The position numbers were made by a program, and so were the translations under genes. This document shows, piece by piece, positions 1-64,000 of a stretch of DNA of 64,000 nucleotides. The notes under the pieces were generated by a model. That model did no database searches. It was not told the DNA's origin and was given only the letters and a program-made list of their open reading frames with translations. Location: the sequence record KJ019142.1; one strand, 5' to 3'. Position 1 is the first letter of the stretch. The number at the start of each line of letters is the position of its first letter.

Positions 1-353
1 AAATAGTTGGTAATGTAATCAAACAATACAAGATGGATGTTCCATACTTCACACAGTTCTTTCCCAAGGGACTGGAGATTGAAACACCAAAGGTCAAAGG
101 TTACAGTCCTGGAGGACAATTCAAACCACATTGTGATGTGGATGCTACTTCCTGTCCAAGGTATCTTGCCTTTCTATTTTATCTTAATGATAATTTTACA
201 GGTGGACAAACAGAGTTCTTACCTGGTATAATGGTGGAACCTGTGAAAGGTTCAGTGGTGGTATTTCCACCCAACTGGCAACACCCTCATTGTGGATTAC
301 CAGTGGAGACTGGTAACAAATATATTATGTCAACTTATCTAAGATACGTTTAA
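1..353 (+). CDS. 2OG-Fe(II) oxygenase (prolyl-4-hydroxylase-like), 5' partial
   Basis: HxD (HCD)...H (HCG) triad and terminal KYIMSTY strand; frame is open from the window start, so the gene is probably truncated. Confidence 0.85.
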   Translation, partial: IVGNVIKQYKMDVPYFTQFFPKGLEIETPKVKGYSPGGQFKPHCDVDATSCPRYLAFLFYLNDNFTGGQTEFLPGIMVEPVKGSVVVFPPNWQHPHCGLPVETGNKYIMSTYLRYV

Positions 354-1720
354 TGGATCGAATTGAGAATTTAATACTAAGATCACTCTCACATAGTGAA
401 GGGTTTTCTAGGAAGGTTATCCCCTTCATCAAACCAGATTATTTCCATGATAATGCTGAGAAAGTTCTCTTCGAAGAAATCGCACAATACATTGTCAAGT
501 ACAACTCTAATGTTACTGTACAGGCTCTAAGTATTGAGGTGGAACAGAGAACCGATTTATCTGATAGTGATGTCAAAACTATCAGAACTATCCTAGATGA
601 CTTTGATGCAGTCACAGGAACTGATGAGTGGATGATTGATTCCACTGAGAAGTGGTGTAAGAAACAGGCAATTTACAACGCTCTTATGGAGTCTGTGAGT
701 ATTGCCAATGGAGATAGTCAGACTAAGGCTGAAGACGCTATCCCCAGTATCCTCTCAGAGGCTCTGGGTGTATCCTTTGATAGTAATGTAGGTCACGACT
801 ACATTGAGAACGCAGAGGATAGGTGGGAGTACTACCACCAGAAGGAAGATAAGATTCCCTTCGATATTGATCTACTCAATGCGATTACTAAAGGTGGATT
901 ACCTAACAAGACACTGAATATCGCACTCGCTGGTACTGGTGTTGGTAAGTCACTCTTTATGTGTCACGTAGCAGCCTCTAGTTTAATGCAGGGTAAGAAT
1001 GTTCTATACATCACTGCTGAGATGGCAGAAGAGAAGATCGCAGAACGTATTGACTCCAACCTACTCAACGTTAATATTAAGGATCTATCTGAACTACCCA
1101 AACAGATGTTTGAGAAGAAGATAGATGCGGTATCTAAGAAGACACAAGGTTCCTTGGTTATCAAGGAGTATCCTACAGCTTCTGCACACTCAGGACACTT
1201 CAAGTCTCTACTTAACGAACTAAAACTCAAGAAGAACTTCACACCAGATATTATCTTTATTGATTATCTCAATATCTGTGCTTCCTCTCGTATCAGAGCT
1301 GGTGCTAACGCTAACTCCTACACACTAGTGAAGAGTATCGCAGAAGAGATTCGTGGTCTAGCGGTAGAGTTCAACGTTCCTATCGTGAGTGCTACTCAGA
1401 CGACTCGTAGTGGGTATGGAAACAGTGACGTGGGTATCACAGATACCTCTGAGTCTTTCGGTCTTCCTGCAACCGCTGACCTTATGATCGCTCTTATCTC
1501 CACAGAGGAGCTAGAAGGTCTAGGTCAAATTATGGTTAAACAACTCAAGAACAGATACAATGATCCCACCATCCACAAGCGTTTTGTTGTCGGTATTGAC
1601 AGAGCTAAGATGCGGTTGTATGACTGTGAGCAGGCGGCTCAGGATGATATTCTGGATAGTGGTGACGACTCTGAGGAAAAGACTTCCCTCAAGGATAAGT
1701 TGGCAAAACTGAGTTTCTAG
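353..1720 (+). CDS. gp41: T4 gp41-like replicative DNA helicase (DnaB family)
   Basis: Walker A AGTGVGKS, IFIDYL, SATQTTR, KQLKNRY motifs; 455 aa. Confidence 0.97.
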   Translation: MDRIENLILRSLSHSEGFSRKVIPFIKPDYFHDNAEKVLFEEIAQYIVKYNSNVTVQALSIEVEQRTDLSDSDVKTIRTILDDFDAVTGTDEWMIDSTEKWCKKQAIYNALMESVSIANGDSQTKAEDAIPSILSEALGVSFDSNVGHDYIENAEDRWEYYHQKEDKIPFDIDLLNAITKGGLPNKTLNIALAGTGVGKSLFMCHVAASSLMQGKNVLYITAEMAEEKIAERIDSNLLNVNIKDLSELPKQMFEKKIDAVSKKTQGSLVIKEYPTASAHSGHFKSLLNELKLKKNFTPDIIFIDYLNICASSRIRAGANANSYTLVKSIAEEIRGLAVEFNVPIVSATQTTRSGYGNSDVGITDTSESFGLPATADLMIALISTEELEGLGQIMVKQLKNRYNDPTIHKRFVVGIDRAKMRLYDCEQAAQDDILDSGDDSEEKTSLKDKLAKLSF

Positions 1721-1728
1721 TGTATAAT
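1700..1728 (+). promoter_or_regulatory. sigma70-type promoter (TTGGCA-17 bp-TATAAT)
   Basis: -35 at 1700-1705, -10 at 1723-1728, 17 bp spacer. Confidence 0.7.
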
Positions 1729-1780
1729 GGTTATGTTGGGAAGAAACCCCAACCTCCTTTGTGATGTGGTGTTTGTTGGG

Positions 1781-1806
1781 GAAGGGGTGGTTCCCTTCCC
1801 TTTTTT
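1781..1806 (+). terminator. intrinsic terminator
   Basis: GGAAGGG/CCCTTCC stem followed by T6. Confidence 0.75.
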
Positions 1807-1830
1807 ATTGTTTATTGGTATTCAATTATT

Positions 1831-2235
1831 ATGAGCGTAGATTTTTCTAAGTACGGTGAGTTTGTAGACACAGTAACTAGTGCCCCCTCCAAGGGAACTG
1901 GTGAGATGATCGCAGTACTCAAGGACCTTAAGCTTCGTGGAGCACAACCCGAAAGACTTCTTACTGGTGCAGTTGGTATCTGTGCTGAGGGTGGTGAGTT
2001 CATGGAAGTGGTCAAGAAGATGGTATTCCAAGGCAAACCCTATGACCAAGATAATGTCTGGCATATGAAGCGTGAGTTGGGTGATATTATGTTCTATGTA
2101 CAAACAGCGTGTATCGCTCTAGGTACCTCTGTTGATGAGATTGTAGAGATGAATGTGGAGAAACTAGAAGCACGATATCCAGGTGGTCAATTTAGTGTAG
2201 AGAATAGTGAGAACCGAGTAGAGGGTGACTTATGA
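1831..2235 (+). CDS. mazG: MazG-like nucleotide pyrophosphohydrolase
   Basis: EGGEF...VKK...RELGDIMFY acidic motifs; typical cyanophage position after gp41. Confidence 0.92.
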   Translation: MSVDFSKYGEFVDTVTSAPSKGTGEMIAVLKDLKLRGAQPERLLTGAVGICAEGGEFMEVVKKMVFQGKPYDQDNVWHMKRELGDIMFYVQTACIALGTSVDEIVEMNVEKLEARYPGGQFSVENSENRVEGDL

Positions 2236-2354
2236 TTGCATCTGATACACATAATGAACCCACTGAGTTAATCAGACAAATCAATGATTCAGTGGAACGT
2301 GCTAGAATGAAGGAACAAGACGATCAACTAAACTACGACACAGGAGGTAAATGA
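2232..2354 (+). CDS. small hypothetical protein (40 aa)
   Basis: ATG overlaps mazG stop, TGA overlaps next ATG; below ORF-track cutoff. Confidence 0.5.
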   Translation: MIASDTHNEPTELIRQINDSVERARMKEQDDQLNYDTGGK

Positions 2355-2659
2355 TGGACAAGCCAATTACAGTTGAGGAATATCAAGAGGCTGGTAAAGA
2401 GTTCTGGCCTAAGTATTGGTATGTTGCTAAAGAACTTGGTGAAAACGCTAAGACTGAAGATGTCCTACACGTTATGGAGTCTCTTGCTGGTGTTGTTATG
2501 GTCAACAGAAGCAATGAAAAGAAAGAATATTCTGGTATGATTGGGTTCAATAAGTCCCTAGAAGACAACCCATTGGCTTCTGCTACATACCACGGACAAC
2601 CAGTTACAGAGTGTCCCCCAGGGACTATCTACTGTAACGGTGAATGTTGTGACCTATGA
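2351..2659 (+). CDS. hypothetical protein
   Basis: 102 aa ORF, RBS GGAGG upstream. Confidence 0.7.
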   Translation: MMDKPITVEEYQEAGKEFWPKYWYVAKELGENAKTEDVLHVMESLAGVVMVNRSNEKKEYSGMIGFNKSLEDNPLASATYHGQPVTECPPGTIYCNGECCDL

Positions 2660-2667
2660 GGTAAATT

Positions 2668-2802
2668 ATGGCTAAAAGAACTTATACTACAAAGTCTGGA
2701 GATGTGTTTGAGTGGGAAGAGACCCCTGAAACTACTGCAGCACTCAAAGCTCTCCACAGACAAGTGGCAGAGACAAAACAGAAGCTTGACAGCACCAAGT
2801 GA
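2668..2802 (+). CDS. small hypothetical protein (44 aa)
   Basis: RBS GAGGT, ATG 2668, TGA 2800-2802; read by eye. Confidence 0.55.
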   Translation: MAKRTYTTKSGDVFEWEETPETTAALKALHRQVAETKQKLDSTK

Positions 2803-2814
2803 GTCTGTTATAAT
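2786..2814 (+). promoter_or_regulatory. perfect consensus sigma70 promoter (TTGACA-17 bp-TATAAT, extended -10 TG)
   Basis: TTGACA 2786-2791, TATAAT 2809-2814. Confidence 0.9.
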
Positions 2815-2820
2815 ATGAGA

Positions 2821-2890
2821 GTTGGGAAGGAAACCCCCCAACTGCGGTGACCCCCTTGGTAGTTCAGGGTTAGCGGCGATAGGAACTACC
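2821..2890 (+). ncRNA. structured RNA leader (hairpin plus probable pseudoknot) ahead of tRNA-Arg
   Basis: GTTGGG/CCCAAC stem; GGTAGTTC/GAACTACC stem whose loop GGGTTA can pair with upstream TGACCC. Confidence 0.5.
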
Positions 2891-2894
2891 ACAA

Positions 2895-2968
2895 GGGTTA
2901 ATAGCTCAGCTGGACAGAGCAACGCTCTTCTAAAGCGTCGGTCGTTGGTTCGAATCCAACTTAACCCG
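2895..2968 (+). tRNA. trnR: tRNA-Arg (anticodon TCT)
   Basis: GGGTTAA/TTAACCC acceptor stem, anticodon arm ACGCT-CTTCTAA-AGCGT, GGTTCGAATCC T-arm; no encoded CCA. Confidence 0.95.
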
Positions 2969-2990
2969 TTGGGGTCTAATTAACCCCATA

Positions 2991-3175
2991 GGATGTGACA
3001 GAATGAACCGTTTGGTTAATACCGGTCATTGTATAGTAGGGAAGGCTGTGGTGGCCGCCAGAAAGACTAGGAGACTAGAGTTCTGAGAACCCATACCAGG
3101 GTCCCGAAAGTTCAGAGGTATTACTATTCTTAGTATGACCCCTCTGTTGGAGGTAAAAAGATAATCCTCCCATCC
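2991..3175 (+). ncRNA. multi-stem structured RNA candidate between the two tRNAs
   Basis: GGATG/CATCC closing helix, internal stems AATGA(A)CCG/CGGTCATT, CAGAGG/CCTCTG, GGAGG/CCTCC; no ORF. Confidence 0.55.
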
Positions 3176-3181
3176 ACCCAA

Positions 3182-3253
3182 TCCACAATAGCTCAGCGGT
3201 AGAGTCGGCGACTGTTAATCGCCTTGTCCCTGGTTCGAATCCAGGTTGTGGAG
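3182..3253 (+). tRNA. trnN: tRNA-Asn (anticodon GTT)
   Basis: TCCACAA/TTGTGGA acceptor stem, GGCGA-CTGTTAA-TCGCC anticodon arm, GGTTCGAATCC T-arm. Confidence 0.95.
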
Positions 3254-3271
3254 TTCTTTATTATCTTTGAT

Positions 3272-3988
3272 ATGGATGTATCCAATCCTGATAACTGGTA
3301 TATTGGTAGATTTTGTGAATCTAACTTCCTAGATCAAACAGCACTCTCCTCAGTGAGGTCATGGATTGATACTCAATCATGGGTAGATGGAGTTTTAACT
3401 TTGGACTACTCTAAAGATAAGGATCCATATCAACTGAAAAGAAATCAGGCAACGAGAAATATAATCCCACCCAGACTATTTTGGCCACATGTTGATAAGA
3501 ACGAAAAGTTCGCTCGGTTCACCTGTCCCCGATCAAGCACCGATCCAAACTGCACAAAAACATCTAAGGGTGAATACTACAAACCACACTTTGATGATGT
3601 AGTTAATGGGCACTTCTCAACTACGATCTTTATCAGTGATCCTGATGAATATGATGGTGGTGAGTTAGTTCTGTATATTGACGGGAAGGAAGTATTCTTC
3701 AAACCAAAAGCAGGTGAAGGTGTAACTTATGAGACTGGTATTGGTCATAGAGTCAATACAGTCACAAGGGGTGAGAGATTGGCATTTGTATTCTGGACAG
3801 ATTGTCGATGGGATGATATTGATGATTATCGTGATTGGCGTTATTATAACTATATGAAAGACTACCTAATGACAACTCCTTATGTTGATACCTTATATGA
3901 GTTTTGTAACGAACCCCATACTATATTCAAAGGGAAATCATATGATATTATGAGAAAGGTTATGAGGAAAGTTATTCCTAATGGTTGA
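3272..3988 (+). CDS. 2OG-Fe(II) oxygenase (PKHD type)
   Basis: YKPHFD...DEYDGGEL...HRVNTVTRGERL; start moved to ATG 3272 because the longer ORF overlaps tRNA-Asn. Confidence 0.88.
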   Translation: MDVSNPDNWYIGRFCESNFLDQTALSSVRSWIDTQSWVDGVLTLDYSKDKDPYQLKRNQATRNIIPPRLFWPHVDKNEKFARFTCPRSSTDPNCTKTSKGEYYKPHFDDVVNGHFSTTIFISDPDEYDGGELVLYIDGKEVFFKPKAGEGVTYETGIGHRVNTVTRGERLAFVFWTDCRWDDIDDYRDWRYYNYMKDYLMTTPYVDTLYEFCNEPHTIFKGKSYDIMRKVMRKVIPNG

Positions 3989-4514
3989 ATCATTTTACGG
4001 AGAAATACTCAACTCGGATGCTACTGGGCATCTGTATTCGTATGCCCAAAGTATTCAAGACTGGCAAACCATAAACCAAGACTACATGGGTAAGAAATAC
4101 CAGTCTGTTATGGCTCATAAAGTCCCTAGGGGAAATGAGATTGAGAAGTATGTTGTCAGAACTTTTCTCACATTCAATAAGTTATATTTCAACTACGATT
4201 TAGTAGGAACATTTGAAACACAGATTCTGAAATACAATGTGCATGATGGGTATGATTGGCACTGTGACTATGGTGTGAGTGAGAATCCCAATGCAGTTAG
4301 GAAACTGAGTATGATTATTCAACTCAGTGATATGTGGGACTACAACGGTGCAAATGTATTCCTAAGGGACTGGCACAACCGAGAACACATCCTAAGTAAG
4401 GAGTCTGGGTATGTTACCGTATTTGACTCTAGGTCCCCTCACAGGGTCTCTCCTCTAGCTATCGGAGAACGATACTCACTGGTAGCCTGGGCTCACGGTC
4501 CAGAGTGGAGATAA
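3981..4514 (+). CDS. 2OG-Fe(II) oxygenase
   Basis: YDWHCD...RKLSMIIQL...HRVSPLAIGERYSLVAW. Confidence 0.9.
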   Translation: MVESFYGEILNSDATGHLYSYAQSIQDWQTINQDYMGKKYQSVMAHKVPRGNEIEKYVVRTFLTFNKLYFNYDLVGTFETQILKYNVHDGYDWHCDYGVSENPNAVRKLSMIIQLSDMWDYNGANVFLRDWHNREHILSKESGYVTVFDSRSPHRVSPLAIGERYSLVAWAHGPEWR

Positions 4515-4539
4515 ATAAAATACAAAGAAATGGAAACAT

Positions 4540-4854
4540 ATGCTTTCTACACAATATCGTCTTCGCCTTGAGGCTATCTGCCGAAAGATTGCGAATAGTG
4601 AATCTGTGGATTTGAGTGACATGATCTGGGCAGACAAATTGGCAAAGAGCCATACTACTGCTAGAGACTGGTTACAGCAGGCAAGAAGACAATCAGCCCA
4701 TCAAATTGAAGAAGGTACCATAGATGATTTTATGAATAGGATGGGTTTAGGTGATCCCGATCCGTCCAATCATAAGAAGGGATTTGATAGTGCCGATGAT
4801 ATTAAGGACTGGTTTCAACAGGATAAGCCCAAAGACTGGAGACAAAGAGACTAA
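4540..4854 (+). CDS. conserved cyanophage hypothetical protein
   Basis: 104 aa ORF, MLSTQYRLRLE start; late-promoter-like ATAAATA upstream. Confidence 0.75.
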   Translation: MLSTQYRLRLEAICRKIANSESVDLSDMIWADKLAKSHTTARDWLQQARRQSAHQIEEGTIDDFMNRMGLGDPDPSNHKKGFDSADDIKDWFQQDKPKDWRQRD

Positions 4855-4856
4855 CT

Positions 4857-5036
4857 ATGGCTAATAAAAACGACAAAGGCAATCACCCAAGAGAAGAGGG
4901 TTGGTTCACCGAAAAGTTGAAGAGAAGACTCAGGAATGATCTCATACATCCTGAACATCTAGTTCCCATTCTTATTGAAGAGAATGAGGCACTTAGAGCA
5001 GAGATTGCAACACTAAAAGCAATGCATAAATGGTAA
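4857..5036 (+). CDS. small hypothetical protein (59 aa)
   Basis: fills gap between neighbours, read by eye. Confidence 0.5.
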   Translation: MANKNDKGNHPREEGWFTEKLKRRLRNDLIHPEHLVPILIEENEALRAEIATLKAMHKW

Positions 5037-5037
5037 A

Positions 5038-6339
5038 ATGGCAGCATTAAGTTCCACTTCCCCAGGACAACTAGGTAAGTATGTCATCCCCACAGTCCAG
5101 AAACTAAATGATGCGATGAAACGCAGAACTAGTCTTGGTAGGGGGAGTGGTAAGTCTTATACCATTAAGAATACCCCTGCGAATGTGGCAGCTATCAAGG
5201 AGTTCTCTCGTATTGGTAGCTCCCCCAAGTCACAGAAAGAAGCACTTGCTATTAGTCTGCAGACCACTGATACTAAAGTTCCTACTATTACTATCGGCAG
5301 TATTGATAAACCTAATATCAAATACAACCTTGGAGATATGTCCGAGGCTGTAGTTGGCGCTGCTATTGCTGCCAGGTTTATCTACAAGAATAGAAGTATT
5401 ACGACTTCAAATGTTTATGGTGTTCTATATGGAATGCCACCATCATCTAACTACCCAGGGAAGAAGGGAAAATATACAGAGAAGACATTCCAGTCAGTTA
5501 ATGAAAATAAGAAGGTTACAGATCAAGTTAAGGTGTATATCTCCTTAGCTGAGGTTAATATGGCTGCTGTGATGGATAGATCCAATAAGGATCTTATTCT
5601 TCCTTATGTTCGTTCTGCAGTCAGATATGCCAATAGTACTACTGTTAAGAAGTGGTCCAAACTACTTTATGAGAACAATAGATCAGACAAGATTGATGTA
5701 ATGTCTGATGGTCTGGGAGGACAAACCACAACTAAAGTGGATGTATATGTAAAAGTTAATGATGAGAAAGTAAATATTAATGTGTCACTGAAGGCTGGTG
5801 ATGTCAAACAGTTTGGTCAGGTCTCTGGTATTGAGTTTGAGAAACAAACTAAACTATGGGAAACCTCCTTTGGTTTTGGTAGTGAGATTAAGAGTCTAGA
5901 GTCAAAGTATAACCAGTTGATCTCAGATAAATCAACAGTCCCACAGGCTGTAACTATGGTGTATCAAGAGGTGGCTAACCTTTTTAATCAAGGTATTAAG
6001 AGAGGTGATGCTGGTATGATAAGGAAATTTGCCAACTCCATTAAGTATTTCGCTACACTAAATGAAGACAATGTAACCCTACTACAGGTGGGTAATGACG
6101 CAGCAAAGCTCTATTCGTTTGATGATATATACCAAGGAATAGAAAACATGCAACTGAACGCTTCTATTACTATGGGTAAGAGTGGTCTTCCAACCTTACT
6201 AATAAACGAGACTGCTAGTGGGCAACCCCTCATTCAGTATCGTGTGAAGCAGGAGTTCAAACCCGATGGGTCTCCATACATCAGAAACTATGTGGAGAAG
6301 CAAACTGTTCTAGGGAAACTTATTGGTGAAAACCTCTAG
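5038..6339 (+). CDS. hypothetical protein, putative PD-(D/E)xK nuclease fold
   Basis: 433 aa; GDMSE helix, KVDV...VSLK pattern resembling restriction-nuclease catalytic cores; adjacent to Dam. Confidence 0.5.
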   Translation: MAALSSTSPGQLGKYVIPTVQKLNDAMKRRTSLGRGSGKSYTIKNTPANVAAIKEFSRIGSSPKSQKEALAISLQTTDTKVPTITIGSIDKPNIKYNLGDMSEAVVGAAIAARFIYKNRSITTSNVYGVLYGMPPSSNYPGKKGKYTEKTFQSVNENKKVTDQVKVYISLAEVNMAAVMDRSNKDLILPYVRSAVRYANSTTVKKWSKLLYENNRSDKIDVMSDGLGGQTTTKVDVYVKVNDEKVNINVSLKAGDVKQFGQVSGIEFEKQTKLWETSFGFGSEIKSLESKYNQLISDKSTVPQAVTMVYQEVANLFNQGIKRGDAGMIRKFANSIKYFATLNEDNVTLLQVGNDAAKLYSFDDIYQGIENMQLNASITMGKSGLPTLLINETASGQPLIQYRVKQEFKPDGSPYIRNYVEKQTVLGKLIGENL

Positions 6340-6374
6340 GTGTGTTATAATACCATTGTAGAGATTTCTATTTT

Positions 6375-7274
6375 ATGAAGGAACGCAGAAAGTATCCAAC
6401 CGTATTGAGGTATCCAGGCGGTAAGTCTAGGATTATCTACTATTTGTTTAGGGAAAATATGATCCCTAAGAATGTCAAGGAATACCGTGAGGGTTTCCTA
6501 GGTGGGGGTTCTTGTGCTCTTGCGTTTTCTGTGATGTACCCAAACACCCCAGTTTGGGTCAATGATCTTTACTATAATCTGTTTATCTTCTGGACACAAC
6601 TCCAGAAGAATCCAGATCCACTTATCAATAGACTCCTAGAATTAAAGGACGAAGCCTGTGATGCATCAGGTACAGAAGAACTAGAGAAAAAGCATAGAAA
6701 ACTCTACACAGATATGCGTGATCTCATTAACACCTCTAGTGATCACCTTGATATTGCAACCTCCTTCTACATTCTAAACCGATCTAGTTTCGGTGGATTC
6801 ACTGAACAAAACAAGAATGCCTTCATCCGAGACTCATACAAGAATACTATTTTCTCTCAGAGTAAAATCCGTAAGTTGGCTAATATCTCTGAGATTATCC
6901 AACCCTGGAGAATTACCAATACACACTACAAGGAACTAATGAGAGCTCCTGGTGATGATGTATTTGTGTTCCTAGACCCTCCATATCTAATCAAGGATAT
7001 GTTGTATGGTAAGGACAAGGAGATGCACACTGGGTTCTCTCATGAAGAGTTTGTGAGTGAGTGTAAAGGTTCTACACATGACTGGATGATTACCTACAAT
7101 GAACACGAATGGTTGAGATCCCAGTTCGCTGACTATCATATGGAGTCTTTCGAGTTCCGTTATAGTCTCGCCCACAGGGAAGAGAATGGCAACAAGAAAG
7201 AAGAACTCCTCATAATGAACTATGAGATTCCTCGTGATATCCCAAACCCACTAGAGGTAGTTTTGTATGGATGA
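6375..7274 (+). CDS. dam: DNA adenine methyltransferase (Dam/D12 family), copy 1
   Basis: LRYPGGKS, YREGFLGGGS, WVND, FLDPPY motifs. Confidence 0.92.
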   Translation: MKERRKYPTVLRYPGGKSRIIYYLFRENMIPKNVKEYREGFLGGGSCALAFSVMYPNTPVWVNDLYYNLFIFWTQLQKNPDPLINRLLELKDEACDASGTEELEKKHRKLYTDMRDLINTSSDHLDIATSFYILNRSSFGGFTEQNKNAFIRDSYKNTIFSQSKIRKLANISEIIQPWRITNTHYKELMRAPGDDVFVFLDPPYLIKDMLYGKDKEMHTGFSHEEFVSECKGSTHDWMITYNEHEWLRSQFADYHMESFEFRYSLAHREENGNKKEELLIMNYEIPRDIPNPLEVVLYG

Positions 7275-7722
7275 TCTAGAGCTAGAGTATCATCTTTATC
7301 TGGATGGAAACCCTATTCAGACACTGAAGGATGACGCTAGTACAATGACTTTAGCCAAGAAGAGAGTTATCGGTCCTTACATTCGTAGAGCTGAATCTTT
7401 TATTAAAATATCAGAACCATTTAGGGAACTACTTCGTCTTGATGATGGTAAGGATAAACTTCTAGATGCAATAGGTGTTGTCTGGGCACACTACTTTGAA
7501 CATAAGATTAACAAGAAGTATATGGTTATCCCTAAGGATGCATCTCTTGATTTTATGGAATACTTTGGTACTATGGCACAGAAGGATAAGTTTCCAGATG
7601 ATAAATATATTAAGAAAGCTCAGCGTATTATTCTCTCCCACGAAAAGAGTATTGACGCTTTCATTAAGGCTTTTCATAGTATCCGTTTAGCCAACGACAA
7701 ATATCTCTCCCTGAAGAAATGA
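7267..7722 (+). CDS. hypothetical protein
   Basis: 151 aa, translationally coupled to both neighbours. Confidence 0.75.
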   Translation: MDDLELEYHLYLDGNPIQTLKDDASTMTLAKKRVIGPYIRRAESFIKISEPFRELLRLDDGKDKLLDAIGVVWAHYFEHKINKKYMVIPKDASLDFMEYFGTMAQKDKFPDDKYIKKAQRIILSHEKSIDAFIKAFHSIRLANDKYLSLKK

Positions 7723-10661
7723 TCACACCGAAGTCCCTACTATCATTCCTATCTGAAGCCGCTGATTCTGAGGCTGCACAACAGGCTAAGGAGATGGGTT
7801 TAACCTCTGCCGGTTATGGTAACTGGAGAGATAGGACGGGCAATGTTGTTGCCAAAACTGTAGATGGTCAGTTGGTAATGATTGATGCCAAGGCAGATCC
7901 TATGGCTAGACCAGAGGCGCCTGAGAAGGAAATGCCACCTGAAGAGGAGGAGGAGCCTCAGTTTGTAGAACCAGATCCAGATATGGTTGAGAAAGTAGCT
8001 AAGGGTCTTTCTGGTGGTAGATATGATATTGCATCAGCACAAAGGAAGAAAGAGTTACTGGCTTCTGCTAGACAGGTATTAATCAATAAACAGATCCAAG
8101 ACGCTCAGATGCAGGCTGACGCTGAGGCTCAGGCAGCGGCACAAAACCCACCAGAACCCACTCCAGAGGAGTTGGCACAACAACAGGCGGATATGGAACT
8201 ACAGCAACAGAATGCTGTAATGGATACCGAACTGAAGGCACAGAGTGTTGAGAACGGGAAACTGGACCTTCAGATGAAGAAGGACCAGATGAAGCAACAG
8301 AAGGAGGCAGAGAAAGAAGCCAAGGCTATGGATAAGTTAGCCAAGAAAGCAGAGGCACAGAAACAAGCAGAAGCCGACGCACAAGCTCAAGCTGAAGCGG
8401 AATCTAGTAATGTTGAGGCAGAACCAGAACCAAAAGCTCCAGCTGAGTTGGATCAATTATTATCGGATATTCGTAGTGGTGACGAGACCAAACTAGCAAA
8501 GTCTCTTCAGAAACTACAGAAGAAAGAAGGTCCTAAAAAGCCAAAACCAAAGGCACCAAAACTAGATATCGAACAGGTAAAGGCTCAAGCAGTAGAAGAC
8601 GCTAAGCCTGGTGATCAACAGACTGCATACTTTGGTCCTCCTCCTGGAAATACAGGTGAGGAGATGAATAATGTAGTTAATCTTATTGAACAAGTATCTA
8701 CAACTAATAAGGGCACAGTTCCAAAGTATGCTCAGAAGATGCTCGATAAGTTCAATGACCCTGTTGCTAAGAAGCAGTTTGGTGAGTATTTGGAGTTTAG
8801 TGCTCAGGAAGAAGCTAGAATCGAAGAGAACTGGAAGAAACTATCCAAAGTTAAAAATATTGATGATGCGAAGAGATTACTTACCGAAGGTATGGGTTTA
8901 ATTGAAGGTCCAAAGGGACTGGAGTTTAGACCAGTATCACCTGGTATGCGTGAGTTCATGTCTATGGCGAAGAGTAATACTCAGAAAGGTTATCGTGGAC
9001 TTCAGTATAGGGAAGTCGCCCACTTAGCAAACCCAGAAGTTCAGGAAAGAATTCTCAATACTGATAGACAGCAAGTTAACGCTGATACTATTATTAACCC
9101 TGATGTAACTTGGGAGATGGCTACCGAACTTTATGACTCTATGTCTGGAAAGGTGAAGGGTGTATTTAACAAACTAGGAGGTGCTGACGCTATGCGTGAG
9201 GCTTTCGATCCCAAAGTTCCTGTAGTATATCTAAAAGATAGTTCTGGTAAGGCTACTGGACTTACTAATATTGATGTTATGGCAAATACTGATCCTGAGA
9301 CATATAAAGAACAGTTTGCTAAAACAGGTGGCAGAAACCGAGGTATCTTTATCATGCAGAAGTTGATGGCTACTGGTGGTATGGATCAACTCACAGGTCT
9401 TCCTAACTTCCTAACTCCTGAGAGTGGAACTATCGATCACCTAGAGGGTAGGTCACAGAAGATGGCGGACAAGTCCATCCGTAAGGACTCTCCTATCAAT
9501 ATGGCTATTGTTTCTAACTCAGTTAACTGGGCAAAGGCAGACGCTGCTGATCCTGAAACTGGAGCAAAGGATACTATTCCTGGTTTGGTTGCTCTAGGTC
9601 AATCTTACAGTGGAGGTATTAACCCAGCTGCCAAGAAAATCATAGAACAGGGTGGTGAAGAATCCATGAAACAAGCTTGGATGACTCAGAGAATTTCGGG
9701 TATTGATATCAGAACACAGGCAGACGCCGAGAAGAAAGATACAGAACCTGATAGTCTTGATACTTTTATGGACGTACCTATGGGTAAATCCGGTGGTGTT
9801 GTTAATAGACTATCGGACGCTACTTCTTTTGGATATGATCTTCGTAATATGACTATGTATTACCCACGTGCGGATCATAAAAATAAGTATGACCAAAACT
9901 CTTGGTCTGGTAACCCCAGAAAAGGTTCAAACCGAGGTTACTATGCAGTTCTAGACGGTTGGAGAAAGTCTGTTCTATCTGGTGCCATGTATGGTCCTGA
10001 GATTAGTAATTTGGTAGATAGTCATAGGGAAGAACTTACCAACGAAGTCCTCAAAAAGAGGGGAGATGAACCAAGACTAAGATCTGAAACTGAAGTTGAT
10101 GAAGAACTCAGAAAGTTTAAGAAGAACTATGTTAAGTATCAGTACTCTATGCCTATGAGAGCCATTGCTTCTGCTTGGACAACTGGTATGATATCAAGAC
10201 AGGATTATATCAAAGAGCTAAAGAGACTTAGTGATAAGGCTCTTGGTCAATTAGGTCCTGGTGGTGAGGTACATAGAGCTAGATTGGTAAAGGAAAGGGA
10301 CGAGTCTCTTAATCAATATCTATCTGAAATTGAAACTCATCAAGGTGTTGACGAACTATCTGAGGTTGACGAGGAGTGGTTGATGGAGAATATTGGAAGC
10401 AATCCTGTTATGAATATGGCTTTATCTGAGTTTGGTAGAGGAGTTTTACGTAAGAAGTATCCAGCTGTTCTAGACGCGTTTGACGCGGGTATTGCTGACG
10501 GCAGTGTTTCTTCAGGTAACTCTTTGACTGTTGGAAATAAAAAGAACGCTAAGAAACTTGTAGATCCGTCACAAGGGAAGTTCTTTGAGCACTTTGACTT
10601 GACAAACCAAGAAAACAGTGGTATGATGGATACGTTAAAGAGGTTGAGGAAAACCCGTTAA
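7719..10661 (+). CDS. 980-aa protein: N-terminal domain shared with the cytidylyltransferase, Gln/Ala/Glu coiled coil, HNH-like motif
   Basis: long ORF; DQLTG...TIDH...DSPINMAIVSNSVNWAK at about 9380-9540 resembles a beta-beta-alpha-metal core. Confidence 0.7.
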   Translation: MITPKSLLSFLSEAADSEAAQQAKEMGLTSAGYGNWRDRTGNVVAKTVDGQLVMIDAKADPMARPEAPEKEMPPEEEEEPQFVEPDPDMVEKVAKGLSGGRYDIASAQRKKELLASARQVLINKQIQDAQMQADAEAQAAAQNPPEPTPEELAQQQADMELQQQNAVMDTELKAQSVENGKLDLQMKKDQMKQQKEAEKEAKAMDKLAKKAEAQKQAEADAQAQAEAESSNVEAEPEPKAPAELDQLLSDIRSGDETKLAKSLQKLQKKEGPKKPKPKAPKLDIEQVKAQAVEDAKPGDQQTAYFGPPPGNTGEEMNNVVNLIEQVSTTNKGTVPKYAQKMLDKFNDPVAKKQFGEYLEFSAQEEARIEENWKKLSKVKNIDDAKRLLTEGMGLIEGPKGLEFRPVSPGMREFMSMAKSNTQKGYRGLQYREVAHLANPEVQERILNTDRQQVNADTIINPDVTWEMATELYDSMSGKVKGVFNKLGGADAMREAFDPKVPVVYLKDSSGKATGLTNIDVMANTDPETYKEQFAKTGGRNRGIFIMQKLMATGGMDQLTGLPNFLTPESGTIDHLEGRSQKMADKSIRKDSPINMAIVSNSVNWAKADAADPETGAKDTIPGLVALGQSYSGGINPAAKKIIEQGGEESMKQAWMTQRISGIDIRTQADAEKKDTEPDSLDTFMDVPMGKSGGVVNRLSDATSFGYDLRNMTMYYPRADHKNKYDQNSWSGNPRKGSNRGYYAVLDGWRKSVLSGAMYGPEISNLVDSHREELTNEVLKKRGDEPRLRSETEVDEELRKFKKNYVKYQYSMPMRAIASAWTTGMISRQDYIKELKRLSDKALGQLGPGGEVHRARLVKERDESLNQYLSEIETHQGVDELSEVDEEWLMENIGSNPVMNMALSEFGRGVLRKKYPAVLDAFDAGIADGSVSSGNSLTVGNKKNAKKLVDPSQGKFFEHFDLTNQENSGMMDTLKRLRKTR

Positions 10662-11542
10662 TGGCAAAACCATTATTCAAATGGACTGGGGGTAAGGGGC
10701 GACTCCTTCAAAAGTACACAGACCTAAACTTTTTCCCCGACTCTAGTCAGTTTGATACTTTCGTTGATTTGTTCTTTGGTGGGGGTGCTGTGACTATGTG
10801 GGTTGCTGAAAAGTATCCAGATAAGAAACTTATTATTAACGATCTCAATACTGAGATGATGAATCTGTATATTCAGATTCGAGATAACTGGGAAGAATTC
10901 AGGGAACACTACCTGCGCATCAGTGGGGTGTTTATTGAAACCCCTCAGGATAAAAGGAAAGCTTTATATAATTGTTATAAGAAACGATATGCCTGGAACT
11001 ATAAGTGGTTGAGTGAAGCTGAGATAGCTGCTAACCTTTTGGTTATGTTAAAGACAAACTTTAACGGTATCTGGCAGGGATATATTATGTACGGCGGTAG
11101 ATACTCTACACCCCCTGGACATATCAATTACAAACCCACACTCTTTGATATCAATAAAGTAGAACAGTTCCGAGACGTTCTTTGTAGGTCTACAATATAT
11201 AACCGTTCTTTTGAAGACGTACCTATCCCTGAGAACTCTTGGGTATTTGCTGATCCTCCATATCGTGACACCAAGAAGATGTACTCCGACCAGTTCGACG
11301 ATGAACTGCAGAGTAAATTAGCTAACTTTTTAACTTCCAATAGCTGCTTATATGCGGAGTCTAATAAGGAAACCGGTGACGGTTTTTGGCAGGCACATTA
11401 TCCAGAAGAACACATTAAGTTTCTAGATCATAAGTATACCTGTGGTCACGGTGGTGCAGTAAACCCTGTAACTGAAGTTCTTATAAAGAACTATGGGAAT
11501 AATATCCCACAACCAACTACCCTTGATTCCTTTTTTAACTGA
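10661..11542 (+). CDS. dam: DNA adenine methyltransferase (Dam/D12 family), copy 2
   Basis: FKWTGGKG, FVDLFFGGGAV, IINDLN, FADPPY motifs. Confidence 0.92.
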   Translation: MAKPLFKWTGGKGRLLQKYTDLNFFPDSSQFDTFVDLFFGGGAVTMWVAEKYPDKKLIINDLNTEMMNLYIQIRDNWEEFREHYLRISGVFIETPQDKRKALYNCYKKRYAWNYKWLSEAEIAANLLVMLKTNFNGIWQGYIMYGGRYSTPPGHINYKPTLFDINKVEQFRDVLCRSTIYNRSFEDVPIPENSWVFADPPYRDTKKMYSDQFDDELQSKLANFLTSNSCLYAESNKETGDGFWQAHYPEEHIKFLDHKYTCGHGGAVNPVTEVLIKNYGNNIPQPTTLDSFFN

Positions 11543-11544
11543 TT

Positions 11545-12237
11545 ATGCAAAAGAAAAACCGTATCTCCCACGAAGAAGAAATCAAACTATGTCGCCAAGC
11601 ACAACTACATGATCATACATCCAAGTATGCTATGACTAAAATGGTTAACGCTAATATTGGGTTGGTTGAAAAACTTGCCAACAAACTCTACATCAAGAAT
11701 GATCAATACTCTTTTGATGACCTATACCAAGAGGGTGTATTTGGTCTTATCAGAGGAGTGAATAAGTTTGATCCTAGTGTTGGGTGTAGGTTTTCCACAT
11801 ATTCATACTACTGGATCTATAGTTATATCATGAGGTATTGTGAGAATAACCTAGGTAAGATCCGTATTCCCACTCACCTCCGTGAGAAGATGAGGAAACA
11901 GAAAGATAATAAGGTAGAGTTGGACAGACTAAAGTCCAAAGTCCCGTCAGTAGTATCATTAAATACAATAGTGGGTGAATCACTATCCTTGGATAATGTA
12001 GTTACATACACCGAGAATATCTCATTTGATGATGAGATGGAACATGTTTTGGTTGTTATGGATGAGGTTTTGGATGAAAGAGAACACCAGGTTCTCTGTA
12101 GTAGGTTTGGTATTGGTGGCGAGAAGCCACTATCCCAGAGAGAGTGTGCTAAACTACACAATGTTACCCATGGTGCTATCTATTTGATTGAGAAGAAATC
12201 AATCAAGAAAATCAAACACCATATGGGGTATAAATAA
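11545..12237 (+). CDS. sigma70-family RNA polymerase sigma factor (not gp55-type)
   Basis: region 2 DDLYQEGVFGLIRGVNKFDPSVGCRFSTYSYYWI; region 4 HTH LDEREHQVLCSRFGIGGEKPLSQRECAK. Confidence 0.9.
   Translation: MQKKNRISHEEEIKLCRQAQLHDHTSKYAMTKMVNANIGLVEKLANKLYIKNDQYSFDDLYQEGVFGLIRGVNKFDPSVGCRFSTYSYYWIYSYIMRYCENNLGKIRIPTHLREKMRKQKDNKVELDRLKSKVPSVVSLNTIVGESLSLDNVVTYTENISFDDEMEHVLVVMDEVLDEREHQVLCSRFGIGGEKPLSQRECAKLHNVTHGAIYLIEKKSIKKIKHHMGYK
12229..12236 (+). promoter_or_regulatory. T4-type late promoter TATAAATA
   Basis: exact match upstream of the cytidylyltransferase; further exact copies at 13447, 15397, 51671, 53655, 55834. Confidence 0.8.
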
Positions 12238-12253
12238 TACTATAGTAGATTCT

Positions 12254-13468
12254 ATGACGATGAGATCGTTTCTAACATTCCTAACTGAGGCTCGTTCTCG
12301 TGCATCTAAAAGAGCCAAAGAGTTGGGACTCACTGGCAACGGTCATGGTGGATGGGAAGATAGCGAAGGTAACCTAGTCGCTATGACTGTGAAGGGTGAT
12401 CTGGAGTTTGTGAAGGGAAGAGAACCCAAAGAGGAAGAAGAACCCGATGAAAAGACTTCTGCCCCTGAAGAGGAACCAACATCCAACAAAGCGCCTGGGG
12501 TAGATCCAGAAAATACAGATACCCCACAACAGGAACAACCAGCACCTGTTCCCAAAGATAAAGGTATTCTAACTGTTGCTTTCGGTAGGTTTAACCCTCC
12601 TACTATTGGGCATGAGAAGTTAATTAATACGGTAGCATCATATTCCGAGGATGGAGATTATATTATTGTTCCTTCCCGTAGTGAAGATAAGAAGAAGAAT
12701 CCTCTAGATGTTGATACAAAAGTCAGCATCATGAGGCAGATGTATCCACAACATGCCGAGAAGATTGTTAACGATCCACATAACAGAACCATCTTTGATG
12801 TTATGCGTAAGGCGCATAATGATGGTTACGCTGGTATTAGGATTGTTGGTGGTGGAGATAGAGTTAAGGAATATGAGAAGTTAGCCAACGCATATAACGG
12901 ATCTACCTATCAGTTTGATGAAATTGATATAGTAAACGCTGGTGACAGGGATCCAGATGCGGAAGGTGCGGAAGGTATGTCTGCCTCCAAGATGAGAAAG
13001 GCGGCAGCTGATAATGACTTTGCTTCTTTTAGAAAGGGAATGCCAAAGACTCTCAGTAACGACCAGATGGTTTCTATCTACACTCAGGTTCAGAAGTCTA
13101 TGGGTGTAACACCTAAGGAAGCTGTAATTGAAAACTGGAAAGTTGCTCCTAGACTGTATCCACAGGAACTGAGAGAGGCTTATATCCAAAACGAAATCTA
13201 TAATATTGGTGATACTGTCAGTCATGACACCACTGGTATGGTAGGTAAGATCGTAAGAAAGGGAACCAATCACCTCATTTGTGTAACAGAAAGTGAAGAG
13301 ATGTTTAAGACCTGGACACAGGATGTGAGTCCTGCCGACCTAAAACCACAACCAGCAATCTCTACTCCAAAGGAGAGGGAAGTTGGAACAGATTCCCTCA
13401 GATCTTTCCTTCAGAGAATCACTCCAGGGGAGAAAGAGCAATCCTTTATAAATAAACATAAGAAATAA
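12254..13468 (+). CDS. cytidylyltransferase-like nucleotidyltransferase (HIGH superfamily)
   Basis: AFGRFNPPTIGHEKL, KNPL, GGDRV, GMSASKMR motifs; start taken at ATG after the late promoter. Confidence 0.88.
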   Translation: MTMRSFLTFLTEARSRASKRAKELGLTGNGHGGWEDSEGNLVAMTVKGDLEFVKGREPKEEEEPDEKTSAPEEEPTSNKAPGVDPENTDTPQQEQPAPVPKDKGILTVAFGRFNPPTIGHEKLINTVASYSEDGDYIIVPSRSEDKKKNPLDVDTKVSIMRQMYPQHAEKIVNDPHNRTIFDVMRKAHNDGYAGIRIVGGGDRVKEYEKLANAYNGSTYQFDEIDIVNAGDRDPDAEGAEGMSASKMRKAAADNDFASFRKGMPKTLSNDQMVSIYTQVQKSMGVTPKEAVIENWKVAPRLYPQELREAYIQNEIYNIGDTVSHDTTGMVGKIVRKGTNHLICVTESEEMFKTWTQDVSPADLKPQPAISTPKEREVGTDSLRSFLQRITPGEKEQSFINKHKK

Positions 13469-13487
13469 GACAGTTCCTTTTTAGAAG

Positions 13488-14984
13488 ATGGATTTCAACG
13501 TAACCGAAGCTGTCGAGCTAATCGTATTGTTAGCCGAGACAGAACAGCTAACACTACAAGATGCTCTACAGGAGTTCCTATCAGAGACCGAATTGGACTC
13601 TGAAACGGCATCCCATCTAAAGGGTGCCCTCTTTGAGAAATATTCACTCAGGGAGATGGCTACTGACGCCGTAACAAACGCTATGATGAAAGTGTTTGTT
13701 AGTCGTCCAGTAGTAGAAGAGGAAGTGGAGACTCCTGATGGTAATCTCTATTTTGTAGAGGTTGAACTAGAGGAGGAAGTTCTAGAAGGTTATCTAACCC
13801 TAGAAGAAATCCAGAATATGAGAGTGGATGCTGATGTTCTATCCGTTAAGTTAGTTGATGAAGGTGTTCGTGACACTGACGCCGAGAAAGGAACAGAGGA
13901 AAGAAAGAAACGCCTTGAGAAGAAGCGTGGAATGAAGTTGGACGACCATCCTCAGTATCTGGAAACAGATATGAAGAAGCGTCAGGAGAATAACGAGAAG
14001 GCTCGTAAGGATATGGATAAAGTGAAGGGTCAGAAGAACCCCCACTTCGAAGAGTATGATATTTCTGAAGGTCGCAAAGAAGGTGAGTCTTCTAAAGATT
14101 ACGCCGATAGAATGACTAAGAAGTATTCTGGTGGTAAGTCTAAGTCCTATGATCCCATGAAGGATAAGAACTTCGACCATGACAAGGCAGAAAGAACCCG
14201 TGGTTCTATGGAAGAAGGTCTAGACGCCGTAGGTGGCGAAGACGCTGACATTAATAACGATAATAAGGTTGATAAGACTGATAAGTATCTACACAATCGT
14301 CGTAAGGCTATCGGAAAGGCGATGAAGAAGGAATCAGCTTGGGCTGAGTATCTAAATCGTAGAGGAATCTCTGAGGAAGTATTCTCTGAAGGTGACCTAA
14401 TTGATGCAGGTCGTAAGAATGAGGGAGAAAGAAGGGGAAAAAAGATTACCGGGGAGGGTGTTGATAACTCCTCCTCTGTGAAGTTGATGCCTCGTATCGC
14501 TGAAGCTGCTATTATCACTGAGAAGTCAGAGAGTAAGTCACAACAGCGTCTCTTTGGTATGGTAAGAGCAGCTCAGAAGGGTGAGAAACCCGCCTCTGGT
14601 AAGGTTGCTGAACTAGCTTCTAAGGTTGGTAAGAAAGACGTTCTAGACTTCGCTAAGACAAAACACAAGGGTTTGAAAGAGAACTGTTGTGATAAGTGTG
14701 GCACTCCTGATTGTACTTGTGATGAGAAGCCCAAGGCTAAGAAAAAGAAAGCTAAACTAGATGAAGCAGGGATGCCTATTCTAGAGTATTCTAGAAACAA
14801 CGCTGAAGGTCCTACACCTGAAATGATTGATCCTCCAAAGGATGAAGAAGGTAAGAAGGGTGTAAAGAACCCTAAAGGTAAGGCTAAGAGACCTGGTGCA
14901 GGTGACAGAAGACCTAACGACGGTGGTTCCGAACTACCATTCGATATGGGAACCGTACCTGGTGGCGGCGGTTGTGGTTGCTAA
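13488..14984 (+). CDS. late, highly charged hypothetical protein (possible head internal protein)
   Basis: 498 aa, TATAAATA at 13447; DADINNDNKVDKTDKYLHNRRKAI and SKSQQRLFGMV motifs typical of cyanomyophage late proteins. Confidence 0.75.
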   Translation: MDFNVTEAVELIVLLAETEQLTLQDALQEFLSETELDSETASHLKGALFEKYSLREMATDAVTNAMMKVFVSRPVVEEEVETPDGNLYFVEVELEEEVLEGYLTLEEIQNMRVDADVLSVKLVDEGVRDTDAEKGTEERKKRLEKKRGMKLDDHPQYLETDMKKRQENNEKARKDMDKVKGQKNPHFEEYDISEGRKEGESSKDYADRMTKKYSGGKSKSYDPMKDKNFDHDKAERTRGSMEEGLDAVGGEDADINNDNKVDKTDKYLHNRRKAIGKAMKKESAWAEYLNRRGISEEVFSEGDLIDAGRKNEGERRGKKITGEGVDNSSSVKLMPRIAEAAIITEKSESKSQQRLFGMVRAAQKGEKPASGKVAELASKVGKKDVLDFAKTKHKGLKENCCDKCGTPDCTCDEKPKAKKKKAKLDEAGMPILEYSRNNAEGPTPEMIDPPKDEEGKKGVKNPKGKAKRPGAGDRRPNDGGSELPFDMGTVPGGGGCGC

Positions 14985-15010
14985 ATAGTGATGTAGTTTT
15001 TAGGTATTAC

Positions 15011-15187
15011 ATGTCAAAAGTAGTGAGTCTACTCAAGCCAGCACTTCTCTGGTTACGTGATTCTACCGAAGTGAAGAAGTTAGTAATTGAACTCCTCCAG
15101 CGTTACGCTGAGAGTACGAAGACTGATGTTGATGATTTACTCGTCGCCACAGTCAGTAAAGCACTCCTCCCCGAAGGAGTTGAGTGA
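15011..15187 (+). CDS. small hypothetical protein
   Basis: 58 aa from ATG 15011. Confidence 0.65.
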   Translation: MSKVVSLLKPALLWLRDSTEVKKLVIELLQRYAESTKTDVDDLLVATVSKALLPEGVE

Positions 15188-15360
15188 TGGAGTGTTTGTT
15201 AGTATCCCATACTACGTTTTGGGTACTAACAGGCGCGTTACTTCTTTCTGAAGCTATCGGTGAAACCAAATGGATTAAATCCAATGGAATTTTGTCATTC
15301 ATCTTTGAACTTTTAGAGCAACTAGCTCGTATAGTCCGAAAGGCACTATATCAACGTTAA
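15187..15360 (+). CDS. small membrane protein (57 aa)
   Basis: hydrophobic FWVLTGALLLSEAIG...KSNGILSFIFELL; read by eye. Confidence 0.55.
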   Translation: MECLLVSHTTFWVLTGALLLSEAIGETKWIKSNGILSFIFELLEQLARIVRKALYQR

Positions 15361-15393
15361 CCTAGGGGGTATTCAAAACCTTCTAGGTTTTTT
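15360..15393 (+). terminator. intrinsic terminator
   Basis: ACCTAG..GG/CC..CTAGGT stem plus T run. Confidence 0.65.
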
Positions 15394-15439
15394 CTATATA
15401 AATAAAACTACCGGATATTCACACTAAAGGAATCAACAA

Positions 15440-16246
15440 ATGGCACTCTGGGGAAACAAAGACAATTTATCAGGTCCAACTCCAGTTACTATTGTCGGCA
15501 CAGCAACCTCCGAGTTTTGGACTGCTGCCGCAACTGGAATTGGCACTATCGCAACAGGAACAACCATCGTATTAGGTGATGGTGGTTCAGCAGGTTTTGC
15601 AGTCATCGAAGCAAGTTTGGGGGCAGACCTAGTAAAGGTTAACCACCTATCAGCACTTGCTGGATCTAACTCGGCTGTATATTCACTACAACCTATTTCA
15701 CTTAAGAACGATCCTGGATACGCACCTACTTCAGCCGATGGCTCACTAGGACGTACTCAGAGACCAGTTGGTTTGAGTTCTGCAAACATGACAGCATCAG
15801 CTGGAACTGTGTGGGAAGCTGATCACAGTGGTTGGGTTGGAGTTACAACCTACATGGACAACTCAGCAACACCTCCAGTGATGCGTGTTAAGAAGGAAGT
15901 TCTAGTCGCTATGTCTGGTATTCAGACTGGTGGACGTGAGTATCCTGGTATGTTCAGTAACGCAGCTGCCGCAGTTGTTATTGGTGCAGCATCCGTAAGT
16001 GGTTCTGCCACACCTGTAGCACTCACACCATCAGCATATACAGTATCTACTGCTTCAGCAACCGCTGGTGACCTAACCTATGTTTGGTCTACTAACGATG
16101 GTTCTGCTACAATTACTGGTGGCACTACAACTACCGCTAACATTGGATTCAGTACAGCTGGTAGCTACAACGTTACTTGTACAGTTTCTTCTGGAACTGC
16201 CTCTGATTCACCATCAGCAGATACACTTGCAGTAGTCGCTAGCTGA
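15440..16246 (+). CDS. probable virion structural protein with C-terminal Ig/PKD-like domain
   Basis: late promoter 15397; Ala/Thr/Ser/Gly rich; YVWS...FSTAGSYNVTCTV beta-sandwich pattern. Confidence 0.65.
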   Translation: MALWGNKDNLSGPTPVTIVGTATSEFWTAAATGIGTIATGTTIVLGDGGSAGFAVIEASLGADLVKVNHLSALAGSNSAVYSLQPISLKNDPGYAPTSADGSLGRTQRPVGLSSANMTASAGTVWEADHSGWVGVTTYMDNSATPPVMRVKKEVLVAMSGIQTGGREYPGMFSNAAAAVVIGAASVSGSATPVALTPSAYTVSTASATAGDLTYVWSTNDGSATITGGTTTTANIGFSTAGSYNVTCTVSSGTASDSPSADTLAVVAS

Positions 16247-16262
16247 TAACCAAGAGTAAGAG

Positions 16263-16646
16263 ATGAGATTTGACGAACTAAATGATGATAATTATCTCTT
16301 GTTTGCTATCAAGTTTTACGAGAACCCTCACGCGGTAACCCGTGATGATTTTGAGGATGATCTGAAGAAGATTAAGTATGTTAAACGTCTACTAAGACGT
16401 TATAGAAATATGGGTGTGTTAAAAACGCACCTCATACTTAATCACTTGATAGTATTATTCAATGTATTTGGGGATGCTGCCGTTCCCCTCCTGTTCTATA
16501 ACATAGAAAAGGACCTATGGCCAGCACTGAAGGGGTTCCTTGTGTTTATGCACAAACTTCCTGAGTTTCCTAGGACACTTATGGACGAGGTTCCCTTAGA
16601 CGAATATTGCCTAGAACAACTGGAGAACATAGATGAGTCATCCTAA
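16263..16646 (+). CDS. conserved T4-like phage hypothetical protein
   Basis: MRFDELNDDNYLLFAIKFY...HLILNHLIVLFNVFG pattern seen upstream of primase in T4-like phages. Confidence 0.75.
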   Translation: MRFDELNDDNYLLFAIKFYENPHAVTRDDFEDDLKKIKYVKRLLRRYRNMGVLKTHLILNHLIVLFNVFGDAAVPLLFYNIEKDLWPALKGFLVFMHKLPEFPRTLMDEVPLDEYCLEQLENIDESS

Positions 16647-16818
16647 ACTAGATATTCTAATAGAAGCCTTCAGGAAACTGAGGGAAGACGCAGGGATGAC
16701 TGTAGGTGGTGGTAACATTGCCGGTATGCCTCCAGAAGATACTGATCCCCCTGTGGATCTAAAGAAGAAAAAGAAGAAGGTATTATCTACCTTCCGTAGA
16801 AGTTTACCCAACCAGTAG
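16633..16818 (+). CDS. small hypothetical protein
   Basis: 61 aa ORF in operon. Confidence 0.6.
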   Translation: MSHPKLDILIEAFRKLREDAGMTVGGGNIAGMPPEDTDPPVDLKKKKKKVLSTFRRSLPNQ

Positions 16819-16825
16819 GAAATTT

Positions 16826-17212
16826 ATGTTCCAGAGGAATGACAATGTGAAATTGGCAGTCCTTGAGGAGAAACTAAGTACAACATCTGAAGTTATCTCC
16901 AAGCTTGATGAAAATATCGAGCAACTTAGTCATCTGAGTGTCAATGTCAGCAAAATGTTAGCTGTCCACGAAGAAAAGATAGAGGTTTCCAGAGAAGCCC
17001 ACCTAGAAACTGAAAAGGAAATAGGAGAACTATCAGACAGATTAGAAGAAAAGTATAAATGTTTAGCTAAAAGACTCACTGCTTTGGAGTTTAGAGTCTG
17101 GATGGCTGCGGGCGCCTTTGCTATTATAGGTATCTGCCTCCAAATTGGTATTATAGAGGGCGTCACATTATCCCAAAAGTCTGTTATAATGGAGGTGTCC
17201 CAGACTGAGTGA
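16826..17212 (+). CDS. coiled-coil protein with C-terminal transmembrane segment
   Basis: heptad-rich body, VWMAAGAFAIIGICLQIGII tail. Confidence 0.7.
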   Translation: MFQRNDNVKLAVLEEKLSTTSEVISKLDENIEQLSHLSVNVSKMLAVHEEKIEVSREAHLETEKEIGELSDRLEEKYKCLAKRLTALEFRVWMAAGAFAIIGICLQIGIIEGVTLSQKSVIMEVSQTE

Positions 17213-17219
17213 ATACTGA

Positions 17220-18200
17220 ATGGATTTTGTTGATTCCAAGTTCATAAGTCTAGTATCCTCTCGCTTAGAGAAGTTCAAACAGAAGAAGTCTGACCTGTAT
17301 AACTGCAGGTGTCCCATTTGTGGAGACTCTTCTAGGAACCGAACTAAAGCGAGGGGATATATTTATGCAGTGAAACAAAATACAAACTACAAATGTCACA
17401 ACTGTGGTGTGAGTATGTCATTCTCTAACTTCCTGAAGGAGATAGATCCAGTATTACATAAGCAATATGTCTTTGAGAAGTTCAAGGGAAAGAACTCTAC
17501 GCCCATCAAGAACGTTAAGTCAGTTCTGGATAAGTTTTCCTACGAACCCAAGTTCAAGAAGAAGACAAAGATTGATTTGCCCTCCGCCTTTGATGTAAAA
17601 CTATCTAAGGAGTATCTGGATAACAGAAAGATTACCTCTGGGGAGTTTTATTACACAGATAACTTCAAAGAGTTTGTGAATGTAATCAAACCAAGAACGT
17701 TTGATGACGAACGTGGGGGACCTAGAATTGTAATTCCCCTGTATGACAGGGATGGTGTATTGTTTGGGTTACAGGGAAGATCTCTTCTCCCCAGTAAGGT
17801 TAAATACATCACAATCATCCTTGATGAAGACCAACCAAAAGTGTATGGTTTGGAGAAGATAGACCCCACACAGAGGGTTTATCTAGTGGAGGGTCCTTTC
17901 GATTCCACATTCATAAATAACTCACTCGCTATGTGTGGTGCTGATGTAGTATTAGATACACTGGGACTACAAGAACTAGTATATGTGTACGATAACGAAC
18001 CTCGTAACAGGGAGATCTGCAATAGGATCAATAAAGTTATCGATCAGGGTAAGAAGGTTGTTATTTTCCCCACAAATATAGAACAAAAGGACATCAATGA
18101 TATGATCTTAGCAGGGCATGATATAATGACTGTATTGGGATCCAATGTCTACCAAGGACTAACTGCTAAAATTAAGTATAACGAATGGAAAAGATTATGA
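17220..18200 (+). CDS. gp61: T4 gp61-like DNA primase
   Basis: CPICGD...CHNC zinc finger, TOPRIM VEGPFDS and YDNEPRN. Confidence 0.96.
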   Translation: MDFVDSKFISLVSSRLEKFKQKKSDLYNCRCPICGDSSRNRTKARGYIYAVKQNTNYKCHNCGVSMSFSNFLKEIDPVLHKQYVFEKFKGKNSTPIKNVKSVLDKFSYEPKFKKKTKIDLPSAFDVKLSKEYLDNRKITSGEFYYTDNFKEFVNVIKPRTFDDERGGPRIVIPLYDRDGVLFGLQGRSLLPSKVKYITIILDEDQPKVYGLEKIDPTQRVYLVEGPFDSTFINNSLAMCGADVVLDTLGLQELVYVYDNEPRNREICNRINKVIDQGKKVVIFPTNIEQKDINDMILAGHDIMTVLGSNVYQGLTAKIKYNEWKRL

Positions 18201-20497
18201 ATTCTGTGATCAGTGTTGTTAAGAGGTCTGGTGACAAGGAAGTACTTGACATTAACAAACTTCACGTAATGGTCGAGGCTGCTTGTGACGATCTATCTGG
18301 AGTCTCTGCCTCACAGGTAGAGATGAACTCAAATATTCAGTTCTATGATGGAATTACAACTGATGCAATTCAGGAAATTCTTATTAAGAGTGCTTCTGAT
18401 TTGATTGATCTTGATCACCCAAACTATCAGTTTGTTGCTGCTAGGTTGTTGTTGTTTGCTGTACGCAAACAGGTTTTTGATCGGATGCATGAACTACCTG
18501 ATGTTAAGTCGCATGTTAGGAAGTGTGTAGACGCAGGTGTTTATGATGCCGAAATCTTTGATCTCTATAGTGACGAAGAGTTTGCTGAGTTTGATAAGAT
18601 TATTAATCACGACAGAGACTACATCTTCACCTTTGCTGGTCTCCGTCAGGTGGTGGATAAGTATTTGGTTCAGGATAGAACCAACAATAAGGTATATGAA
18701 ACACCCCAGTTCATGTATCTCCTTATCGCCGCTACTATCTTCTCTCAGTATTCTAGAGAGACACGAATGTCCTATGTGAAACGTTACTATGACGCAATCT
18801 CAAAGCACCGCATCAATATTCCAACGCCTATTATGGCAGGCGTTAGAACGCCCCTTAGGCAGTTCGCTAGCTGCGTTCTTATTGATTCCGACGACAGTCT
18901 CGATTCTATCTTTAGTTCTGATATGGCTATTGGCAGATACGTTGCGCAAAGAGCTGGAATCGGGATCAACGCTGGAAGAATCCGTGGTCTCAACAGTAAA
19001 ATCCGTGGTGGAGAGGTAAGCCATACCGGGGTAATTCCATTTCTCAAGAAGTTTGAAACTACCGTTAGGTGTTGTACTCAGAATGGTATTAGGGGAGGTT
19101 CGGCAACAGTTCACTTCCCTATCTGGCACCAAGAGATCGAAGATATCATGGTGTTGAAGAATAACAAGGGTACAGAAGACAACCGAGTGAGGAAACTTGA
19201 CTACTCCATCCAACTATCAAAGATTTTCTATGAGCGTTTCATCCAGAATGGAGAAATTAGCTTGTTCTCACCGCATGACGTACCAGGTTTGTATGATGCT
19301 TTTGGTACTGATGACTTTGACACTCTATATCGGATGCATGAACTCAATGATGCTGTTCCAAGAACGACACACAAAGCACAAGAGTTAATCATGGATCTCT
19401 TGAAGGAGAGATCTGAGACTGGTCGTATCTACTTAATGAATATCGATCATTGTAACTCCCACTCGTCCTTCTTGGATAAGGTGGAGATGTCCAACCTCTG
19501 TCAGGAGATTACACTACCTACAAGACCCCTAAACCATATCGATGATACCGAAGGTGAGATTGCTCTCTGTATCCTCTCTGCGTTGAACGTAGGTAAGTTA
19601 CGCAACCTAGAAGAGATGGAGGAGCTATGTGACTTGGCAATTCGTGGTTTAGATGAACTCATTGACTTCCAGAACTACCCCATCAAGGCAGCTGAAATTG
19701 CCACTAAGAATCGTAGGTCTCTAGGTGTTGGTTACATTGGGTTGGCACACTACCTAGCGAAACATAGAGTTGGGTATAATGATCAGGAAGCATTCCAATT
19801 GGTTCATGATCTAACTGAACACTTCCAGTACTATCTAATCAAGGCAACAACTAATCTCGCCAAAGAGAAAGGAGCTTGTGGTTGGTCTGATCGTACTAAG
19901 TATAGTCAGGGTATTCTACCTATTGACACATACAAGAGTGATGTGGATGAGATTGTTCCCAACGTCCTCACACTAGACTGGGAAGCTCTACGAGCCGATT
20001 GTCTGAAGTATGGAGTCCGTAACTCCACTCTATCCGCACAGATGCCCTCTGAGTCCTCCTCAGTCGTCTGTAACGCCACTAACGGTATCGAACCACCCAG
20101 AGGGTTCCTATCGGTGAAGAAGTCCAAGAAGGGAACCCTGAAACAGATTGTTCCTTCCTATCCATACCTCAAGCAGTTCTACACTCTCCTATGGGAAATG
20201 GGTAGTAACGAGGGATACATCAAGATTGTGGCTGTGATGCAGAAGTTCTTTGACCAGGCTATCTCTGGGAACTGGTCTTACAACCCTAAGGACTACCCAA
20301 ATAATGAGGTTCCAATGAGTGAGATGGTCAAAGATTGGCTCACTACATATAAGTACGGTTGGAAGACTTCTTACTACCAAAACACATATGATATGTCCAC
20401 CGATACTGGGGAATCTGACACCAAAGAAGAACTAGAAACATTACTGTCACAGATCGAACTCCTCGAAGATGACGACTGTGACAGTTGTAAAATCTAA
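18197..20497 (+). CDS. nrdA: ribonucleotide reductase class Ia alpha subunit
   Basis: ATP cone, PTPIM, SCVL, SNLCQEI, C-terminal CDSCKI; no intein-sized insert. Confidence 0.98.
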   Translation: MNSVISVVKRSGDKEVLDINKLHVMVEAACDDLSGVSASQVEMNSNIQFYDGITTDAIQEILIKSASDLIDLDHPNYQFVAARLLLFAVRKQVFDRMHELPDVKSHVRKCVDAGVYDAEIFDLYSDEEFAEFDKIINHDRDYIFTFAGLRQVVDKYLVQDRTNNKVYETPQFMYLLIAATIFSQYSRETRMSYVKRYYDAISKHRINIPTPIMAGVRTPLRQFASCVLIDSDDSLDSIFSSDMAIGRYVAQRAGIGINAGRIRGLNSKIRGGEVSHTGVIPFLKKFETTVRCCTQNGIRGGSATVHFPIWHQEIEDIMVLKNNKGTEDNRVRKLDYSIQLSKIFYERFIQNGEISLFSPHDVPGLYDAFGTDDFDTLYRMHELNDAVPRTTHKAQELIMDLLKERSETGRIYLMNIDHCNSHSSFLDKVEMSNLCQEITLPTRPLNHIDDTEGEIALCILSALNVGKLRNLEEMEELCDLAIRGLDELIDFQNYPIKAAEIATKNRRSLGVGYIGLAHYLAKHRVGYNDQEAFQLVHDLTEHFQYYLIKATTNLAKEKGACGWSDRTKYSQGILPIDTYKSDVDEIVPNVLTLDWEALRADCLKYGVRNSTLSAQMPSESSSVVCNATNGIEPPRGFLSVKKSKKGTLKQIVPSYPYLKQFYTLLWEMGSNEGYIKIVAVMQKFFDQAISGNWSYNPKDYPNNEVPMSEMVKDWLTTYKYGWKTSYYQNTYDMSTDTGESDTKEELETLLSQIELLEDDDCDSCKI

Positions 20498-20554
20498 TCC
20501 ATAACGTGATATAATAGGATCACTACTTAAACCATAAACTAACTCTCACCAACT

Positions 20555-21721
20555 ATGAAGTTTCTAACAAATACAGGAAATATCGAAGGAATGACCGTGT
20601 TTAATCAGAATGAAGTTGATGCTAAGACCCAACCAATGTTTTTTGGTAAGCCTCTGGGGATACAACGTTATGATACCTTCAAGTATCCTATCTTTGAGAA
20701 GCTAACTCAACAACAACTAGGATACTTCTGGAAGCCAGAGGAGATCTCTCTTCAGAAAGATAGGTCTGACTATCAGAAGTTGCGTCCAGAACAGAAACAC
20801 ATCTTTACTTCTAACTTAAAGTATCAGATTCTTCTAGATTCTGTACAAGGTCGTGGTCCTGGTATGGCTTTTGCTCCCTATTGTTCTCTCCCAGAACTAG
20901 AAGGATGTCTTAAGGCTTGGGAGTTTATGGAGATGATTCATAGCAGATCTTATACTCATATTATCAAGAACCTATACCCAGATCCTTCTGAAGTATTTGA
21001 TACTATTCTGACAGATGAAAAGATCCTTGAGCGAGCAAAGACGGTTACAGCGGCTTATAACGAATTCATTAATGCCGCTCACGAATACGACAACGGTAAC
21101 ACATGGCAACACGCAAATGAAGACGTACCTACGGCTCTTGTCAACCGTTATGACCTTAAGCGTAAGCTTTACCGTGCTATGGCTAACGTTAATATCCTAG
21201 AGGGTATTCGTTTCTATGTTTCCTTTGCATGTTCTTTCGCCTTTGGTGAGTTGAAGCAGATGGAGGCATCAGCCAAGATCATTTCACTCATTGCCCGTGA
21301 CGAATCACAACACCTAGTTATCAGTCAGAACATTCTGAAGAACTGGAGGAATGGTGATGATCCTGATATGATTAAGATTGCTGAGGAACAGAAGCCTTGG
21401 TTGATTGAAACCTTTAAGTTGGCAGTGGATCAGGAGAAAGCCTGGGCGGAATACCTCTTTAAAGATGGTTCTATGATTGGTTTGAACGAGAAACTACTAG
21501 GAAACTATGTTGAGTGGATTGCTAACCGTCGTATGAAGGCTGTTGGTCTAGAACCCATCTACGATATCGCAGCTAAGAACAACCCCCTCCCCTGGACAGA
21601 ACACTGGTTGAACTCCAAGAGTGTTCAGGTTGCCCCTCAGGAGACTGAGATTACCTCCTATATCGTTGGTAATGTGAACCAGGATGTGAAATCAGATCAG
21701 TTTGCTAACTTCTCCCTATAA
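20555..21721 (+). CDS. nrdB: ribonucleotide reductase class Ia beta subunit
   Basis: FWKPEE, EMIHSRSY, EGIRFYVSF, RDESQH, APQETE. Confidence 0.98.
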   Translation: MKFLTNTGNIEGMTVFNQNEVDAKTQPMFFGKPLGIQRYDTFKYPIFEKLTQQQLGYFWKPEEISLQKDRSDYQKLRPEQKHIFTSNLKYQILLDSVQGRGPGMAFAPYCSLPELEGCLKAWEFMEMIHSRSYTHIIKNLYPDPSEVFDTILTDEKILERAKTVTAAYNEFINAAHEYDNGNTWQHANEDVPTALVNRYDLKRKLYRAMANVNILEGIRFYVSFACSFAFGELKQMEASAKIISLIARDESQHLVISQNILKNWRNGDDPDMIKIAEEQKPWLIETFKLAVDQEKAWAEYLFKDGSMIGLNEKLLGNYVEWIANRRMKAVGLEPIYDIAAKNNPLPWTEHWLNSKSVQVAPQETEITSYIVGNVNQDVKSDQFANFSL

Positions 21722-21726
21722 TTTGA

Positions 21727-22368
21727 ATGGAACTATATTATGAAAAGTTAGATAAGAATCTCTATGTATTAGATGATTTCTTTACTATGGATGAATTCAT
21801 GCCGTTACATGATGAACTACACGGCATGTACCATACTTTTTTGAGAAAGAGGGAGAACTATGTGGGTGGTGAAAACCCATATTGGTTTGCACTCAGTAAG
21901 AATAATACTCCAAATTCATCACCAAATAACGGACTCGGGGAAAATATGGTTTTCCTCGATAGAGCCACAAAGATAAGATGGGCAATAAACAAAATACTGA
22001 GACCTGATTTCTCCTTTTACCTGAAGAGAATCAATACTAACCTGCAATGGAAGTTTCAGGATTCATCTTTCCATTTAGATTCGTATAGTAATGAACTAGA
22101 CGAGAAATACTGGGGTTGGACTTTCCTCGCCTGCACCCAAACGGATTGGGATTATGAGTGGGGAGGTGAGTTTGTGTGTCAGGTTGCAGACAGAACCTAC
22201 AAAAACATCTCATACTCACCAAATAGGTGTATACTATTCAATGGGGATTGTTCCCATAGGGGAGCTGCCCCCAATATCTTTGCACGGGATTTTAGAACTA
22301 CCGTAGCTTGGACATTTGTATCTGTGGACGCACATATAACCCCCGATGCAACTAGCCATATTTCCTAG
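21727..22368 (+). CDS. 2OG-Fe(II) oxygenase
   Basis: FHLD...WGGEF...HRGAAP...R motif set. Confidence 0.8.
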   Translation: MELYYEKLDKNLYVLDDFFTMDEFMPLHDELHGMYHTFLRKRENYVGGENPYWFALSKNNTPNSSPNNGLGENMVFLDRATKIRWAINKILRPDFSFYLKRINTNLQWKFQDSSFHLDSYSNELDEKYWGWTFLACTQTDWDYEWGGEFVCQVADRTYKNISYSPNRCILFNGDCSHRGAAPNIFARDFRTTVAWTFVSVDAHITPDATSHIS

Positions 22369-22415
22369 ATAGTCACGTCACATGATAGAATGACGTATAT
22401 CACGAGGAGGATGTC

Positions 22416-22631
22416 ATGTCGAGTGAACCATTTCTTGAATGGATGGTGAAGCCGCCCATTTCAGATGAAGAGTTGATGTTGATTTGCCTAAAGAATGCCC
22501 CGTGTGGCACGAATAGGAAGCAAGCAATGAAATTGATCAGAGTGTTGGAAGTAAAGTTGGCGGAACCTACGGGATTTGCTAATATATTTCCACAACCCAA
22601 ACCAGGTGGGGAGTCTGATTATGCTGGGTAA
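22416..22631 (+). CDS. hypothetical protein
   Basis: 71 aa, RBS GAGGAGG. Confidence 0.7.
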   Translation: MSSEPFLEWMVKPPISDEELMLICLKNAPCGTNRKQAMKLIRVLEVKLAEPTGFANIFPQPKPGGESDYAG

Positions 22632-22749
22632 TGTTTTACTTTGGATATCAATTCCCTTTGTAGTTGCTACCATATTCTTTGGTATCTACAGAGGTGAAAA
22701 TTATTATTATGAGAGTAGTGACTATGATGGAAATGGAACATCGCATTAA
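22621..22749 (+). CDS. small membrane peptide (42 aa)
   Basis: MLGNVLLWISIPFVVATIFFG...YDGNGTSH; read by eye. Confidence 0.6.
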   Translation: MLGNVLLWISIPFVVATIFFGIYRGENYYYESSDYDGNGTSH

Positions 22750-22750
22750 G

Positions 22751-22942
22751 ATGCGTTACGAATTCGCTATGAGTTCGTTCGCTAGAATGTACGGAGTGAG
22801 AGCTGTTTCTGGATCAGGGCACCATGTCAAATTCTGCAAAAGGTGGGCAGATACTAGTGTTGAGGAAGCTCCTAATGGAACTCTAACTGAAGTTGATTTC
22901 TACTTCAGGGATTTGTGGGACATTTGGGGGGAGTATATATAA
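22751..22942 (+). CDS. hypothetical protein
   Basis: MRYEFAMSSFARMYG start within ORF 22664-22942. Confidence 0.6.
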   Translation: MRYEFAMSSFARMYGVRAVSGSGHHVKFCKRWADTSVEEAPNGTLTEVDFYFRDLWDIWGEYI

Positions 22943-23033
22943 TGAGAACATATATTCCAGCGTTTTTCATACTAACCTTTGTGATAGTATTTGTTACTTG
23001 GGGATTGAATAACGCCTACCCATAAAATTACAT

Positions 23034-23177
23034 ATGATTGCTTCGTATAAGAAACTCGAAACGGAAAACTTCATGTTACGTTTGGAAGTCGAGAGACTAC
23101 GAATGGCACTACAAGAGACCCAAAACGAGTGGTCACACCCAGAGTCTTGTGTTAGAAAACAAAGTCTCTGGAAATAG
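23034..23177 (+). CDS. small coiled-coil hypothetical protein (47 aa)
   Basis: MIASYKKLETENFMLRLEVERL...; stops just before the terminator, unlike the track ORF 23038-23229. Confidence 0.55.
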   Translation: MIASYKKLETENFMLRLEVERLRMALQETQNEWSHPESCVRKQSLWK

Positions 23178-23181
23178 GTTA

Positions 23182-23209
23182 GGGGGGTGGTTGCCACCTC
23201 CCTTTTTTT
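23182..23209 (+). terminator. intrinsic terminator
   Basis: GGGGGGTGG/CCACCTCCC stem plus T run. Confidence 0.75.
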
Positions 23210-23286
23210 GTGCTATAATACCTTTGTGAAGGGAAACAGGGGCTGCTTAGCATCTAAATACTTAATGAGAGGAGTTATCATTTAAT

Positions 23287-23421
23287 ATGGCATACAGAGT
23301 TTGGCATTCACCAATAAAGAGTATTATCCTACAAACCTATGAGGAGGTAGTTGTATACTATGCAATGCAAAGAGCAGCACATAACACTACTCCAGAAGGT
23401 TGGGAAGAAGTTGCTGCATAG
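23287..23421 (+). CDS. small hypothetical protein (44 aa)
   Basis: GAGGAG upstream, read by eye. Confidence 0.45.
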   Translation: MAYRVWHSPIKSIILQTYEEVVVYYAMQRAAHNTTPEGWEEVAA

Positions 23422-23444
23422 ATATGGTAGAATGATTATGTTAT

Positions 23445-23885
23445 GTGAAAGAAGTAAATTATGAGAACCCATGGATATATCTGGAGAGACCTTTCACTGA
23501 TGATGATATTCTGGACTACTTTGGTTTTGTTTATCGTATTACCAATAAGACAACAGGGAGAAAGTACCTGGGAAGAAAGGTATTTTGGTTCCACAGAAAG
23601 CCTCCTGGTAAGAAACGAAGGGTAAAGAAACCATCAGACTGGAAGAAGTACTATGGATCCAGTGATGAACTTAAAGCAGATATTCAACTCTTAGGGAAAG
23701 ATATCTTCACCAGGGAGATTATATCATTGCATAAGACCCTAGGAAAGACAAACTTTGCAGAGACAGAAGCACTCTTTCAATACAAAGTATTGACAGAGAA
23801 ACTTGACGATGGGTCTCCAATGTATTATAATGCGAATATACTTTCGAGATACTACAGGAAAGACTACTTTGATTATGAGGACTAA
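23445..23885 (+). CDS. GIY-YIG nuclease, T4 endonuclease II-like
   Basis: GFVYRIT...KYLGRK...YYGSS...YYN pattern. Confidence 0.8.
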   Translation: MKEVNYENPWIYLERPFTDDDILDYFGFVYRITNKTTGRKYLGRKVFWFHRKPPGKKRRVKKPSDWKKYYGSSDELKADIQLLGKDIFTREIISLHKTLGKTNFAETEALFQYKVLTEKLDDGSPMYYNANILSRYYRKDYFDYED

Positions 23886-24973
23886 TGAGTTATTTTACTG
23901 ATCGTTTTGGTGATACCTATAAGGTTATCCGTAACTATATCTCTAGTGAAGAAGCAAATACTTTAGGAGAGAACTATAAAGAGTTTGTATCTACTGATGG
24001 GGTGCCTACAGAGGCAACCATGATTACTTCGAATGCATATGATTTCTACAACCGACCTGAACAGGTAGCACTACTATCAGAGAAAGTATCACATATTAAT
24101 GAACTATTAGGTAAGAAAGTTCTTCCTGCCTATTCCTTTGTTAGACAATACGGAGTTGGATCCTTTCTAGGCAAACACACAGACAGAAAGTCCTGTGAGG
24201 TATCTCTGAGTATCCACCTGTGTGGTGATAAGGAATGGCCGTTCTGTATAGAGGATAAGGAAGGAAACCCCGTAGAACTCATCCTACACCCCGGAGATGC
24301 AGTCTTATATGATGCACCCAATGCAACTCACTGGAGAGAAGAATATGATGGTGAGTTCTATATTCAAACCTTTCATCACTATGTAACTTTAGGTGGTGAG
24401 TATGAGAATCTATTCTTTGATAATAATGATAAAGAATTCTCACTAACCAATTATATTAAACAATATAAGGAATCAGTACCTCCTGATATCTGTGATATGA
24501 TTGTTAAATACGCAGAACAATTCCCTAATAGGTGGGAAAATGCTACTACTATACAATCTATAAAAGATAATACTATTGATACTAGGATATGTGAGAGTTG
24601 GAATGTTTTACCAACTGATAGTATTGATGATGTTGTTTATAAGTATATAACTGAAGCATCTTCTAAGTTCTGTAATACCTTCCCACACTTTAATCTTACT
24701 CAGGACACTGGATATCAGATTTTAAGATACAAACCAGGTGGTAAGTATGACTACCATACAGATCAACATGCCACTTATAACAGGGAAGTTACTATTATTC
24801 TAAACCTTAATGATGACTACGAAGGTGGTAACCTATGTCACATTAAAGACAACCATATGATAAAGATGGGTAAGGGTGATATCATTATTTTCCCTGCTAA
24901 CTTTATGTACCCACATCGTATTACTCCCATAACATCTGGTGTTAGGTATTCTATTGTGACTTGGGCAGTCTAA
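23885..24973 (+). CDS. tandem two-domain 2OG-Fe(II) oxygenase
   Basis: two HTD...H..R sets: HTDRKSCE...HWRE and HTDQHA...HRITPITSGVRYSIVTW. Confidence 0.85.
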   Translation: MSYFTDRFGDTYKVIRNYISSEEANTLGENYKEFVSTDGVPTEATMITSNAYDFYNRPEQVALLSEKVSHINELLGKKVLPAYSFVRQYGVGSFLGKHTDRKSCEVSLSIHLCGDKEWPFCIEDKEGNPVELILHPGDAVLYDAPNATHWREEYDGEFYIQTFHHYVTLGGEYENLFFDNNDKEFSLTNYIKQYKESVPPDICDMIVKYAEQFPNRWENATTIQSIKDNTIDTRICESWNVLPTDSIDDVVYKYITEASSKFCNTFPHFNLTQDTGYQILRYKPGGKYDYHTDQHATYNREVTIILNLNDDYEGGNLCHIKDNHMIKMGKGDIIIFPANFMYPHRITPITSGVRYSIVTWAV

Positions 24974-24995
24974 ATACTCTGTTATTTCGGTTACA

Positions 24996-26216
24996 GTGAT
25001 GAGAATTGATTTCAGTAACTTTTTCCAATACTATGATGGTGATCTAAAGAACCATGTAGAATCAATTGCTCTACTAGAGCGTGAGATTGAAAAGGTTGCT
25101 CCCCATCTCCTCCAGGACGAAGCAGAGTGGGTTAAAGTATATCGTAATACTGCTGAGGTTGAGAAACCAGATAAGGTTATTGCCTTACCCGTACCTTACT
25201 TCCCCCAGACAGATAACTACACACAACCAGAGAGGACTTGTAACTCCTCCTCCTGTGCTATGTGTCTAGAATACTTTAGACCTGGAACTCTAGTTGGTTC
25301 TAAAGGTGATGACGCGTATATCAGAAAGGTATTTGCTGTAGGTGATACTACAGATCACTCAGTTCAAACTAAAGTTCTAGCAGACTATGGTGTAGATTCT
25401 GAGTTCAACTATTCACTCAGTTTTGATAACCTAGATCACGAACTTGAGAACAAGAGACCTGTTGTGATTGGTATCCTCCACAGAGGAACCCTAGCACACC
25501 CCACAGGGGGTCATATGGTGGTTGTGATAGGTAAGACGGCAGAAGGTGATTACATCTGTCACGACCCCTACGGAGACCTTAACGACGGATATACAACCAA
25601 TGTATACAACGGTCAGTCTGTTGTGTATAAGAGAAATGTTCTAGAGGCTAGATGGACTCCTGACGGTCCTACCAGTGGTTGGGGGCGTACTTTCCAGGCG
25701 AAAGTAACCGCAAAAAAGTCTGAGGAGGGTAAGTTGCCCTCCGCTGGTGTTGAACTTATCAAAGAGTTTGAAGGACTTCATGTTCTAAAATCTGATGGAA
25801 TGATCCATGCTTATCCTGACCCTCTATCTGGTGGTGAACCCTGGACTATTGGTTGGGGTTCTACTAGGGATCTTGATGGATCAGCATTCCATCCTGGGGA
25901 TAAAATCACCAGAGAGAAAGCAGACATCCTCCTAGAGGAACAACTCAGAAGGGATTATCTTTCTAAGTTAGAACAAACCATCCCCTATTGGGATGAGATG
26001 AACGACAACCAACATGGAGCCCTGCTTAGTTTTGGGTATAATCTAGGAGCCGGTTTCTACGGAAGTCCTGATTTTAACACAATAACCCGTGTTTTGCGAG
26101 ACAAAGAGTGGAATAAAGTCCCCGACGCGTTATACTTGTATCGTAACCCCGGAACTCCTGTAGAGGAGGGTCTTTCTAGACGACGGATTGCAGAAGGAGA
26201 ACTTTGGGAGAGCTGA
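24996..26216 (+). CDS. modular endolysin-like protein: C39-like peptidase plus GH24 lysozyme
   Basis: PYFPQTDN...TCNSSSCAM...GHMVVV...DPYG; LIKEFEG...AYPDP...WTIGWGST. Confidence 0.88.
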   Translation: MMRIDFSNFFQYYDGDLKNHVESIALLEREIEKVAPHLLQDEAEWVKVYRNTAEVEKPDKVIALPVPYFPQTDNYTQPERTCNSSSCAMCLEYFRPGTLVGSKGDDAYIRKVFAVGDTTDHSVQTKVLADYGVDSEFNYSLSFDNLDHELENKRPVVIGILHRGTLAHPTGGHMVVVIGKTAEGDYICHDPYGDLNDGYTTNVYNGQSVVYKRNVLEARWTPDGPTSGWGRTFQAKVTAKKSEEGKLPSAGVELIKEFEGLHVLKSDGMIHAYPDPLSGGEPWTIGWGSTRDLDGSAFHPGDKITREKADILLEEQLRRDYLSKLEQTIPYWDEMNDNQHGALLSFGYNLGAGFYGSPDFNTITRVLRDKEWNKVPDALYLYRNPGTPVEEGLSRRRIAEGELWES

Positions 26217-26636
26217 ATGATTGCACTTGATATATTCTGTGACTGGTTCACTGGGAGATGGAACAACCGTGCTCAGGCACATTCCAACCCCAGAGGTCAG
26301 GCATATGTGATGGCTAGACACGATAGGATATCAGACACAGAGTTTCGATGTGTTTATCACTACCATAGGGATAAGACCCCTTATAGGGACTTTACCCTGA
26401 ATATCAACGGACATGATAGTGATATTATTCTGTCTGATAAGGAAACCAGGTTAGTTTATTCTTTATATAACGGAGCGTATACCTGTCACTTTGATAAGAT
26501 AATCAAAGGAAAAAGATATGTATTTGATTCTGTATTAGCGAATACTTTCTATAAACTTAATGATCAGTGTTTTGATGGAACCCGATTAGTTCGGGGTCTA
26601 GAAACCGGTGAGTTTTATGACTTTAGAAAGGAATAA
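26217..26636 (+). CDS. cpeT: CpcT/CpeT-like (T-type) phycobilin lyase
   Basis: FTGRWNNRAQAHSNP...PYR N-terminal signature. Confidence 0.7.
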   Translation: MIALDIFCDWFTGRWNNRAQAHSNPRGQAYVMARHDRISDTEFRCVYHYHRDKTPYRDFTLNINGHDSDIILSDKETRLVYSLYNGAYTCHFDKIIKGKRYVFDSVLANTFYKLNDQCFDGTRLVRGLETGEFYDFRKE

Positions 26637-26638
26637 TA

Positions 26639-26824
26639 TTATCTAATCCCCACCCACCATTCGCGAGCACAGTTTGCGATTTGTTCTGCGGTGGGGTTTT
26701 CTACGCGGATAATCTCAGAGCACTCATCTATCATTTCCTCTAGATGTTTATTGCAGGTAGCGAGATCGTTCATTTGCTTGTGCCTTGATATTTTCGCAGT
26801 CATGAGAATACTAACAATGATCAC
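26639..26824 (-). CDS. small hypothetical protein on the minus strand
   Basis: sits in a + strand gap, tail-to-tail with cpeT. Confidence 0.45.
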   Translation of the reverse strand: MIIVSILMTAKISRHKQMNDLATCNKHLEEMIDECSEIIRVENPTAEQIANCAREWWVGIR

Positions 26825-26964
26825 ATATAGAGTTATTTAGTTCTCAGAGAACTCTCAGTTGTGAGAAATGTGTAATATGATATAATGTAAATATCTTCAT
26901 ATTTTCTTCATATACATAATGAAGAAACTATTAAGTTTCACATTGTCGTTTGTAAATTAAAGTT

Positions 26965-27609
26965 TTGGATTCCAATAAGAGATCGATTATTAGAAAACTA
27001 GCAGCTATTGCTGCGATTGGCTTCGTGGGTATTCCCGCTGGAGCTGGTCTAATCCCTACTCTAGAACAGTTTCAAGAAGAAAATGGATATGGTACTGAGG
27101 AAGTAGTAGAGGATACAACTGAAGAGGTAGTAGAAGAAGTAGCAATGACAAGGCGTTGGGTTCTCCCCAATGGAACACATAATGAGAAGATAGTACTCAG
27201 TGCCCTACAGGATAGGGGTATTACTGATAAAGTTGCTCTAGCGGTTGTTTTAGGTAATATCAAACAAGAGTCACGATTCCATTCCAACATCTGTGAGGGT
27301 GGTGCAAGGGTCAACTATCATGGTTGTAGATATGGTGGGTATGGTCTTATCCAATGGACTACTTCAGATAGATATAGAGGACTTGGACACTACGCTTCTA
27401 GGATTGGTGGTGATCCTTCCAGTGTAGAAACTCAGGTTGGATATATCTTCAGAGAGAGGCAGTGGTTAGACATTGAATCATCCCTCAAAAGAAATGGTCA
27501 TAGTGTTGGTTACTACATGAATAGGGCATATTACTGGTTGGGATGGGGTCACCATGGAGCCAGAACCCACTACTCACATGACTATGCTGCTCGTCTCATC
27601 TTTAAATAA
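26965..27609 (+). CDS. secreted or anchored phage-tail-lysozyme-like cell wall hydrolase
   Basis: N-terminal hydrophobic segment; GNIKQES...GYGLIQWT; start codon uncertain (TTG). Confidence 0.75.
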   Translation: MDSNKRSIIRKLAAIAAIGFVGIPAGAGLIPTLEQFQEENGYGTEEVVEDTTEEVVEEVAMTRRWVLPNGTHNEKIVLSALQDRGITDKVALAVVLGNIKQESRFHSNICEGGARVNYHGCRYGGYGLIQWTTSDRYRGLGHYASRIGGDPSSVETQVGYIFRERQWLDIESSLKRNGHSVGYYMNRAYYWLGWGHHGARTHYSHDYAARLIFK

Positions 27610-27623
27610 ATAGATGAAACCCA

Positions 27624-28019
27624 ATGAAAGTCCCAGAGTTTAAAGTCAGTTTTCAGTTTGGTAAGAAGAAGAAAAACCCCCTACGTCTATACATTATAGG
27701 GGCAGTTTTGAGCTTTGTTATCGATATGATACATACTTTTATGAGGGTTCCCACAAAGGACCTCTGGGCTTTGGTTGACGAATTGGGAAAAGAGCTTAGA
27801 ATAGAAGATATCAATGAGCTCGTTTTGAATAGTCCCGAACTACTACAGGCTAGAATCGAACGAGAAGTTGATGGAGCTATTGAGGACCATCTTAAAGAAA
27901 CAGGTCACAAAGACCCAGAGATTGAATCAGTATTTACTGAAACACTAAAGGGAGAAACCCCCTTAGGTGGTGAACTAAGAATCCGTGGTAAGTGGGTTCC
28001 TGAAAATAAGGAGGACTAA
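27624..28019 (+). CDS. hypothetical membrane-anchored protein
   Basis: 131 aa, one hydrophobic segment. Confidence 0.7.
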   Translation: MKVPEFKVSFQFGKKKKNPLRLYIIGAVLSFVIDMIHTFMRVPTKDLWALVDELGKELRIEDINELVLNSPELLQARIEREVDGAIEDHLKETGHKDPEIESVFTETLKGETPLGGELRIRGKWVPENKED

Positions 28020-28180
28020 TGAAACGACACAACAAAGTGATGCACCTTATCCGTGAGTCTCTTCGTAATCCAGAAGCATATTCTGAGGAAGAGATTACAT
28101 ATATGAGAGAGCAACTCAAACTACTGGAGGGTGAGAAGGAAACTATTAAACGGGAGAAGAATCGTGGATTTGGATCTTAA
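28019..28180 (+). CDS. small hypothetical protein (53 aa)
   Basis: RBS GGAGG, ATG overlapping previous stop. Confidence 0.55.
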   Translation: MKRHNKVMHLIRESLRNPEAYSEEEITYMREQLKLLEGEKETIKREKNRGFGS

Positions 28181-28610
28181 ATTCATTGGAGATGAGTGTC
28201 TTAGGAAACCATCAGTAAATGTTGAAGATATCACAGAGGATGTGGTAACTTTATCCAAGGCAATGAAACAGAAGATGATTGAGTGTAATGGTATTGGTCT
28301 AGCAGCCCCACAGGTTGGTAGGAATATCAGACTTATAGTTGTGCGACTAATGTGTGGTATGACTGTGGAGATGATTAATCCACGCATCAGTTGGACTTCT
28401 GATGACAGATGCATACTTGATGAAGGTTGTCTTAGTATCCCTGGAAAAACACACCCTGTTGAGAGGTATAAATCCATTAGAGTTAAATTTCAGGACATTA
28501 CAGGACAACATAAATATTGGAAATTATCTAAGATGGACGCACGAGTGGTTCTACATGAGTATGATCATTTGGAAGGTTTATTGATGGTTGATTACCAGAA
28601 GACTGGTTAA
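28164..28610 (+). CDS. def: peptide deformylase
   Basis: GIGLAAPQVG, EGCLS, HEYDH motifs; probable GTG start 28164. Confidence 0.95.
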   Translation: MDLDLKFIGDECLRKPSVNVEDITEDVVTLSKAMKQKMIECNGIGLAAPQVGRNIRLIVVRLMCGMTVEMINPRISWTSDDRCILDEGCLSIPGKTHPVERYKSIRVKFQDITGQHKYWKLSKMDARVVLHEYDHLEGLLMVDYQKTG

Positions 28611-28626
28611 CTTTATAGTATTAACA

Positions 28627-28818
28627 ATGATTATGAAAACGAAGAGAGAGCGTCTTGAAGATGTCATTATGGAATATCTAGATGAAGAATACTCGTCTCG
28701 ACGTATCTACGAAGAATTCCTATCAGTAATGATTAATGAATGTCAAGGTAGGGAAGAAGCATCTAAGAAAGCCTTAGAACTTAGAGACTTGATGTTGGGT
28801 GATAGACCTGTATTTTAA
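28627..28818 (+). CDS. hypothetical protein
   Basis: within track ORF 28588-28818. Confidence 0.6.
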   Translation: MIMKTKRERLEDVIMEYLDEEYSSRRIYEEFLSVMINECQGREEASKKALELRDLMLGDRPVF

Positions 28819-28836
28819 CAAAGGAGATTATCAATT

Positions 28837-29148
28837 ATGACTAAAGAAGTTAGCGATTTGAAACTCACACGACTTGAGTGTGTGAAGTGTGGCGCCACTT
28901 GGATCAATGGTAATCATGTATGGAAGACTGGTAATACTGGAAGTGAAACCGATCTAGCTGGGTTAGTTTGCAATAAACTAGGTGATGACGATTGCATCAA
29001 CCCCCTAAGGGGTGCTGAGACAGGTGACACTTGGGAACAGCGTTTTGGTGATTTGGAAACTGGATTCAATGCAAGGAGAGAGCGTCTAGAGGATCAGAGA
29101 GCCAGGTTCAAGGAACAATATGGGGAAGACCCTCACTTTGACGATTGA
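28837..29148 (+). CDS. hypothetical protein (Cys-containing)
   Basis: CVKC...C...C, RBS GGAG. Confidence 0.7.
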   Translation: MTKEVSDLKLTRLECVKCGATWINGNHVWKTGNTGSETDLAGLVCNKLGDDDCINPLRGAETGDTWEQRFGDLETGFNARRERLEDQRARFKEQYGEDPHFDD

Positions 29149-29216
29149 GGAAGTGGCACACCCCCTAGGCAAACCTATGGGGATGCGTTATAATATGAAG
29201 GTAATCAACCAGAGAG

Positions 29217-29432
29217 ATGACACAGCTTAAAACAAAGTTCCGCAGGTATATCGGTGTTCTCACTGAAGCCGTATCTCGTTCCATCGAGTTAGACTACTCA
29301 CAACCCAAACTCTATAAGAAGGTCCGAAGGTTCTACGAGGAACAGGGAGTCTCCTTCACTGGAGACGAGGTAGATGACTACCAAATTGTTATGGATTGTT
29401 TAACTGAAGATCTAGTAAAGGAGCCAGTATGA
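29217..29432 (+). CDS. conserved cyanophage hypothetical protein
   Basis: 71 aa after a TATAAT promoter. Confidence 0.7.
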   Translation: MTQLKTKFRRYIGVLTEAVSRSIELDYSQPKLYKKVRRFYEEQGVSFTGDEVDDYQIVMDCLTEDLVKEPV

Positions 29433-29665
29433 AGACTATTCTTGAGAGAGAAGGTTTCCGTTTCATTGAGAAAGGTATTATTGAACTCAATGGAATGCCA
29501 GACTACCGACTACAGAAACAAGATCACTATTCCCAACGATGGAATGATGTTTATCTCTTCGATAACAAGATGCAGTGTCTAACTGCTATGGAAGATATCG
29601 AATATTGTAAGTGGTTGTGTGGAGAACCCTGTTATGTTCGTGATGTTGTTGGTTCCTATTCATAG
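29429..29665 (+). CDS. hypothetical protein
   Basis: 78 aa, coupled. Confidence 0.7.
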   Translation: MKTILEREGFRFIEKGIIELNGMPDYRLQKQDHYSQRWNDVYLFDNKMQCLTAMEDIEYCKWLCGEPCYVRDVVGSYS

Positions 29666-29899
29666 ATGAGAACTACATCCTTCCTAAGGTATCTTGGAAA
29701 TACCTTACTAGTGTTGGGTCATTTCACACTCCTTTGGGGGGATACACAGACCGCCTTGACTATCAAAATCATAGGTGGTCTTTCTTTGTTACCCTTTGCC
29801 ATCTCCTGGAAGTTGTGGGATGTTGTGGCACTTGAGTTAATATTTGGAGGTATGGATGTAACCAAGTTCATCCAGTTAGTGTTCGGAGAGACACTTTAA
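29666..29899 (+). CDS. small multi-pass membrane protein
   Basis: three hydrophobic segments. Confidence 0.65.
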   Translation: MRTTSFLRYLGNTLLVLGHFTLLWGDTQTALTIKIIGGLSLLPFAISWKLWDVVALELIFGGMDVTKFIQLVFGETL

Positions 29900-29924
29900 A
29901 CTTTTCCCTGGCGCGCCCCAATCA

Positions 29925-29950
29925 CACCACTCCTCACGGGGTGGTTTTTT
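29925..29950 (+). terminator. intrinsic terminator
   Basis: ACCACTCC/GGGGTGGT stem plus T run. Confidence 0.75.
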
Positions 29951-29971
29951 ATTGCTTATAACTAGTGTAAC

Positions 29972-30280
29972 TTGGGTTACATTATGAAAGCCGACGCACA
30001 ACTAGAACACCACGCCAATTGCTGGAATGCTATTCGAAATAATGATAAGGAATACTTTAAGATAGGAGTTGGTGTTTATAAAACCATCAACGCTGACAGG
30101 GAATACTATATCAATAGTCGTATTGAAACTGATAAGAAGAGTGATATATCAGAAATGGATCAAGTGAAAGAAGCCCACTCTAAACACTTAAGTTACTTCA
30201 TTGGATACAAATCAGAAGTAACAGTTGAAGCTATCAGTAGTGATTGGAAATCTACATTATACCGGGTTACTACCTGCTAG
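29972..30280 (+). CDS. hypothetical protein
   Basis: 102 aa ORF. Confidence 0.6.
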
Positions 30281-30300
30281 GGTGTGTTATAATAGATGAA

Positions 30301-31311
30301 ATGCATGTTGTGATGAAAGCTTTAATCTCTGGAATTACAGGTCAAGATGGATCCTATCTTGCTGAACTTCTACTTAAGAAGGGGTATGAAGTCCATGGTA
30401 TTATTCGTAGAACCTCCTCGTTTAATACAGGAAGAATCGATCATATCTTCGATCAGTTACACCTCCACTACGGGGATTTGACTGACTCCCTGAACATAGT
30501 CTCTATCATTAAGGAAGTAGAACCTGATGAGATCTACAACCTAGGGGCACAGAGTCATGTGAAGGTATCATTCGAGATCCCTGAATACACTGCACAAACA
30601 GACGCTCTGGGAACTCTACGAGTATTGGAAGCAGTCCGTCTCCTAGGTATGGAGAATAGAGTTCGTATCTATCAGGCATCCACTAGTGAGTTGTATGGAT
30701 TAGTTCAGGCAGTTCCACAGAAAGAAGATACCCCATTCTATCCACGATCCCCATATGGTGTAGCGAAACTCTATGGTTACTGGATTATAAAGAACTACAG
30801 AGAGAGTTATGGGATGCACGCTAGTAGTGGTATCCTATTCAATCATGAGTCACCACGACGGGGTGAGACCTTTGTAACTCGTAAGATTACTAGGGCACTC
30901 TCTCGTATCAGTACAGGACTACAAGATGTTCTCTACCTAGGTAACCTAAACGCCAAGAGGGACTGGGGACACGCAGAGGACTTTGTAGAGGCTATGTGGT
31001 TGATGCTCCAACAGGATAAACCTGATGACTATGTGATTGCCACCGGGGAACAATACTCAGTTCGTGAATTTGTAGAGGCATCTGCTGAATACTTTGGTAT
31101 GAAGATTGAGTGGCAGGGTGAGGGATTAGATGAAGTGGGTATAGATAGATTCACTAAGAAAGTCGTTGTTCGTGTCAGCGATAAGTATTTCCGTCCAGCA
31201 GAAGTTGAGTCTCTCTGGGGAGATCCTACCAAGGCTAAAGAGGTATTAGGTTGGAAACCTAAGCATACCTTTAGTTCTTTGGTTGAAGATATGTGTATTT
31301 ACGGTCAGTGA
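30301..31311 (+). CDS. gmd: GDP-mannose 4,6-dehydratase
   Basis: [48 protein letters not shown]. Confidence 0.97.
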
Positions 31312-31313
31312 TT

Positions 31314-32240
31314 ATGAAAAAGGGTTCAACGGTAGCAGTATTTGGTTCGGGTGGATTGGCTGGAAGTGCCATCACCAGGGCACTCAGGTGTTCCTTTATG
31401 GCACATAAGATTCTTACCCCTAGGAGTAAGGAACTAGACCTAAGAGAACAGGCAGATGTTCGTAGTTGGTTTAAGGAGAACAAAGTTGATTATGTATTCT
31501 TAGCCGCCGCCCTAGTTGGTGGTATTATGGCTAACAAGACTAGAAAGGCAGAGTTCTTACACGACAACCTAATGATGCAGTGTAATGTAATTGACTCTGC
31601 ATACTATAGTGGAGTAAAGAAACTCCTATTCTTAGGTACCTCTTGTATCTATCCAGCAGGAAGACACCATCCACTAGTGGAACATGAACTACTCACAGGA
31701 CTATTAGAACCAACCAATGACGCATACGCAATCGCAAAGATCGCAGGGATCAAACAATGTGACTTCTACCGAGAACAATATGGATTTGATGCTATCTCTA
31801 TCATGCCTCCTAATCTATATGGTCCTGGAGATAATTTCAATGAGGGATCAGGACATGTCCTCGCCTCATTGATGAATAGGTTTCACCTAGCGAAGGAAGC
31901 AGGTGCATCTAGAGTTGAATGTTGGGGTGATGGATCACCTATGAGGGAGTTTCTATATGTGGATGACTTAGCAGATGCTTCCTTATACTTTATGAATAGT
32001 TATAGTGAGTCTGGGCACATTAATACTGGGACTGGTAGGGATGTAACTATCAAACAACTAGCGGAGACTATTGCTGATGTAGTTGGATACAAAGGTGAGA
32101 TAGGTTGGGATACAACTAAACCCAACGGAAACCCAAGGAAACTACTTGACAGCAGTAGGGCAAACCTGTTAGGATGGGAACCCAAGGTTAAATTTGAAGA
32201 CGGAATCAAACTCACATACAACTGGTATCTAGCACAATGA
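31314..32240 (+). CDS. fcl: GDP-L-fucose synthase / GDP-colitose synthase-like epimerase-reductase
   Basis: AALVGGIMAN, LGTSCIYP, LEPTNDAYAIAK, PPNLYGPGDNF, REFLYVDDLA. Confidence 0.95.
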   Translation: MKKGSTVAVFGSGGLAGSAITRALRCSFMAHKILTPRSKELDLREQADVRSWFKENKVDYVFLAAALVGGIMANKTRKAEFLHDNLMMQCNVIDSAYYSGVKKLLFLGTSCIYPAGRHHPLVEHELLTGLLEPTNDAYAIAKIAGIKQCDFYREQYGFDAISIMPPNLYGPGDNFNEGSGHVLASLMNRFHLAKEAGASRVECWGDGSPMREFLYVDDLADASLYFMNSYSESGHINTGTGRDVTIKQLAETIADVVGYKGEIGWDTTKPNGNPRKLLDSSRANLLGWEPKVKFEDGIKLTYNWYLAQ

Positions 32241-33430
32241 CAAAGATTACAAATGGATATACGTGGCCTCTTATGAAGGACACTGTGACCAAGAGAGATA
32301 GGTTGAGGATGGCAAAGTTTATCCTCACCAGTGATAGACTAACACAAGGTAAAGAAGTTCGTAAGTTTGAGGAGCAGTGGAGTGAGTGGCTTGGAGTTAA
32401 ACATTCTCTTTTTGTTAGCAGTGGCAGTACCGCTAACCTACTTCTTGTGTCTGCTTGGAAGGAATTATACGAGATCCCAGACCAGTCGAAAGTAATTGTA
32501 CCTGCTTGTACTTGGGTAACTAATGTTGCTCCTATCATCCAGTGTGGTTTGACTCCAATCTTTTGTGACATCAACTTAGAAGACTACTCCTTTGATCTGG
32601 ATAAACTACAGGATATTCGTGATGAATATCACGATGACATCAGAGGTATCTTTGTTACTCACCTCCTAGGATTTCCTGCTAATGTGGAAAAGTTTCGTGA
32701 TGTTTTCCCCGACGCTCATATTCTAGAAGATGTATGTGAGAGTCACGGAGCAGTCCTCCCTAGTGGTGATAAGGCGGGAACCTTTGATGTTGGTGGCACA
32801 TTTAGTTTCTACTTTGGGCACCACATGACTACCATTGAAGGTGGTATGGTGAGTACTAATGATCCAGAACTCTATGATCTAATGAGAATGAAGCGTTCTC
32901 ATGGGTTAGCGAGAGAATCACTATACTTTGAAACATACAAAGAGAAGTATCCTGATGTAAATCCACAGTTTCTCTTCGTTACTGAGGGATATAACTTCCG
33001 TAATACTGATCTAGCTGCTGTATTAGGACAGTCTCAACTGAAGAGACTAGACAGTATGATTGGGATTCGTAACAGGAACTATGAGTTATACCAACAATTA
33101 CTAAAGAAACACGAACATGACCTTACACATGAGTATGGTGGTTCTTTCTATATCCCCTCCACACAGGGGGATGTAAGTAGTTTCTGTTTTCCATTTGTAG
33201 TTGATAATATGCACTGCTATCTTAAGTTAAAAGAACTTCTAGAAGAATACTATGTTGAGTATCGACCTATTGTGAGTGGTAACCTCCTACGACAACCATT
33301 CTTGAGAGAATATTCTGCTGAGTGTCCCAAGGCAGATATAGCCCATGAAAAGGGACTATATATTGGGAATAATCACTTTGTAGATGAGTCTAACTTTCAC
33401 ATGCTAGATGAGATTTTGAGCCAACTTTGA
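32237..33430 (+). CDS. colD: PLP-dependent GDP-4-keto-6-deoxymannose 3-dehydratase (ColD-like, DegT superfamily)
   Basis: SSGSTANLL, EDVCESHGA, SFYFGHHMTTIEGG (His in the Schiff-base Lys position), RPIVSGN, GLYIGN. Confidence 0.8.
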   Translation: MTKITNGYTWPLMKDTVTKRDRLRMAKFILTSDRLTQGKEVRKFEEQWSEWLGVKHSLFVSSGSTANLLLVSAWKELYEIPDQSKVIVPACTWVTNVAPIIQCGLTPIFCDINLEDYSFDLDKLQDIRDEYHDDIRGIFVTHLLGFPANVEKFRDVFPDAHILEDVCESHGAVLPSGDKAGTFDVGGTFSFYFGHHMTTIEGGMVSTNDPELYDLMRMKRSHGLARESLYFETYKEKYPDVNPQFLFVTEGYNFRNTDLAAVLGQSQLKRLDSMIGIRNRNYELYQQLLKKHEHDLTHEYGGSFYIPSTQGDVSSFCFPFVVDNMHCYLKLKELLEEYYVEYRPIVSGNLLRQPFLREYSAECPKADIAHEKGLYIGNNHFVDESNFHMLDEILSQL

Positions 33431-33431
33431 T

Positions 33432-34226
33432 ATGACATTTTCATTTAATCATATGGGCAACTTGGGGCATCTGGGAAACCAGATGTTTCAGTATGCCGCA
33501 CTCATTGGTATGGGGGCTAAGCATGGGAGGAGTATTTGTATCCCCCATAAACAAAGTTTTGGGCAATCATACTACCAGGATCTTCGTAGTAATATCTACG
33601 ATGCTTTCAACCTCTCACCCAATGGTGTAGGTATCAGTAGGTTCCCCACAGTTCAGGAAGGTAGTTTCCACTTTGATGAAAACTTATTTGAGAACCCACC
33701 AGATGAGAACTGTAACCTCTATGGATTCTTCCAGAGTGAAAAGTGGTTCTCACATATCAAAGAAGGTATTAGGAAAGAGTTCACTCTAAAGGATGAGTAC
33801 CGGGAAGTGGCACAACTGATGAGAGAACAACTCTCTGGTCAGGTTGTTGCTATTCATGTTCGTAGAACTGACTACCTATCCAATCCAAACCACGGAGCAT
33901 TGGGTTTAGATTACTATGAGAAGGCACTGGAGTTGGTTCCTAATAACCTTACAGTAGTTGTATTCACTGATGATCCAGAGTGGGCTAAAGAACAACCACT
34001 CTTTCCAGATGATAGGTTCTTTGTATCAGAGACAGACTGTCCCTATACAGACCTTGCTCTTATGAGTATGTGTGATTATCATATTATTGCCAACAGTTCA
34101 TACTCTTGGTGGGGTGCATACTTATCTGATAGTAAGAAAGTAATTGCTCCTAAACAGTGGTTTGGGGAACCACTTAAAACAAATAACCTGAAAGATCTTT
34201 ATTGTGATGGGTGGGTGAAACTATGA
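33432..34226 (+). CDS. GT11 alpha-1,2-fucosyl/colitosyltransferase
   Basis: GHLGNQMFQYA, GFFQSEKWF, HVRRTDY, IANSSYSWWGAYL. Confidence 0.93.
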   Translation: MTFSFNHMGNLGHLGNQMFQYAALIGMGAKHGRSICIPHKQSFGQSYYQDLRSNIYDAFNLSPNGVGISRFPTVQEGSFHFDENLFENPPDENCNLYGFFQSEKWFSHIKEGIRKEFTLKDEYREVAQLMREQLSGQVVAIHVRRTDYLSNPNHGALGLDYYEKALELVPNNLTVVVFTDDPEWAKEQPLFPDDRFFVSETDCPYTDLALMSMCDYHIIANSSYSWWGAYLSDSKKVIAPKQWFGEPLKTNNLKDLYCDGWVKL

Positions 34227-34846
34227 GTAACTTTGCAAGTGCTAAACAGTTTATCAAGAATGGTATTGATACACAACAGGAGTCTATCTCTGGTGGTGGC
34301 AGCACTATGGCTTCCACAGTTGCCTTCAGATACTTCCTACCAAAGTATATCAAACAGTATGGTATTGAGAGTATCTTAGACATTGGGTGTGGTGACTGGC
34401 ATTGGATGTCTACTATCAGAGAAGAGTTTCCTGATGTAGACTATGAGGGATGGGATGCCTCTGAGGATATGATTAATCCCATGACTGAGAAGTATGGAAC
34501 AGAGAATACTAGGTTTGAGGTAAAGGATATCATTGATAACAAGTATCCCAAAGTGGATTTGGTTATCGCTCGTGATGTTCTATTCCATCTCAAAGAGGAT
34601 TACCTAAAGAAGGTTCTCAAGAATATCAGTAAGGCAGGTGTGAAGTATCTACTAGCAACCACCTTTCCAGGTTTACCTAAGAACGAAGAACTCACTCCTA
34701 AGAAATATGACGGTTGGGGATTCAGACCAATCAATCTGGATATCGAGCCTTATAATATGAAAGATTATTGTATCAATGATTTCAAGGAAACGACAGCCCC
34801 TAACAGAGGATACTATCGTCATGTCTATTTGTATGAGGTAAAATGA
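34223..34846 (+). CDS. class I SAM-dependent methyltransferase
   Basis: ILDIGCGD...GWD...DLVIARDVLFHL. Confidence 0.85.
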   Translation: MSNFASAKQFIKNGIDTQQESISGGGSTMASTVAFRYFLPKYIKQYGIESILDIGCGDWHWMSTIREEFPDVDYEGWDASEDMINPMTEKYGTENTRFEVKDIIDNKYPKVDLVIARDVLFHLKEDYLKKVLKNISKAGVKYLLATTFPGLPKNEELTPKKYDGWGFRPINLDIEPYNMKDYCINDFKETTAPNRGYYRHVYLYEVK

Positions 34847-34995
34847 AGATCGAAATTGAACTATCTAAAGATGTAGAATACAAAGGAGAGAAACTAGGTG
34901 AGTATATCTGGAACCTAGAAGAGGGAATTAATCATGTTACTGGTTTTGGTGATTCACTTGAGGAATGTTTTAAGGAAATTGTGAGGTTTAGATGA
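34843..34995 (+). CDS. small hypothetical protein (50 aa)
   Basis: coupled at both ends (ATGA overlaps); read by eye. Confidence 0.5.
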   Translation: MKIEIELSKDVEYKGEKLGEYIWNLEEGINHVTGFGDSLEECFKEIVRFR

Positions 34996-35723
34996 AGAAA
35001 GTAGCTATTATCTTTATTGGAACAGGTAGATACCTAGAGTTTCTACCAAAGTATTATGAACAGGCAGAAGCAAACCTCTTCCCTGACAGACCCAAACACT
35101 ACTATGTGTTTACTGATGGTGACTTAGGTAATGAACTACCTGACAATGTAACTGTATACGAACAGGAACATCTTCAATGGCCATACATCACCCTCTATCG
35201 TTTCGGTATTATCCAGAAACACCTAGAGGAGATTGAGAAGGAGTGTGGTTTCCTACTCTTTATGGATGCTGATACACAGGTAGTATCCCCTGTATCGTTC
35301 GATGAAGTATTCAGGAAGGGAAAACCCTATACAGGTGTTCATCACCCCTGCCACGCCCTGAATATGCCACCACACAATGAGTTTCCTGGTAGTCTAGAAA
35401 CTAATACAGCATCCAAGGCAGCATGTAAACCTGGTGATGACTTCTCTGTATATTGGCAAGGTTGTGTATGGGGTGGAAACATAAAGGGTGCTCGTAAGAT
35501 TATTGATACTCTCCACCACAGAACTAAACAAGATGAGGAGAATGGAATCATTGCCAAGTGGCATGATGAAAGTCATATCAATAGATACTTCCTTGATAAC
35601 AAAGATAAGGTGAATACCCTATCACCTAGTTTCGCATACCCAGAGTCCTTCACTGAGTATATGGAAGACTACGAACCTAAGATTGTACACCTAGCAAAAG
35701 AGAATTCTAAGTATCAGGTATGA
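34992..35723 (+). CDS. GT6 family (ABO-type alpha-1,3-Gal/GalNAc transferase)
   Basis: IGTGRY...YYVFTD...WP...FMDAD...VWGG...WHDESHINRYF. Confidence 0.9.
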   Translation: MKKVAIIFIGTGRYLEFLPKYYEQAEANLFPDRPKHYYVFTDGDLGNELPDNVTVYEQEHLQWPYITLYRFGIIQKHLEEIEKECGFLLFMDADTQVVSPVSFDEVFRKGKPYTGVHHPCHALNMPPHNEFPGSLETNTASKAACKPGDDFSVYWQGCVWGGNIKGARKIIDTLHHRTKQDEENGIIAKWHDESHINRYFLDNKDKVNTLSPSFAYPESFTEYMEDYEPKIVHLAKENSKYQV

Positions 35724-36343
35724 GTTACTTCACAGATTATGACAACGAATTCACAGTATTTGAGGCACCAAAGAACGGGGGAACTACTCTCCGTCTTTGG
35801 ATATACTACGCAGGAACAGGGGAGTTGGTGAAGTCAGCGGAGTCTGAATACTACGCTGGCACTGGAGAAACATACAAACAACTCCAAGAGTGGGGTTATG
35901 TGAATGGGGAATACGAGAACCCCAAGACCCAGATGGTATGTATCAAGAGAGACCCTGTAGATAGGTTTGTAAGTGCCTTCTATGATAAGGTAATCAAAGA
36001 GGGGAGAATCAAAGTAACCATCGATGAGTTTCTCTCAAACTATGAAGAGATACTTGATAAGTCTACCCTCAAGATGAATGATGGTAAGACTAACTTCATG
36101 AAGTTTCACTTTGAGTCACAGACATATCACTTTGGTAAAGATAGAGATCTATATCATAAGGTCTTTGATATCTCAGAGGTTGGTACTGGTCTGAAGAAGT
36201 ATCTGGAGAGTAAGTGGAATATAGAACTACCTGATGTCCATGCTAGAAATAGTGGTGGTGGTAGAAAGTTTGATCTCTCCAGGGGACAACTGAATAAGGT
36301 AAAGGAAATTTACACACAGGACTATTATAATGGGTGGTACTGA
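35720..36343 (+). CDS. sulfotransferase family 2-like protein
   Basis: PKNGGTT (5'-PSB-like), RDPVDRFVSAFYD (3'-PB-like), HFESQ. Confidence 0.8.
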   Translation: MSYFTDYDNEFTVFEAPKNGGTTLRLWIYYAGTGELVKSAESEYYAGTGETYKQLQEWGYVNGEYENPKTQMVCIKRDPVDRFVSAFYDKVIKEGRIKVTIDEFLSNYEEILDKSTLKMNDGKTNFMKFHFESQTYHFGKDRDLYHKVFDISEVGTGLKKYLESKWNIELPDVHARNSGGGRKFDLSRGQLNKVKEIYTQDYYNGWY

Positions 36344-37115
36344 AGGATATATCCTGATAGGTATTGGTGATAGGTATCTACAGATGACAGAGAACCTCAC
36401 TAAAACTCTAAAGAAACATGGAGATAATAGAGGATCCCTAACTATCACAAGATCGGATAATAGGGAACTCTATAGTGAGTGTAACACTGAGTTTGAGAGG
36501 AATGGAACTCTACCTAAGATTACCTTAGATAGATACTTACCTTTTGATCACAATATATTCCTAGATGCTGATATGTTATGTGTAGGTGATACACAACATG
36601 TATGGGATCTATTCAGGAGTAGTGATCAGTTTGTTCAACAGGTAGGATGTTTGGGAAGAGATCCTAACTTCCACGCTCACCAGTATGAGAGTGAGTTGGG
36701 TTTTGAGATTCCTAGAGTCCATGGTGGTTGTATCTACATCAATAGAGAGAAACTAGACCCAGGGTTCTTTCCCTATATGAGAGAGTGTTTCCTAAACTAT
36801 AAACAAATATTTCATAATAGTGGTCTAACCTATAAGAATAGTAGACCAGATCAACCACTATACGCTCTAGCAAATGGTATGTGGGGATTTAAACCTGTGG
36901 ATCTATACACTAACCCTATCATGACTATTGTGAATGATAGTACCCCACCCCCACTAGATAGTGTGTTCTTCAATAAGAAGAGGGGTCCTAAGTTAGATAC
37001 TCCTGTTCCCTTTGTTCATGTATTCCGTGGAGAAGAGGGTATGTCTAGGGGTTATACTAGAGGTGACCAGAAGATGTTGTTGTCCCATTATGATTACTAC
37101 CTGAACTATGAATAA
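36330..37115 (+). CDS. GT-A fold glycosyltransferase (GT8-like)
   Basis: IFLDADML DxD motif, DQP motif. Confidence 0.65.
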   Translation: MGGTEGYILIGIGDRYLQMTENLTKTLKKHGDNRGSLTITRSDNRELYSECNTEFERNGTLPKITLDRYLPFDHNIFLDADMLCVGDTQHVWDLFRSSDQFVQQVGCLGRDPNFHAHQYESELGFEIPRVHGGCIYINREKLDPGFFPYMRECFLNYKQIFHNSGLTYKNSRPDQPLYALANGMWGFKPVDLYTNPIMTIVNDSTPPPLDSVFFNKKRGPKLDTPVPFVHVFRGEEGMSRGYTRGDQKMLLSHYDYYLNYE

Positions 37116-37896
37116 AACTATATGGATGTGTTGGTTCCAGGGTTGGGATAAGGCACCAGAGATTACAGAGAAGTGTTTAGAGTCCTGGAAACACTACAAT
37201 AGTGATTGGGATATTGTTCTACTAGATGAATCCAACTACAAGGATTACATCTCCATTGATAAAGAACTACCAGGACTGAAGACAAACTATATCTCACTGG
37301 GTGATATCCTTCGTCTCTTTCTACTAAAAGAGCATGGTGGAGTATGGGCAGATGCAACTATCTTCTGCAACAAACCAGTGGATTGGGTTTTGGATTATGA
37401 GGATTCTTTCATCTTCACCAGGAAGGATAAGATGATTGCCTCTTGGTTTGTTGCTGCTCAGAAAGATTCCCATGTTGTAGATGTATGGTATAATAAGATG
37501 TTAGAGTTCTGGAAGTATCGTATGGAAAATACAGATACTTTCGAGCAACAATATGGTTGGATACACGCTTTGTTCCGTCAGTCCTACGCTCAGGATAGGG
37601 GGTTCAGGGATATTGTAGATAGTATGGATAAGATTGATTGCATGAGTGATGGTCAATCTAGAGGTAAGGGTCCGCACTTTTTTGCACCCTACAGTAAATA
37701 CTTCTACAACCCTATCAGTGACACGATAAAGAATCGTATAGACTCTAAAGTTGATCCACTATATAAGTTGTCTTACAAGGCAAACACAGACTGGAGAAGT
37801 CCAGAGAACAGGGGTATCCACCCAGCAGACCAAAAGATTATGTTGGAATATCCAACTAATAGTGAACTACATTATCTACTCAACACATTAAAATGA
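37108..37896 (+). CDS. capsular polysaccharide synthesis protein (DxD glycosyltransferase, GT32-like)
   Basis: IWMCWFQG...CLESW...DILRLFLLKEHGGVWADAT. Confidence 0.85.
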   Translation: MNKTIWMCWFQGWDKAPEITEKCLESWKHYNSDWDIVLLDESNYKDYISIDKELPGLKTNYISLGDILRLFLLKEHGGVWADATIFCNKPVDWVLDYEDSFIFTRKDKMIASWFVAAQKDSHVVDVWYNKMLEFWKYRMENTDTFEQQYGWIHALFRQSYAQDRGFRDIVDSMDKIDCMSDGQSRGKGPHFFAPYSKYFYNPISDTIKNRIDSKVDPLYKLSYKANTDWRSPENRGIHPADQKIMLEYPTNSELHYLLNTLK

Positions 37897-38798
37897 CAAA
37901 TAAATCATTGGTTACCGGTGGCGCGGGTTTCATCGGGTCACATATTGTGGACCGACTTATTACACTAGGACATCAAGTCGTAGTGATTGACAATGAATCC
38001 TCTGATGGTCATGATGAATACCATTGGAACAGAAGCGGACAAGTACAAAACCATAAGGCAGACATTCGTGACTACGATGCAATCAAACACTTGTTTGGTG
38101 GAGTCAATAATGTTTTTCACCTTGCCGCTAAAGCATCAGTACAGGCGTCAGTAGATAACCCCCTACCAACTATTGCCACACAGGTAATGGGAACCGCCAA
38201 TGTATTGGAGGCAGCACGACAATCTGGTGTGAGTAAGTTTGTATATTCCTCTACTAGTGCTTGTTATGGTAACAACAACCCCATTCCTAATGTAGAAACG
38301 ATGAGAGAAGATCCTCTCAACGCCTATGCTATTGGTAAGTTATCTGGGGAACAACTAGTTCGTGCCTATCACTACCTCTATGGTATGAAGACGGTGGCAT
38401 TCCGTTATACCAATGTGTATGGGGAGAGGGCAAGACACGTAGGACACTACGCTCCTGCTGTTAGTAAGTTCCTAAAGATGAGAGCACAGGGAGAACCTCT
38501 AACTATCTTTGGTGATGGCGCCCAACGCCGAGACTTTATTCATGTATCTGATGTAGTCAACGCTAATTGCTGTATTACCTATGAGGAACTAGAGCAGTGG
38601 GGTGAGACCTATAACATTGGTTATGGTAAGAACTGGAGTATCCAAGAGATCGCAGACTCTATCAGTCAGGAACAGATTCACCTATCTGCTCGTACTGGTG
38701 AGATGCGTGAGACGCTTGCTGATATTGGGAAGGCAAAGGCAGAGTTGATGTGGAAACCAAAGACTGACATCATGGATTGGATTAGGGTACAACTCTGA
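37893..38798 (+). CDS. NAD-dependent nucleotide-sugar epimerase/dehydratase
   Basis: TGGAGFIGSH, FHLAA, YAIGK, RYTNVYG, RDFIHVSDVV. Confidence 0.93.
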   Translation: MTNKSLVTGGAGFIGSHIVDRLITLGHQVVVIDNESSDGHDEYHWNRSGQVQNHKADIRDYDAIKHLFGGVNNVFHLAAKASVQASVDNPLPTIATQVMGTANVLEAARQSGVSKFVYSSTSACYGNNNPIPNVETMREDPLNAYAIGKLSGEQLVRAYHYLYGMKTVAFRYTNVYGERARHVGHYAPAVSKFLKMRAQGEPLTIFGDGAQRRDFIHVSDVVNANCCITYEELEQWGETYNIGYGKNWSIQEIADSISQEQIHLSARTGEMRETLADIGKAKAELMWKPKTDIMDWIRVQL

Positions 38799-39415
38799 TG
38801 CCAGTATTTCAGAAGGACAACAAGAAAGTTCTATTCATCCATGTTCCCAAGACTGCAGGAAGTTCTGTGAATAAACTCTTTGTGAATAATGGATATGAAA
38901 TGTCCTACTATTCTGAGAGTTCTAAAGATCTATACAATGGATTATGTGGACCACAACATCTGGACTCACTTCTATTGGAAGATGAGTTCCAAGATTTCTC
39001 TCAGTTTGATTATATCTTCTCTATCTTCAGAGACCCAGTAGACAGACATCTATCTGAGTTCACCTGGGCACCCTGGGGACTAATGGGTAGAAACATCTAC
39101 ACACCAGAAAGATTTGATGAGTGGTGTCCTAAGATATTCAGAGCGTATCAGGACTCACCATATAGGATGGATAATCACATTAGACCTCAACATGAGTTCT
39201 ATGTCAATGGATGTGATGTGTATGACTATGAAAATATCAATACACTCACAGAGAAACTATGTGATAAAATAGGTCTAGATAATAAAGAGATGCCATATGA
39301 AAGGTCTTCACGATATGATAGTGAGGATTATGTCATCTATGAAGATACTTACAATTGTATTACTGAATTTTACAAAGGAGACTATCAATGGCAAAAGGAT
39401 TCAGTCCTGTTGTGA
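38798..39415 (+). CDS. sulfotransferase family 2-like protein
   Basis: FIHVPKTAGSS, FRDPVDRHLSEF, HIRPQHEF. Confidence 0.85.
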   Translation: MPVFQKDNKKVLFIHVPKTAGSSVNKLFVNNGYEMSYYSESSKDLYNGLCGPQHLDSLLLEDEFQDFSQFDYIFSIFRDPVDRHLSEFTWAPWGLMGRNIYTPERFDEWCPKIFRAYQDSPYRMDNHIRPQHEFYVNGCDVYDYENINTLTEKLCDKIGLDNKEMPYERSSRYDSEDYVIYEDTYNCITEFYKGDYQWQKDSVLL

Positions 39416-40266
39416 CTAAGGATAAGAACAAGTCCCAGTTCAAACTACAGGGTGTTCCTAGGATTTACTACATCAGTTTAGATGATCATGCTCATCGTCA
39501 AGACTATATGGAGTCCCAGTTTGAAGACTGGGGCATCACTAACTTCGAAAGAATCTCTGCTCATGATGGTAGAGGTGATAATGATCTGAGTGATATTCTC
39601 AAAGGATCTTATCCAAAGATGATGAGTTCTGGTGAGGTTGGTTGTGTAACCTCTCACCTAAAGGCACTAAAACACTGGTTAGATACTACAGAGGGTGAAG
39701 AGTTTCTCCTTATGATGGAGGATGATTGTGATATCTCCACTGCTGCCCACTGGGGTTTCTCCTGGAGGGAGTTTATTGGGAATATTCCATCCCATGTAGA
39801 TTGTGTTCAGTTAGCAGTTATCAACCCATCAGAACTACATATCAAACTCCATATCAGGTTTGTGAATGATTTCTCCACTGCCTCATACCTAATCCGTAGA
39901 TCACACGCAGAGAAGTTAGTTAGACTCTATTGTAGGGGTGATAAGTATAAACTTGATAGTGATATCAAACCCAGAGCAGTTGCTGATGATCTTATCTACA
40001 ACTCTGGTGTGACTCTTGCTATGCCTCTATTTGCCTTCAAGATTGCACTAGGTTCCAGTATCCATGATGTCCATATCAATACCTTCCACAAGAGTAGTCA
40101 TGATGGTATCTGGGAGTTTTGGAAGAAAACAGCACCAACTATTGAGAACTGGAAACCATTCTTCAACTATGATGCCTATCTGGGAACCCTACCACCCAAT
40201 GTTGTGGTTCAACAATGGCAGCAAAAACAGGAATCCAAAGCAAAAGATTCAGGGGCTTCGCAATAG
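39388..40266 (+). CDS. GT25 family glycosyltransferase
   Basis: YISLDDHAHRQ...FERISAHDG...GEVGCVTSH...MEDD. Confidence 0.88.
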   Translation: MAKGFSPVVTKDKNKSQFKLQGVPRIYYISLDDHAHRQDYMESQFEDWGITNFERISAHDGRGDNDLSDILKGSYPKMMSSGEVGCVTSHLKALKHWLDTTEGEEFLLMMEDDCDISTAAHWGFSWREFIGNIPSHVDCVQLAVINPSELHIKLHIRFVNDFSTASYLIRRSHAEKLVRLYCRGDKYKLDSDIKPRAVADDLIYNSGVTLAMPLFAFKIALGSSIHDVHINTFHKSSHDGIWEFWKKTAPTIENWKPFFNYDAYLGTLPPNVVVQQWQQKQESKAKDSGASQ

Positions 40267-40310
40267 AACATATATATGTTATAATATTTACATTCACCCA
40301 TGAGGTTATT

Positions 40311-40430
40311 ATGAAATTTGGTTTTACCCCCGAAGCAGAAATCCTAAACGCTCGTTTGGCAATGTTGGGATTCGTTATCGCCGTAGGCACTTACTTGACC
40401 ACAGGTCAGATTATTCCAGGAGTTCTTTGA
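40311..40430 (+). CDS. hli: high-light-inducible protein
   Basis: [13 protein letters not shown]...TGQIIPG; ATG 40311 after RBS GAGG. Confidence 0.92.
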
Positions 40431-40723
40431 TGGCGTTTTCTGTAACACTTAGATCACCTACTGGTGAAGATAAAGTTGTAACAGTGGAGGGAGATCAATA
40501 CATCCTAGATGCCGCAGAGGAAGCGGGTGTAGATCTCCCATATTCATGTAGAGCTGGTGCTTGTTCATCCTGTGCAGGTAAGATTGTATCTGGAAAGGTG
40601 AATCAAGAAGACCAGTCATTCTTAGATGATGATCAGATCGAAGCAGGTTTCGCACTCTTATGTGTAGCTTATGCCGAATCTGATTGTGTGATTGAGACGG
40701 AAAAAGAGGAAACCCTTTACTGA
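40430..40723 (+). CDS. petF: plant-type [2Fe-2S] ferredoxin
   Basis: [15 protein letters not shown]...LLCVAY. Confidence 0.97.
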
Positions 40724-40728
40724 GACTG

Positions 40729-40878
40729 ATGTCTAATCCAAACGCTCTATATGAAGATATGGAGAAACTGAATGCCCTCTACGAAGAACTTTGTTGGGGG
40801 CATAACGATGAACTACAATTTTCCCATGACGGGGAGAGCATTATTATTACCAATAAAACCCAGGAGAAACAAAAATGA
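40729..40878 (+). CDS. small conserved cyanophage protein (49 aa)
   Basis: MSNPNALYEDMEKLNALYEELCW; read by eye. Confidence 0.6.
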   Translation: MSNPNALYEDMEKLNALYEELCWGHNDELQFSHDGESIIITNKTQEKQK

Positions 40879-41084
40879 CAGTAACAACTGAAGACGGCGG
40901 CCGCACAAACATGTACGCCACTGAACCCACTATGTTTATTGATCCTTCTTACACTGAGAAGTATGGTTTAGAAACACACGCGGAACGAGCTGAAACAGCA
41001 AACGGGCGTTGGGCAATGATTGGATTTGTTTCTGGTATTGTATCCTATGTTATTACTGGTAACTTCTTCTTTGGTGTTATCTAA
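40875..41084 (+). CDS. hli: high-light-inducible protein
   Basis: AETANGRWAMIGF...TGNFFFG. Confidence 0.92.
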   Translation: MTVTTEDGGRTNMYATEPTMFIDPSYTEKYGLETHAERAETANGRWAMIGFVSGIVSYVITGNFFFGVI

Positions 41085-41090
41085 TATTAG

Positions 41091-41118
41091 AAGGAGGGTT
41101 TGATACCCTCCTTTTTTT
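41091..41118 (+). terminator. intrinsic terminator
   Basis: AAGGAGGGT/ACCCTCCTT plus T run. Confidence 0.8.
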
Positions 41119-41165
41119 GTGCTCCCATAAATACCTTCTAGGCACCCACACACCTTCGTATCAAA

Positions 41166-43481
41166 ATGGCATTTAAGATTAATGGCGTAGTACGCATTGA
41201 TAATAGTGGCAACGGTTTTCTGGGAATTGTAACCGCTACCGACGCTAATATCACAGGAGTTCTCACTGCCACTGAGGTGGATGCGAAAGTATCATCTAAG
41301 GCAATAACTGAACAAACAGATGGAACCGTAGATGATGTAACTGGTGCAGATGAACTATTACTATTAGATGCTGAGACTGGTGGATTACTAAGAGTATCAA
41401 TAGATGAGTTCGTGCAGGGTTCAGGCATTGGAACTCTAGTAACGGACTTTGATAACTTAACTGTTACTGGTATCACAACCGTTGCCACCCTCAAAGGTAT
41501 TGGATCTAATAACATCAGTGTAGGGAGCACACTTTCCTTTGCTGATGGTACAGAGATCATCATGGGTGACTCTGGTGACTTCAGTATTCATCATGATGGT
41601 GACCATACTTACCTAGATGAGACGGGGCAGGGTAATCTAAAACTCCGTACAAATAACTTTAGAGTAACAAATATAGCAGAAACAAAACCAGCTATTACAG
41701 CACAGGTTACTTCTGGTGTTGAGTTGTATTTTGATGGTAATAAGAAGATAGAAACTACAAATACTGGTGTTCTTGTGAGTGGTATGCTCACTGCTGATAG
41801 ATTAAGATCAGGTGATATTGCTGCTAGAAATGTAATCACACTGGGTATTACCACTATCCAAGATCATTTGGAAGTGAATGATAGTACTGGTTCTGGTACG
41901 GAATATAATCTTAATGTTAAGACTAATGGTAGTTCTACCTTTGGTGTCTTAGGTAATGGAAATATTCTACTTGGAAACAGTTCCGGTGCTCCATTCATGG
42001 CGACGAATGATCACCACGCAACTTCCAAGAAATATGTAGATGACGCCATCGCTGATGATCCTAGCGGTGCTGCGGCTTGGGGTACTGTTGCCTCAAACAA
42101 CAGTGGTGGTGCTAGTAGTATTACTTTACTGGGTGGGATGAATGTAGCAAGTGTCACAGCTGGCACATCAAATGCAAAAGGAAATTTCGTGGTTACATTT
42201 GCCACTCCAATGCCTGATGCAAACTATTCAGTAACCGCTAGTTATAATAACGCTAATGTTAACACATATGGGGATATTAGTGTAGGTTCTAAAACAGCAA
42301 GTAGTTTTGAGGTTCAAACTTTTGAATCATCAAATCTGCCTGACTGGCAGGGGTTTGGATTTGTCGTCTTCGCAACCAATGCCCTCCCACCAACAGGCGG
42401 CACCGGCACAGATAGCTGGGCAGCTGTAGATCAAACTATTGTTAATGGTGCTTGTAATGTACCAGCTAGCTTTAATGTTGCGTCAGTAACTAGAACTGGA
42501 CTGGGCCTATATGACGTGGTGTTTACAACGCCGATGCCTACTGATAAATACAGCGTTGTGGGTAGCATTACCCGAGACACATTTTCTAATTTCTGTACTT
42601 CTAATAGGTCGGCTACTGGCTTTACAGTAAAGAACACCTATCAGAATCGCGATAACGGTGCTACTCAGTATGCAGACAACCCTTTCTCCTTCACCGTCAA
42701 CGCCACCAACGCAACGCTACCTGAAACTATTACAACGGATCAGTTTACCTCTGCGTTTAATGCTCCTACCTTCAAAAACATTCTCATCAATGGAAATCTG
42801 ACAATTAATCAACGTAATGTTAATATTACATCTGTTTCTGCCGGTGAATATGGTGAAGATCGTTGGAAAAAGACATTAGGTGGGATGACGCAGATTGTTG
42901 AAGATGGTAATTATCTACCAAGTTCTTCTTACACTTTATCTGGAACAGGTATTACTACAACTACAGCAAACTCACCTGCTTCTGGTGACTGGGACATCTC
43001 AACAACCTTTGGTGATATTCCTATTACTGCTCGTTCTATCCAACTTGAATATGGCAACGTAGCCTCAGCGTTTGACTTGAGACCGGTTGGGGTGGAGCTG
43101 AGTTTGTGTCATCGTTATTTTTATAGAATAATAAGGTCCGTCAACAGCACTCCTTTTACTATTAAATCTAACAGTAACTCAAACGACATTCCCGCTGTAG
43201 GCTCGATCGAGTGTTCTTACAGTGTAGTTTTTCCAGCCATAATGAGAACCCAACCTACTGGCTCAAATTACAGTAACAACGGAGCAAATAACTATTTGGC
43301 AATTCCAGGATATAGGGCTATTACTAACTCTTTTCTGGCAAGCGATGTAAGTTTTTCATACGCATCCTCTGAAGCCGCAGTAATTTTAGTGGATACGACC
43401 TTAGGGAGCATCGGAGTAGTTCAAGGAGCTGCGTTCCCGCTAGAGGCGGCTTTTAGTTATGACATCGACGCCGAACTTTAA
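41166..43481 (+). CDS. tail fibre / receptor-binding-like protein
   Basis: 771 aa Gly/Thr/Ser/Asn rich; VELYFDGNKKIETTNTGV fibre motif; duplicated W...NVASVT...F.TPMP..YSV domain; late-type CATAAATA upstream. Confidence 0.8.
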   Translation: MAFKINGVVRIDNSGNGFLGIVTATDANITGVLTATEVDAKVSSKAITEQTDGTVDDVTGADELLLLDAETGGLLRVSIDEFVQGSGIGTLVTDFDNLTVTGITTVATLKGIGSNNISVGSTLSFADGTEIIMGDSGDFSIHHDGDHTYLDETGQGNLKLRTNNFRVTNIAETKPAITAQVTSGVELYFDGNKKIETTNTGVLVSGMLTADRLRSGDIAARNVITLGITTIQDHLEVNDSTGSGTEYNLNVKTNGSSTFGVLGNGNILLGNSSGAPFMATNDHHATSKKYVDDAIADDPSGAAAWGTVASNNSGGASSITLLGGMNVASVTAGTSNAKGNFVVTFATPMPDANYSVTASYNNANVNTYGDISVGSKTASSFEVQTFESSNLPDWQGFGFVVFATNALPPTGGTGTDSWAAVDQTIVNGACNVPASFNVASVTRTGLGLYDVVFTTPMPTDKYSVVGSITRDTFSNFCTSNRSATGFTVKNTYQNRDNGATQYADNPFSFTVNATNATLPETITTDQFTSAFNAPTFKNILINGNLTINQRNVNITSVSAGEYGEDRWKKTLGGMTQIVEDGNYLPSSSYTLSGTGITTTTANSPASGDWDISTTFGDIPITARSIQLEYGNVASAFDLRPVGVELSLCHRYFYRIIRSVNSTPFTIKSNSNSNDIPAVGSIECSYSVVFPAIMRTQPTGSNYSNNGANNYLAIPGYRAITNSFLASDVSFSYASSEAAVILVDTTLGSIGVVQGAAFPLEAAFSYDIDAEL

Positions 43482-43523
43482 ACTCCTTAATTCCTTACAA
43501 TAGAACTATCACACTTTAAAACT

Positions 43524-43766
43524 ATGGCTTATACTTACGCATTTACTGATGCTGATAACAACAGCATCAAACGCACTGATGAAGACGGTAACGTTGCATT
43601 CGTTCCAGTCGCAGAAGGCAATCGTGACTACGCAGAATATCTATCCTCTGGTATCACTGCCGATGCATACGTAGCACCACCGGAACCAGAACCCCTTACT
43701 CCAGAAGAGAAACTAGCCAACTCTGGACTGACAGTTGATGAGCTAAAGAGTTTGTTAGATCTATAG
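43524..43766 (+). CDS. small protein downstream of fibre (possible assembly chaperone)
   Basis: AFVPVAEGNRDYAEYL...GLTVDELKSLL. Confidence 0.6.
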   Translation: MAYTYAFTDADNNSIKRTDEDGNVAFVPVAEGNRDYAEYLSSGITADAYVAPPEPEPLTPEEKLANSGLTVDELKSLLDL

Positions 43767-43870
43767 GTGTGACAGCCAGCAAACTGGCACAGGGGGTTGG
43801 CACCCTGGGGAATCTGTGTTATAATAAACACATAAATAAGATATGTAAAGTTCTTATTACAACACTTCCA

Positions 43871-43975
43871 TCTAACCGAGACCTACGGGGAAGTAAAATA
43901 CGTCTCTAATACCTACACCGGAGGGTGGTGTAGGAATAATACTATCGTCAGCTCCCCCTGGCACTACTTACCCTT
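43871..43975 (+). ncRNA. PhotoRC-II-like structured RNA in the psbA leader
   Basis: GAGAC/GTCTC and CCTACACC/GGTGTAGG stems directly upstream of psbA, the known location of this motif in cyanophages. Confidence 0.7.
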
Positions 43976-43983
43976 TTTACACA

Positions 43984-45063
43984 ATGGCTTCAACACTTAC
44001 ACGCCGTCAAGGCGCATCTATCTGGGATCAGTTTTGTTCCTGGGTCACATCAACCAACAATCGTCTTTACGTCGGTTGGTTCGGTGTTCTAATGATTCCT
44101 ACATTGTTAGCCGCAACTGTATGTTTCATTATCGCTTTCGTGGGTGCTCCCCCAGTGGACATCGACGGAATCCGTGAACCAGTAGCTGGTTCACTCATGT
44201 ATGGAAACAACATCATCTCTGGTGCAGTTGTTCCTAGTTCAAACGCAATCGGTCTACACTTCTACCCAATCTGGGAAGCAGCCACACTCGACGAATGGCT
44301 CTACAACGGTGGTCCTTTCCAACTAGTTGTCTTCCACTTCCTTATTGGTATCTACGCCTATATGGGACGTGAGTGGGAACTCTCTTATCGTTTAGGTATG
44401 AGACCTTGGATCTGTGTAGCATACTCTGCACCAGTTGCAGCAGCTTCAGCAGTATTCCTAGTCTATCCTTTCGGTCAAGGTTCATTCTCAGACGCGATGC
44501 CCTTGGGTATCTCTGGAACATTCAACTACATGTTGGTCTTCCAAGCAGAACATAACATCTTGATGCACCCCTTCCACATGTTGGGAGTCGCAGGTGTCTT
44601 CGGTGGTTCATTGTTCTCAGCGATGCATGGTTCACTTGTTACCTCTTCACTTGTCCGTGAGACAACTGAAACTGAGTCACAGAACTATGGTTACAAGTTC
44701 GGCCAAGAAGAAGAGACCTATAACATCGTGGCAGCCCATGGCTACTTCGGTCGTTTGATCTTCCAATACGCTTCATTCAACAACTCACGCTCACTCCACT
44801 TCTTCTTAGCCGCATGGCCAGTTGTGGGTATCTGGTTCACCGCACTTGGTGTTTCCACAATGGCATTCAACCTCAATGGTTTCAACTTCAACCAGTCTGT
44901 TATCGACGGACAAGGTAGAGTATTGAACACCTGGGCGGATGTTCTTAACAGAGCTGGTCTTGGGATGGAAGTAATGCATGAGAGAAATGCACACAACTTC
45001 CCACTAGATTTGGCAGCAGCTGAGTCCACACCAGTGGCTCTAATTGCACCATCTGTTGGTTGA
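43984..45063 (+). CDS. psbA: photosystem II D1 protein
   Basis: [27 protein letters not shown]; uninterrupted 359 aa. Confidence 0.99.
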
Positions 45064-45084
45064 TCACTCAACCTGTGGTATGAT

Positions 45085-45113
45085 AAAGGGGGACTTCGGT
45101 CCCCTTTCTTTTT
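45085..45113 (+). terminator. intrinsic terminator
   Basis: AAAGGGGGAC-TTCG-GTCCCCTTT plus T-rich tail. Confidence 0.85.
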
Positions 45114-45133
45114 CTTTTGTAATGTAAAGTTTT

Positions 45134-45364
45134 ATGTCTCACGATCTAATCGAATTGCTCACTTACTATGTGATCGGTGGTGCCCTTATCATAGGACCAC
45201 CCGCTATCTTTCTCATCATTGCTATGATGGCAGCACTCCAAAATACGAAAGGTCGCATGGTTGGATACAAAGATCACAAAACTTATGGTGATTCATCCAT
45301 CTACGATCCGGCACCAAAATTGCCAGTAGATCAAACAAAATTCTTCCTGGAACTTAACAACTGA
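45134..45364 (+). CDS. small membrane protein
   Basis: 76 aa, one TM segment. Confidence 0.7.
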   Translation: MSHDLIELLTYYVIGGALIIGPPAIFLIIAMMAALQNTKGRMVGYKDHKTYGDSSIYDPAPKLPVDQTKFFLELNN

Positions 45365-45375
45365 GGTAAACAAAA

Positions 45376-45423
45376 ATGACGACAAGTACACTTACAACAC
45401 CACAAAGGGGGTGTATTCGTTAG
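45376..45423 (+). pseudogene. psbD: 5' stub of a psbD gene (MTTSTLTTPQRG, then CIR-stop)
   Basis: RBS GAGGT; the first 12 codons match the usual cyanophage D2 N-terminus and break off within the Trp codon. Confidence 0.7.
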
Positions 45424-45783
45424 TCTGGAAGCAACTGACACAAATACCATAGGGGTATTGGCAAAACCCAAAAATATGTGTTATACTGGGTAGGGATAGG
45501 TAGAGTATTCAGGGGTGAAAAGACTACCTATACCCCCCAATAATACACAGCAATAATACACAGAGAATACTTATAATAAAACCCCTACGGGGTTTGCCTA
45601 CGGGCAACTGAAAGAGATATATGTATAGGGGCAACTGATATAACTGCTATGCCCGCTACGCCAACCTGAAAAACCACAAAGGTAGTATAACACCAGAAGT
45701 AGTTATTGGCAACTATCTAGAAACTATCTAGTTGCCGCAGGGGTTTTTATGCGTTATAATAATAATACCCTGAATACAAAACT

Positions 45784-45948
45784 ATGAGTATGATAAAACA
45801 GCGCCTGTATGAGGTAGATATTGCCCCAACAGAAGAAGATATGGCAGAGTATGAGTTATACTGCTACTACCAAGATATGGTAGAGCGGTATAATACTACC
45901 GCCCCAGAGAAGTTTTTAGAAGAGGCGTTTGGTGAAGAGGTAGAGTGA
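45784..45948 (+). CDS. small acidic protein (54 aa) in the cassette
   Basis: ATG after TATAAT at about 45755; TGA overlaps the GTG of the HNH gene. Confidence 0.55.
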   Translation: MSMIKQRLYEVDIAPTEEDMAEYELYCYYQDMVERYNTTAPEKFLEEAFGEEVE

Positions 45949-46577
45949 AGCAACTAATACAAAACCCAAACAACTATACAATAACCCCAGAGGGGGTTGT
46001 ATTATCTAACAAATACAAACGCCCCCTATCACTACAATATGATAGAGGGGGCAACCCCTTCTACCAGATAAAACGCCTAGGGGGTGGTAGTAGGCAACAA
46101 CTATACCAAAACAAACTACTACCCCAACACTACCCCTTCTACTGGATAAACCAGTTAGAAGAGGGTGAAGAGTGTAGGAATATAACTTATATCTACCAAC
46201 ACCCTATGCCCCCCTACAAATACTTTATAACCAACAGAGGTAGGGTTTGGAGCAACATATCTAATAGGTTTTTAGAAACCCAACACAACTATGGTAGGGG
46301 TGGATACTATGATAGAATAACCATAGATACACACTCTGTGAATACACACTGGTTGGTAGGTAGATACTTTTTAGAGAACTGGTATGCTGGTTGCTTTGTT
46401 TGCCATAGGTGTGAAACTCTACCCTACCCAAACAGAAACTACCCTACTAACCTGTGGGTAGGCAACAACAGCAGCAACCAGTTAGATAGTGAGAGCAAGC
46501 AGAGAACACTACACAGAAGAAAGAGAGTGAGTGAGTGTATGAGAGGCAACCAAAACTGGCGGGGCAAACACAAATAA
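45945..46577 (+). CDS. HNH homing endonuclease, NUMOD4/I-HmuI-like
   Basis: YFITNRGRVWS...GYY...HWLVGRYF...VCH...NYPTNLWVGNNSSN; N-terminal second YTITPEGVVLS repeat. Confidence 0.8.
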   Translation: MKQLIQNPNNYTITPEGVVLSNKYKRPLSLQYDRGGNPFYQIKRLGGGSRQQLYQNKLLPQHYPFYWINQLEEGEECRNITYIYQHPMPPYKYFITNRGRVWSNISNRFLETQHNYGRGGYYDRITIDTHSVNTHWLVGRYFLENWYAGCFVCHRCETLPYPNRNYPTNLWVGNNSSNQLDSESKQRTLHRRKRVSECMRGNQNWRGKHK

Positions 46578-46696
46578 CACACAAACTCTGTATAACTGCT
46601 CTACTACGCTTTCTAACCTAGCACTTTGTTGCTCTGGACTAACAGGGAGTTATGTGTTATAATATAAACATAAATACATATAACTTCACAAAAACT

Positions 46697-47755
46697 ATGA
46701 CTGCTTCACTTGCACCCCCAAAAAGCAACGGGGGTTGGTATGATATTTTAGAAGACTGGTTGCAGAAAGATAGGTTTGTCTTTATTGGCTGGTCTGGATT
46801 ACTACTTCTTCCCACTGCTTATCTTGCCATTGGCGGCTGGCTTACTGGCACAACTTTTGTCACGAGTTGGTACACCCATGGTCTTGCTTCTTCCTATCTT
46901 GAGGGTGCTAACTTTCTCACGGCGGCTGTCTCGACTCCTGCTGATGCTATGGGTCATTCTCTTCTTCTACTTTGGGGTCCTGAATCTCAGGGCGACTTCC
47001 AGCGGTGGCTCCAACTTGGAGGGCTTTGGTCCTTTGTTGCTCTCCACGGTGCCTTCGCTTTAATTGGATTCATGCTTCGTCAGTTTGAACTGTCACGACT
47101 CATTGGTATCCGTCCCTACAACGCTATTGCATTCAGTGGTCCTATCGCTGTATTTGTCAGTGTGTTTCTTCTATACCCACTAGGTCAATCTTCCTGGTTC
47201 TTTGCCCCCTCCTTTGGTGTGGCAGCAATCTTTAGATTCCTATTGTTTCTTCAGGGTTTCCACAACTGGACACTGAACCCCTTCCATATGATGGGAGTTG
47301 CTGGTATACTAGGTGGAGCACTACTATCTGCAATCCATGGCGTTACTGTTGAAAATACCCTATATGAAGATGGAGAACAGAATAACACCTTCACTGCGTT
47401 CGATTCCACCCAGGAGGAAGAGACCTATTCGATGGTTACTGCGAACCGCTTCTGGTCGCAAATCTTCGGGGTTGCGTTTAGTAATAAGCGTTGGCTTCAC
47501 TTCTTTATGTTGTTTGTTCCTGTCATGGGTCTTTGGGTCTCAAGTATTGGGATCATTGGGCTTGCTCTTAATCTTCGTGCTTATGATTTTGTGAGCCAAG
47601 AGATTAGAGCAGCAGAAGATCCTGAGTTTGAAACTTTCTACACAAAGAACATCCTTCTTAACGAAGGACTAAGAGCATGGATGGCACCTGTGGATCAACC
47701 ACATGAGTCATTTGTATTCCCAGAAGAAGTTCTACCTAGAGGTAACGCATTGTGA
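46697..47755 (+). CDS. psbD: photosystem II D2 protein
   Basis: [19 protein letters not shown]-like [27 protein letters not shown]; ATG 46697. Confidence 0.99.
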
Positions 47756-47997
47756 TTAACGCACTCTTCACTTTTATATTTGCTGCGGTGATGTGGGTGC
47801 AAGTCCCACAGTGGCAGGATGATTGGTCTAAGTGCGCAGTAGATGTACCTGATGTTCAATGTCATTGGTATATCACAGCACCCGATAGCACCATGGGTGA
47901 AGGATTTAGTTGGGCGAATGCCCCTTGGTTCAGTGCTGAAGGTCTCCTTGATATTGGAGAACTTCACAACACAGTTCAATCACTTCAGGAGGCATGA
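47752..47997 (+). CDS. conserved cyanophage hypothetical protein
   Basis: signal-like N-terminus, [13 protein letters not shown]. Confidence 0.7.
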
Positions 47998-48209
47998 TGA
48001 ATATATTATTTTTAGTATTATACTTCGTCTGTTTCTGTCTCATTGCAGGTGGTGCCGCAGCTATGATGTATGCAAACATACAATCTATCTGGAACACACC
48101 ACCCGCTCCACCTAAACCAATTCATCCTGAGGCACCTGTAGCAGGTGAAGAGGTTATGTATGTCGATCTAACAAGAGAAAAACTGGAAGATTTGTACCAT
48201 GAACATTGA
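47994..48209 (+). CDS. small membrane protein
   Basis: N-terminal TM, HPE...YVDL. Confidence 0.65.
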   Translation: MMNILFLVLYFVCFCLIAGGAAAMMYANIQSIWNTPPAPPKPIHPEAPVAGEEVMYVDLTREKLEDLYHEH

Positions 48210-48321
48210 ATACCTTTTAGGTTGGGTTGCTATTCTTGTTTTGTTTATAGCAACACAGAATACTGATGATGACGATGATCCAGAAGGTGGTATGATGGTT
48301 CCTTCCACTCAATCTACATAA
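48199..48321 (+). CDS. small membrane peptide with acidic tail (40 aa)
   Basis: TM then DDDDDPEGGMM; read by eye. Confidence 0.55.
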   Translation: MNIEYLLGWVAILVLFIATQNTDDDDDPEGGMMVPSTQST

Positions 48322-48330
48322 CAAAACTAC

Positions 48331-48359
48331 AAGGGGATTGCTAACAATCCTCTTTTTTT
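48331..48359 (+). terminator. intrinsic terminator
   Basis: AGGGGATTG/CAATCCTCT plus T run. Confidence 0.75.
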
Positions 48360-48443
48360 GTATCGTTATTTTGTTTGATTGTTATATATTGTGTGTATTC
48401 TCACACAAACCATATACATAGAGTGTAGAACAAGAGGAGTATT

Positions 48444-48644
48444 ATGTTATCACATAATCTTATTTCGCATAACCAATTAGAAGGTTGGCGAGAATCTTTT
48501 CAGAAGATAGATAAATCTACCAATAGAACAACAGACGAACTAAACCTAATTAATGATTACTATGATTGCTTAATAGAGTGTGATGATAACCAATCAGCAT
48601 GTAAGCGTATCTGTAAACATGTATTGACATCTCCACCAATTTAA
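48444..48644 (+). CDS. small Cys-containing hypothetical protein
   Basis: DYYDCLIECDDNQSACKRIC. Confidence 0.7.
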   Translation: MLSHNLISHNQLEGWRESFQKIDKSTNRTTDELNLINDYYDCLIECDDNQSACKRICKHVLTSPPI

Positions 48645-48656
48645 ATATGTTAGAAT

Positions 48657-48683
48657 GGAGGGTATAACAACCCTCCTTTTTTT
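48657..48683 (+). terminator. intrinsic terminator
   Basis: GGAGGGT/ACCCTCC plus T7. Confidence 0.8.
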
Positions 48684-48857
48684 ATGCGATTCGATCTTTC
48701 AATAGAGGATTATACTATCATCCTCAATGCCCTACATTACTACAAAAAGAAGACAGTAGAGAAGCGGGGCAACTTCAAACAGTATAGCGAGGAGCGAGTC
48801 AACGATCTTAGGGACCGAATGGCCCACCAAATCGTCTGGGAACAGGGTGAAGAGTAG
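48684..48857 (+). CDS. small hypothetical protein (57 aa)
   Basis: read by eye. Confidence 0.5.
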   Translation: MRFDLSIEDYTIILNALHYYKKKTVEKRGNFKQYSEERVNDLRDRMAHQIVWEQGEE

Positions 48858-48972
48858 CAAATACCACCGTTTTCAGGAACCTCTCACCAAACCTTTGGGA
48901 TACACTATGGAAAAACGGGTTGTTGATCGCCTATAATAAGGGGGTAGAACACAACTGGAGAGAAAATCCACT

Positions 48973-49356
48973 ATGAAAATCCAACAATCAATGCTTCGTC
49001 GTCTCGCCGCTAAGAAGGGGAAGAAGCAGAACGGATTCACACTAATTGAACTGATGGTGGTTGTTGCTATCGTTGGTGTATTGTCGGCTGTTGGTCTCCC
49101 TCAGCTATTGAAAGCACAAGACCGAGCAAAGATCTCAGTAGCACAACAGGAAGCAGTCAACTACGCTAAAGAGTGTTCTATCTCCATCCTTACAGGTGGT
49201 GATGGTCCTGTCGTTGCTAACTTTTCAACAGTTCCTGCCGACCAAACCTGTGCCGCTGGTACTGATGTAACCGCTTTATCTGATACTGAGACAGTAGTAA
49301 CCTGGACAGTAGAAATGGAAGGCGGCATCCCTGGCGTTCCTTCTTCCGATGAGTGA
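48973..49356 (+). CDS. pilA: type IV pilin (PilA-like)
   Basis: basic leader then G|FTLIELMVVVAIVGVLSAVGLP with Glu+5; two Cys. Confidence 0.92.
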   Translation: MKIQQSMLRRLAAKKGKKQNGFTLIELMVVVAIVGVLSAVGLPQLLKAQDRAKISVAQQEAVNYAKECSISILTGGDGPVVANFSTVPADQTCAAGTDVTALSDTETVVTWTVEMEGGIPGVPSSDE

Positions 49357-49362
49357 TCTATT

Positions 49363-49926
49363 ATGAACCTAATGTCCACCATGGTGGGACTTAGCATCAT
49401 GGGGGCTTCTGCCCCCGCTATGATGAAAATGTCCATGGCACCATATGAAGCACAACTAAGAGCACAAAACCTAGGTGTAGCCGAAACTGCTGCTGTAGTA
49501 TTCGCCGCTACTTACGAAGGTAAGCTCGAACTCCCAGAAGATACAGACACCTGTGTATCAAAACTACGTGAAGGTACTGCAAACGCTTTTAGCGTTACCT
49601 GTACTGAAGGTGATGGTAGGTATGTTCAGTCTGTAACTCGTGCATTCCGTCTAGCTGTTCCCGATGAAGGACTAGACGGTGGTAATGCAACTGATACAAG
49701 CAGAGAGTTTGCATTTGAAACTCCTACTCGTTTCTCAGGACACCAATGTCCTGGTTATGATTCCTGGGGAGTCAACGGTTACAATGACAAAAACTACTCT
49801 GCCTTAGGTGGAGCTTGTATTCCTAACGATGGATGGAATCAAACTAATTATCAGTTCTCTGATCCAGACGCTTGGCTTTATGACATCAACAACCGTAATG
49901 GTTGGGGAGCACATCCTGACTACTAA
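49363..49926 (+). CDS. pilin-like / minor pilin candidate
   Basis: N-terminal hydrophobic helix with Pro (LMSTMVGLSIMGASAP), four Cys, directly after pilA. Confidence 0.55.
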   Translation: MNLMSTMVGLSIMGASAPAMMKMSMAPYEAQLRAQNLGVAETAAVVFAATYEGKLELPEDTDTCVSKLREGTANAFSVTCTEGDGRYVQSVTRAFRLAVPDEGLDGGNATDTSREFAFETPTRFSGHQCPGYDSWGVNGYNDKNYSALGGACIPNDGWNQTNYQFSDPDAWLYDINNRNGWGAHPDY

Positions 49927-50108
49927 TGATTGAGTTACTCGCATCTAGCATTATCATTTACGGTAATGCCAACGGGGTGTGGTCTCCCTCACATCCCGAT
50001 ATTTATCCTTATTCAGAACCACCTACACGAGTAGAAAAACCTGAAACTCCAAAAACATCTACGACTAGCGGAAATGGAGATATCATTTTCCCTCAACTAT
50101 TAGAATAA
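49926..50108 (+). CDS. small hypothetical protein
   Basis: coupled to previous gene, followed by terminator. Confidence 0.55.
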   Translation: MIELLASSIIIYGNANGVWSPSHPDIYPYSEPPTRVEKPETPKTSTTSGNGDIIFPQLLE

Positions 50109-50130
50109 CTAAAACTAGGAAACACACACA

Positions 50131-50152
50131 GGAGGGCAACCCTCCTTTTTTT
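50131..50152 (+). terminator. intrinsic terminator
   Basis: GGAGGG-CAA-CCCTCC plus T7. Confidence 0.8.
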
Positions 50153-50185
50153 GTGCTATAATTACTAGTGAGTTGTGAGACTACT

Positions 50186-50467
50186 ATGGATGAAAGAATA
50201 AGAACTTTATATGTCTTTCAGTCGGATGATCGTCTCATAACTCATGACGGGCATGTTCAACTAGGTTGTCACAACATGACTATGGAAGAGTTTATGTCTT
50301 TCGATAGGGAGAATATCCGATACATCGAAACCTACTGGTTGCCTGATGTATTTGGAAATAGGTATAAGCGTTCTAACTTCCAAGCACACCAGAGGGTATC
50401 TGGGGAGAAGGGTGTATTAGAACTATCTAATAACCAACCAGGAAACAGACTTGATAGGTCTGTATAA
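50186..50467 (+). CDS. hypothetical protein
   Basis: ATG 50186 after TGCTATAAT. Confidence 0.65.
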   Translation: MDERIRTLYVFQSDDRLITHDGHVQLGCHNMTMEEFMSFDRENIRYIETYWLPDVFGNRYKRSNFQAHQRVSGEKGVLELSNNQPGNRLDRSV

Positions 50468-50495
50468 GGCACCTATATACACAAAAAGGATTCCT

Positions 50496-50705
50496 ATGGG
50501 ACCTATAATTGTATTTGCTTGTTTTCTACCTATAGTTGCTATATTCATTGTAATAAAACTAGCTGTTTGGGTAGAAGCTGTTAACTCCGAAACAAACTAT
50601 GTCAGAGAAGAACCTTCAAGACAACGAGGACCTTGGGTGGAAAACCCATATGAGGATATTGATGTTGAGGAAGAGGAGTATGGAGATCGCACAGACTATC
50701 GATGA
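50496..50705 (+). CDS. small membrane protein
   Basis: TM followed by acidic tail. Confidence 0.65.
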   Translation: MGPIIVFACFLPIVAIFIVIKLAVWVEAVNSETNYVREEPSRQRGPWVENPYEDIDVEEEEYGDRTDYR

Positions 50706-50832
50706 AGCGATTAACGACTATTATTCGCTTCATGGACTCCCTGTTCCCGATTGGAAACTGAAAAAGAATCCAGACTGGTGGATTGAATACTTACTTTCTC
50801 TTGGATTAACTGATAACAATGAACCCCTTTAA
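50680..50832 (+). CDS. small hypothetical protein
   Basis: RBS GAGGAG; PVPDWK...WW.EYL. Confidence 0.6.
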   Translation: MEIAQTIDEAINDYYSLHGLPVPDWKLKKNPDWWIEYLLSLGLTDNNEPL

Positions 50833-50991
50833 GATACTCGGACCTTTCCTAAACCTATTGGTGGTGTATAGTCTATGGTATTCTGACTTATACAGTAGGA
50901 ATCGATACTACGCATATGGTATTGTATTACTACACATTCTCGTACTGGCATCAATTCCAACCATACCCGCAATTCTATATTGGTATTAATT

Positions 50992-51642
50992 ATGAAGATC
51001 TTTTTAGACACTGCTGACTTGAATGAGATCAGAGAAGCATCATCCACTGGTTTGATTGATGGGGTGACTACCAACCCAACACTCATTCTAAAGAGTGGTA
51101 ATGACCTATACTCCACTGCAAAACTATTACAACTAGAATACCCCACATTTGAGAGTATCTCCACTGAGGTGGTTGCAGACACCGCAGAGGAGATGGTAGA
51201 GCAGGCACGTCAGTATCTTAATATTGGATCTGCAATCACTGTTAAGGTTCCTTGTACTGTAGAGGGTCTTAAGGCGTGTAGAACACTCTCAGAGGAGGGT
51301 GTGAAGACCAATGTGACCCTTGTGTTCTCTGTATCCCAGGCTATCCTGGCAGCTAAGTCAGGAGCCACCTATGTGTCTCCCTTTGTTGGTAGGGTGAATG
51401 ATAACTCCTTCAGTGGAGTTGCACTTATCCAAGCTATCTCAGAGACCTTCTCCCTACACAGGGTGAAGACAGAGGTATTGGCAGCTTCAGTTCGTGAAGC
51501 AAACCAAGTAGGACGTTGTTTTGCAGCTGGTGCTGACATTTGCACCATCCCAACCAAAGTATTCTGGAAGATGTACGAGCACATTCTCACAGAGAAAGGT
51601 TTAGAACTCTTCCAAAAGGACTGGGAGAACTCAGTACGATAA
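50992..51642 (+). CDS. talC: transaldolase, TalC/FSA type
   Basis: FLDTAD, GVTTNPTL, VKVP, NVTLVFS, YVSPFVGR, LAASVR. Confidence 0.97.
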   Translation: MKIFLDTADLNEIREASSTGLIDGVTTNPTLILKSGNDLYSTAKLLQLEYPTFESISTEVVADTAEEMVEQARQYLNIGSAITVKVPCTVEGLKACRTLSEEGVKTNVTLVFSVSQAILAAKSGATYVSPFVGRVNDNSFSGVALIQAISETFSLHRVKTEVLAASVREANQVGRCFAAGADICTIPTKVFWKMYEHILTEKGLELFQKDWENSVR

Positions 51643-51705
51643 AGTGTGAATATCCACACTTTAAGTATTATATAAATATTAAAGAATACATATTTCTTTG
51701 CATAA

Positions 51706-51912
51706 ATGAAACGTCCAGCCTTTTATTTGGTTGCGAGTGTTGTTATTGTTCAGATGTTAATGGCGGCGGGGGTATTATTTGGTTGTTTTGCACGACCGGA
51801 TCCCCGTTGTACCGGAGATAAGGCATCTGATTTACTGAATAATATTATTGTACAAACTTTCGCACTCTATGCGGCTGAGAAAGTTTCCCATAAAGATGAT
51901 AAACAAGTATAG
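51706..51912 (+). CDS. small membrane protein
   Basis: late promoter at 51671. Confidence 0.65.
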   Translation: MKRPAFYLVASVVIVQMLMAAGVLFGCFARPDPRCTGDKASDLLNNIIVQTFALYAAEKVSHKDDKQV

Positions 51913-51951
51913 TGTGGTAGAATAGGGGAGAACACCTCCACCTATTTTTTT

Positions 51952-52440
51952 ATGCCTATCAATAAAGAGTATTATGATAAATGGTATGGGATATGGAGTT
52001 CCCAATCAGAAGATGTATTGGAAGTTACTGCCTTAGTTAGAGCTATTGAATGTACTAATGGGTGTATTCAGTGGGCGTTTAGGGACGATGATGACAGGTC
52101 ACTACCCATTGAGAAGACCAGAGAGGCTATGAAACTCTCCATGGGTGTGATGAAGAATAAGGTTTTACCATTCCCTGATGGTGGGAAGTTTGTTATCCCA
52201 GAGGATGTAGTTCCCCTCATGGATAAGTCCAGAGATATTTACATTAGAGGATTCAAACAAGGTGATGAGGATGCCTACCAAGAGTTTATGGCACTATCCA
52301 AGTCACACTTTGTTGTAATGGGTAGAGAGAGGATGGATAGAAACTTCCAGAAGGTGAAGGATCATTTCATAGATGTGTTTAGTGACTACTGGATTGAGAT
52401 GGGTAGGGGATATGTTTATGCCCTTGGGGAGTATGTATAA
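51952..52440 (+). CDS. hypothetical protein
   Basis: 162 aa ORF. Confidence 0.75.
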   Translation: MPINKEYYDKWYGIWSSQSEDVLEVTALVRAIECTNGCIQWAFRDDDDRSLPIEKTREAMKLSMGVMKNKVLPFPDGGKFVIPEDVVPLMDKSRDIYIRGFKQGDEDAYQEFMALSKSHFVVMGRERMDRNFQKVKDHFIDVFSDYWIEMGRGYVYALGEYV

Positions 52441-52464
52441 ATATCTGGTATCGCTTCTCCTCCA

Positions 52465-52656
52465 ATGGACGAAAATAGTGCATCACGTATTTTAGATTCA
52501 GCAGGAAAAGGTGGGCATGTTAATCCTACCGCCCTGGCTGTTACCATACGTGCCGCAGTGAAGGAATGTCTAGACCATAATGGTATGGTTAGTATGTCAT
52601 CCCTCTACGAACTCAGTTGTCAGTTGGAAAAGAAGGGAAAAGAGTGGTATGATTAG
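52465..52656 (+). CDS. hypothetical protein
   Basis: 63 aa ORF. Confidence 0.55.
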   Translation: MDENSASRILDSAGKGGHVNPTALAVTIRAAVKECLDHNGMVSMSSLYELSCQLEKKGKEWYD

Positions 52657-52676
52657 TAAACTTATTTGGTGATGTC

Positions 52677-52877
52677 ATGAGTGAAAAACTTTGGGTGAAG
52701 ATGGCGGAAGTATTCTACAATAAGGATGCCGAGACCGCAGAGCGAATGGGAGTTGAGAACTTCTTCAATAAAGCAGCATCTAGAATGATTGCAGTTGTTG
52801 CTGAGAGTATTGATGGGGAGGAGAGACTATACCTAGAAGAGCAATCCAAAATAGCAGAGGCTGAGCAACGAGTATGA
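52677..52877 (+). CDS. hypothetical protein
   Basis: 66 aa ORF. Confidence 0.6.
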   Translation: MSEKLWVKMAEVFYNKDAETAERMGVENFFNKAASRMIAVVAESIDGEERLYLEEQSKIAEAEQRV

Positions 52878-53101
52878 ACACTTACTATGTGATAGTATAC
52901 ACACTAGTATTCTTTGTTGGTGTGTGTATTATTGAACCCAACCTACTCAAGTGGATAGAACTCCAGTTTAAGTGGGCAGGTATAAACGTTAGAAGAGCTA
53001 TACTTATCGTTCAATTTCATCCACGTAACTTTGTTACCAACTGGATAATTCGTAGGAAGTTTCAGAAGATTATCAGAGAACATAGTCAACCTAAAGAGTA
53101 G
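52874..53101 (+). CDS. small membrane protein
   Basis: N-terminal TM, coupled. Confidence 0.6.
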   Translation: MNTYYVIVYTLVFFVGVCIIEPNLLKWIELQFKWAGINVRRAILIVQFHPRNFVTNWIIRRKFQKIIREHSQPKE

Positions 53102-53110
53102 GAGTTAGTT

Positions 53111-53287
53111 GTGATTGAGACTTTGGCATTTGTTTTCCTTTCATGCCAAGATGCACGTCAGGTTGCAGATCGTGCAATGAATACTGAGAGTATTACCAAA
53201 GAAGTAGCCATAGAAGTTATTATTGAACTTGATATAGCTTCTGGCGGCAAATGTAACTTACCTGGAATAACTGATGGGCATGTTTGA
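53111..53287 (+). CDS. small hypothetical protein (58 aa)
   Basis: GTG start after GGAG; read by eye. Confidence 0.45.
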   Translation: MIETLAFVFLSCQDARQVADRAMNTESITKEVAIEVIIELDIASGGKCNLPGITDGHV

Positions 53288-53663
53288 TACTATAAGATGC
53301 TCCTATGATATTGGAGAACTCACTGATGTAGAATGTCAGTCTAAGAATATAGATGATTGGGGAGGCACTATGTCTTTCTATTGGGTAGATCCTAATGGGA
53401 GGTTGTGGTCTCCCAGTTATGCTGGAACCTATGACTTTGTTCCTGAAGAGGGACCCTTCCCTGAGCTCGGAAAGGGGAAGCTTAGTCATGTACAATATTT
53501 GGGTACTACACCTAATGGAACTCATGGGAAGTATCAGTTCGTATCTATGACAAGATGTATAGAGATATATGATACAAAAACACATGCAGATGGGTATGTA
53601 GAGTTTGTGACATGTTATTTGTCATTCTACCAAGGACTACTGAGAGATTACTTTTATAAATAA
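53274..53663 (+). CDS. hypothetical protein
   Basis: MGMFDTIRCSY start, 129 aa. Confidence 0.75.
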   Translation: MGMFDTIRCSYDIGELTDVECQSKNIDDWGGTMSFYWVDPNGRLWSPSYAGTYDFVPEEGPFPELGKGKLSHVQYLGTTPNGTHGKYQFVSMTRCIEIYDTKTHADGYVEFVTCYLSFYQGLLRDYFYK

Positions 53664-53688
53664 GTCCATACAGAGTTGTTTTTAACCA

Positions 53689-55226
53689 ATGGATCTCCAA
53701 TCATATATCCAACTTAAAGAGGCGTACACCAACGTCCACTCCCCAAAGGTAGAAGTCACTAGAGAAGAAGTTGATTCTTTCATTGATGCCTTATTGGAAG
53801 AAGGATACGATCTAAGTGAGTTTACTTGGGAAGAAGTCCGTGATGCTTACCTAGAAGAGGGTATTGCTAATAATCCTCGTTATGGAGTTATTGGTCAAGG
53901 TGCAAGACTTCTTCAGAAAGGTTTTGGTAACAAACAACAGGGAGATGCTGCTAGGGATTATGAGACATCTGTAAATAATATTAATAGTCGTAGAAATCAA
54001 AATTCTAGTACATCAACTGCAACTGCTAACGAGATTGCAGCAGAAACCAAAGGTAGGAAAGCTCAGACAGGTGGTGGATCTAGTTCTAGTGGATCTAGTT
54101 CTAGTGGATCAGGTGGATCAGGTGGATCAAGTCTCTCTGATTCTGTTGCTAGAAAACAGAAAGAGGCTGATGCCAAACGCGCAAGACAAAGGGAGACTGG
54201 TGGAACTGGAGCCACCGACAATAAGCCCGCTGGTGGTTCTGGTGGCTCCGGTGGCTCCGGTGGCTCCGGTGGTTCTGGTGGCTCCGGTGGCTCCGGTGGG
54301 GTGGCTCCGGTGGCTCCGGTGGTTCTGGTGGATCCGGTGGCGGCAGTAATAGACCAGTAGCAAAGGCTAAGCCAGTACAGACAGCACAACAGAAGGCAGA
54401 CTCTTCTACTAACGCACAGTATGACAAGTTGAGGAAGTCTGATCCAGCTGCCGCTAAGAAGTTTGGTATGGCTGCATCACAGAAGAAGTTTGGTAATCAA
54501 CTAAAGCCAAAGACTCCAAATCCATTGATGAGGGGTATGAATACTGCTTCTACTAAGCCAGCAACTACTCCCAAACCAGCAACTACTCCTAAGCCAACAA
54601 CTCCAGTAGCAGACTCATCTCCTGTTAGGGCAATGAGTAAGACTACCCCCACACCAGCTGCCTCCAAGCCAAAGGCAACACCTATCAAGTCAAGTCGCCT
54701 AAACAAGGCACTATCCAGTGTTGGTGAAGCAGTGGAATTTGATTCCTTTGATATCATCCTAGAATACCTAGTTGATTCTGGTTTCCCACAACAGGAAGCT
54801 CTCGTCATCATGGCGGAAATGCCTGAAGAGAAGCGCGAAGAGATTCTCGAAGCTATGAAGCATCGTGACGCCAAGACTGGTGAAGTCACAGACAAGCCTG
54901 AAATTGGCAAGACATACTACCCCCATGGTGAGCGTCAGAAGTCTTCTGTAGCTCTTCGCAAAGAGAAGGAGAGGGCAGATGCTAAAAAGAAATCAGTGAA
55001 GGAGGATAGAGCTTCCCTCGCAGATGCCTATCGGGCAGTTTATTCTGAGGAAGCTTCCGATACTAAAAAGGATAAGCACCTAGAGCGTGGTGGTCACTCT
55101 GCTAAGACTGACTATAGTAAGCCACCTTCTACTGGTAACACCTTCGGTAAGAAGCCATCTATGAGTGAGGAAGATCGTAGTGAGGCTATGGCTAAGATTG
55201 TGGCTAGAATGAAAGGTAAGAAATAA
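53689..55226 (+). CDS. late Gly/Ser-repeat protein, split into two ORFs (53689-54360, 54429-55226) by a frameshift
   Basis: late promoter 53655; reading resumes in the 54429 frame from 54300. Confidence 0.75.
54232..54344 (+). repeat. 9-bp tandem repeat GGTGG(C/T/A)TC(C/T) encoding GGS, with one 5-nt partial unit
   Basis: 7 full units 54232-54294, GGTGG at 54295-54299, then 4 more units. Confidence 0.9.
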
Positions 55227-55240
55227 TAGTGTTATAATAA

Positions 55241-55270
55241 CCCCATAGGTCCATTCCCATGGGGTTTTTT
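55241..55270 (+). terminator. intrinsic terminator
   Basis: CCCCAT/ATGGGG stem plus T6. Confidence 0.75.
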
Positions 55271-55304
55271 GTTATGAATACATAAAACTAAATGGACTTA
55301 CTCC

Positions 55305-55679
55305 ATGAATACATATGGTTCTCCCGAAGGTTATCTCTTTAACCTTCATACCTGCTCAGCATCAGAAGCGAAGCGAATGTGGAAAGAATCTATAAAGAAT
55401 GATTGGAAACATAAATGTGCTTATTGTGGATCAGAACATGAAATTACTTTAGATCATATAGTACCCAAAGCAAAAGGGGGCACTAGTCACACAACCAATA
55501 TCGTAGCCTGCTGTCGTTCTTGTAACGCCAGTAAGGCATATGAGGATTGGATTATCTGGTATATTCAACAGCCATTCTTCACTGAAGAGAGGAGGGAGGC
55601 TATTGAAAAGTGGATGGAGAAGGGTCTCCTCAACAATAACTTAGTTGCATATCCACCCAGAAGAAATGTCGTTTATTGA
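55305..55679 (+). CDS. HNH endonuclease
   Basis: CAYCG...TLDHIVPKAKGG...NIVACCRSCNASK. Confidence 0.92.
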   Translation: MNTYGSPEGYLFNLHTCSASEAKRMWKESIKNDWKHKCAYCGSEHEITLDHIVPKAKGGTSHTTNIVACCRSCNASKAYEDWIIWYIQQPFFTEERREAIEKWMEKGLLNNNLVAYPPRRNVVY

Positions 55680-55685
55680 GTCTTT

Positions 55686-55814
55686 ATGGATTCCTATCAC
55701 CCGTCTAGGGCAGATCAAGAACTAGAACTAGAACAGCAAGAACTAAAAACAATCATAGGAGGATCTATATTATCCTTCTTCACTGTACTTATACCTTTTA
55801 TTATACTTCTCTAA
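55686..55814 (+). CDS. small membrane peptide (42 aa)
   Basis: C-terminal hydrophobic stretch; read by eye. Confidence 0.4.
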   Translation: MDSYHPSRADQELELEQQELKTIIGGSILSFFTVLIPFIILL

Positions 55815-55895
55815 AACCTTTCAGTTCAGGCGATATAAATAAACCTAAGAAGAGTATATGCGTTCTTCGTCGGATAGCCTGAATCGACAAAAGAG

Positions 55896-58800
55896 ATGAT
55901 CTCAACAGCGACTAAGATTAAATTTAAAAGGTCTGGTGTAGCCGGACGTAGACCCTCCTTAGCTGATCTTCAGTTAGGTGAATTGGGGATCAATTATAAC
56001 GATGGTAAACTATTTTTCCGACAGGAAAATGAAGTAGTTGGCTCTCGTATCATTGAACCTGGACAGGGTGATGTAATCGGTAAGACTATTTTCGTATCCA
56101 CAAAGGGTAACGATAACAATAGTGGTCTTAACGAAAGGGATGCCAAGAGAACTGTTAAAGCGGCCGCCGCAGTAGCAGAACCTGGTGACTCCATCAAACT
56201 GTATCCAGGTCAGTACATCGAAGATAACCCTATCGTATTTAAGGATAGGGTATCTGTAGAGGGTATGGAGCTTCGTAACGTTCTCGTTACTCCAGCCAAC
56301 CCCAGTAAAGACTTGTATCAAGTTGGTGAGGCGTTCCACGCTACCAACCATTCCTTTGTGTCCAATAGGGATTCAACAGATGGTGCCTCTATTATCACCT
56401 ATCGTCCTCTAGAGGGAACTGCGTCTGACAGGTATTTTGACGCGGCTAGACTCATCAGGGACAATCTTAGCTTCATTGCTAACGAGACAGTAGGTTTCCT
56501 AACCAGTGGATATTCAGGCTTTGCCGCTGGTCAGAGATCACAGGACGCTGCTCGTGCTCTAGAACTAAACAAGAACTTCATAGTAGAAGAAGCATTTCAA
56601 TATATCAACTCTCCTGATTATACAGGAGCCACATACTTCAACCCAGACCCAGCACAGTGTAAGAGAGACCTAGGAAATATCATTGATGGTTGGAGATATG
56701 ATCTCATCTCTGATGGTAACACCAGATCTACTGGTCTTGGTCTAACCTACTACGCACCTATTCCCTTTGTGAATAGTGCTAATGTTGCTGACCTTGTATA
56801 CAACAGAAATAACGGTGATGTTCTAATTGAAACCGACGTAGATACACAGGTTTCAGTTGGTGAGAAGATCAAACTACAGGATATCAGACTAGAGTGTGGT
56901 TCCTACAATAACGACTTCTTTATCACTGGTTTCAAGTATGATAACACCAGTGGTATTGGAACAGTTAATCTACCCTTTATCCATAACGTCAAGGTTGGAG
57001 ACCTTGTTAAGTTTGATGGTTTAGAGTTTGATTGTCCTGCCTATGGTGCCATTGAATATGGTATCCAAGACTTCAAGTATAATGAAACTACTGGTGGAAG
57101 TGTTGTCACACTCACCGAAGATCATGATCTAAAGATTGGTGACACCATTGAACTAAGAGACCTTCAGTTCGATTGTCCCGCCTATGGTGGTGACTTCACT
57201 AACATCATCAACCTAGAATACAATAAGACCAGTGGTCAGGGTGTTATCACATATGACAAACCCGCCGATCTCAAGTCTGGTGACGTTGTTATCCTCTATG
57301 ACCTCACACTAACTTGTGATGCTTATGGTAACGCTATCTCAGTTACTGATTTCTCTTATGATAACTTCACTGGTATCACTGAAGTAGAAGTAAATAGACC
57401 CCACAACCTCCGTCCCGGAGACCTAATCAAACTAGAGAACCTTAAGTTCTCTTGTGATTCCTACCTTAATGAAACATACAAGGTCTCTAACTTTGTATAT
57501 AATGAGAGCACTGGTGATAGTGTCCTCACCCTAACTGAACCACATAGTTTAGTTGCTGGTAAGAACGTCAGACTTGCTGACCTAGTTTTCTCCTGTAACT
57601 CCTATGTTCCAACCGCTAAAGCAATCTCTGATTTCCAGTATGATGAAGTAGTTGGTATCTCTACTATTACTCTAGCATCTCCACACAACTTATCAGTTGG
57701 TGAGCAGTTCAGACTAGAGGATTTAGTATTCTCCTGTAACTCATATTCCTTCACTGATATTCCTATCATTGATGCACCATATGATAATGTAACTGGTTAT
57801 GTAACCCTATCGTTCTCTGGTGACCACGGACAACAGGTTGGTGAGAGAGTAAGACTCAGAGATATTGAGTACTCCTGCCCTGGTGGTTCAGGTATCACTA
57901 CAACCTTGTTCCCTGATGGGACCTTTGGTTATGAGTTTGAAATCCTAAGTGTTCCAAACACTAAGAAGATGATTCTTAATGTTGGCACCTCCACTATTGA
58001 ACACTCCTATGTGAGTGGTGGTACTGCTACCGTTGGTATTACAACTACTATCTTCCCTGATGGAACACAAGGTTTCGACTTCAATGTATCCAGTGTTAAT
58101 AGTTCCACTGTTATCGAAGCAAGTGTTGGTATTTCTACCATCGCTCACAACTATGTTTCTGGTGGATCATTATTCGTTGGTTTCACTACCACAGTATTCC
58201 CCGATGGAACACAAGGTGATACCTTCAGAGTTAATTCTATCCCTTCTAGCACTCAAATCAGTGTTAATGTTGGTGTATCTTCTATCGCCCATACTTTCGT
58301 ATCCGGTGGTACAGCAACTGACCTAGACTCTTTCATCCCTGTATCTGGTTTCACCTACAATGAAGGTGACGGAACTGGACTAGTATCCCTAGACAAGGCA
58401 CACAACCTAGTGGTTGGTGACTCTTTTGTTCTAGAGGATCTTAAGTTCAACTGTAACTCCTACAGAACAGGTGGTACTTCTACTATTGATATCACTAACT
58501 TTGAGTATGATAAGGTAACCGGACTATCTACAGTCACACTATCTTCTTCACACAACCTACATGTTAATGATACCGTAGCACTATATGATATCAAGTTCTC
58601 TTGTCCTGGTGGTTCAGGTATTACAACTAATATCTTCCCCGATGGAACCAGAGACAACTTCTATGATGTAGTTGCTGACCTAAACCCCAACCAGATTATT
58701 GTTCGGGTTGGTAAGTCTGACATTACTCACACATACGCTAGTGGTGGTAGTCTATCCGTTGGTATCACTACTAACATCTTCCCTGATGGAACTAGACCTT

Positions 58801-61800
58801 CTGGTGACTTCTTCCAGGTTATCTCTGTTCCTTCTACCAAGTCTGTTCTAACTCAGGTTGGTCTATCCTCTATCGCTCACTCATACGCAAGTGGTGGTAA
58901 GTTCTACACTGGTATCACTACTAATGTATTCCCACAGGTATTCACTGACCCCAACATCAAGGTAACCAACGCTGTATATGACGAAGTATCTGGTGTTATC
59001 ACCATTACTACTAACAAGGCACACGGACTTACCGCTACCGCACCTGTTCTACTACAGGACCTAAACTTCTCTTGCCTCTCTGGTGGTGTAGGAAACACCC
59101 CAGGCAACCTTGTATTCCCCAGGAACCAGGAAGTTTATGATGTTGTGTCCGTTCTATCTACTACACAATATACGATCAATGTAGGTCCTTCTGACTTCGC
59201 TCACGCATATGTTGATGGTGGTACTTCTACCACACAGAACATCACTAAGGCATCCTACAACAAAGGAACTGGTGATCTAACAGTAACCCTAGACAAGCAA
59301 CACGGTTATTCAGTTGGTGATCGTGCTAGTGTGGTTGATCTCCTCTTCTCCTGTCAGTCTGGTGGTCCTAACAACCAACCTGGAACACTTCTATTCCCCA
59401 GACCTACTGATGAGTATGAAGTTCTATCTGCAAGTGGTAAGACACTCACAGTTAATGTTGGAGCGTTCCCATCACTAGTTCATACCTATAAGAATGGTGG
59501 ATCACTAACCTATAGTTCTACTGTACTTCCTGTAAGTAACGCAGTTTATGATCAATCAACTGGAGTTCTAACACTTACCACATCAATTGCACTAGGGGCA
59601 CCTGTTGGTTCTACCATTAAGATGCAGGGTCTAAACTTCTCCTGTGCCTCTGGTGGTCCTGGTAATGACGCTGGTGCTATTGTATTTCCAAGACTAGACA
59701 CTCCTACCTTCAAGGTGAAGGAAGTCAAGAGTGGTGTATCCTATGTTATCAATGTAGGAACCTCTACACTCTCACACACATATACATCTGGTGGTTTCTC
59801 CTCACTCAAGAAGTTGAAGAACGACCCCAATATTTTCAAAGTTATCGACACCCCAACACCTAGTAAGGTTATTACTAATGTCGGTGTATCCTCTATCGCT
59901 CATGACTATGTGAGTGGTGGTAATATGTTCGTGGGTATCACCACTAATGTATTCCCTGATGGAACTCGCCCTGATGGAAGTAGGTTCGAAGTTATCTCCG
60001 CCCTATCACCCAACCAGGCACTCATCAACATCGGTGTTTCTACTATCACCCACAACTACGATAGTGGTGGTAGGATGCAGTATGGTACTACCAATGAGAG
60101 ACCTGTTCTAGACTTCCTATACGATGGTCAGACTGGTATCTCCACTGTAACTATTAGAGGAACTCATGGTTTGAACCAGGGTGACCTAGTGAAACTCAGA
60201 GGTCTTGAGTTCGCTTGTACTAACTCACCTGGTATTACAACTACTATCTTCCCAGATGGAACTGCCGCTGGTCTCAATATCTACAAGGTTACTGAGATTA
60301 TTAGTAACAGTACCTTCAAGACAAATGTAGGTAGAGTTGGATTCGATCATACTTACATCCAAGGTGGTTCCGCTTTCGTTGGTATCACTACTAACATCTT
60401 CCCAGATGGAACACAAGGTTACAACTATACAGTTGCCGCCATTCCTAATAAGAATCAGGTAACAGTTGATGTGGGTATCTCCAGTATCCAACATGATTAT
60501 ATTCGTGGTGGATCACTATTCTCTGGTAAGACTAACGAGAGAGATATCGCAGACTTCAAGTATGATCACATCTCTGGTGATGCGGTTCTTACCTTCAGAA
60601 AGGCACAGAACTTATTCACACAAGATCTAGTAAAACTTAAGAACCTTCAGTTTGATTGTCCAAACTCTACTGGTATCACTACTACTCTCTTCCCAGACGG
60701 AACCAGAAGTAACCTCTTCCTAATCAAGGAGAGACTAAACCCAACACAGTTCAAACTCAATGTTGGCACTTCACCATTCGGTCATGACTATGTGAGAGGA
60801 ACAGGTCAGGCATTCGTTGGTATCACTACTAACATCTTCCCTGATACCAAGACACAACCAAGTAAGTTATTCAAGGTTGTTGATGTCCCAACTCCTACTA
60901 CTATCTCCGCCAAGATTGGTGTATCCACTATCTCCCACTCATATGTTAAGGGTGGTAAGGTATTCGTTGGTATTAACACTGATATCTTCCCTGGAGATGA
61001 GCAAGTATCACCACTAGGTGACACATATACAGTTCAGAGTATCACCAAAGATGGTGAGTTGGTTATCAATGTTGGACTATCTTCTATCAGTCACTCTTAT
61101 GGTGGCGGTGGTAAGGTTCTATATGGACAGAGTTCTGGTAACAACCTACAACATATCACTGGTCCTGGTGTCCTAGATGCAACCATCGCCGCTGTGGACT
61201 TCGAGAAACAGGTAGCAATCAACGCACTAAACAACAGACCTTGGGGTTCATTCGTTCCTGAAGAGACTGCTGTTGTGGAGGCGTTCGCCTATGATAACCA
61301 GACTGGTTTCGGAACAGTAACTGCTAGAGGAATCAACGTCAACACTGGTGACACCATCAGAATGAGTGACATTCAGTTTGTTTGTTCTGAGGAGTACGCC
61401 GGTGTAACCACTACCTTCTTCCCTGATAATACTAGACCAGAGGGTCAGTACTTTAGAGTAGAAAGAAGAATCAACATCGATGAGTTTGAAGTTAATATTG
61501 GTGTTTCTACTATCAAACACGTATTCAACTACGAAACAGGTGGTAACGTATATCGTTACAGACAGTCTATTCTAGATGTTAACTACGATAGATCCAGTGG
61601 TATCACTAGTATCCGAGCAACCAAGCATGGTTACAAGGCGAAAGATATCGTGGAACTAGGTGATATCGAGTTCGATTGCCCCGTATTCAAACCTCAATAT
61701 GATATTGAGAACTTTGTTTATGATAACACAACTGGTCTATCCACAGTTACTACTACTGTAGATAACACCATCAAGGTAGGTGACAATGTAAAACTAGCAG

Positions 61801-64000
61801 ACATCAAACTAGAGTGTCCTCCATATGGTAACCAGAGAGTTATTGATAACTTTGTTTATGATAATAAGAGTGGTCTTTCCACCATATCACTAACAGCAGC
61901 ACACGGACTCAACCTAAGACCTAGACCTTCTGTTTCTATCTCTACCGCCCTCTATGATAACCAGACTGGTATCCTAACCGTTACCACCAATGCTGACATC
62001 AACTTCACCGATAGAAGTGGTCAGGGTGTTCAACTCAGTGGTCTAAGGTTCTCCTGTGACTCCGCTGGTTTCCCTGGAACTCTCACCTACCCTGAAGAGA
62101 ATCTAGTTTATGATATCCTAGAGATTCAGTCTCCTAGTAAGTTTAAGATTAATGTTGGTCTCTCCACTATCGCTCACGAGTATGTGAATGGTGGTGCCGC
62201 TACTAAGGTTGATAGATTCGATGTGAAACTACAGGGTATCAAGTTTGATTGTCCCGCCTATGGAAACACAATCGATGTTACTAACTTCCTATACGATCAG
62301 AGAAGTGGTAACTCACTAGTTACCGTAGATAAGGCACACAAACTATCTGTTGGTGATAACATCAAACTAGCGGATCTCAAGTTCCAATGTGCTCCATATG
62401 GTAACGATTACAATGTTCTAAACGCAGATTACGACAACACAACTGGTATTATTACAGTAACCACTAACCAAAACATCAACGGTGTTGGTGTTGGTGATAC
62501 TATTCGCCTCTCCAGACTACAGTTTGATTGTGTAGGTAGTGGTCCTGAGTATAATATCACTAACGTATTCTTCAATACTGGTAACAGATCAGTTATTCTC
62601 ACAGTTCCCGAAAGACCAATTGGTCTAAACCCAGGTGATGACATTAAACTAACCAATATGTCATACCTAGAAGGTGGTAGTGGTAATGTAGTTGCGTATC
62701 CAGATGGAAGAGATTCAAGTCTAAACATCTTCCGTATCAATGATGTTCAACCTAACTCCATTCTCCCTGGATACTTCGATGTAACCACAGCGTTCCCCAA
62801 TGTTAAGGATCCTTTCGCGATCTTCAACAATACTGGTAGACTAACCACTGGTATTACTACTAACATCTACCCTGAGAATGTAGGTGCTGAAGGTGGTTTC
62901 TATGAAGTTATCCGCCTAAGACAAGATAACCAGTTTGAGATTCAGGTAGGAACCTCTACTATCACTCACAACTATGTGAGACAAGGACAGATGTTTACTG
63001 GTGTAACCACCAACTTCTTCCCTGGTAACCTACAGAACTCACCTAGAGGAAACATCTTTGAGATTGTGGAAGTTCCCACAGCAACACAGGTGAGAATCAA
63101 TGTAGGTGTATCTTCTATCTCTCATAGTTATGATAGTGGTGGTCAGATGTTTGTTGGTATTACTACTAACATCTTCCCTGATGGAACCAGAGGTAACCTA
63201 TTCCCAGTTGTTGGAGTGGCAAATACTCTCACCCTAAGAATCGACGCGGGTGTATCCAGTATCCCCCACAACTATGTTTCTGGTGGAGAACTATTCGTAG
63301 GTATTACAACTAATATCTTCCCTGGTAACTCACAGAACTCACCAAGAGGTAGTATCTTCAAGGTTCTATCTAAGGATAACGAGTGTGGTGCTGATAGATT
63401 CACTATCAATGTTGGTGTATCTTCCATCACTCACGGTTATGTTGAGGGTGGAACAGTAACCACTGGTGTTACAACTAACAAGTTCCCTGATGGAACACAC
63501 GGATTCAAGTTCCCTGTTATCGATGTTCTAGATGACAACTACTTCACCGTGAATGTTGGTACTTCTACTATCACTCACAACTATATCTCTGGTGGTTTCA
63601 CTAGAAGACTTGAAGTTCCTATCAATAGTTTCGTATATGATAGAGTTTCTGGTCTATCCACAGTGGGTATCCAAAGTCACAGAATGAATATCGGTGACCT
63701 TGTGAAACTTCGTGATGTGAAGTTCAACTGTGATCCATATGGTGGAGAAAAGACTATCTCTGGTGTTGTTTATGATAATACCTCTGGTAGAATGACCGTT
63801 AACACCACTGGTTCTCATAGTCTAAACATCAATGATGTTGTGAAACTCTCCAATATTCAGTTGGATTGTTCCCCATATGGTAACGAGAGAACTATTACCG
63901 CCGCCACCTACAACAGAAACAATGGAAACCTAAGTGTTCAGGTATCTGAACCTCACAACCTCAAGATTAGTGAGAATGTGAAACTTAAAGGTTTGGAGTT
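55896..64000 (+). CDS. giant repeat-containing virion structural / fibre-like protein, 3' partial (at least 2700 codons)
   Basis: late promoter 55834, ATG 55896; frame spot-checked at start, 58020 and the window end; absent from the ORF track, consistent with no stop in the window; many GITTNIFPDGT and F.YDN.TG repeats. Confidence 0.88.
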   Translation, partial: MISTATKIKFKRSGVAGRRPSLADLQLGELGINYNDGKLFFRQENEVVGSRIIEPGQGDVIGKTIFVSTKGNDNNSGLNERDAKRTVKAAAAVAEPGDSIKLYPGQYIEDNPIVFKDRVSVEGMELRNVLVTPANPSKDLYQVGEAFHATNHSFVSNRDSTDGASIITYRPLEGTASDRYFDAARLIRDNLSFIANETVGFLTSGYSGFAAGQRSQDAARALELNKNFIVEEAFQYINSPDYTGATYFNPDPAQCKRDLGNIIDGWRYDLISDGNTRSTGLGLTYYAPIPFVNSANVADLVYNRNNGDVLIETDVDTQVSVGEKIKLQDIRLECGSYNNDFFITGFKYDNTSGIGTVNLPFIHNVKVGDLVKFDGLEFDCPAYGAIEYGIQDFKYNETTGGSVVTLTEDHDLKIGDTIELRDLQFDCPAYGGDFTNIINLEYNKTSGQGVITYDKPADLKSGDVVILYDLTLTCDAYGNAISVTDFSYDNFTGITEVEVNRPHNLRPGDLIKLENLKFSCDSYLNETYKVSNFVYNESTGDSVLTLTEPHSLVAGKNVRLADLVFSCNSYVPTAKAISDFQYDEVVGISTITLASPHNLSVGEQFRLEDLVFSCNSYSFTDIPIIDAPYDNVTGYVTLSFSGDHGQQVGERVRLRDIEYSCPGGSGITTTLFPDGTFGYEFEILSVPNTKKMILNVGTSTIEHSYVSGGTATVGITTTIFPDGTQGFDFNVSSVNSSTVIEASVGISTIAHNYVSGGSLFVGFTTTVFPDGTQGDTFRVNSIPSSTQISVNVGVSSIAHTFVSGGTATDLDSFIPVSGFTYNEGDGTGLVSLDKAHNLVVGDSFVLEDLKFNCNSYRTGGTSTIDITNFEYDKVTGLSTVTLSSSHNLHVNDTVALYDIKFSCPGGSGITTNIFPDGTRDNFYDVVADLNPNQIIVRVGKSDITHTYASGGSLSVGITTNIFPDGTRPSGDFFQVISVPSTKSVLTQVGLSSIAHSYASGGKFYTGITTNVFPQVFTDPNIKVTNAVYDEVSGVITITTNKAHGLTATAPVLLQDLNFSCLSGGVGNTPGNLVFPRNQEVYDVVSVLSTTQYTINVGPSDFAHAYVDGGTSTTQNITKASYNKGTGDLTVTLDKQHGYSVGDRASVVDLLFSCQSGGPNNQPGTLLFPRPTDEYEVLSASGKTLTVNVGAFPSLVHTYKNGGSLTYSSTVLPVSNAVYDQSTGVLTLTTSIALGAPVGSTIKMQGLNFSCASGGPGNDAGAIVFPRLDTPTFKVKEVKSGVSYVINVGTSTLSHTYTSGGFSSLKKLKNDPNIFKVIDTPTPSKVITNVGVSSIAHDYVSGGNMFVGITTNVFPDGTRPDGSRFEVISALSPNQALINIGVSTITHNYDSGGRMQYGTTNERPVLDFLYDGQTGISTVTIRGTHGLNQGDLVKLRGLEFACTNSPGITTTIFPDGTAAGLNIYKVTEIISNSTFKTNVGRVGFDHTYIQGGSAFVGITTNIFPDGTQGYNYTVAAIPNKNQVTVDVGISSIQHDYIRGGSLFSGKTNERDIADFKYDHISGDAVLTFRKAQNLFTQDLVKLKNLQFDCPNSTGITTTLFPDGTRSNLFLIKERLNPTQFKLNVGTSPFGHDYVRGTGQAFVGITTNIFPDTKTQPSKLFKVVDVPTPTTISAKIGVSTISHSYVKGGKVFVGINTDIFPGDEQVSPLGDTYTVQSITKDGELVINVGLSSISHSYGGGGKVLYGQSSGNNLQHITGPGVLDATIAAVDFEKQVAINALNNRPWGSFVPEETAVVEAFAYDNQTGFGTVTARGINVNTGDTIRMSDIQFVCSEEYAGVTTTFFPDNTRPEGQYFRVERRINIDEFEVNIGVSTIKHVFNYETGGNVYRYRQSILDVNYDRSSGITSIRATKHGYKAKDIVELGDIEFDCPVFKPQYDIENFVYDNTTGLSTVTTTVDNTIKVGDNVKLADIKLECPPYGNQRVIDNFVYDNKSGLSTISLTAAHGLNLRPRPSVSISTALYDNQTGILTVTTNADINFTDRSGQGVQLSGLRFSCDSAGFPGTLTYPEENLVYDILEIQSPSKFKINVGLSTIAHEYVNGGAATKVDRFDVKLQGIKFDCPAYGNTIDVTNFLYDQRSGNSLVTVDKAHKLSVGDNIKLADLKFQCAPYGNDYNVLNADYDNTTGIITVTTNQNINGVGVGDTIRLSRLQFDCVGSGPEYNITNVFFNTGNRSVILTVPERPIGLNPGDDIKLTNMSYLEGGSGNVVAYPDGRDSSLNIFRINDVQPNSILPGYFDVTTAFPNVKDPFAIFNNTGRLTTGITTNIYPENVGAEGGFYEVIRLRQDNQFEIQVGTSTITHNYVRQGQMFTGVTTNFFPGNLQNSPRGNIFEIVEVPTATQVRINVGVSSISHSYDSGGQMFVGITTNIFPDGTRGNLFPVVGVANTLTLRIDAGVSSIPHNYVSGGELFVGITTNIFPGNSQNSPRGSIFKVLSKDNECGADRFTINVGVSSITHGYVEGGTVTTGVTTNKFPDGTHGFKFPVIDVLDDNYFTVNVGTSTITHNYISGGFTRRLEVPINSFVYDRVSGLSTVGIQSHRMNIGDLVKLRDVKFNCDPYGGEKTISGVVYDNTSGRMTVNTTGSHSLNINDVVKLSNIQLDCSPYGNERTITAATYNRNNGNLSVQVSEPHNLKISENVKLKGLE

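Follow-up and report, generated by a model that had tools for sequence, protein, structure and literature searches.

Organization of the locus

The region analyzed comes from a marine Synechococcus phage, the T4-like cyanophage ACG-2014f, and is 100% identical to NC_047714 across the part studied. Five open reading frames lie on the plus strand near the start of the window (the whole stretch of 64,000 nucleotides that was analyzed), at the positions where an initial annotation had placed them: ORF 5038, a first adenine methyltransferase (Dam1), ORF 7267, a very long ORF 7719 that we refer to as the giant, and a second adenine methyltransferase, Dam2 (Table 1). The four genes from Dam1 to Dam2 are tightly coupled, as had been read from the sequence, with the ATG of ORF 7267 inside the end of Dam1, an ATGA overlap between ORF 7267 and the giant, and a TAATG junction between the giant and Dam2. 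A gap of 2 nt then separates Dam2 from a sigma factor gene.

Table 1. Features of the methyltransferase and nuclease-like gene cluster and its right flank (positions in the window)
Feature	Position	Strand	Description
ORF 5038	5038..6339	+	433 aa, P0001, phrog_3560; predicted PD-(D/E)xK restriction-endonuclease-like fold (structure prediction)
Dam1	6375..7274	+	D12-class N6-adenine DNA methyltransferase; PF02086, 86.1 bits, E 4e-24
ORF 7267	7267..7722	+	151 aa, P0002, phrog_3417; translationally coupled to the giant
Giant (ORF 7719)	7719..10661	+	980 residues
Giant leader	7719..7757	+	residues 1-13 of the giant, ending L-S-E and followed by A
Conserved module	7761..7883	+	about 35-40 residues, A..A..GL...G.G.W/Y.D..G..VA.T..G.LV
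Low-complexity linker	7896..8588	+	giant residues ~60-290, acidic, Q/A/K-rich; first two thirds conserved among isolates
Giant C-terminal effector region (putative)	8589..10661	+	residues 291-980, largely helical; contains the HNH core (AF2 prediction)
HNH (beta-beta-alpha-Me) core (predicted)	9426..9542	+	D573-H574, N594, N603, K606
Dam2	10661..11542	+	D12-class N6-adenine DNA methyltransferase; PF02086, 83.5 bits, E 2.5e-23
Sigma-70-family factor	11545..12237	+	PF04542 and PF04545; 97-99% identity among variants; conserved right flank of the island
Cytidylyltransferase-like protein	12260..13468	+	PF01467; leader and module as in the giant

Dam1 and Dam2 are separated by 3.39 kb, and their annotation as D12-class adenine methylases held in profile searches, where both matched PF02086 (curated cut-off 22 bits) and both scored just under the TIGR00571 cut-off of 114.85 bits (Dam1, 101 bits, E 8.5e-29; Dam2, 109 bits). 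FxGGG and DPPY motifs are visible in both translations, and the two proteins share 21% identity. By their coordinates each methylase lies directly downstream of a nuclease-like gene, the arrangement that had first suggested two nuclease-methylase pairs. We found the nuclease-like motifs of ORF 5038 and ORF 7719 to be genuine, with conserved residues that are invariant in alignments of their homologues; because the motifs occupy invariant columns of deep alignments, these features of the cluster are far beyond chance. Sequence and profile searches against the PDB gave no match.

ORF 5038 and Dam1

The signature reported for ORF 5038 was located at residues 99-103 (GDMSE), 233-236 (KVDV) and 250-252 (SLK), and in an alignment of 57 homologues with 56-96% identity D100, E103, D235, S250 and K252 are invariant. 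The predicted structure has the core alpha-beta-beta-beta-alpha-beta fold and resembles HinP1I and MspI, which together with HhaI formed our comparison set of monomeric type II restriction enzymes. A candidate site composed of E103, D235 and S250-x-K252 falls on the expected helix, at the start of a strand and on the next strand, with Ser in place of the acidic or amide residue of (D/E)-x-K. ORF 5038 matched no Pfam, NCBIfam or PADLOC model, and a search of BFVD returned uncharacterised cyanophage proteins only.

ORF 5038 and Dam1 are each found without the other. Homologues of ORF 5038 occur with no nearby methylase in four metagenomic phage contigs (L005-L008), and orthologues of Dam1 (34-41% identity) are present without ORF 5038 in 421 phage records, where they adjoin the clamp loader in most of the matches listed. 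ORF 5038 has 443 length-conserved homologues, and both it and Dam1 are 99-100% conserved among ACG-2014f isolates. As judged by sequence comparison, Dam1 is an orthologue of the ordinary solitary Dam of cyanomyoviruses. ORF 5038 is a conserved cyanomyovirus replication-module gene with a predicted nuclease fold of the HinP1I/MspI type, not tied to a methylase. We conclude that the two genes are unrelated neighbours rather than a restriction-modification (R-M) pair, lacking the co-occurrence that marks a type II R-M system. GATC is not avoided in the 64-kb window, where its observed/expected ratio of 0.75 is compatible at most with GATC methylation.

The initial annotation had envisaged two intracellular type II-like R-M pairs, ORF 5038 with Dam1 and ORF 7719 with Dam2. 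Structure prediction supports both nuclease-like folds, the order of nuclease-like gene and MTase is the same in both halves of the cluster, and a more distant phage (L019) preserves the five-gene order. We nevertheless regard this proposal as improbable, given the methylase-free surroundings of ORF 5038 homologues, a degree of conservation in ORF 5038 that is unlike that of an R-M nuclease, the solitary state of Dam1 orthologues in hundreds of cyanophages, and a leader and a virion-detected homologue of the giant that indicate delivery in the particle (see below).

A predicted HNH core in the giant

The HNH-like motif noted in ORF 7719 withstood comparison within its family: D573, H574, N603 and K606 do not vary among 23 members with 18-63% identity, and N594 is the consensus residue at its position. 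An AF2 model of a 690-aa piece (pLDDT 81.3) contains the predicted beta-beta-alpha core, in which two strands (280-284 and 305-309, numbered within the piece) are followed by a helix (310-318). The nearest neighbours of the giant in the ESM Atlas are PF01844 HNH clusters (features 0.90-0.91, TM 0.42-0.56), and hhalign against a phage HNH endonuclease aligned the motif alone, in register. One ACG-2014f variant, V4, is related at 95.9% probability. The C-terminal family is rare, with 26 representatives among 1.84 billion proteins. No Pfam, NCBIfam or PADLOC model matched the HNH core in any of the 23 family members, and whole-model fold searches with the 690-aa piece returned helical-repeat noise only and no global match. 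The invariance of the D-H and Asn residues across very divergent giants speaks for an active nuclease. Based on the alignment and the model, we suggest that the giant carries an HNH nuclease core, and nuclease activity would be the probable consequence.

A leader of the capsid-targeting type

The initial annotation overlooked two properties of the giant, a leader of the capsid-targeting type and a homologue that has been detected in virions. The leader resembles the T4 capsid-targeting sequence (CTS) with its L/I-x-E prohead-protease site. In T4 the CTS has hydrophobic residues at positions 4 and 7, L or I at 8 and E at 10, and is cut after L/I-x-E (PMC9026906). The cytidylyltransferase encoded at 12260 fits these rules exactly, and the giant fits them with a three-residue offset from the canonical 10-residue pattern. 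Downstream of the leader is a module common to giants, cytidylyltransferases and virion kinases, in which it is present in one to three copies (13 copies aligned). The N-termini of the giant and the cytidylyltransferase match with E 3e-13 in BLASTP, and the giant also matches kinases of phages S-CREM2 and S-N03. The cytidylyltransferase is the probable donor of the N-terminus of the giant. A T4 late-promoter-like TATAAATA is present at 12229-12236, before the cytidylyltransferase gene, and the exact motif also precedes gp186; a search upstream of the giant for exact TATAAATA found none. A gp21-type protease is encoded by the phage (PF03420, 114.6 bits, E 4e-34, searched in NC_047714).

The homologue in question is gp12 of S-CREM2 (27% identity, E 4e-61), for which published mass spectrometry of CsCl-purified virions recorded 28 unique peptides. 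The same virion proteome contains the cytidylyltransferase, the kinase, a SAM lyase and gp13, and all five annotated S-CREM2 genes with a tight leader are represented in it (5/5; Fisher p 6.5e-4). The authors of that proteome cautioned that abundant non-structural proteins may co-purify with virions. Together with a 972-aa protein of S-N03 (63% identity), gp12 is a true homologue of the C-terminal region of the giant, and both have the leader, the module and a Dam2-clade methylase nearby. The published label of gp12, "CRISPR-Cas9 nuclease", rests on HNH similarity to Cas9, and that annotation passes over the leader, the linkage to Dam and the hypervariability described below. The giant thus has the look of a protein packaged in the virion, and we infer its packaging in ACG-2014f from the leader and from the 27%-identical S-CREM2 homologue. 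With these two properties, the mechanism to be considered shifts from intracellular R-M to a nuclease that the particle would deliver.

Were the likeness of the leader to a CTS a coincidence, the giant could be an unpackaged, free-standing selfish HNH element. This seems very improbable for a protein far larger than homing HNH proteins, one that keeps a constant position across lineages and has 60-90 N-terminal residues in common with the cytidylyltransferase and kinases detected in virions.

The small gene upstream of the giant also tracks with the leader. Relatives of ORF 7267 lie directly upstream of a leader-bearing gene, either a cytidylyltransferase or a giant: one homologue (34% identity, E 2e-25) is at 9299-9739 of contig L008, between a P0001 homologue and a cytidylyltransferase, and another (46% identity) just precedes a giant in L019. 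ORF 7267 is 100% conserved among ACG-2014f isolates, and searches of Pfam, NCBIfam, PADLOC and the ESM Atlas provided no family or fold lead for it.

Linkage of the giant to Dam2

The second of the proposed pairs fared better than the first. A methylase of the Dam2 clade (59-86% identity) follows the giant, as the next gene or at most three genes away, in 6/6 metagenome contigs and in every phage lineage, a count limited to contigs and lineages that have sequence downstream of the giant. It is the immediately following gene in L010, L018, L019, L020, L021 and S-N03 (methylase identity 61-86%), and in S-CREM2 gp12 and the methylase are separated by three inserted genes. The giants in these linked contexts are only 25-63% identical, and their position is fixed across lineages. 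Within the phage collection, the Dam2 clade (at least 59% identity) is restricted to giant-bearing phages, namely 45 ACG-2014f records, S-CREM2 and the S-N03 group, and the next-best match to Dam2 beyond the clade has at most 36% identity. We conclude that the giant and Dam2 are a real, conserved couple that co-occurs as the parts of a type II R-M system do. The linkage suggests an R-M-like weapon whose cutting half is carried within the particle.

Variation among isolates

The giant and Dam2 are hypervariable among otherwise near-identical isolates. Between four ACG-2014f variants the flanks are 97-100% identical and residues 1-200 of the giant 85-97% identical, and identity falls to 18-25% in the C-terminus of the giant and to 59-78% in Dam2. 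The variable cassette begins at 8389, with the breakpoint relative to NC_026927 at 8388. Variants V2 and V4 have Dam2 proteins that are 98.6% identical and one 301-aa NPPY ORF in common (99% identity), and their giant C-termini are 20% identical. Because these variants share the NPPY ORF and Dam2 but not the giant C-terminus, the variable slot is a mosaic and is not co-swapped; as the same Dam2 accompanies different giants, Dam2 allele and nuclease type are therefore not matched 1:1. We considered an arrangement in which every giant variant is accompanied by an additional methylase that matches it and confers immunity, and rejected it, since V2 and V4 share Dam2 yet have unrelated giant C-termini.

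The strict linkage of the giant to Dam2 would suit an enzyme directed by methylation no less than one blocked by it, and co-packaging would place the enzyme on its substrate. The giant might accordingly act on the phage's own DNA, nicking Dam2-methylated sites for recombination-dependent replication or processing the ends of the ejected genome, with Dam2 marking the target instead of protecting it. We think it unlikely, given that hypervariability among near-identical isolates is unexpected of a core replication function and that the giant is absent from most cyanomyoviruses.

An arms race with host defences would account for the hypervariability seen in the giant and Dam2, and this brings in an anti-defence island without R-M logic. 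The ejected giant would shield phage DNA or disable host defence in the manner of P1 DarB or T4 IPI*, its HNH core would bind or process a host target instead of restricting unmethylated DNA, and Dam2 would serve as a second anti-restriction methylase. The S-CREM2 giant shares its block with a Dam and with proteins of putative take-over or counter-defence function (SAM lyase, kinase) that were detected in virions; the internal proteins of T4 are diverse anti-restriction factors with only the CTS in common (PMC3012670); the combination of one Dam2 with different giant types in V2 and V4 is easily accommodated; and adjacency of the giant and Dam2 is also expected if both merely serve anti-restriction. 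Against this stand the invariant catalytic-type residues of very divergent giants and the behaviour of the Dam2 clade, which in the phage collection never occurs without the giant and which directly follows it in six independent contexts, a linkage tighter than a shared theme needs. We hold both the island itself and the host-target role that it assigns to the HNH core to be rather doubtful, less so than action on the phage's own DNA.

Discussion

We favour, at a probability of about 0.45, the reading that the cluster is a composite and not two R-M pairs, in which the giant would be an injected HNH nuclease and Dam2 would supply methylation-based self-immunity. The T4-type leader would steer the giant into the prohead as an internal head protein, and the gp21-type protease would trim it after L-S-E. 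The protein would then be ejected together with the phage DNA, and its HNH core may cut or nick DNA in the newly infected cell ahead of any phage gene expression. Dam2 would methylate progeny DNA before packaging, such that the co-packaged genome is immune and unmethylated DNA of the host or of a rival phage is not.

More tentatively, T4-like cyanophages may possess a natural "injected restriction", with an HNH nuclease loaded by its leader and a genome protected by a Dam-clade enzyme, as one of a series of leader-tagged ejected enzymes whose cargo is swapped. Read in this way, and with the same reserve, the leader-tagged set (kinase, SAM lyase, NMNAT-like cytidylyltransferase and nuclease) would have its cargo exchanged between phages like that of polymorphic toxins and would correspond, in cyanophages, to the internal-protein locus of T4.

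Phage P1 supplies a precedent in DarB, a large protein that is packaged in the virion, is ejected and acts on DNA as it enters, and that shares the methylase theme. DarB has methylase and helicase domains, lacks an HNH core and protects against type I restriction, and we found no sequence similarity between it and the giant. The T4 proteins IPI, IPII, IPIII and Alt resemble the giant in having an N-terminal leader of about 10 residues, an L/I-x-E site and a gp21-type protease, and fusion to the CTS has been used to package nucleases artificially in T4 (PMC9026906). The T4 internal-protein locus is likewise hypervariable with only the CTS conserved, and its proteins are ejected with the DNA (PMC3012670). 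The T4 internal proteins differ in being small, in not being nucleases and in having no dedicated methylase partner, whereas in the cyanophage proteins the leader is followed by a repeated module of 35 residues.

Chloroviruses offer the closest parallel in strategy. They package restriction enzymes and not the adjacent methylases, host DNA is degraded within minutes, and the viral DNA is methylated (PMC7019647). As in chlorovirus PBCV-1, a nuclease gene of the virus lies here beside a DNA methylase gene, with both packaging and activity of the cyanophage nuclease putative. The chlorovirus enzymes, from a eukaryotic virus, are small, of type II and without a known targeting leader, in contrast to the T4-like phage protein, which has 980 aa, a predicted HNH core and a CTS-type leader.

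The results correct the public-record labels "Cas9 nuclease" and "cytitidyltransferase" for these genes. The rare, uncharacterised HNH family, which has a known methylase partner, is also a candidate source of new sequence-specific nucleases or nickases. If the favoured reading is true, ACG-2014f would provide a phage case of a strategy that the literature we searched describes for chloroviruses only, in which the particle delivers the restricting member of an R-M-like pair and host or rival DNA is hit before viral gene expression. The leader and module would then constitute a sequence rule for predicting the proteins that cyanophages eject into abundant marine phototrophs, and the hypervariable locus would be a site of phage-host or phage-phage conflict in natural populations.

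Gene layout and predicted fold of ORF 5038

Isolates of Synechococcus phage ACG-2014f (Kyanoviridae, Atlauavirus) match the 6.5-kb stretch at 100% identity, and their records annotate the five genes, in order, as hypothetical, Dam, hypothetical, hypothetical and DNA adenine methylase. The observations of the initial annotation were confirmed: its five ORF positions exactly match the ORFs we called, both methylases score far above the cut-off of the D12 Pfam family, Dam1 and Dam2 are divergent (only 21% identity), the motifs named for ORF 5038 and ORF 7719 (the giant) are present on invariant columns of deep alignments, and the genes at 6375-11545 are tightly coupled, abutting or overlapping (an ATG within the preceding gene, ATGA, TAATG). 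Its interpretation as two nuclease-methylase pairs was half right, in that the giant and Dam2 are a real couple whereas the pairing of ORF 5038 with Dam1 is a coincidence, and virion delivery must be added.

Locations of the features discussed (no prefix, window; L012, S-CREM2; other prefixes, compared loci)
Feature	Location
ORF 5038	5038-6339
Dam1	6375-7274
ORF 7267	7267-7722
Giant (980 aa)	7719-10661
Dam2	10661-11542
Sigma factor	11545-12237
Cytidylyltransferase	12260-13468
gp186 (498 aa)	13488-14984
TATAAATA	12229-12236, 13447-13454, 15397-15404
gp61 primase, internal Met	17415-18200
169-aa slot ORF (phrog_11134)	L003:8361-8870
S-CREM2 gp11 (phrog_2400)	L012:8962-9531
NPPY ORFs	L002:11350-12255; L004:8915-9658, 9648-10553
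137-aa ORF	L020:1087-1500
DUF6267 ORF	L005:9313-10290
S-CREM2 gp6 (SAM lyase)	L012:11504-12748
S-CREM2 gp13 (78 aa)	L012:6039-6275
S-CREM2 gp14 (kinase)	L012:3739-6006

An AlphaFold model of ORF 5038, built from an alignment of 57 sequences (pLDDT 89.3), was compared exhaustively with 48,161 PDB representatives. The highest-ranking structural matches were HinP1I (7.1; 201), MspI (6.8; 211), ThaI (4.8; 133) and HhaI (4.5; 155), in that order, followed by other PD-(D/E)xK nucleases, and an independent Foldseek run returned HinP1I with a probability of 0.89. HinP1I, MspI and HhaI are monomeric type II enzymes of one family (PMC7026639). The invariant residues E103, D235 and S250-x-K252 lie on a helix, at a strand start and on the next strand, respectively, the elements expected to carry the active site in that fold. 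Because of the structural matches and the placement of these candidate residues, we conclude that ORF 5038 has a predicted nuclease fold and that nuclease activity is plausible, in keeping with the signature first noticed.

Marine metagenomes hold 443 ORF 5038 homologues of conserved length. In four longer contigs a DUF6267 gene or an ORF 7267 homologue lies 3′ of the homologue, the cytidylyltransferase and a gp186 homologue come next, and no methylase is found near the ORF 5038 homologue in any of the four, which argues against co-occurrence with Dam1 as a pair. From this we take 5038 / 7267 / cytidylyltransferase / gp186 as the ancestral order, with Dam1 inserted after 5038, and the giant, Dam2 and sigma factor after 7267, in ACG-2014f. 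Dam1 is orthologous, at 34-41% identity, to the common cyanomyovirus Dam, which occurs in 421 phage records and adjoins the clamp loader in most of the matches listed. One metagenomic contig, L019, carries the complete five-gene order at 46-85% identity, and the arrangement is therefore stable within that lineage. As judged from gene order, ORF 5038 and Dam1 do not form a unit.

In metagenomic loci L005, L006 and L007, a DUF6267 ORF separates the ORF 5038 homologue from the cytidylyltransferase, and its V-K-W-D-G sequence resembles motif I (KxDG) of ATP-dependent ligases and capping enzymes. This hints that nucleic-acid ends are the substrate of a conserved module made up of the nuclease fold, a ligase-like protein and a nucleotidyltransferase.

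The giant and Dam2 are coupled and diversify rapidly

Within the phage collection, proteins with 59% or more identity to Dam2 were confined to ACG-2014f isolates, S-CREM2 and the S-N03 group, and each of these carries a giant; other Dam2 matches reached at most 36%. In six metagenomic contigs and S-N03 a methylase of the Dam2 clade (61-86% identical) immediately follows the giant, and the giants preceding these methylases are only 25-63% identical. In S-CREM2 three inserted genes separate the two. The proposed co-occurrence of ORF 7719 and Dam2 was thus borne out. The main rival explanation is an anti-defence island, in which giant and Dam2 adjoin through a shared theme and not as restriction and modification partners. 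The match between Dam2 and giant is not one to one, because variants V2 and V4 share the same Dam2 and have different giant types.

Both genes diversify rapidly. Across four ACG-2014f variants, ORF 5038, Dam1, ORF 7267 and the sigma factor are 97-100% identical, giant residues 1-200 85-97%, Dam2 59-78% and the giant C-terminus 18-25%; against NC_026927, homology breaks at 8388 and returns at the Dam2 start codon. The slot between giant and Dam2 is occupied in the variants by Eco57I-like NPPY ORFs or by a 169-aa ORF bearing a D...E-L-K motif, and in S-CREM2 by gp11, whose annotation is EcoRI-type restriction endonuclease, together with a DenV glycosylase. Neither the 169-aa ORF nor gp11 has a Pfam match; both may encode additional nucleases associated with the Dam2 clade. 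The NPPY ORFs of L002 and L004, annotated as DNA methyltransferases, begin at that motif and align with no more than the second half of the Eco57I methylase profile, and the 137-aa ORF directly 5′ of the giant in metagenomic locus L020 has only a motif-I-like C-G-x-G-N-F; such ORFs may represent halves of a gamma-class methylase split around the giant.

A (D/E)-H ... N ... N core is retained in every giant variant; the V4 giant matches the family with an hhalign probability of 95.9%, and V2 is related weakly, in register. The C-terminal region (~690 residues) is a member of a rare family, with 26 representatives among 1.84 billion proteins, and its mostly helical AlphaFold model (pLDDT 81.3) gave no global match in whole-model structure searches. 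In the alignment and model, the invariant or consensus residues D573-H574, N594, N603 and K606 sit on a strand-strand-helix element. The nearest ESM Atlas clusters to residues 500-640, by features and by structure, are PF01844 HNH families, and when profiles were compared with a phage HNH endonuclease, only the HNH motif aligned, in register, with weak statistics. Curated profiles missed this core, which we treat as a divergent yet genuine HNH, as the HNH-like motif had suggested.

The giant carries a capsid-targeting-type leader

The ~60 N-terminal residues of the giant match the cytidylyltransferase N-terminus (E 3e-13). Both have a short leader ending L-x-E-A and then a module of ~35 residues. 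Giants, cytidylyltransferases and the Ser/Thr kinases of S-CREM2 and S-N03 carry this module one to three times (two copies in these kinases, three in the metagenomic giant P0135). In the giant an acidic, Q/A/K-rich linker follows. The leader pattern reproduces the rules of the experimentally defined 10-residue T4 capsid-targeting sequence, in which positions 4 and 7 serve targeting, positions 8 and 10 serve processing, and cleavage follows L/I-x-E (PMC9026906). ACG-2014f encodes a gp21-type protease, and within the window the leader stands at a true N-terminus only in the cytidylyltransferase and the giant.

S-CREM2 gp12, labelled a CRISPR-associated endonuclease in GenBank, is a homologue of the giant C-terminal region (27% identity over ~740 residues, E 4e-61) with the same leader and module. 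It yielded 28 unique peptides from CsCl-purified virions, whose proteome also includes the cytidylyltransferase, kinase gp14, SAM lyase gp6, gp13 and gp15 (PMC10665884); the authors caution that abundant proteins may co-purify. When the whole S-CREM2 genome was scanned, the tight leader pattern picked out five annotated genes, every one of which is on the virion list (Fisher p 6.5e-4); with a looser form, six of nine are listed (p 0.0065). The N-termini of gp6, gp13 and gp14 share M-K-x-F/L-x-x-F-L-x-E. The pattern alone is insufficient because of a false positive in the gp61 primase gene, where S-F-S-N-F-L-K-E follows an internal Met.

The T4 late-promoter-like TATAAATA occurs as an exact copy 24 nt upstream of the cytidylyltransferase start, 34 nt upstream of the start of gp186 and also ahead of the following ORF; the window scan found no such copy preceding the giant. 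Since gp186 has several L-x-E sites in residues 1-35 and its own late-promoter-like motif, and the virion proteome includes both ORFs that follow the S-CREM2 cytidylyltransferase, gp186 too may reside inside the head.

A proposed variant of virion-borne restriction

In sum, the giant has a conserved core of nuclease type and a leader of capsid-targeting type, a homologue of it was detected in virions, and Dam2 is its dedicated methylase partner. We propose that it would be packaged and trimmed, ejected together with the DNA, and would cut unmethylated DNA in the new cell, with Dam2 rendering the co-packaged genome immune. Methyl-directed action of the giant on the phage's own DNA is a possible alternative. 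Across the window, the four-base palindromes GGCC (O/E 0.18), GCGC (0.38) and GTAC (0.45) are strongly avoided and GATC is not (0.75, 255 sites), which would fit host restriction selecting against the first three, with GATC protected or without pressure.

Chloroviruses package restriction enzymes and not the adjacent methylases, and host DNA is degraded within five minutes (PMC7019647). That system is the closest precedent for the giant and Dam2, for which we infer packaging and cutting; the architecture of the T4 internal-protein locus (PMC3012670) parallels that of the giant locus. In the literature searched we found no description of the linkage to Dam, of a leader rule or of the hypervariable cassette. 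Virion-borne restriction and ejected proteins with capsid-targeting sequences are known kinds, and the giant with Dam2 would be a variant of both.

Follow-up and report, generated by a model that had tools for sequence, protein, structure and literature searches.

The window analysed here, a 64-kb stretch of sequence record KJ019142.1, is 100% identical to the sequence of the marine Synechococcus phage ACG-2014f (KJ019085), and the description of this DNA as cyanophage in the initial annotation is therefore right. All four open reading frames described there at 30301-34226 (gmd, an Fcl-like gene, a DegT-family gene, designated colD below, and a GT11 gene) are present at those places on the plus strand. 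Their junctions bear out the proposed coupled operon: the gmd stop codon is followed by 2 nt and the fcl start (TGA, 2 nt, ATG), fcl and colD overlap in ATGA, colD and GT11 are separated by a single nucleotide (TGA, 1 nt, ATG), and GT11 overlaps a methyltransferase gene, again in ATGA. The glycan cluster does not end at 34226, but extends far beyond it, to about 40266, with the following features:

29926-29945, + strand: terminator-like hairpin and T-run, from a consensus scan only (8-bp stem with 5 GC pairs, then TTTTTATT)
30313-31311, + strand: gmd (TIGR01472, PF16363; start according to RefSeq)
31314-32240, + strand: Fcl-family extended SDR (NF047922 below cut-off; best PDB match 1bsv)
32237-33430, + strand: colD, DegT family (PF01041, PDB 2gms, tree, GHH, no Fe-S insert)
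33432-34226, + strand: GT11 glycosyltransferase, alpha-1,2-fucosyl/colitosyl-transferase family (PF01531, 99 bits)
34223-34846, + strand: SAM-dependent methyltransferase (Methyltransf_12/25/31 matches; RefSeq coordinates; start overlaps the GT11 stop)
34992-35723, + strand: GT6 glycosyltransferase of the ABO/BoGT6a family with a DXD motif (PF03414, 76 bits; NF041524, 174 bits)
35720-36343, + strand: sulfotransferase-like protein (PF03567 Sulfotransfer_2, 29 bits)
36330-37115, + strand: conserved protein, family not assigned (homologues in the same cluster of related phage contigs)
37108-37896, + strand: Caps_synth / DXD sugar-binding glycosyltransferase (PF05704, 141 bits; PF04488, 35 bits)
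37893-38798, + strand: GalE-like NDP-sugar 4-epimerase-type SDR (PF01370, 211 bits; TIGR01179 galE, 176 bits, cut-off of 262 not reached)
38798-39415, + strand: second sulfotransferase-like protein (RefSeq "Galactose-3-O-sulfotransferase"; weak PF03567 match in the L006 homologue)
39388-40266, + strand: GT25-family glycosyltransferase, the last glycan gene of the cluster (PF01755 in the L006 homologue; RefSeq "glucosyltransferase")

The hairpin 5' of the cluster possibly marks the 5' boundary of the transcription unit, a consensus scan not being functional evidence. An in-frame ATG is also present at 30301, four codons 5' of the RefSeq gmd start. The protein encoded at 36330-37115 gave no match in Pfam and NCBIfam scans, and the GT25-family protein is 66-71% identical to its counterparts in related phage contigs. 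No wzx/wzy, manB/manC or initiating transferase gene was identified within the glycan cluster.

Gmd scores 559 bits with the TIGR01472 equivalog model (cut-off 415) and 507 bits with PF16363, and is 63-65% identical to E. coli Gmd. Judged by sequence, it is a bona fide equivalog, as initially called, and would give GDP-4-keto-6-deoxy-D-mannose.

The DegT-family protein (PF01041, 202 bits) contains the motifs SSGSTANLL, SFYFGHHMTTIEGG and RPIVSGN, and the core residues of these motifs do not vary across eight phage relatives at 58-70% identity. In the PDB search its top four matches are chains of E. coli O55 ColD (176 bits; best match 2gms, 8e-51), compared with 107 bits for E1 and 94 for perosamine synthase. 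When the protein is aligned by HMMER with ColD of E. coli O55, the first His of GHH falls at the position occupied by N or K in the point-mutant chains 3b8x and 2r0t (H188N and H188K). The initial observation that His replaces the Schiff-base Lys thus stands, but the premise that this substitution marks ColD-type enzymes does not, as E1 and SpnQ share it and are separated from ColD by their Fe-S cluster (PMC8987622). Since the His alone does not discriminate, the assignment rests on the missing Fe-S insert, the tree and the linkage to gmd. In the IQ-TREE phylogeny, the protein and E. coli ColD belong to one clade of 43 rows (support 99/95), outside a separate E1 clade (97/94). Every row of the ColD clade has GHH or SHH, and none has the Cys-rich insert that the three rows of the E1 clade carry. 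In 26 of 36 cellular ColD-clade loci, a gmd of at least 45% identity, an Fcl homologue or both lie within 3.5 kb of colD, and in the phage the translational coupling of colD to a true gmd supports a GDP-linked substrate. The protein is firmly predicted to be a ColD-type PMP-dependent GDP-4-keto-6-deoxy-D-mannose 3-dehydratase.

Database names point elsewhere, being either "aminotransferase" (RefSeq) or "CDP-4-keto-6-deoxy-D-glucose-3-dehydrase" (JGI, and GenBank for the S-CAM7 homologue); GenBank thus already flags the latter as a 3-dehydrase, with the wrong nucleotide. The CDP name would imply an E1/RfbH-type enzyme feeding a CDP-linked pathway of the abequose/paratose/tyvelose type. RfbH is indeed the best NCBIfam match, and E1 and SpnQ share with the window protein the fold, PMP, the His for Lys and C3 deoxygenation of an NDP-4-keto-6-deoxyhexose (PMC8987622). 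The RfbH score of 183 bits, however, falls short of the cut-off of 423, and E1 and SpnQ require a [2Fe-2S] cluster and a reductase partner, whereas the window protein has no Cys motif like that of E1 and of the E1-like protein of cyanophage S-H68, one of the other cyanophages with a true E1-like gene. It belongs to the sister clade and lies beside gmd, while no CDP-glucose 4,6-dehydratase was found among the scanned proteins and no cytidylyltransferase or E3 reductase is annotated in the cluster. This makes a CDP-sugar role scarcely credible. A sugar aminotransferase, converting for instance the Gmd product to GDP-perosamine, would agree with the RefSeq name, with membership in the DegT/DnrJ/EryC1 family, and with PerA acting on the same substrate. 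We consider it very improbable: true aminotransferases keep the Lys that is His in the window protein and its whole clade, the tree splits the protein from Lys-bearing enzymes with support of 100/99, identity to E. coli O157 PerA is 28%, and ColD and E1 showed no transaminase activity under conditions in which SpnQ did (PMC8987622). The initial reading as a 3-dehydratase is thus retained.

The reductase is less straightforward. The Fcl-like protein, the sole Fcl-family reductase detected by family scans in the cluster, scores 420 bits with NF047922, below the cut-off of 500; E. coli ColC reaches 304 and Fcl proteins of colD-less cyanophages 444-474. Its best PDB match is E. coli GDP-fucose synthetase (1bsv, 2e-91), and it shares 49-52% identity with E. 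coli Fcl and 38% with ColC of E. coli O55. Equivalents of Cys109, Tyr136, Lys140 and His179 are retained, and Ser107 is replaced by Thr. In the tree it groups with colD-linked cyanophage Fcl, with colD-less cyanophage Fcl as the sister group, and its monophyly with ColC was rejected by the AU test (p 0.0003, for a group chosen after the first tree had been seen). By sequence, then, the gene belongs to the cyanophage Fcl lineage and is no orthologue of the characterised ColC. Of the "complete GDP-colitose pathway" proposed initially, Gmd, ColD and the presence of an Fcl homologue are upheld and ColC orthology is not, so completeness is deduced from linkage. The colC-colD order and a 4-bp overlap are the same in E. 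coli O55, which supports the reductase assignment. The weaker call that the protein acts as a GDP-4-keto-3,6-dideoxymannose 5-epimerase/4-reductase, the ColC role, comes from linkage, and GDP-fucose may accordingly be co-produced.

Fcl of the colD group has diverged from colD-less cyanophage Fcl more than expected from the co-located Gmd: identity between the two groups is 55% for Fcl and 76% for Gmd, compared with 65% and 77% among the colD-less phages. Thr takes the place of the catalytic Ser107 in 20 of 55 viral Fcl proteins linked to colD and in none of 60 colD-less ones. The signal is incomplete; six origins of Thr107 are seen, four of them colD-linked. One pair of Fcl proteins with 86% identity includes a member with colD and a member without it (L091 vs L203), so the reductase may be an ordinary fucose synthase.

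The GT11 protein is 32% identical to the colitosyltransferase WbgN of E. coli O55, and in the tree it belongs to a 14-row clade made up of GT11 proteins from colD-carrying loci (support 92, not starred). It is a candidate transferase for the GDP-sugar, as initially proposed, but GT11 membership as such is no pointer to colitose: WbgN and human FUT2 both use GDP-Col and GDP-Fuc (PMC11987014; PMC12723683), so the donor pool would decide which sugar is installed. The best PDB match of the GT6 protein is BoGT6a (2e-27), with human ABO transferases at about 1e-16. Its FMDADT stretch aligns with N-X-N of BoGT6a; a DXD motif is thus retained and metal dependence predicted, unlike in most bacterial GT6, and a GT6 with DXD was noted previously in P-SSM2 (PMC3516806). 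Characterised GT6 relatives require a fucosyl-Gal acceptor (PMC3516806), and the phage enzyme is inferred to transfer alpha-1,3-Gal/GalNAc to the (Fuc/Col)-alpha-1,2-Gal product of GT11. The GalE-like SDR could supply it with UDP-Gal/GalNAc, and the methyltransferase at 34223-34846 possibly O-methylates a sugar.

Taken together, we think it reasonably probable that the phage operon makes GDP-colitose from host GDP-mannose and attaches colitose to a glycan. Colitose is 3-deoxy-fucose, a rare 3,6-dideoxy sugar. Gmd, identified by family membership, would oxidise and dehydrate GDP-mannose to GDP-4-keto-6-deoxy-D-mannose. The active-site His of ColD, if its chemistry is that of the characterised enzyme, would take the C4' proton of the PMP-sugar adduct and expel the 3-OH; hydrolysis would give GDP-4-keto-3,6-dideoxy-D-mannose, and glutamate would restore PMP. 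The Fcl-family SDR would then carry out C5 epimerisation and C4 reduction with NAD(P)H to GDP-L-colitose, a step suggested by linkage alone. It probably still converts unprocessed GDP-4-keto-6-deoxymannose to GDP-L-fucose, and if it acts on both substrates, the ratio of ColD to Fcl flux would set the Col:Fuc mixture. Colitose may be just a fraction of the product, or absent if Fcl rejects the 3-deoxy ketone. GT11 would join the available sugar, Col or Fuc, alpha-1,2 to a beta-galactoside and GT6 would add an ABO-like alpha-1,3-Gal/GalNAc branch, with the GalE-like epimerase, the methyltransferase, the two sulfotransferase-like proteins and further glycosyltransferases contributing to elaboration. 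The predicted product is a histo-blood-group-like determinant in a 3-deoxy-fucose version, and candidate acceptors are the host envelope and a phage protein.

Two other readings accept the dehydratase but not its coupling to Fcl. Gmd and Fcl may simply form a GDP-L-fucose pathway of the P-SSM2 type feeding GT11, so that fucose is installed and ColD is a side branch, a dead end, or serves another acceptor or reductase. The similarity to E. coli Fcl within the cyanophage lineage agrees with this, as do intact residues for 3,5-epimerisation and reduction (apart from Thr at Ser107), the acceptor requirement of characterised GT6 relatives, and the absence of colD from 62 of 80 close relatives of P-SSM2 Fcl. 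Yet colD is conserved (118 invariant positions in eight sequences at 58-70% identity) and translationally coupled between fcl and GT11, and dozens of divergent viral contigs retain it together with gmd and fcl, this Fcl being its sole Fcl-family partner; a dead-end dehydratase would be costly because it drains the Fcl substrate. With the excess divergence and catalytic triad change of the window-clade Fcl, we regard fucose alone as unlikely. Alternatively, a non-Fcl enzyme such as the GalE-like SDR, the one further 4-reductase candidate of the cluster, might reduce the ColD product to a D-series 3,6-dideoxyhexose, without C5 epimerisation, while Fcl makes GDP-fucose in parallel. This SDR is retained in related colD phages (64-87% identity where present), and in one class of viral contigs gmd-colD is followed by a distant SDR, 24-25% identical to the window Fcl-like protein and neither Fcl- nor ColC-like, so ColD can pair with other reductases. 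The SDR at 37893-38798, however, matches GalE/UDP-sugar 4-epimerases best (176 bits, against 83 for the Fcl model), similar SDRs adjoin GT6 in colD-less phage modules, which fits UDP-Gal/GalNAc supply, and it lies 4.5 kb from colD, which the Fcl-like gene overlaps. We find this route quite improbable.

The colD module is widespread in viral contigs and not a one-off. Relatives of its ColD are encoded on 478 IMG/VR contigs; among the best 80 matches, 46 carry gmd and fcl as well as colD, usually arranged as gmd-fcl-colD, and another 16 carry gmd and colD with no Fcl homologue in the same screen. A literature search found no paper describing a cyanophage, or a phage of any kind, that makes colitose, in line with the initial statement that none was known for a cyanophage.

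The GDP-L-colitose pathway is known from E. coli O55/O111, Yersinia pseudotuberculosis and Vibrio cholerae O139, and consists of Gmd, ColD (WbdK/ColA) and ColC (WbdJ/ColB). The phage and E. coli O55/O111 share these three enzyme families plus a GT11. Phage and O55 ColD also fall into one clade, have the active-site His and the cofactor motifs SSGS and D-x-C-E in common, and are both devoid of an Fe-S insert; the colC-colD arrangement is that of strain CB9615. The phage ColD is nevertheless only 32% identical to that of O55, its reductase is of another lineage, and its genes lie in a lytic T4-like cyanophage, not in an O-antigen locus, within a cluster that goes on with GT6, sulfotransferase-like and methyltransferase genes. 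Pairs of GT11 and GT6 also build histo-blood-group structures, as do WbnK/WbnI in E. coli O86 and FUT2 with ABO in humans, and Bacteroides ovatus has BoGT6a. In the phage, GT6 likewise follows soon after GT11 in a coupled cluster, the methyltransferase gene and a small ORF lying in between, but the GT11 donor may be GDP-colitose.

Also close are the colD-less GDP-fucose or "LPS" modules of cyanophages P-SSM2, S-SKS1, S-SRM01, S-SCSM1 and DSL-LC03, with 75-79% identical Gmd, the same gene order and, in some phages, a similar genomic setting; four of these five isolates have a GT11, and many related IMG/VR contigs have a GT6. ACG-2014f, S-CAM7 and relatives differ from the P-SSM2 type in having colD between fcl and GT11. 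Their Fcl carries Thr in the catalytic Ser position and shares just 51-63% identity with colD-less Fcl, although Gmd is equally similar between and within the groups. Since gmd-fcl-GT11-GT6 modules without colD are common, the ancestral product would be a fucoside, and colD, perhaps with its GT11, would have joined an older cyanophage gmd-fcl-GT11(-GT6) fucosylation module.

The window is part of Synechococcus phage ACG-2014f (Kyanoviridae); over its bases 30301-34226 it matches KJ019085 with 100% identity, and 45 ACG-2014f records with at least 95%. The ORF list and the junction sequences agree with the initial annotation in placing gmd, an Fcl-like gene, a DegT-family gene and GT11 in one coupled operon on the + strand, within a run of same-strand genes:

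30313-31311, + strand, gmd (RefSeq start at 30313)
31314-32240, + strand, Fcl-family gene
32237-33430, + strand, DegT-family gene (colD)
33432-34226, + strand, GT11 gene
34992-35723, GT6 gene (ABO/BoGT6a family), further along the coupled cluster, about 0.8 kb 3' of GT11, DXD motif intact

An in-frame ATG at 30301 is located four codons 5' of the RefSeq gmd start. Coupling of the operon is considered real because of its junctions, which are TGA-2 nt-ATG between gmd and fcl, an ATGA overlap between fcl and colD, TGA-1 nt-ATG between colD and GT11, and ATGA between the GT11 stop and the next gene, a methyltransferase. The four genes stand as placed. Past the end coordinate given initially, 34226, the coupled glycan cluster runs on to about 40266; besides the methyltransferase it includes further GTs (GT6, a Caps_synth-type GT and GT25), two sulfotransferase-like genes and a GalE-like SDR. 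The whole glycan cluster, together with hli and ferredoxin genes, is flanked by terminator-like hairpins at 29926-29945 and 41089-41115; terminator-like sites in the region overall number 18, compared with 7.5 in shuffled sequence. Rfam search detected no RNA element within the operon or just 5' of it, and the promoter scan found promoter-like sites to be no commoner than in shuffled sequence. Elsewhere in the window, a manA RNA motif (RF01745, 90 bits) lies at 2895-3253 between two tRNA genes, and a PhotoRC-II RNA motif (RF01717, 69 bits) at 43852-43947, near the psbA position of the reference genome annotation.

ColD, E1 and aminotransferases have one fold in common. The DegT-family protein belongs to PF01041 (202 bits, residues 20-375), which comprises fold-type I DegT/DnrJ/EryC1 PLP/PMP enzymes. 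Motifs reported for it initially were found in the translation. At the core residues of these motifs, eight phage relatives (58-70% identity) show no variation; C91 and C167 are the only invariant cysteines. Among solved structures, E. coli O55 ColD supplies the four top-scoring chains (176 bits, 8e-51), compared with 107 bits for E1 and 94 bits for perosamine synthase; identity to E. coli ColD is 32%. The first His of GHH aligns to the position occupied by N or K in 3b8x and 2r0t, two point-mutant chains of ColD, and this active-site His, in place of the Schiff-base Lys, is invariant in the eight phage relatives and across the whole ColD clade. The substitution is thus present as described, but it does not mark ColD alone, because it is shared by E1, SpnQ and ColD, and the distinction resides in the four-cysteine [2Fe-2S] cluster and the reductase partner of E1 and SpnQ (PMC8987622). 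The Cys-rich insert is absent from the DegT-family protein and present in E1, in the protein of Synechococcus phage S-H68 and in the second copy carried by the comparison locus L032. In the alignment, rows of the ColD clade all have GHH or SHH without the insert, those of the E1 clade combine PAHH with the Cys-rich insert, and aminotransferases carry Lys.

Phylogeny of 54 family members was constructed in IQ-TREE under LG+C20. E. coli O55 references (ColD, ColC, WbgN, Gmd and Fcl) were taken from strain CB9615, and the Yersinia E1 sequence was copied from a printed PDB alignment. The tree splits 3-dehydrases from Lys-bearing aminotransferases (support 100/99), and within the former sets an E1 clade (97/94) apart from a ColD clade (99/95). 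To the ColD clade belong the window protein, every one of its cellular relatives, and E. coli ColD. The ColD-type identity proposed initially is therefore upheld by grouping with E. coli ColD, apart from the E1 clade. An E1/RfbH identity is rejected by the score on the NCBIfam RfbH equivalog model NF011936 (183 bits, cut-off 423), by the position outside the E1 clade, by the missing Fe-S motif and by gene context; the ten scanned proteins include no CDP-glucose 4,6-dehydratase, and the annotated cluster genes neither a cytidylyltransferase nor an E3. His in place of Lys, together with the position in the tree, rules out an aminotransferase. The case for a predicted ColD is strong, and the enzyme is predicted to deoxygenate a GDP sugar at C3, with glutamate-dependent regeneration of PMP. 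Public names of the gene are “hypothetical protein”, “aminotransferase” and “putative CDP-4-keto-6-deoxy-D-glucose-3-dehydrase”.

Two observations concern variation in this gene. An 8-residue insertion, DLTHEYGG, in the window ColD is missing from seven co-aligned relatives. For the IMG/VR contig L060, identity to the window is about 98-100% over most of gmd and fcl and, in GT11, mostly 90-99%; in colD (compared at window 32597-33396) it falls in patches to 56-89% inside the C-terminal half, and the protein is 82% identical. This difference is a mosaic allele inside one phage population.

Gene context points to a GDP sugar as the likely substrate of the predicted ColD. A scan with two exact motifs, which is not exhaustive, disclosed 36 cellular loci of the ColD clade, none of them in cyanobacterial genomes. 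True gmd and an Fcl homologue both lie within 3.5 kb in 12 of these loci, gmd in 9 and an Fcl homologue in 5, so that one or both are nearby in 26 of the 36; six of the remaining 10 are close to a contig end. A ColD relative is encoded on 478 IMG/VR contigs; for the 80 best viral loci, gmd is located within 4 kb of colD in 62. Identity of the best 120 protein-database relatives ranges from 99% down to 56%; all four relatives whose contigs were inspected reside on phage-like contigs, three of them in the order gmd-fcl-colD-GT11-GT6.

Other arrangements were observed as well. In the uncultured 642-kb phage LR756502 (L053 7001-9097), an Fcl homologue lies directly 5' of a ColD-clade gene, indicating that the pairing is not limited to cyanomyoviruses. 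In IMG/VR contigs L086, L093, L102, L105, L106, L108, L113, L116, L117, L119 and L123, colD comes straight after gmd, and after colD comes an SDR, only 24-25% identical to the window Fcl-like protein and neither Fcl-like nor ColC-like. ColC was accordingly rejected as the identity of this SDR, whose product may be a different 3,6-dideoxyhexose. In another phage lineage (contigs L002-L005, carrying P0111), a 58%-identical ColD adjoins a fused cytidylyltransferase-like/mannose-6-phosphate-isomerase-type protein and several unusual GT families (GT17, CAP59), with gmd 5-6 kb off on the opposite strand. Synechococcus phage S-H68 (L058 4842-6137), and also S-B43, RB11-B and RN05-S, encode a truly E1-like 3-dehydrase with the Cys-rich Fe-S insert; gmd is not adjacent, and the annotation of the neighbouring genes is for dTDP- and UDP-sugar enzymes. 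This would seem to be another viral route to 3-deoxy sugars, independent of the first.

Gmd exceeds the TIGR01472 equivalog cut-off in a full-length match (559 vs 415 bits) and is 63-65% identical to E. coli Gmd; its initial naming holds, and the predicted Gmd step is not in doubt. The Fcl-like protein is an Fcl-type extended SDR with a Ser/Thr-Tyr-Lys triad and a Cys/His acid-base pair, having Thr at the position of E. coli Fcl Ser107 and retaining equivalents of Cys109, Tyr136, Lys140 and His179. In E. coli O55, colC adjoins colD in the same order as fcl and colD of the window, where the two genes overlap by ATGA. Identity of the Fcl-like protein is 49-52% to E. coli Fcl and 38% to E. coli O55 ColC, which is itself 39-40% identical to Fcl. 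With the NCBIfam Fcl model (cut-off 500), the window protein scores 420 bits, and together with that of the colD-carrying cyanophage S-CAM7 420-422, compared with 551 for E. coli Fcl, 444-474 for Fcl of colD-less cyanophages, also below the cut-off, and 304 for E. coli ColC. In the tree, the window protein falls within a fully supported phage Fcl clade in which every member is linked to colD, and this clade nests in the cyanophage Fcl group beside the Fcl of P-SSM2, S-SKS1, S-SRM01, S-SCSM1 and DSL-LC03, phages that all lack colD. Fcl homologues linked to colD are polyphyletic and dispersed over the family, with at least seven state changes. A joint clade with E. coli ColC was rejected by the AU test (p 0.0003, the group having been named after the first tree). 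On identities, model scores, tree position and the AU test, the protein is thus no ColC orthologue, but a cyanophage Fcl that gained a ColD neighbour. Consequently, of the complete GDP-colitose pathway claimed initially, Gmd and ColD stand and ColC orthology does not.

Completeness of the pathway hinges on whether an Fcl can handle the 3-deoxy ketone. In the window, as in 46 of the 80 best viral ColD loci, the sole Fcl-family partner close to gmd and colD is an Fcl homologue (at least 26% identity). The colD gene is well conserved over divergent contigs, and a dehydratase with an irreducible product would merely drain the fucose pathway. The most economical reading would be that Fcl enzymes tolerate the absent 3-OH: the Fcl-like enzyme would convert GDP-4-keto-3,6-dideoxy-D-mannose to GDP-L-colitose beside GDP-fucose, and a mixture of the two would be the likely product. 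Fcl may be tuned further in some lineages. Signs of possible adaptation to colD include Fcl divergence, as Fcl identity is 55% when colD-carrying cyanophages are compared with colD-less ones and 65% among the colD-less phages themselves, as against 76% and 77%, respectively, for Gmd. Another sign is Ser107 to Thr, present in 20 of 55 colD-linked and in 0 of 60 colD-less viral Fcl sequences; in the window it corresponds to Thr109 of the Fcl-like protein (codon at ~31638-31640), and it is shared by the window's clade and another viral clade linked to colD, Ser107 being kept in 95% of 117 Fcl family representatives. Against special adaptation seem to speak the six origins of Thr107, four of them colD-linked, and the 86% identity of Fcl in a locus with colD (L091) and one without it (L203). 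With only four pairs usable, the independent-pairs test of Thr107 and colD had no power. The window's clade differs at positions 107, 113, 182 and 287 (E. coli Fcl numbering), but 182 and 287 are highly variable in Fcl at large and Thr107 is colD-linked in only four of six origins, and a residue signature for colD-linked Fcl was therefore rejected; Thr107 is a lead rather than a marker. Loci L091 and L203 share gmd and fcl at 83-86%, but do not provide a clean “empty site”: their downstream GT11 and GT6 differ as well, which rules out simple insertion of colD and indicates a cassette swap.

The GT11 protein matches PF01531 with 99 bits (gathering score 23.9) over profile positions 38-296 of 298, and is 32% identical to WbgN. 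Both GDP-Col and GDP-Fuc are used by WbgN and by human FUT2 (PMC11987014; PMC12723683), and donor choice of GT11 is for this reason unreadable from sequence. The initial proposal of a colitose transferase is accordingly borne out in family membership, which does not give the choice of sugar, and installation of colitose depends additionally on the nucleotide-sugar pool. In the GT11 tree, the window's GT11 belongs to a clade whose 14 rows come from colD-carrying loci (support 92, not starred) and which takes in loci whose Fcl belongs elsewhere; this hints that colD and GT11 travel as a cassette. Other colD-carrying loci use other GT11 clades, and with such loci spread over several clades, GT11 phylogeny was discarded as a donor predictor. 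GT6 is nearest to Bacteroides BoGT6a (2e-27) and human ABO transferases, and the gmd-fcl-GT11-GT6 set is also found in many colD-less cyanophage contigs. The succession of GT11 and GT6 predicts an ABO-like trisaccharide (a histo-blood-group A/B-like determinant), in which, with ColD present, fucose would be partly or wholly swapped for colitose.

Known occurrences of colitose are a handful of Gram-negative O-antigens. Full-text literature searches found nothing linking it to cyanophages, in line with the initial statement that it was not known to be described there, and nothing on a phage-encoded colitose pathway; the S-SCSM1 paper treats GDP-fucose genes only. The window appears to hold a known bacterial pathway in a virus, built on a reductase of the fucose pathway. 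A complete GDP-colitose pathway is the best-supported reading and one towards which we lean, dependent as it is on the predicted reductase step. Considerably more tentative, and on balance doubtful, is the broader proposal that colD alone turns a GDP-fucose into a GDP-colitose pathway, an ordinary Fcl taking the 3-deoxy ketone, and that colD (with or without GT11) is a mobile cassette in a conserved gmd-fcl-GT11-GT6 module, so that related phage lineages would display either Fuc- or Col-bearing ABO-like trisaccharides on the infected cell or virion. On this proposal, viruses would drive the switch of a surface epitope, and no earlier viral route to a 3,6-dideoxyhexose would precede this one. 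If the predicted colitose pathway holds, marine cyanophages and hundreds of other viral contigs, by the IMG/VR count, would turn a fucosylated glycan to its 3-deoxy form during infection. Such remodelling could bear on superinfection exclusion, on the masking of receptors and on what lectins or grazers recognise. The public names of the whole gene family would need correction, and whether GDP-fucose synthases double as colitose synthases would become testable: S-CAM7 and ACG-2014f isolates are cultured on Synechococcus WH7803, and the proteins concerned are small, soluble enzymes.

The two sulfotransferase-like genes of the cluster are located at 35720-36343 and 38798-39415, and the S-CAM7 cluster contains an adenylylsulfate kinase (L051 12639-13208). 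Together, these genes suggest that the phage glycan may be sulfated.

Follow-up and report, generated by a model that had tools for sequence, protein, structure and literature searches.

Conserved pairing of GT11 and GT6 glycosyltransferase genes in a T4-like cyanophage glycan-synthesis island suggests a blood-group-B-like cap

The 64-kb stretch of DNA analyzed here (the window) is part of the 222-kb genome of Synechococcus phage ACG-2014f (KJ019085), a marine T4-like cyanomyovirus, and carries a glycan-synthesis island of 13 genes, all on the + strand, at positions 30313-40266. The island is located in a hypervariable host-recognition region adjoining a tail-fibre gene (41166-43481), a setting that fits glycosylation of the virion as well as that of the host. 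The GT11, GT6, and GT25 genes and one sulfotransferase-like gene (38798-39415) fell into the PHROGs class "auxiliary metabolic gene and host takeover". All 13 island proteins lacked a transmembrane-grade hydrophobic window and were predicted to be soluble, and none of these 13 proteins, encoded in the 64-kb window of the 222-kb genome, had a Pfam match to an initiating polyprenyl-phosphate transferase, flippase, ABC transporter, polymerase, or ligase. The island does not constitute a complete O-antigen or capsule cluster.

The first gene of the glycosyltransferase pair (33432-34226, + strand) encodes a 264-aa protein of the GT11 alpha-1,2-L-fucosyl/colitosyltransferase family, matching Pfam Glyco_transf_11 (PF01531) at profile positions 38-296 of 298 (E 3.3e-28, 99 bits compared to a cutoff of 24) as well as PHROG 2644, and labeled "glycosyltransferase family 11" in GenBank. 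The H-x-R-R-x-D nucleotide-sugar motif was identified as HVRRTD (residues 142-147, window 33855-33872) and, together with the profile score above cutoff, places the protein in CAZy GT11. A search by sequence for a solved GT11 structure returned only spurious matches to designed TPR proteins. The GT11 enzymes E. coli WbgN, a natural colitosyltransferase, and human FUT2 accepted GDP-L-Col, GDP-L-Fuc, and GDP-L-Gal in assays (PMC11987014).

Two genes further, as originally predicted, and following a SAM methyltransferase (34223-34846) and a 50-aa open reading frame (34843-34995), lies the gene for a GT6 retaining alpha-1,3-glycosyltransferase of the DXD type that comprises a minimal catalytic domain of 243 aa (34992-35723, + strand). 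Both glycosyltransferase reading frames are intact, on the + strand, and bounded exactly as predicted, and their family assignments are not due to chance: GT6 matched Pfam Glyco_transf_6 (PF03414) with E 3.5e-21 (75.7 bits compared to a cutoff of 25), and its DAD and WHDESH segments occupy catalytic positions. The nearest solved relatives were Bacteroides ovatus BoGT6a (E 2e-27) and the human ABO transferases (~6e-17). The DAD motif (D92-A-D94, window 35265-35273) is aligned opposite N95-A-N97 in BoGT6a and DVD in human ABO, which groups the phage enzyme with the metal-dependent GT6 subgroup from vertebrates, phages, and Parachlamydia and implies metal dependence; most bacterial GT6 enzymes carry NxN instead, as the original prediction had it (PMC3516806). 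The catalytic Glu common to all GT6 (PMC3516806) lies in a WHDES segment, which is matched in the alignment by WHDESH of the phage enzyme (residues 190-195, window 35559-35576), with W190-H-D-E193 opposite W189-E192 of BoGT6a and the same residues in 78 of 78 readable clade sequences. Active-site columns were invariant in all readable members (78 of the 81 related viral sequences), except for the fourth donor-motif position (V/L/I/F). The NCBIfam model NF041524, "family 6 glucosyltransferase", scored 174 bits compared to a cutoff of 250, and its name was rejected as a clue to the donor because of this score. The novelty first attributed to the pair was overstated, as GenBank carries CAZy-family labels for both genes and the cyanophage DXD-type GT6 enzymes, in the literature since 2009-2012, form a named clade (PMC3516806).

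Alignment of the GT6 acceptor pocket revealed His118 at site A1, as in fucosyl-acceptor enzymes (alpha3GT has Gln), and the small residue Cys120 at site A2, where alpha3GT has Trp (the Trp249 position); both the His and a small residue at the latter position were found in all 78 readable sequences. Tyr154, Trp190, Glu193, and Lys236 are also retained. Site A7 is His233 according to an ungapped extension of the alignment, compared to Ala in P-SSM2, Ile in BoGT6a, and Trp in alpha3GT, and Thr134, an acceptor contact of BoGT6a, aligns with Pro132. An acceptor site admitting 2'-fucose has His at A1 and small residues at A2 and A7 (PMC3516806), while the alpha3GT Trp at A7 blocks fucose; His233 fits neither description, so that a galactose with a 2' substituent is not certain to be accepted. 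The donor motif Q-G-C-V (window 35457-35468) is positioned opposite M-G-A-F in a B-type human ABO chain (2o1g) and A-G-G-L in the GalNAc-specific BoGT6a, and it appears to resemble the Gal-type B enzyme more closely than the GalNAc type.

The genes upstream of GT11 point to supply of a GDP-L-sugar. Gmd, a GDP-mannose 4,6-dehydratase (30313-31311, + strand), scored 559 bits against the TIGR01472 equivalog (cutoff 415) and E 4e-152 against Pfam GDP_Man_Dehyd. The following gene (31314-32240, + strand) encodes an Fcl-like epimerase/reductase of the GDP-L-fucose synthase family according to NCBIfam and PDB matches, the top PDB match being E. coli GDP-fucose synthetase (1.9e-91), and is a candidate GDP-L-colitose synthase. 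Its score of 420 bits against the GDP-L-fucose synthase equivalog NF047922 lies below the cutoff of 500, which is compatible with colitose-synthase-like divergence but is no proof of it, as fucose and colitose synthases are not distinguishable on this basis. Greater identity of the Fcl-like proteins among loci bearing ColD was considered as a sign of a switch to colitose synthase and rejected; GT11 and GT6 share that pattern, which therefore reflects phylogeny. Gmd and the Fcl-like gene are followed immediately by a Pfam DegT-family gene (32237-33430, + strand) that encodes a ColD-like PLP/PMP-dependent GDP-4-keto-6-deoxymannose 3-dehydratase, the top PDB matches being those to ColD (2gms/3gr9, E 8e-51). 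Its His195 aligns with ColD His188, the position altered in the variant entries 3b8x and 2r0t. The DegT fold, this His in place of the Schiff-base Lys, and the GDP-mannose pathway context suggest a ColD-type enzyme and lend weight to the colitose proposed in the original prediction; ColD-like 3-dehydratase would be a better annotation than "aminotransferase" or "hypothetical protein". Colitose lacks the 3-OH that fucose has, and we know of no GT6 that accepts colitosylated galactose.

The class I SAM-dependent methyltransferase between GT11 and GT6 (+ strand) matched Pfam Methyltransf_12/25/31/23 and O-methyltransferase domains. Non-orthologous methyltransferases of four different Pfam types recur in the GT11-GT6 gap of other phages, and this recurrence of unrelated families supports the early suggestion that the glycan is methylated. 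The adjacent 50-aa reading frame (+ strand) is an annotated CDS without a Pfam match or assigned function, and is missing in related locus L012, where the methyltransferase abuts GT6. Downstream of GT6 the next gene is not kept between phages, and in the window this is sulfotransferase-like protein 1 (35720-36343, + strand; Pfam Sulfotransfer_2, 29 bits compared to a cutoff of 22), which among the genes compared resembles only its paralogue in the window, sulfotransferase-like protein 2 (38798-39415, + strand; 34 bits compared to 22; PHROG 3347 "Galactose-3-O-sulfotransferase"), with P-K-x-G-x-T and R-D-P-x-x-R segments common to the two. Between them are encoded a protein with a D-A-D segment that is weakly GT8-like (36330-37115, + strand; Glyco_transf_8 E 0.017, below cutoff; PHROG 1903, unknown function), a Caps_synth/DXD sugar-binding, GT32-like glycosyltransferase (37108-37896, + strand; PF05704 E 5e-41, PF04488 E 2e-8), and an SDR nucleotide-sugar 4-epimerase-like enzyme (37893-38798, + strand; Pfam Epimerase E 2e-62), for which GalE was the best NCBIfam model (176 bits, below the cutoff of 262) and which shares 50% identity with a P-SSM2 gene in the equivalent position. 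The island ends with a GT25 glycosyltransferase of the LPS beta-glycosyltransferase family (39388-40266, + strand; PF01755, 44 bits compared to a cutoff of 24), a candidate for the maker of a beta-galactoside acceptor. Of 46 related loci whose downstream flank is complete, 37 have a GT25 homologue, and in 13 it comes immediately after GT6.

Terminator-like hairpins bracket a stretch that comprises the island and the host-metabolism genes hli and petF. The upstream boundary is a hairpin followed by a T-run (29926-29945, + strand; 8-bp stem with five GC pairs), and an extended -10-like promoter element, TGTTATAAT (30284-30292, + strand), a consensus match only, precedes gmd by ~20 nt. At the same consensus level, 31 of 40 distinct related loci had TATAAT ahead of the gene that opens the module, compared to 8% of random windows; the scan for sigma-70 promoters as a whole yielded 39 compared to 40.8 expected from shuffles, i.e., no enrichment, which leaves the site-specific comparison as the informative one. 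A second hairpin after hli-petF-hli (41089-41115, + strand; 11-bp stem and T-run) probably ends the transcription unit.

Comparison of related loci demonstrated that the GT11-GT6 pair is a conserved module. Of 80 viral loci, 77 have GT11 within 2 kb of GT6, and 61 have it immediately upstream; the other three have an incomplete flank. The link is looser in cellular genomes, where the two genes occur within 7 kb in 45 of 80 loci. GT11 without GT6 occurs, as in S-CAM7, and GT6 without GT11 almost never, a pattern to be expected of a GT6 that depends on the product of GT11. A GDP-L-sugar supply gene always adjoins the pair in the viral loci, and the type of neighboring supply genes defines three lineages, namely Gmd with Fcl, a GDP-mannose 3,5-epimerase (E 1.7e-81 to plant GME), and the Gmd, Fcl-like, and ColD-like set of the window phage; the "nucleotide-sugar epimerase" upstream of GT11 in related phages is this GDP-mannose 3,5-epimerase. 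Cassette type tracks phylogeny, with nearest neighbors agreeing in 44 of 45 cases for GT6 and 45 of 45 for GT11, and frequent cassette swapping was consequently dropped in favor of lineage-specific versions. Co-variation of GT6 active-site residues with the L-sugar cassette was also considered, and none exists as the residues are invariant. The reading frames were 98-100% conserved in 45 ACG-2014f isolates, and the module extends to at least 574 IMG/VR contigs and 708 protein clusters. No close GT6 from a host genome was found among the best 80 cellular loci, and the top three cellular matches, all short contigs of phage-type synteny, are probably the result of mis-binning.

Taken together, the island may produce a blood-group-B-like branched cap, most likely on a lipid-linked envelope glycan of the host, a reading of its gene content that is tentatively preferred at slightly below even confidence. 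Gmd would convert host GDP-mannose to GDP-4-keto-6-deoxymannose, which the ColD-like dehydratase and Fcl-like reductase would turn into GDP-L-colitose, or into GDP-L-fucose if the dehydratase step were skipped. A beta-galactoside acceptor would be formed on a carrier that the phage does not encode, probably by GT25 with UDP-Gal from the 4-epimerase of the island. GT11 would then attach the L-sugar alpha-1,2 to the acceptor galactose, the methyltransferase would O-methylate the glycan, and the DXD-type metal-dependent GT6 would add an alpha-1,3-hexose, probably galactose and not GalNAc, to the same galactose to complete the B-like cap, with further elaboration by the other glycosyltransferases and the two sulfotransferase-like enzymes. 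Assembly would take place in the cytoplasm of the infected cell and, as no island protein has a transmembrane-grade segment, export must rely on host machinery, leading to an altered infected-cell surface. Product, activity, or expression data for ACG-2014f or close relatives were not found in the literature searched. The original prediction is supported in part: its logic of an H-type followed by an A/B-type step agrees with the GT6 acceptor His and with the GT11 linkage, while a true A or B antigen is unsupported, as Q-G-C-V is not of the GalNAc type and His233 replaces the Ala or Ile of the acceptor pocket, and a function in virion shielding, receptor masking, or grazer evasion is likewise unsupported.

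The same chemistry may instead be directed to the virion proteins of the phage (capsid, tail, or fibres), altering stability, adsorption, or recognition, and this choice of carrier is improbable although it retains appreciable weight. Soluble enzymes without lipid-carrier or export genes suit direct glycosylation of proteins in the cytoplasm, and a tail-fibre gene within the hypervariable host-recognition region follows the island shortly downstream in the window and directly in S-CAM7. Virus-encoded glycosyltransferases provide a precedent both in chloroviruses, where PBCV-1 has its own Gmd, fucose synthase, and methylating glycosyltransferases to make the glycans of its capsid, and in some mycobacteriophages, in which capsid and tail-tube proteins are glycosylated. 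However, glycosylated cyanophage virions were not found in the literature searched, and the island is co-oriented, and probably co-transcribed, with hli and petF instead of with structural genes. The -10-like element preceding it belongs to the sigma-70 type of the host. In addition, bacterial relatives of GT25, GT11, and GT6 use lipid-linked intermediates of LPS or O-antigen as substrates (PMC11987014), favoring the host envelope glycan as carrier.

A further alternative, judged unlikely, is that GT11 and GT6 share a glycan and not a galactose, with GT6 acting like alpha3GT on an unsubstituted beta-galactoside or on another residue so that no A/B-like branch is formed. This would be consistent with His233 at a position that lets fucose in when the residue is small and keeps it out when it is Trp, with the loss of the BoGT6a Thr134 contact, and with the separation of the two genes by another gene in the 45 ACG-2014f isolate records and a few other loci; synteny by itself shows a shared pathway only. 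The invariant acceptor His and small residue at the Trp249 position argue for the shared galactose, as do the near-obligate linkage to GT11, far tighter than in cellular genomes, and the near absence of GT6 without GT11. It is very improbable that the genes are mere passengers of evolution, or that their target is DNA, a small molecule, or something else other than a glycan, with no blood-group-like product. In favor of this reading, the region is hypervariable, gene content downstream of GT6 is not conserved, and T4-type phages glycosylate DNA. Against it, the reading frames are intact and conserved among isolates, the active-site columns are unchanged in the readable sequences of a viral clade of at least 574 contigs, the nucleotide-sugar genes beside the pair add up to a coherent pathway, and GT11 and GT6 have, to our knowledge, no DNA-modifying members.

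A broader proposal, and a rather doubtful one, is that T4-like cyanophages possess an ancient, dedicated GT25-GT11-GT6 module that caps a glycan with a blood-group-like branch, in which the L-sugar has diversified between phage lineages into fucose, colitose, and L-galactose, with methyl and sulfate groups adding further variation. Viruses would then have an equivalent of the antigenic polymorphism of the ABO type. As the hosts apparently lack a close GT6, infection would introduce a structure beyond the reach of the cell's own enzymes, re-labeling infected cells or virions in the phage-phage-grazer arms race. In marine picocyanobacteria, surface glycans are the chief receptors and determinants of resistance. 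If an abundant phage group rewrites them with a structure that the host is unable to produce, this would have consequences for superinfection exclusion, for the range of hosts in the field, and for carbon flow, and the three L-sugar versions offer a natural comparison set. Surface modification is the standard hypothesis for cyanophage LPS genes (PMC9602691; PMC7029224), and nothing relevant to colitose in cyanophages was found in the literature searched; added here are the conserved-module status, the three supply-gene lineages, the catalytic His of the ColD-like protein, the recurrent methyltransferases, and the Gal-type donor motif.

Among known systems, the "LPS gene" islands of cyanomyoviruses and pelagimyoviruses share the neighborhood and the mix of nucleotide-sugar enzymes and glycosyltransferases, and have been proposed to alter the cell surface against co-infecting phages or grazers (PMC9602691; PMC7029224). 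The papers on these islands list gene families; in the literature searched they contain no account of the GT11-GT6 module, of linkage statistics for it, or of the alternative L-sugar cassettes. The phage enzyme resembles the clade 1 GT6 proteins from P-SSM2, marine-metagenome homologues, and Parachlamydia (PaGT6) in its minimal domain of ~240 aa, the absence of a membrane-binding tail, and the retained DXD, and PaGT6 transfers GalNAc to H-antigen or 2'-fucosyllactose with Mn2+ or Mg2+ (PMC3516806). P-SSM2 is likewise a T4-like cyanomyovirus with the equivalent genome position and gene order, GT6 following GT11 and a methyltransferase and preceding an SDR epimerase, GT25, and hli, although its GT6 is merely 30% identical. 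It differs in its donor motif (A-G-G-F compared to Q-G-C-V), in having Gmd and Fcl without ColD, and in a methyltransferase of the unrelated FkbM type. Metal-dependent prokaryotic and phage GT6 have been proposed to resemble the ancestor of the vertebrate blood-group enzymes (PMC3516806), a proposal on which the module also bears.

Human GTA/GTB and BoGT6a share the GT-A fold of family 6 with the phage enzyme, aligning over nearly the whole catalytic domain with W-H-D-E, the acceptor His, and the Tyr/Trp/Lys contacts kept, and they act after an alpha-1,2-fucosyltransferase, as is predicted for the phage GT6. The phage GT6 differs from human ABO in lacking a stem or transmembrane region, from BoGT6a in lacking the C-terminal membrane-binding domain and in carrying DXD (as in human) instead of NXN, and from all three in its donor motif, two acceptor contacts, and an upstream sugar predicted to be colitose instead of fucose. 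E. coli O86 combines GT11 (the fucosyltransferase WbnK) with GT6 (WbnI, an alpha-1,3-GalT acting on the H type 1 determinant) to form a B-antigen mimic, and E. coli O55 uses Gmd-ColD-ColC with the GT11 enzyme WbgN to attach colitose alpha-1,2 to galactose. Both of these clusters are cell-borne and include Wzx, Wzy, and initiating functions, in contrast to the soluble enzymes of the phage island, and we know of no cluster in which a GT6 step following colitosylation is documented. The phage island brings together the GT11-GT6 pairing of O86 and the colitose-GT11 pairing of O55.

The GT11 and GT6 genes lie in an island of 13 genes, mostly overlapping and all on the forward strand (30313-40266), of a T4-like cyanomyovirus (Kyanoviridae, genus Atlauavirus) whose host is a marine cyanobacterium. 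The window corresponds to 123148-187147 of KJ019085.1 (isolate Syn7803US13), and megablast of 30244-40266 matched 49 Synechococcus phage records, including three ACG-2014f isolates at 100% identity. The original prediction of a GT11 gene followed two genes later by a GT6 gene was borne out, as both open reading frames were present at exactly 33432-34226 and 34992-35723, separated by a class-I SAM methyltransferase (34223-34846) and a 50-codon ORF. The 264-aa GT11 product matched Pfam Glyco_transf_11 over nearly the full profile (E 3.3e-28) and carries HVRRTD at residues 142-147, while the 243-aa GT6 product matched Glyco_transf_6 (E 3.5e-21) and, among solved structures, Bacteroides ovatus BoGT6a (2e-27) and approximately 60 human ABO entries (~6e-17). 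The predicted DAD motif (residues 92-94) aligned to BoGT6a NAN and human DVD, and WHDESH (residues 190-195) to the segment holding the universally conserved catalytic Glu. Most bacterial GT6 enzymes have NXN, as had been claimed, and PaGT6 is reported to show metal-dependent GalNAc transfer to the H-antigen (PMC3516806). GenBank already labels the pair "glycosyltransferase family 11" and "glycosyltransferase family 6," and two GT6-bearing cyanophages had previously been counted (PMC3961637).

The proposed enzyme logic, GT11 then GT6 as in ABO blood-group synthesis, was well supported at the level of sequence, synteny, and distribution. The phage collection held a GT6 relative in 72 records and a GT11 relative in 103, the two genes being adjacent in S-PRM1, S-CAM9, S-8S53/55, Bellamy, and B3 and approximately 1.5 kb apart in P-SSM2 and P-SSM5. 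P-SSM2 shares the gene order and genome position of the window island, running (identity to the window in brackets) Gmd (76%), Fcl (56%), GT11 (42%), a hypothetical gene, a methyltransferase, GT6 (30%), a hypothetical gene, SDR (50%), GT25 (60%), and hli. At least 574 IMG/VR viral contigs encode GT6 relatives, and in 77 of the best 80 loci GT11 lay within 2 kb of GT6, the remaining three being truncated on one side. GT11 was directly upstream in 61 of these 80, upstream with at least one intervening gene (gap 635-1940 bp) in seven, directly downstream in four, and downstream within ~1.1 kb in five. Of the best 80 of 446 cellular GT6 matches, 45 had GT11 within 7 kb and 22 had it adjacent; the link is general, yet far tighter in these phages than in cells. 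S-CAM7 carries GT11 together with Gmd, Fcl-like, and ColD-like genes and an APS kinase, yet lacks GT6. GT11 thus occurs alone, which GT6 almost never does, as would be expected were GT6 dependent on the GT11 product.

The suggestion that colitose replaces fucose was likewise well supported at these levels, as was that of methylation. The island opens with Gmd (above the equivalog cutoff) and an Fcl-like reductase (420 bits on the Fcl model, cutoff 500; best PDB match E. coli Fcl, 1.9e-91), directly followed by a DegT-family protein (32237-33430) named "hypothetical protein" in GenBank and "aminotransferase" in RefSeq and PHROGs. Its best solved relatives were four ColD entries (8e-51), above other 3-dehydratases and well above true aminotransferases. 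In ColD, the catalytic His188 occupies the position of the aminotransferase Schiff-base Lys; exactly this column is altered in the PDB variants 3b8x and 2r0t, and the phage protein has His195 there. With ColD as best match and a catalytic His rather than Lys, the existing annotation is probably wrong, and the position of this gene immediately after the Gmd and Fcl-like genes makes GDP-L-colitose synthesis the best reading. The Fcl-like enzyme may yield fucose, colitose, or both. In published work GT11 enzymes show no strong donor discrimination: WbgN of E. coli O55, by nature an alpha-1,2-colitosyltransferase, accepts GDP-fucose too, and human FUT2 can likewise use GDP-colitose and GDP-L-galactose. 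The authors' conclusion is that the sugar is set by which substrate is supplied (PMC11987014, PMC12723683). No literature linking colitose with cyanophages was found.

Where recognized, the genes adjoining GT11-GT6 in viral loci would supply a GDP-L-sugar: Gmd+Fcl in 12 loci, Gmd+Fcl+ColD (the lineage of the window) in four plus one locus ending before Gmd, and a 373-aa SDR similar to plant GDP-mannose 3,5-epimerase (GME; 1.7e-81) in 28 IMG/VR loci, with no recognizable cassette within 7 kb in 30. The GME homologue beside the pair implies that this version of the module is fed by GDP-L-galactose. Cassette type tracks GT6 and GT11 phylogeny, indicating lineage-specific versions rather than frequent swaps. 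GME homologues also lie directly upstream of GT11-GT6 in S-PRM1 (L004, 6062-7183), S-CAM9 (L005, 6065-7186), and Bellamy (L006, 6113-7198), annotated as "nucleotide-sugar epimerase" or "UDP-glucose 4-epimerase."

Specificity columns of GT6 were read from HMMER alignments in the BoGT6a numbering of PMC3516806. Acceptor position A1 (His; Gln in alpha-1,3-galactosyltransferase, alpha3GT) is His118, A2 (Gly/Ser in A/B-type enzymes, Trp in alpha3GT) is Cys120, and A7 (Ala in GTA/GTB, Ile in BoGT6a, Trp in alpha3GT) is His233 by ungapped extension. BoGT6a Tyr153, Trp189, Glu192, and Lys231 correspond to Tyr154, Trp190, Glu193, and Lys236, and Thr134 to Pro132. It is probable but not certain that a 2'-substituted galactose would be accepted. 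The donor stretch Q156-G-C-V aligned to M-G-A-F of human ABO chain 2o1g and is A155-G-G-L in GalNAc-specific BoGT6a and H-A-A-I in Gal-specific alpha3GT (PMC3516806); we infer a hexose donor lacking an N-acetyl group, such that the product would be B-like, not A-like. In P-SSM2 GT6 the donor stretch is A-G-G-F, and A7 is Ala. All of these columns were unchanged in the 78 sequences from the Synechococcus-phage clade that could be read, regardless of cassette, except the fourth donor-motif position (V/L/I/F).

The proposed methylation gained support from the recurrence of non-orthologous methyltransferases in the GT11-GT6 slot. In other loci with a gene inserted there, that gene mostly encodes a SAM methyltransferase, but from another family: FkbM type in P-SSM2 and viral locus L081, Methyltransf_11/31 in L035 and L070, and TylF type plus another in L079. 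The gene downstream of GT6 is sulfotransferase-like (35720-36343). Next comes a 261-aa protein without an assigned family (36330-37115; PHROG 1903, unknown), which may be another GT-A glycosyltransferase judging by its F-L-D-A-D-M segment and sub-threshold GT8 match. The island continues with a Caps_synth (GT32-like) transferase, an SDR resembling 4-epimerases, another sulfotransferase-like gene (38798-39415), and GT25 (39388-40266), the last also present in 37 of 46 related loci with full downstream flank. Both sulfotransferase-like proteins exceed the Pfam Sulfotransfer_2 cutoff and, together with the APS kinase of the related S-CAM7 island (28727-29296 of locus L168), suggest a sulfated glycan. 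The segments P-K-x-G-x-[TS] and R-D-P-V-D-R are common to the two paralogues.

Terminator-like hairpins at 29926-29945 and 41089-41115 enclose the island and hli, petF, and a second hli, the first hli (40215-40430) beginning 52 nt 5' of the GT25 stop codon in a different frame, and a TGTTATAAT element lies ~20 nt 5' of gmd. Island and photosynthesis-related genes are apparently transcribed as a single unit. Of 40 distinct loci, 31 had TATAAT in the 70 nt preceding the first module gene (as did 8% of random windows) and 13 had TGnTATAAT (1%), often with TATAAT directly 3' of a terminator hairpin; this consensus-level match suggests a self-contained unit under a sigma-70-like promoter.

Elsewhere in the window, two annotated DNA adenine methylase genes surround a 980-aa hypothetical protein (7719-10661) within 6375-11542, followed by a sigma-factor-like phage gene (11545-12237) and a cytidylyltransferase-like gene (12260-13468). 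Two short "carboxylesterase" ORFs (47749-47994 and 48196-48318) flanking a 213-nt ORF could be fragments of a split gene.

The three best cellular GT6 matches (51-54% identity) were on short contigs with phage-type synteny binned into unrelated MAGs and are probably mis-binned phage contigs; these contigs (L088, L089, and L090), assigned to Chitinophagaceae, Thermoplasmatales, and Methanobacteriota MAGs, carry Gmd-Fcl-GT11-GT6 or GME-GT11-GT6 in cyanophage-type order. Among the best 80 of 446 cellular matches, the closest genuine relative had 41% identity, one Synechococcales MAG had 34%, and no marine Synechococcus or Prochlorococcus genome appeared; on these 80 matches, the phage GT6 clade was not copied recently from a host. 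Alteration of the host surface by cyanophage "LPS genes" against other phages or grazers is a standard idea (PMC9602691, PMC7029224), and remodeling of a host envelope glycan is tentatively favored as the role of the island over glycosylation of the virion, which seems rather unlikely. The 13 island proteins are predicted to be soluble, as no 19-residue Kyte-Doolittle window reached 1.6 (maximum mean 1.52), and included no flippase, polymerase, ligase, or initiating transferase. With its conserved module and three L-sugar lineages, the finding is of moderate interest; it represents no new type of system but a variant of the known cyanophage GT6, bacterial blood-group mimic clusters, and cyanophage LPS islands.
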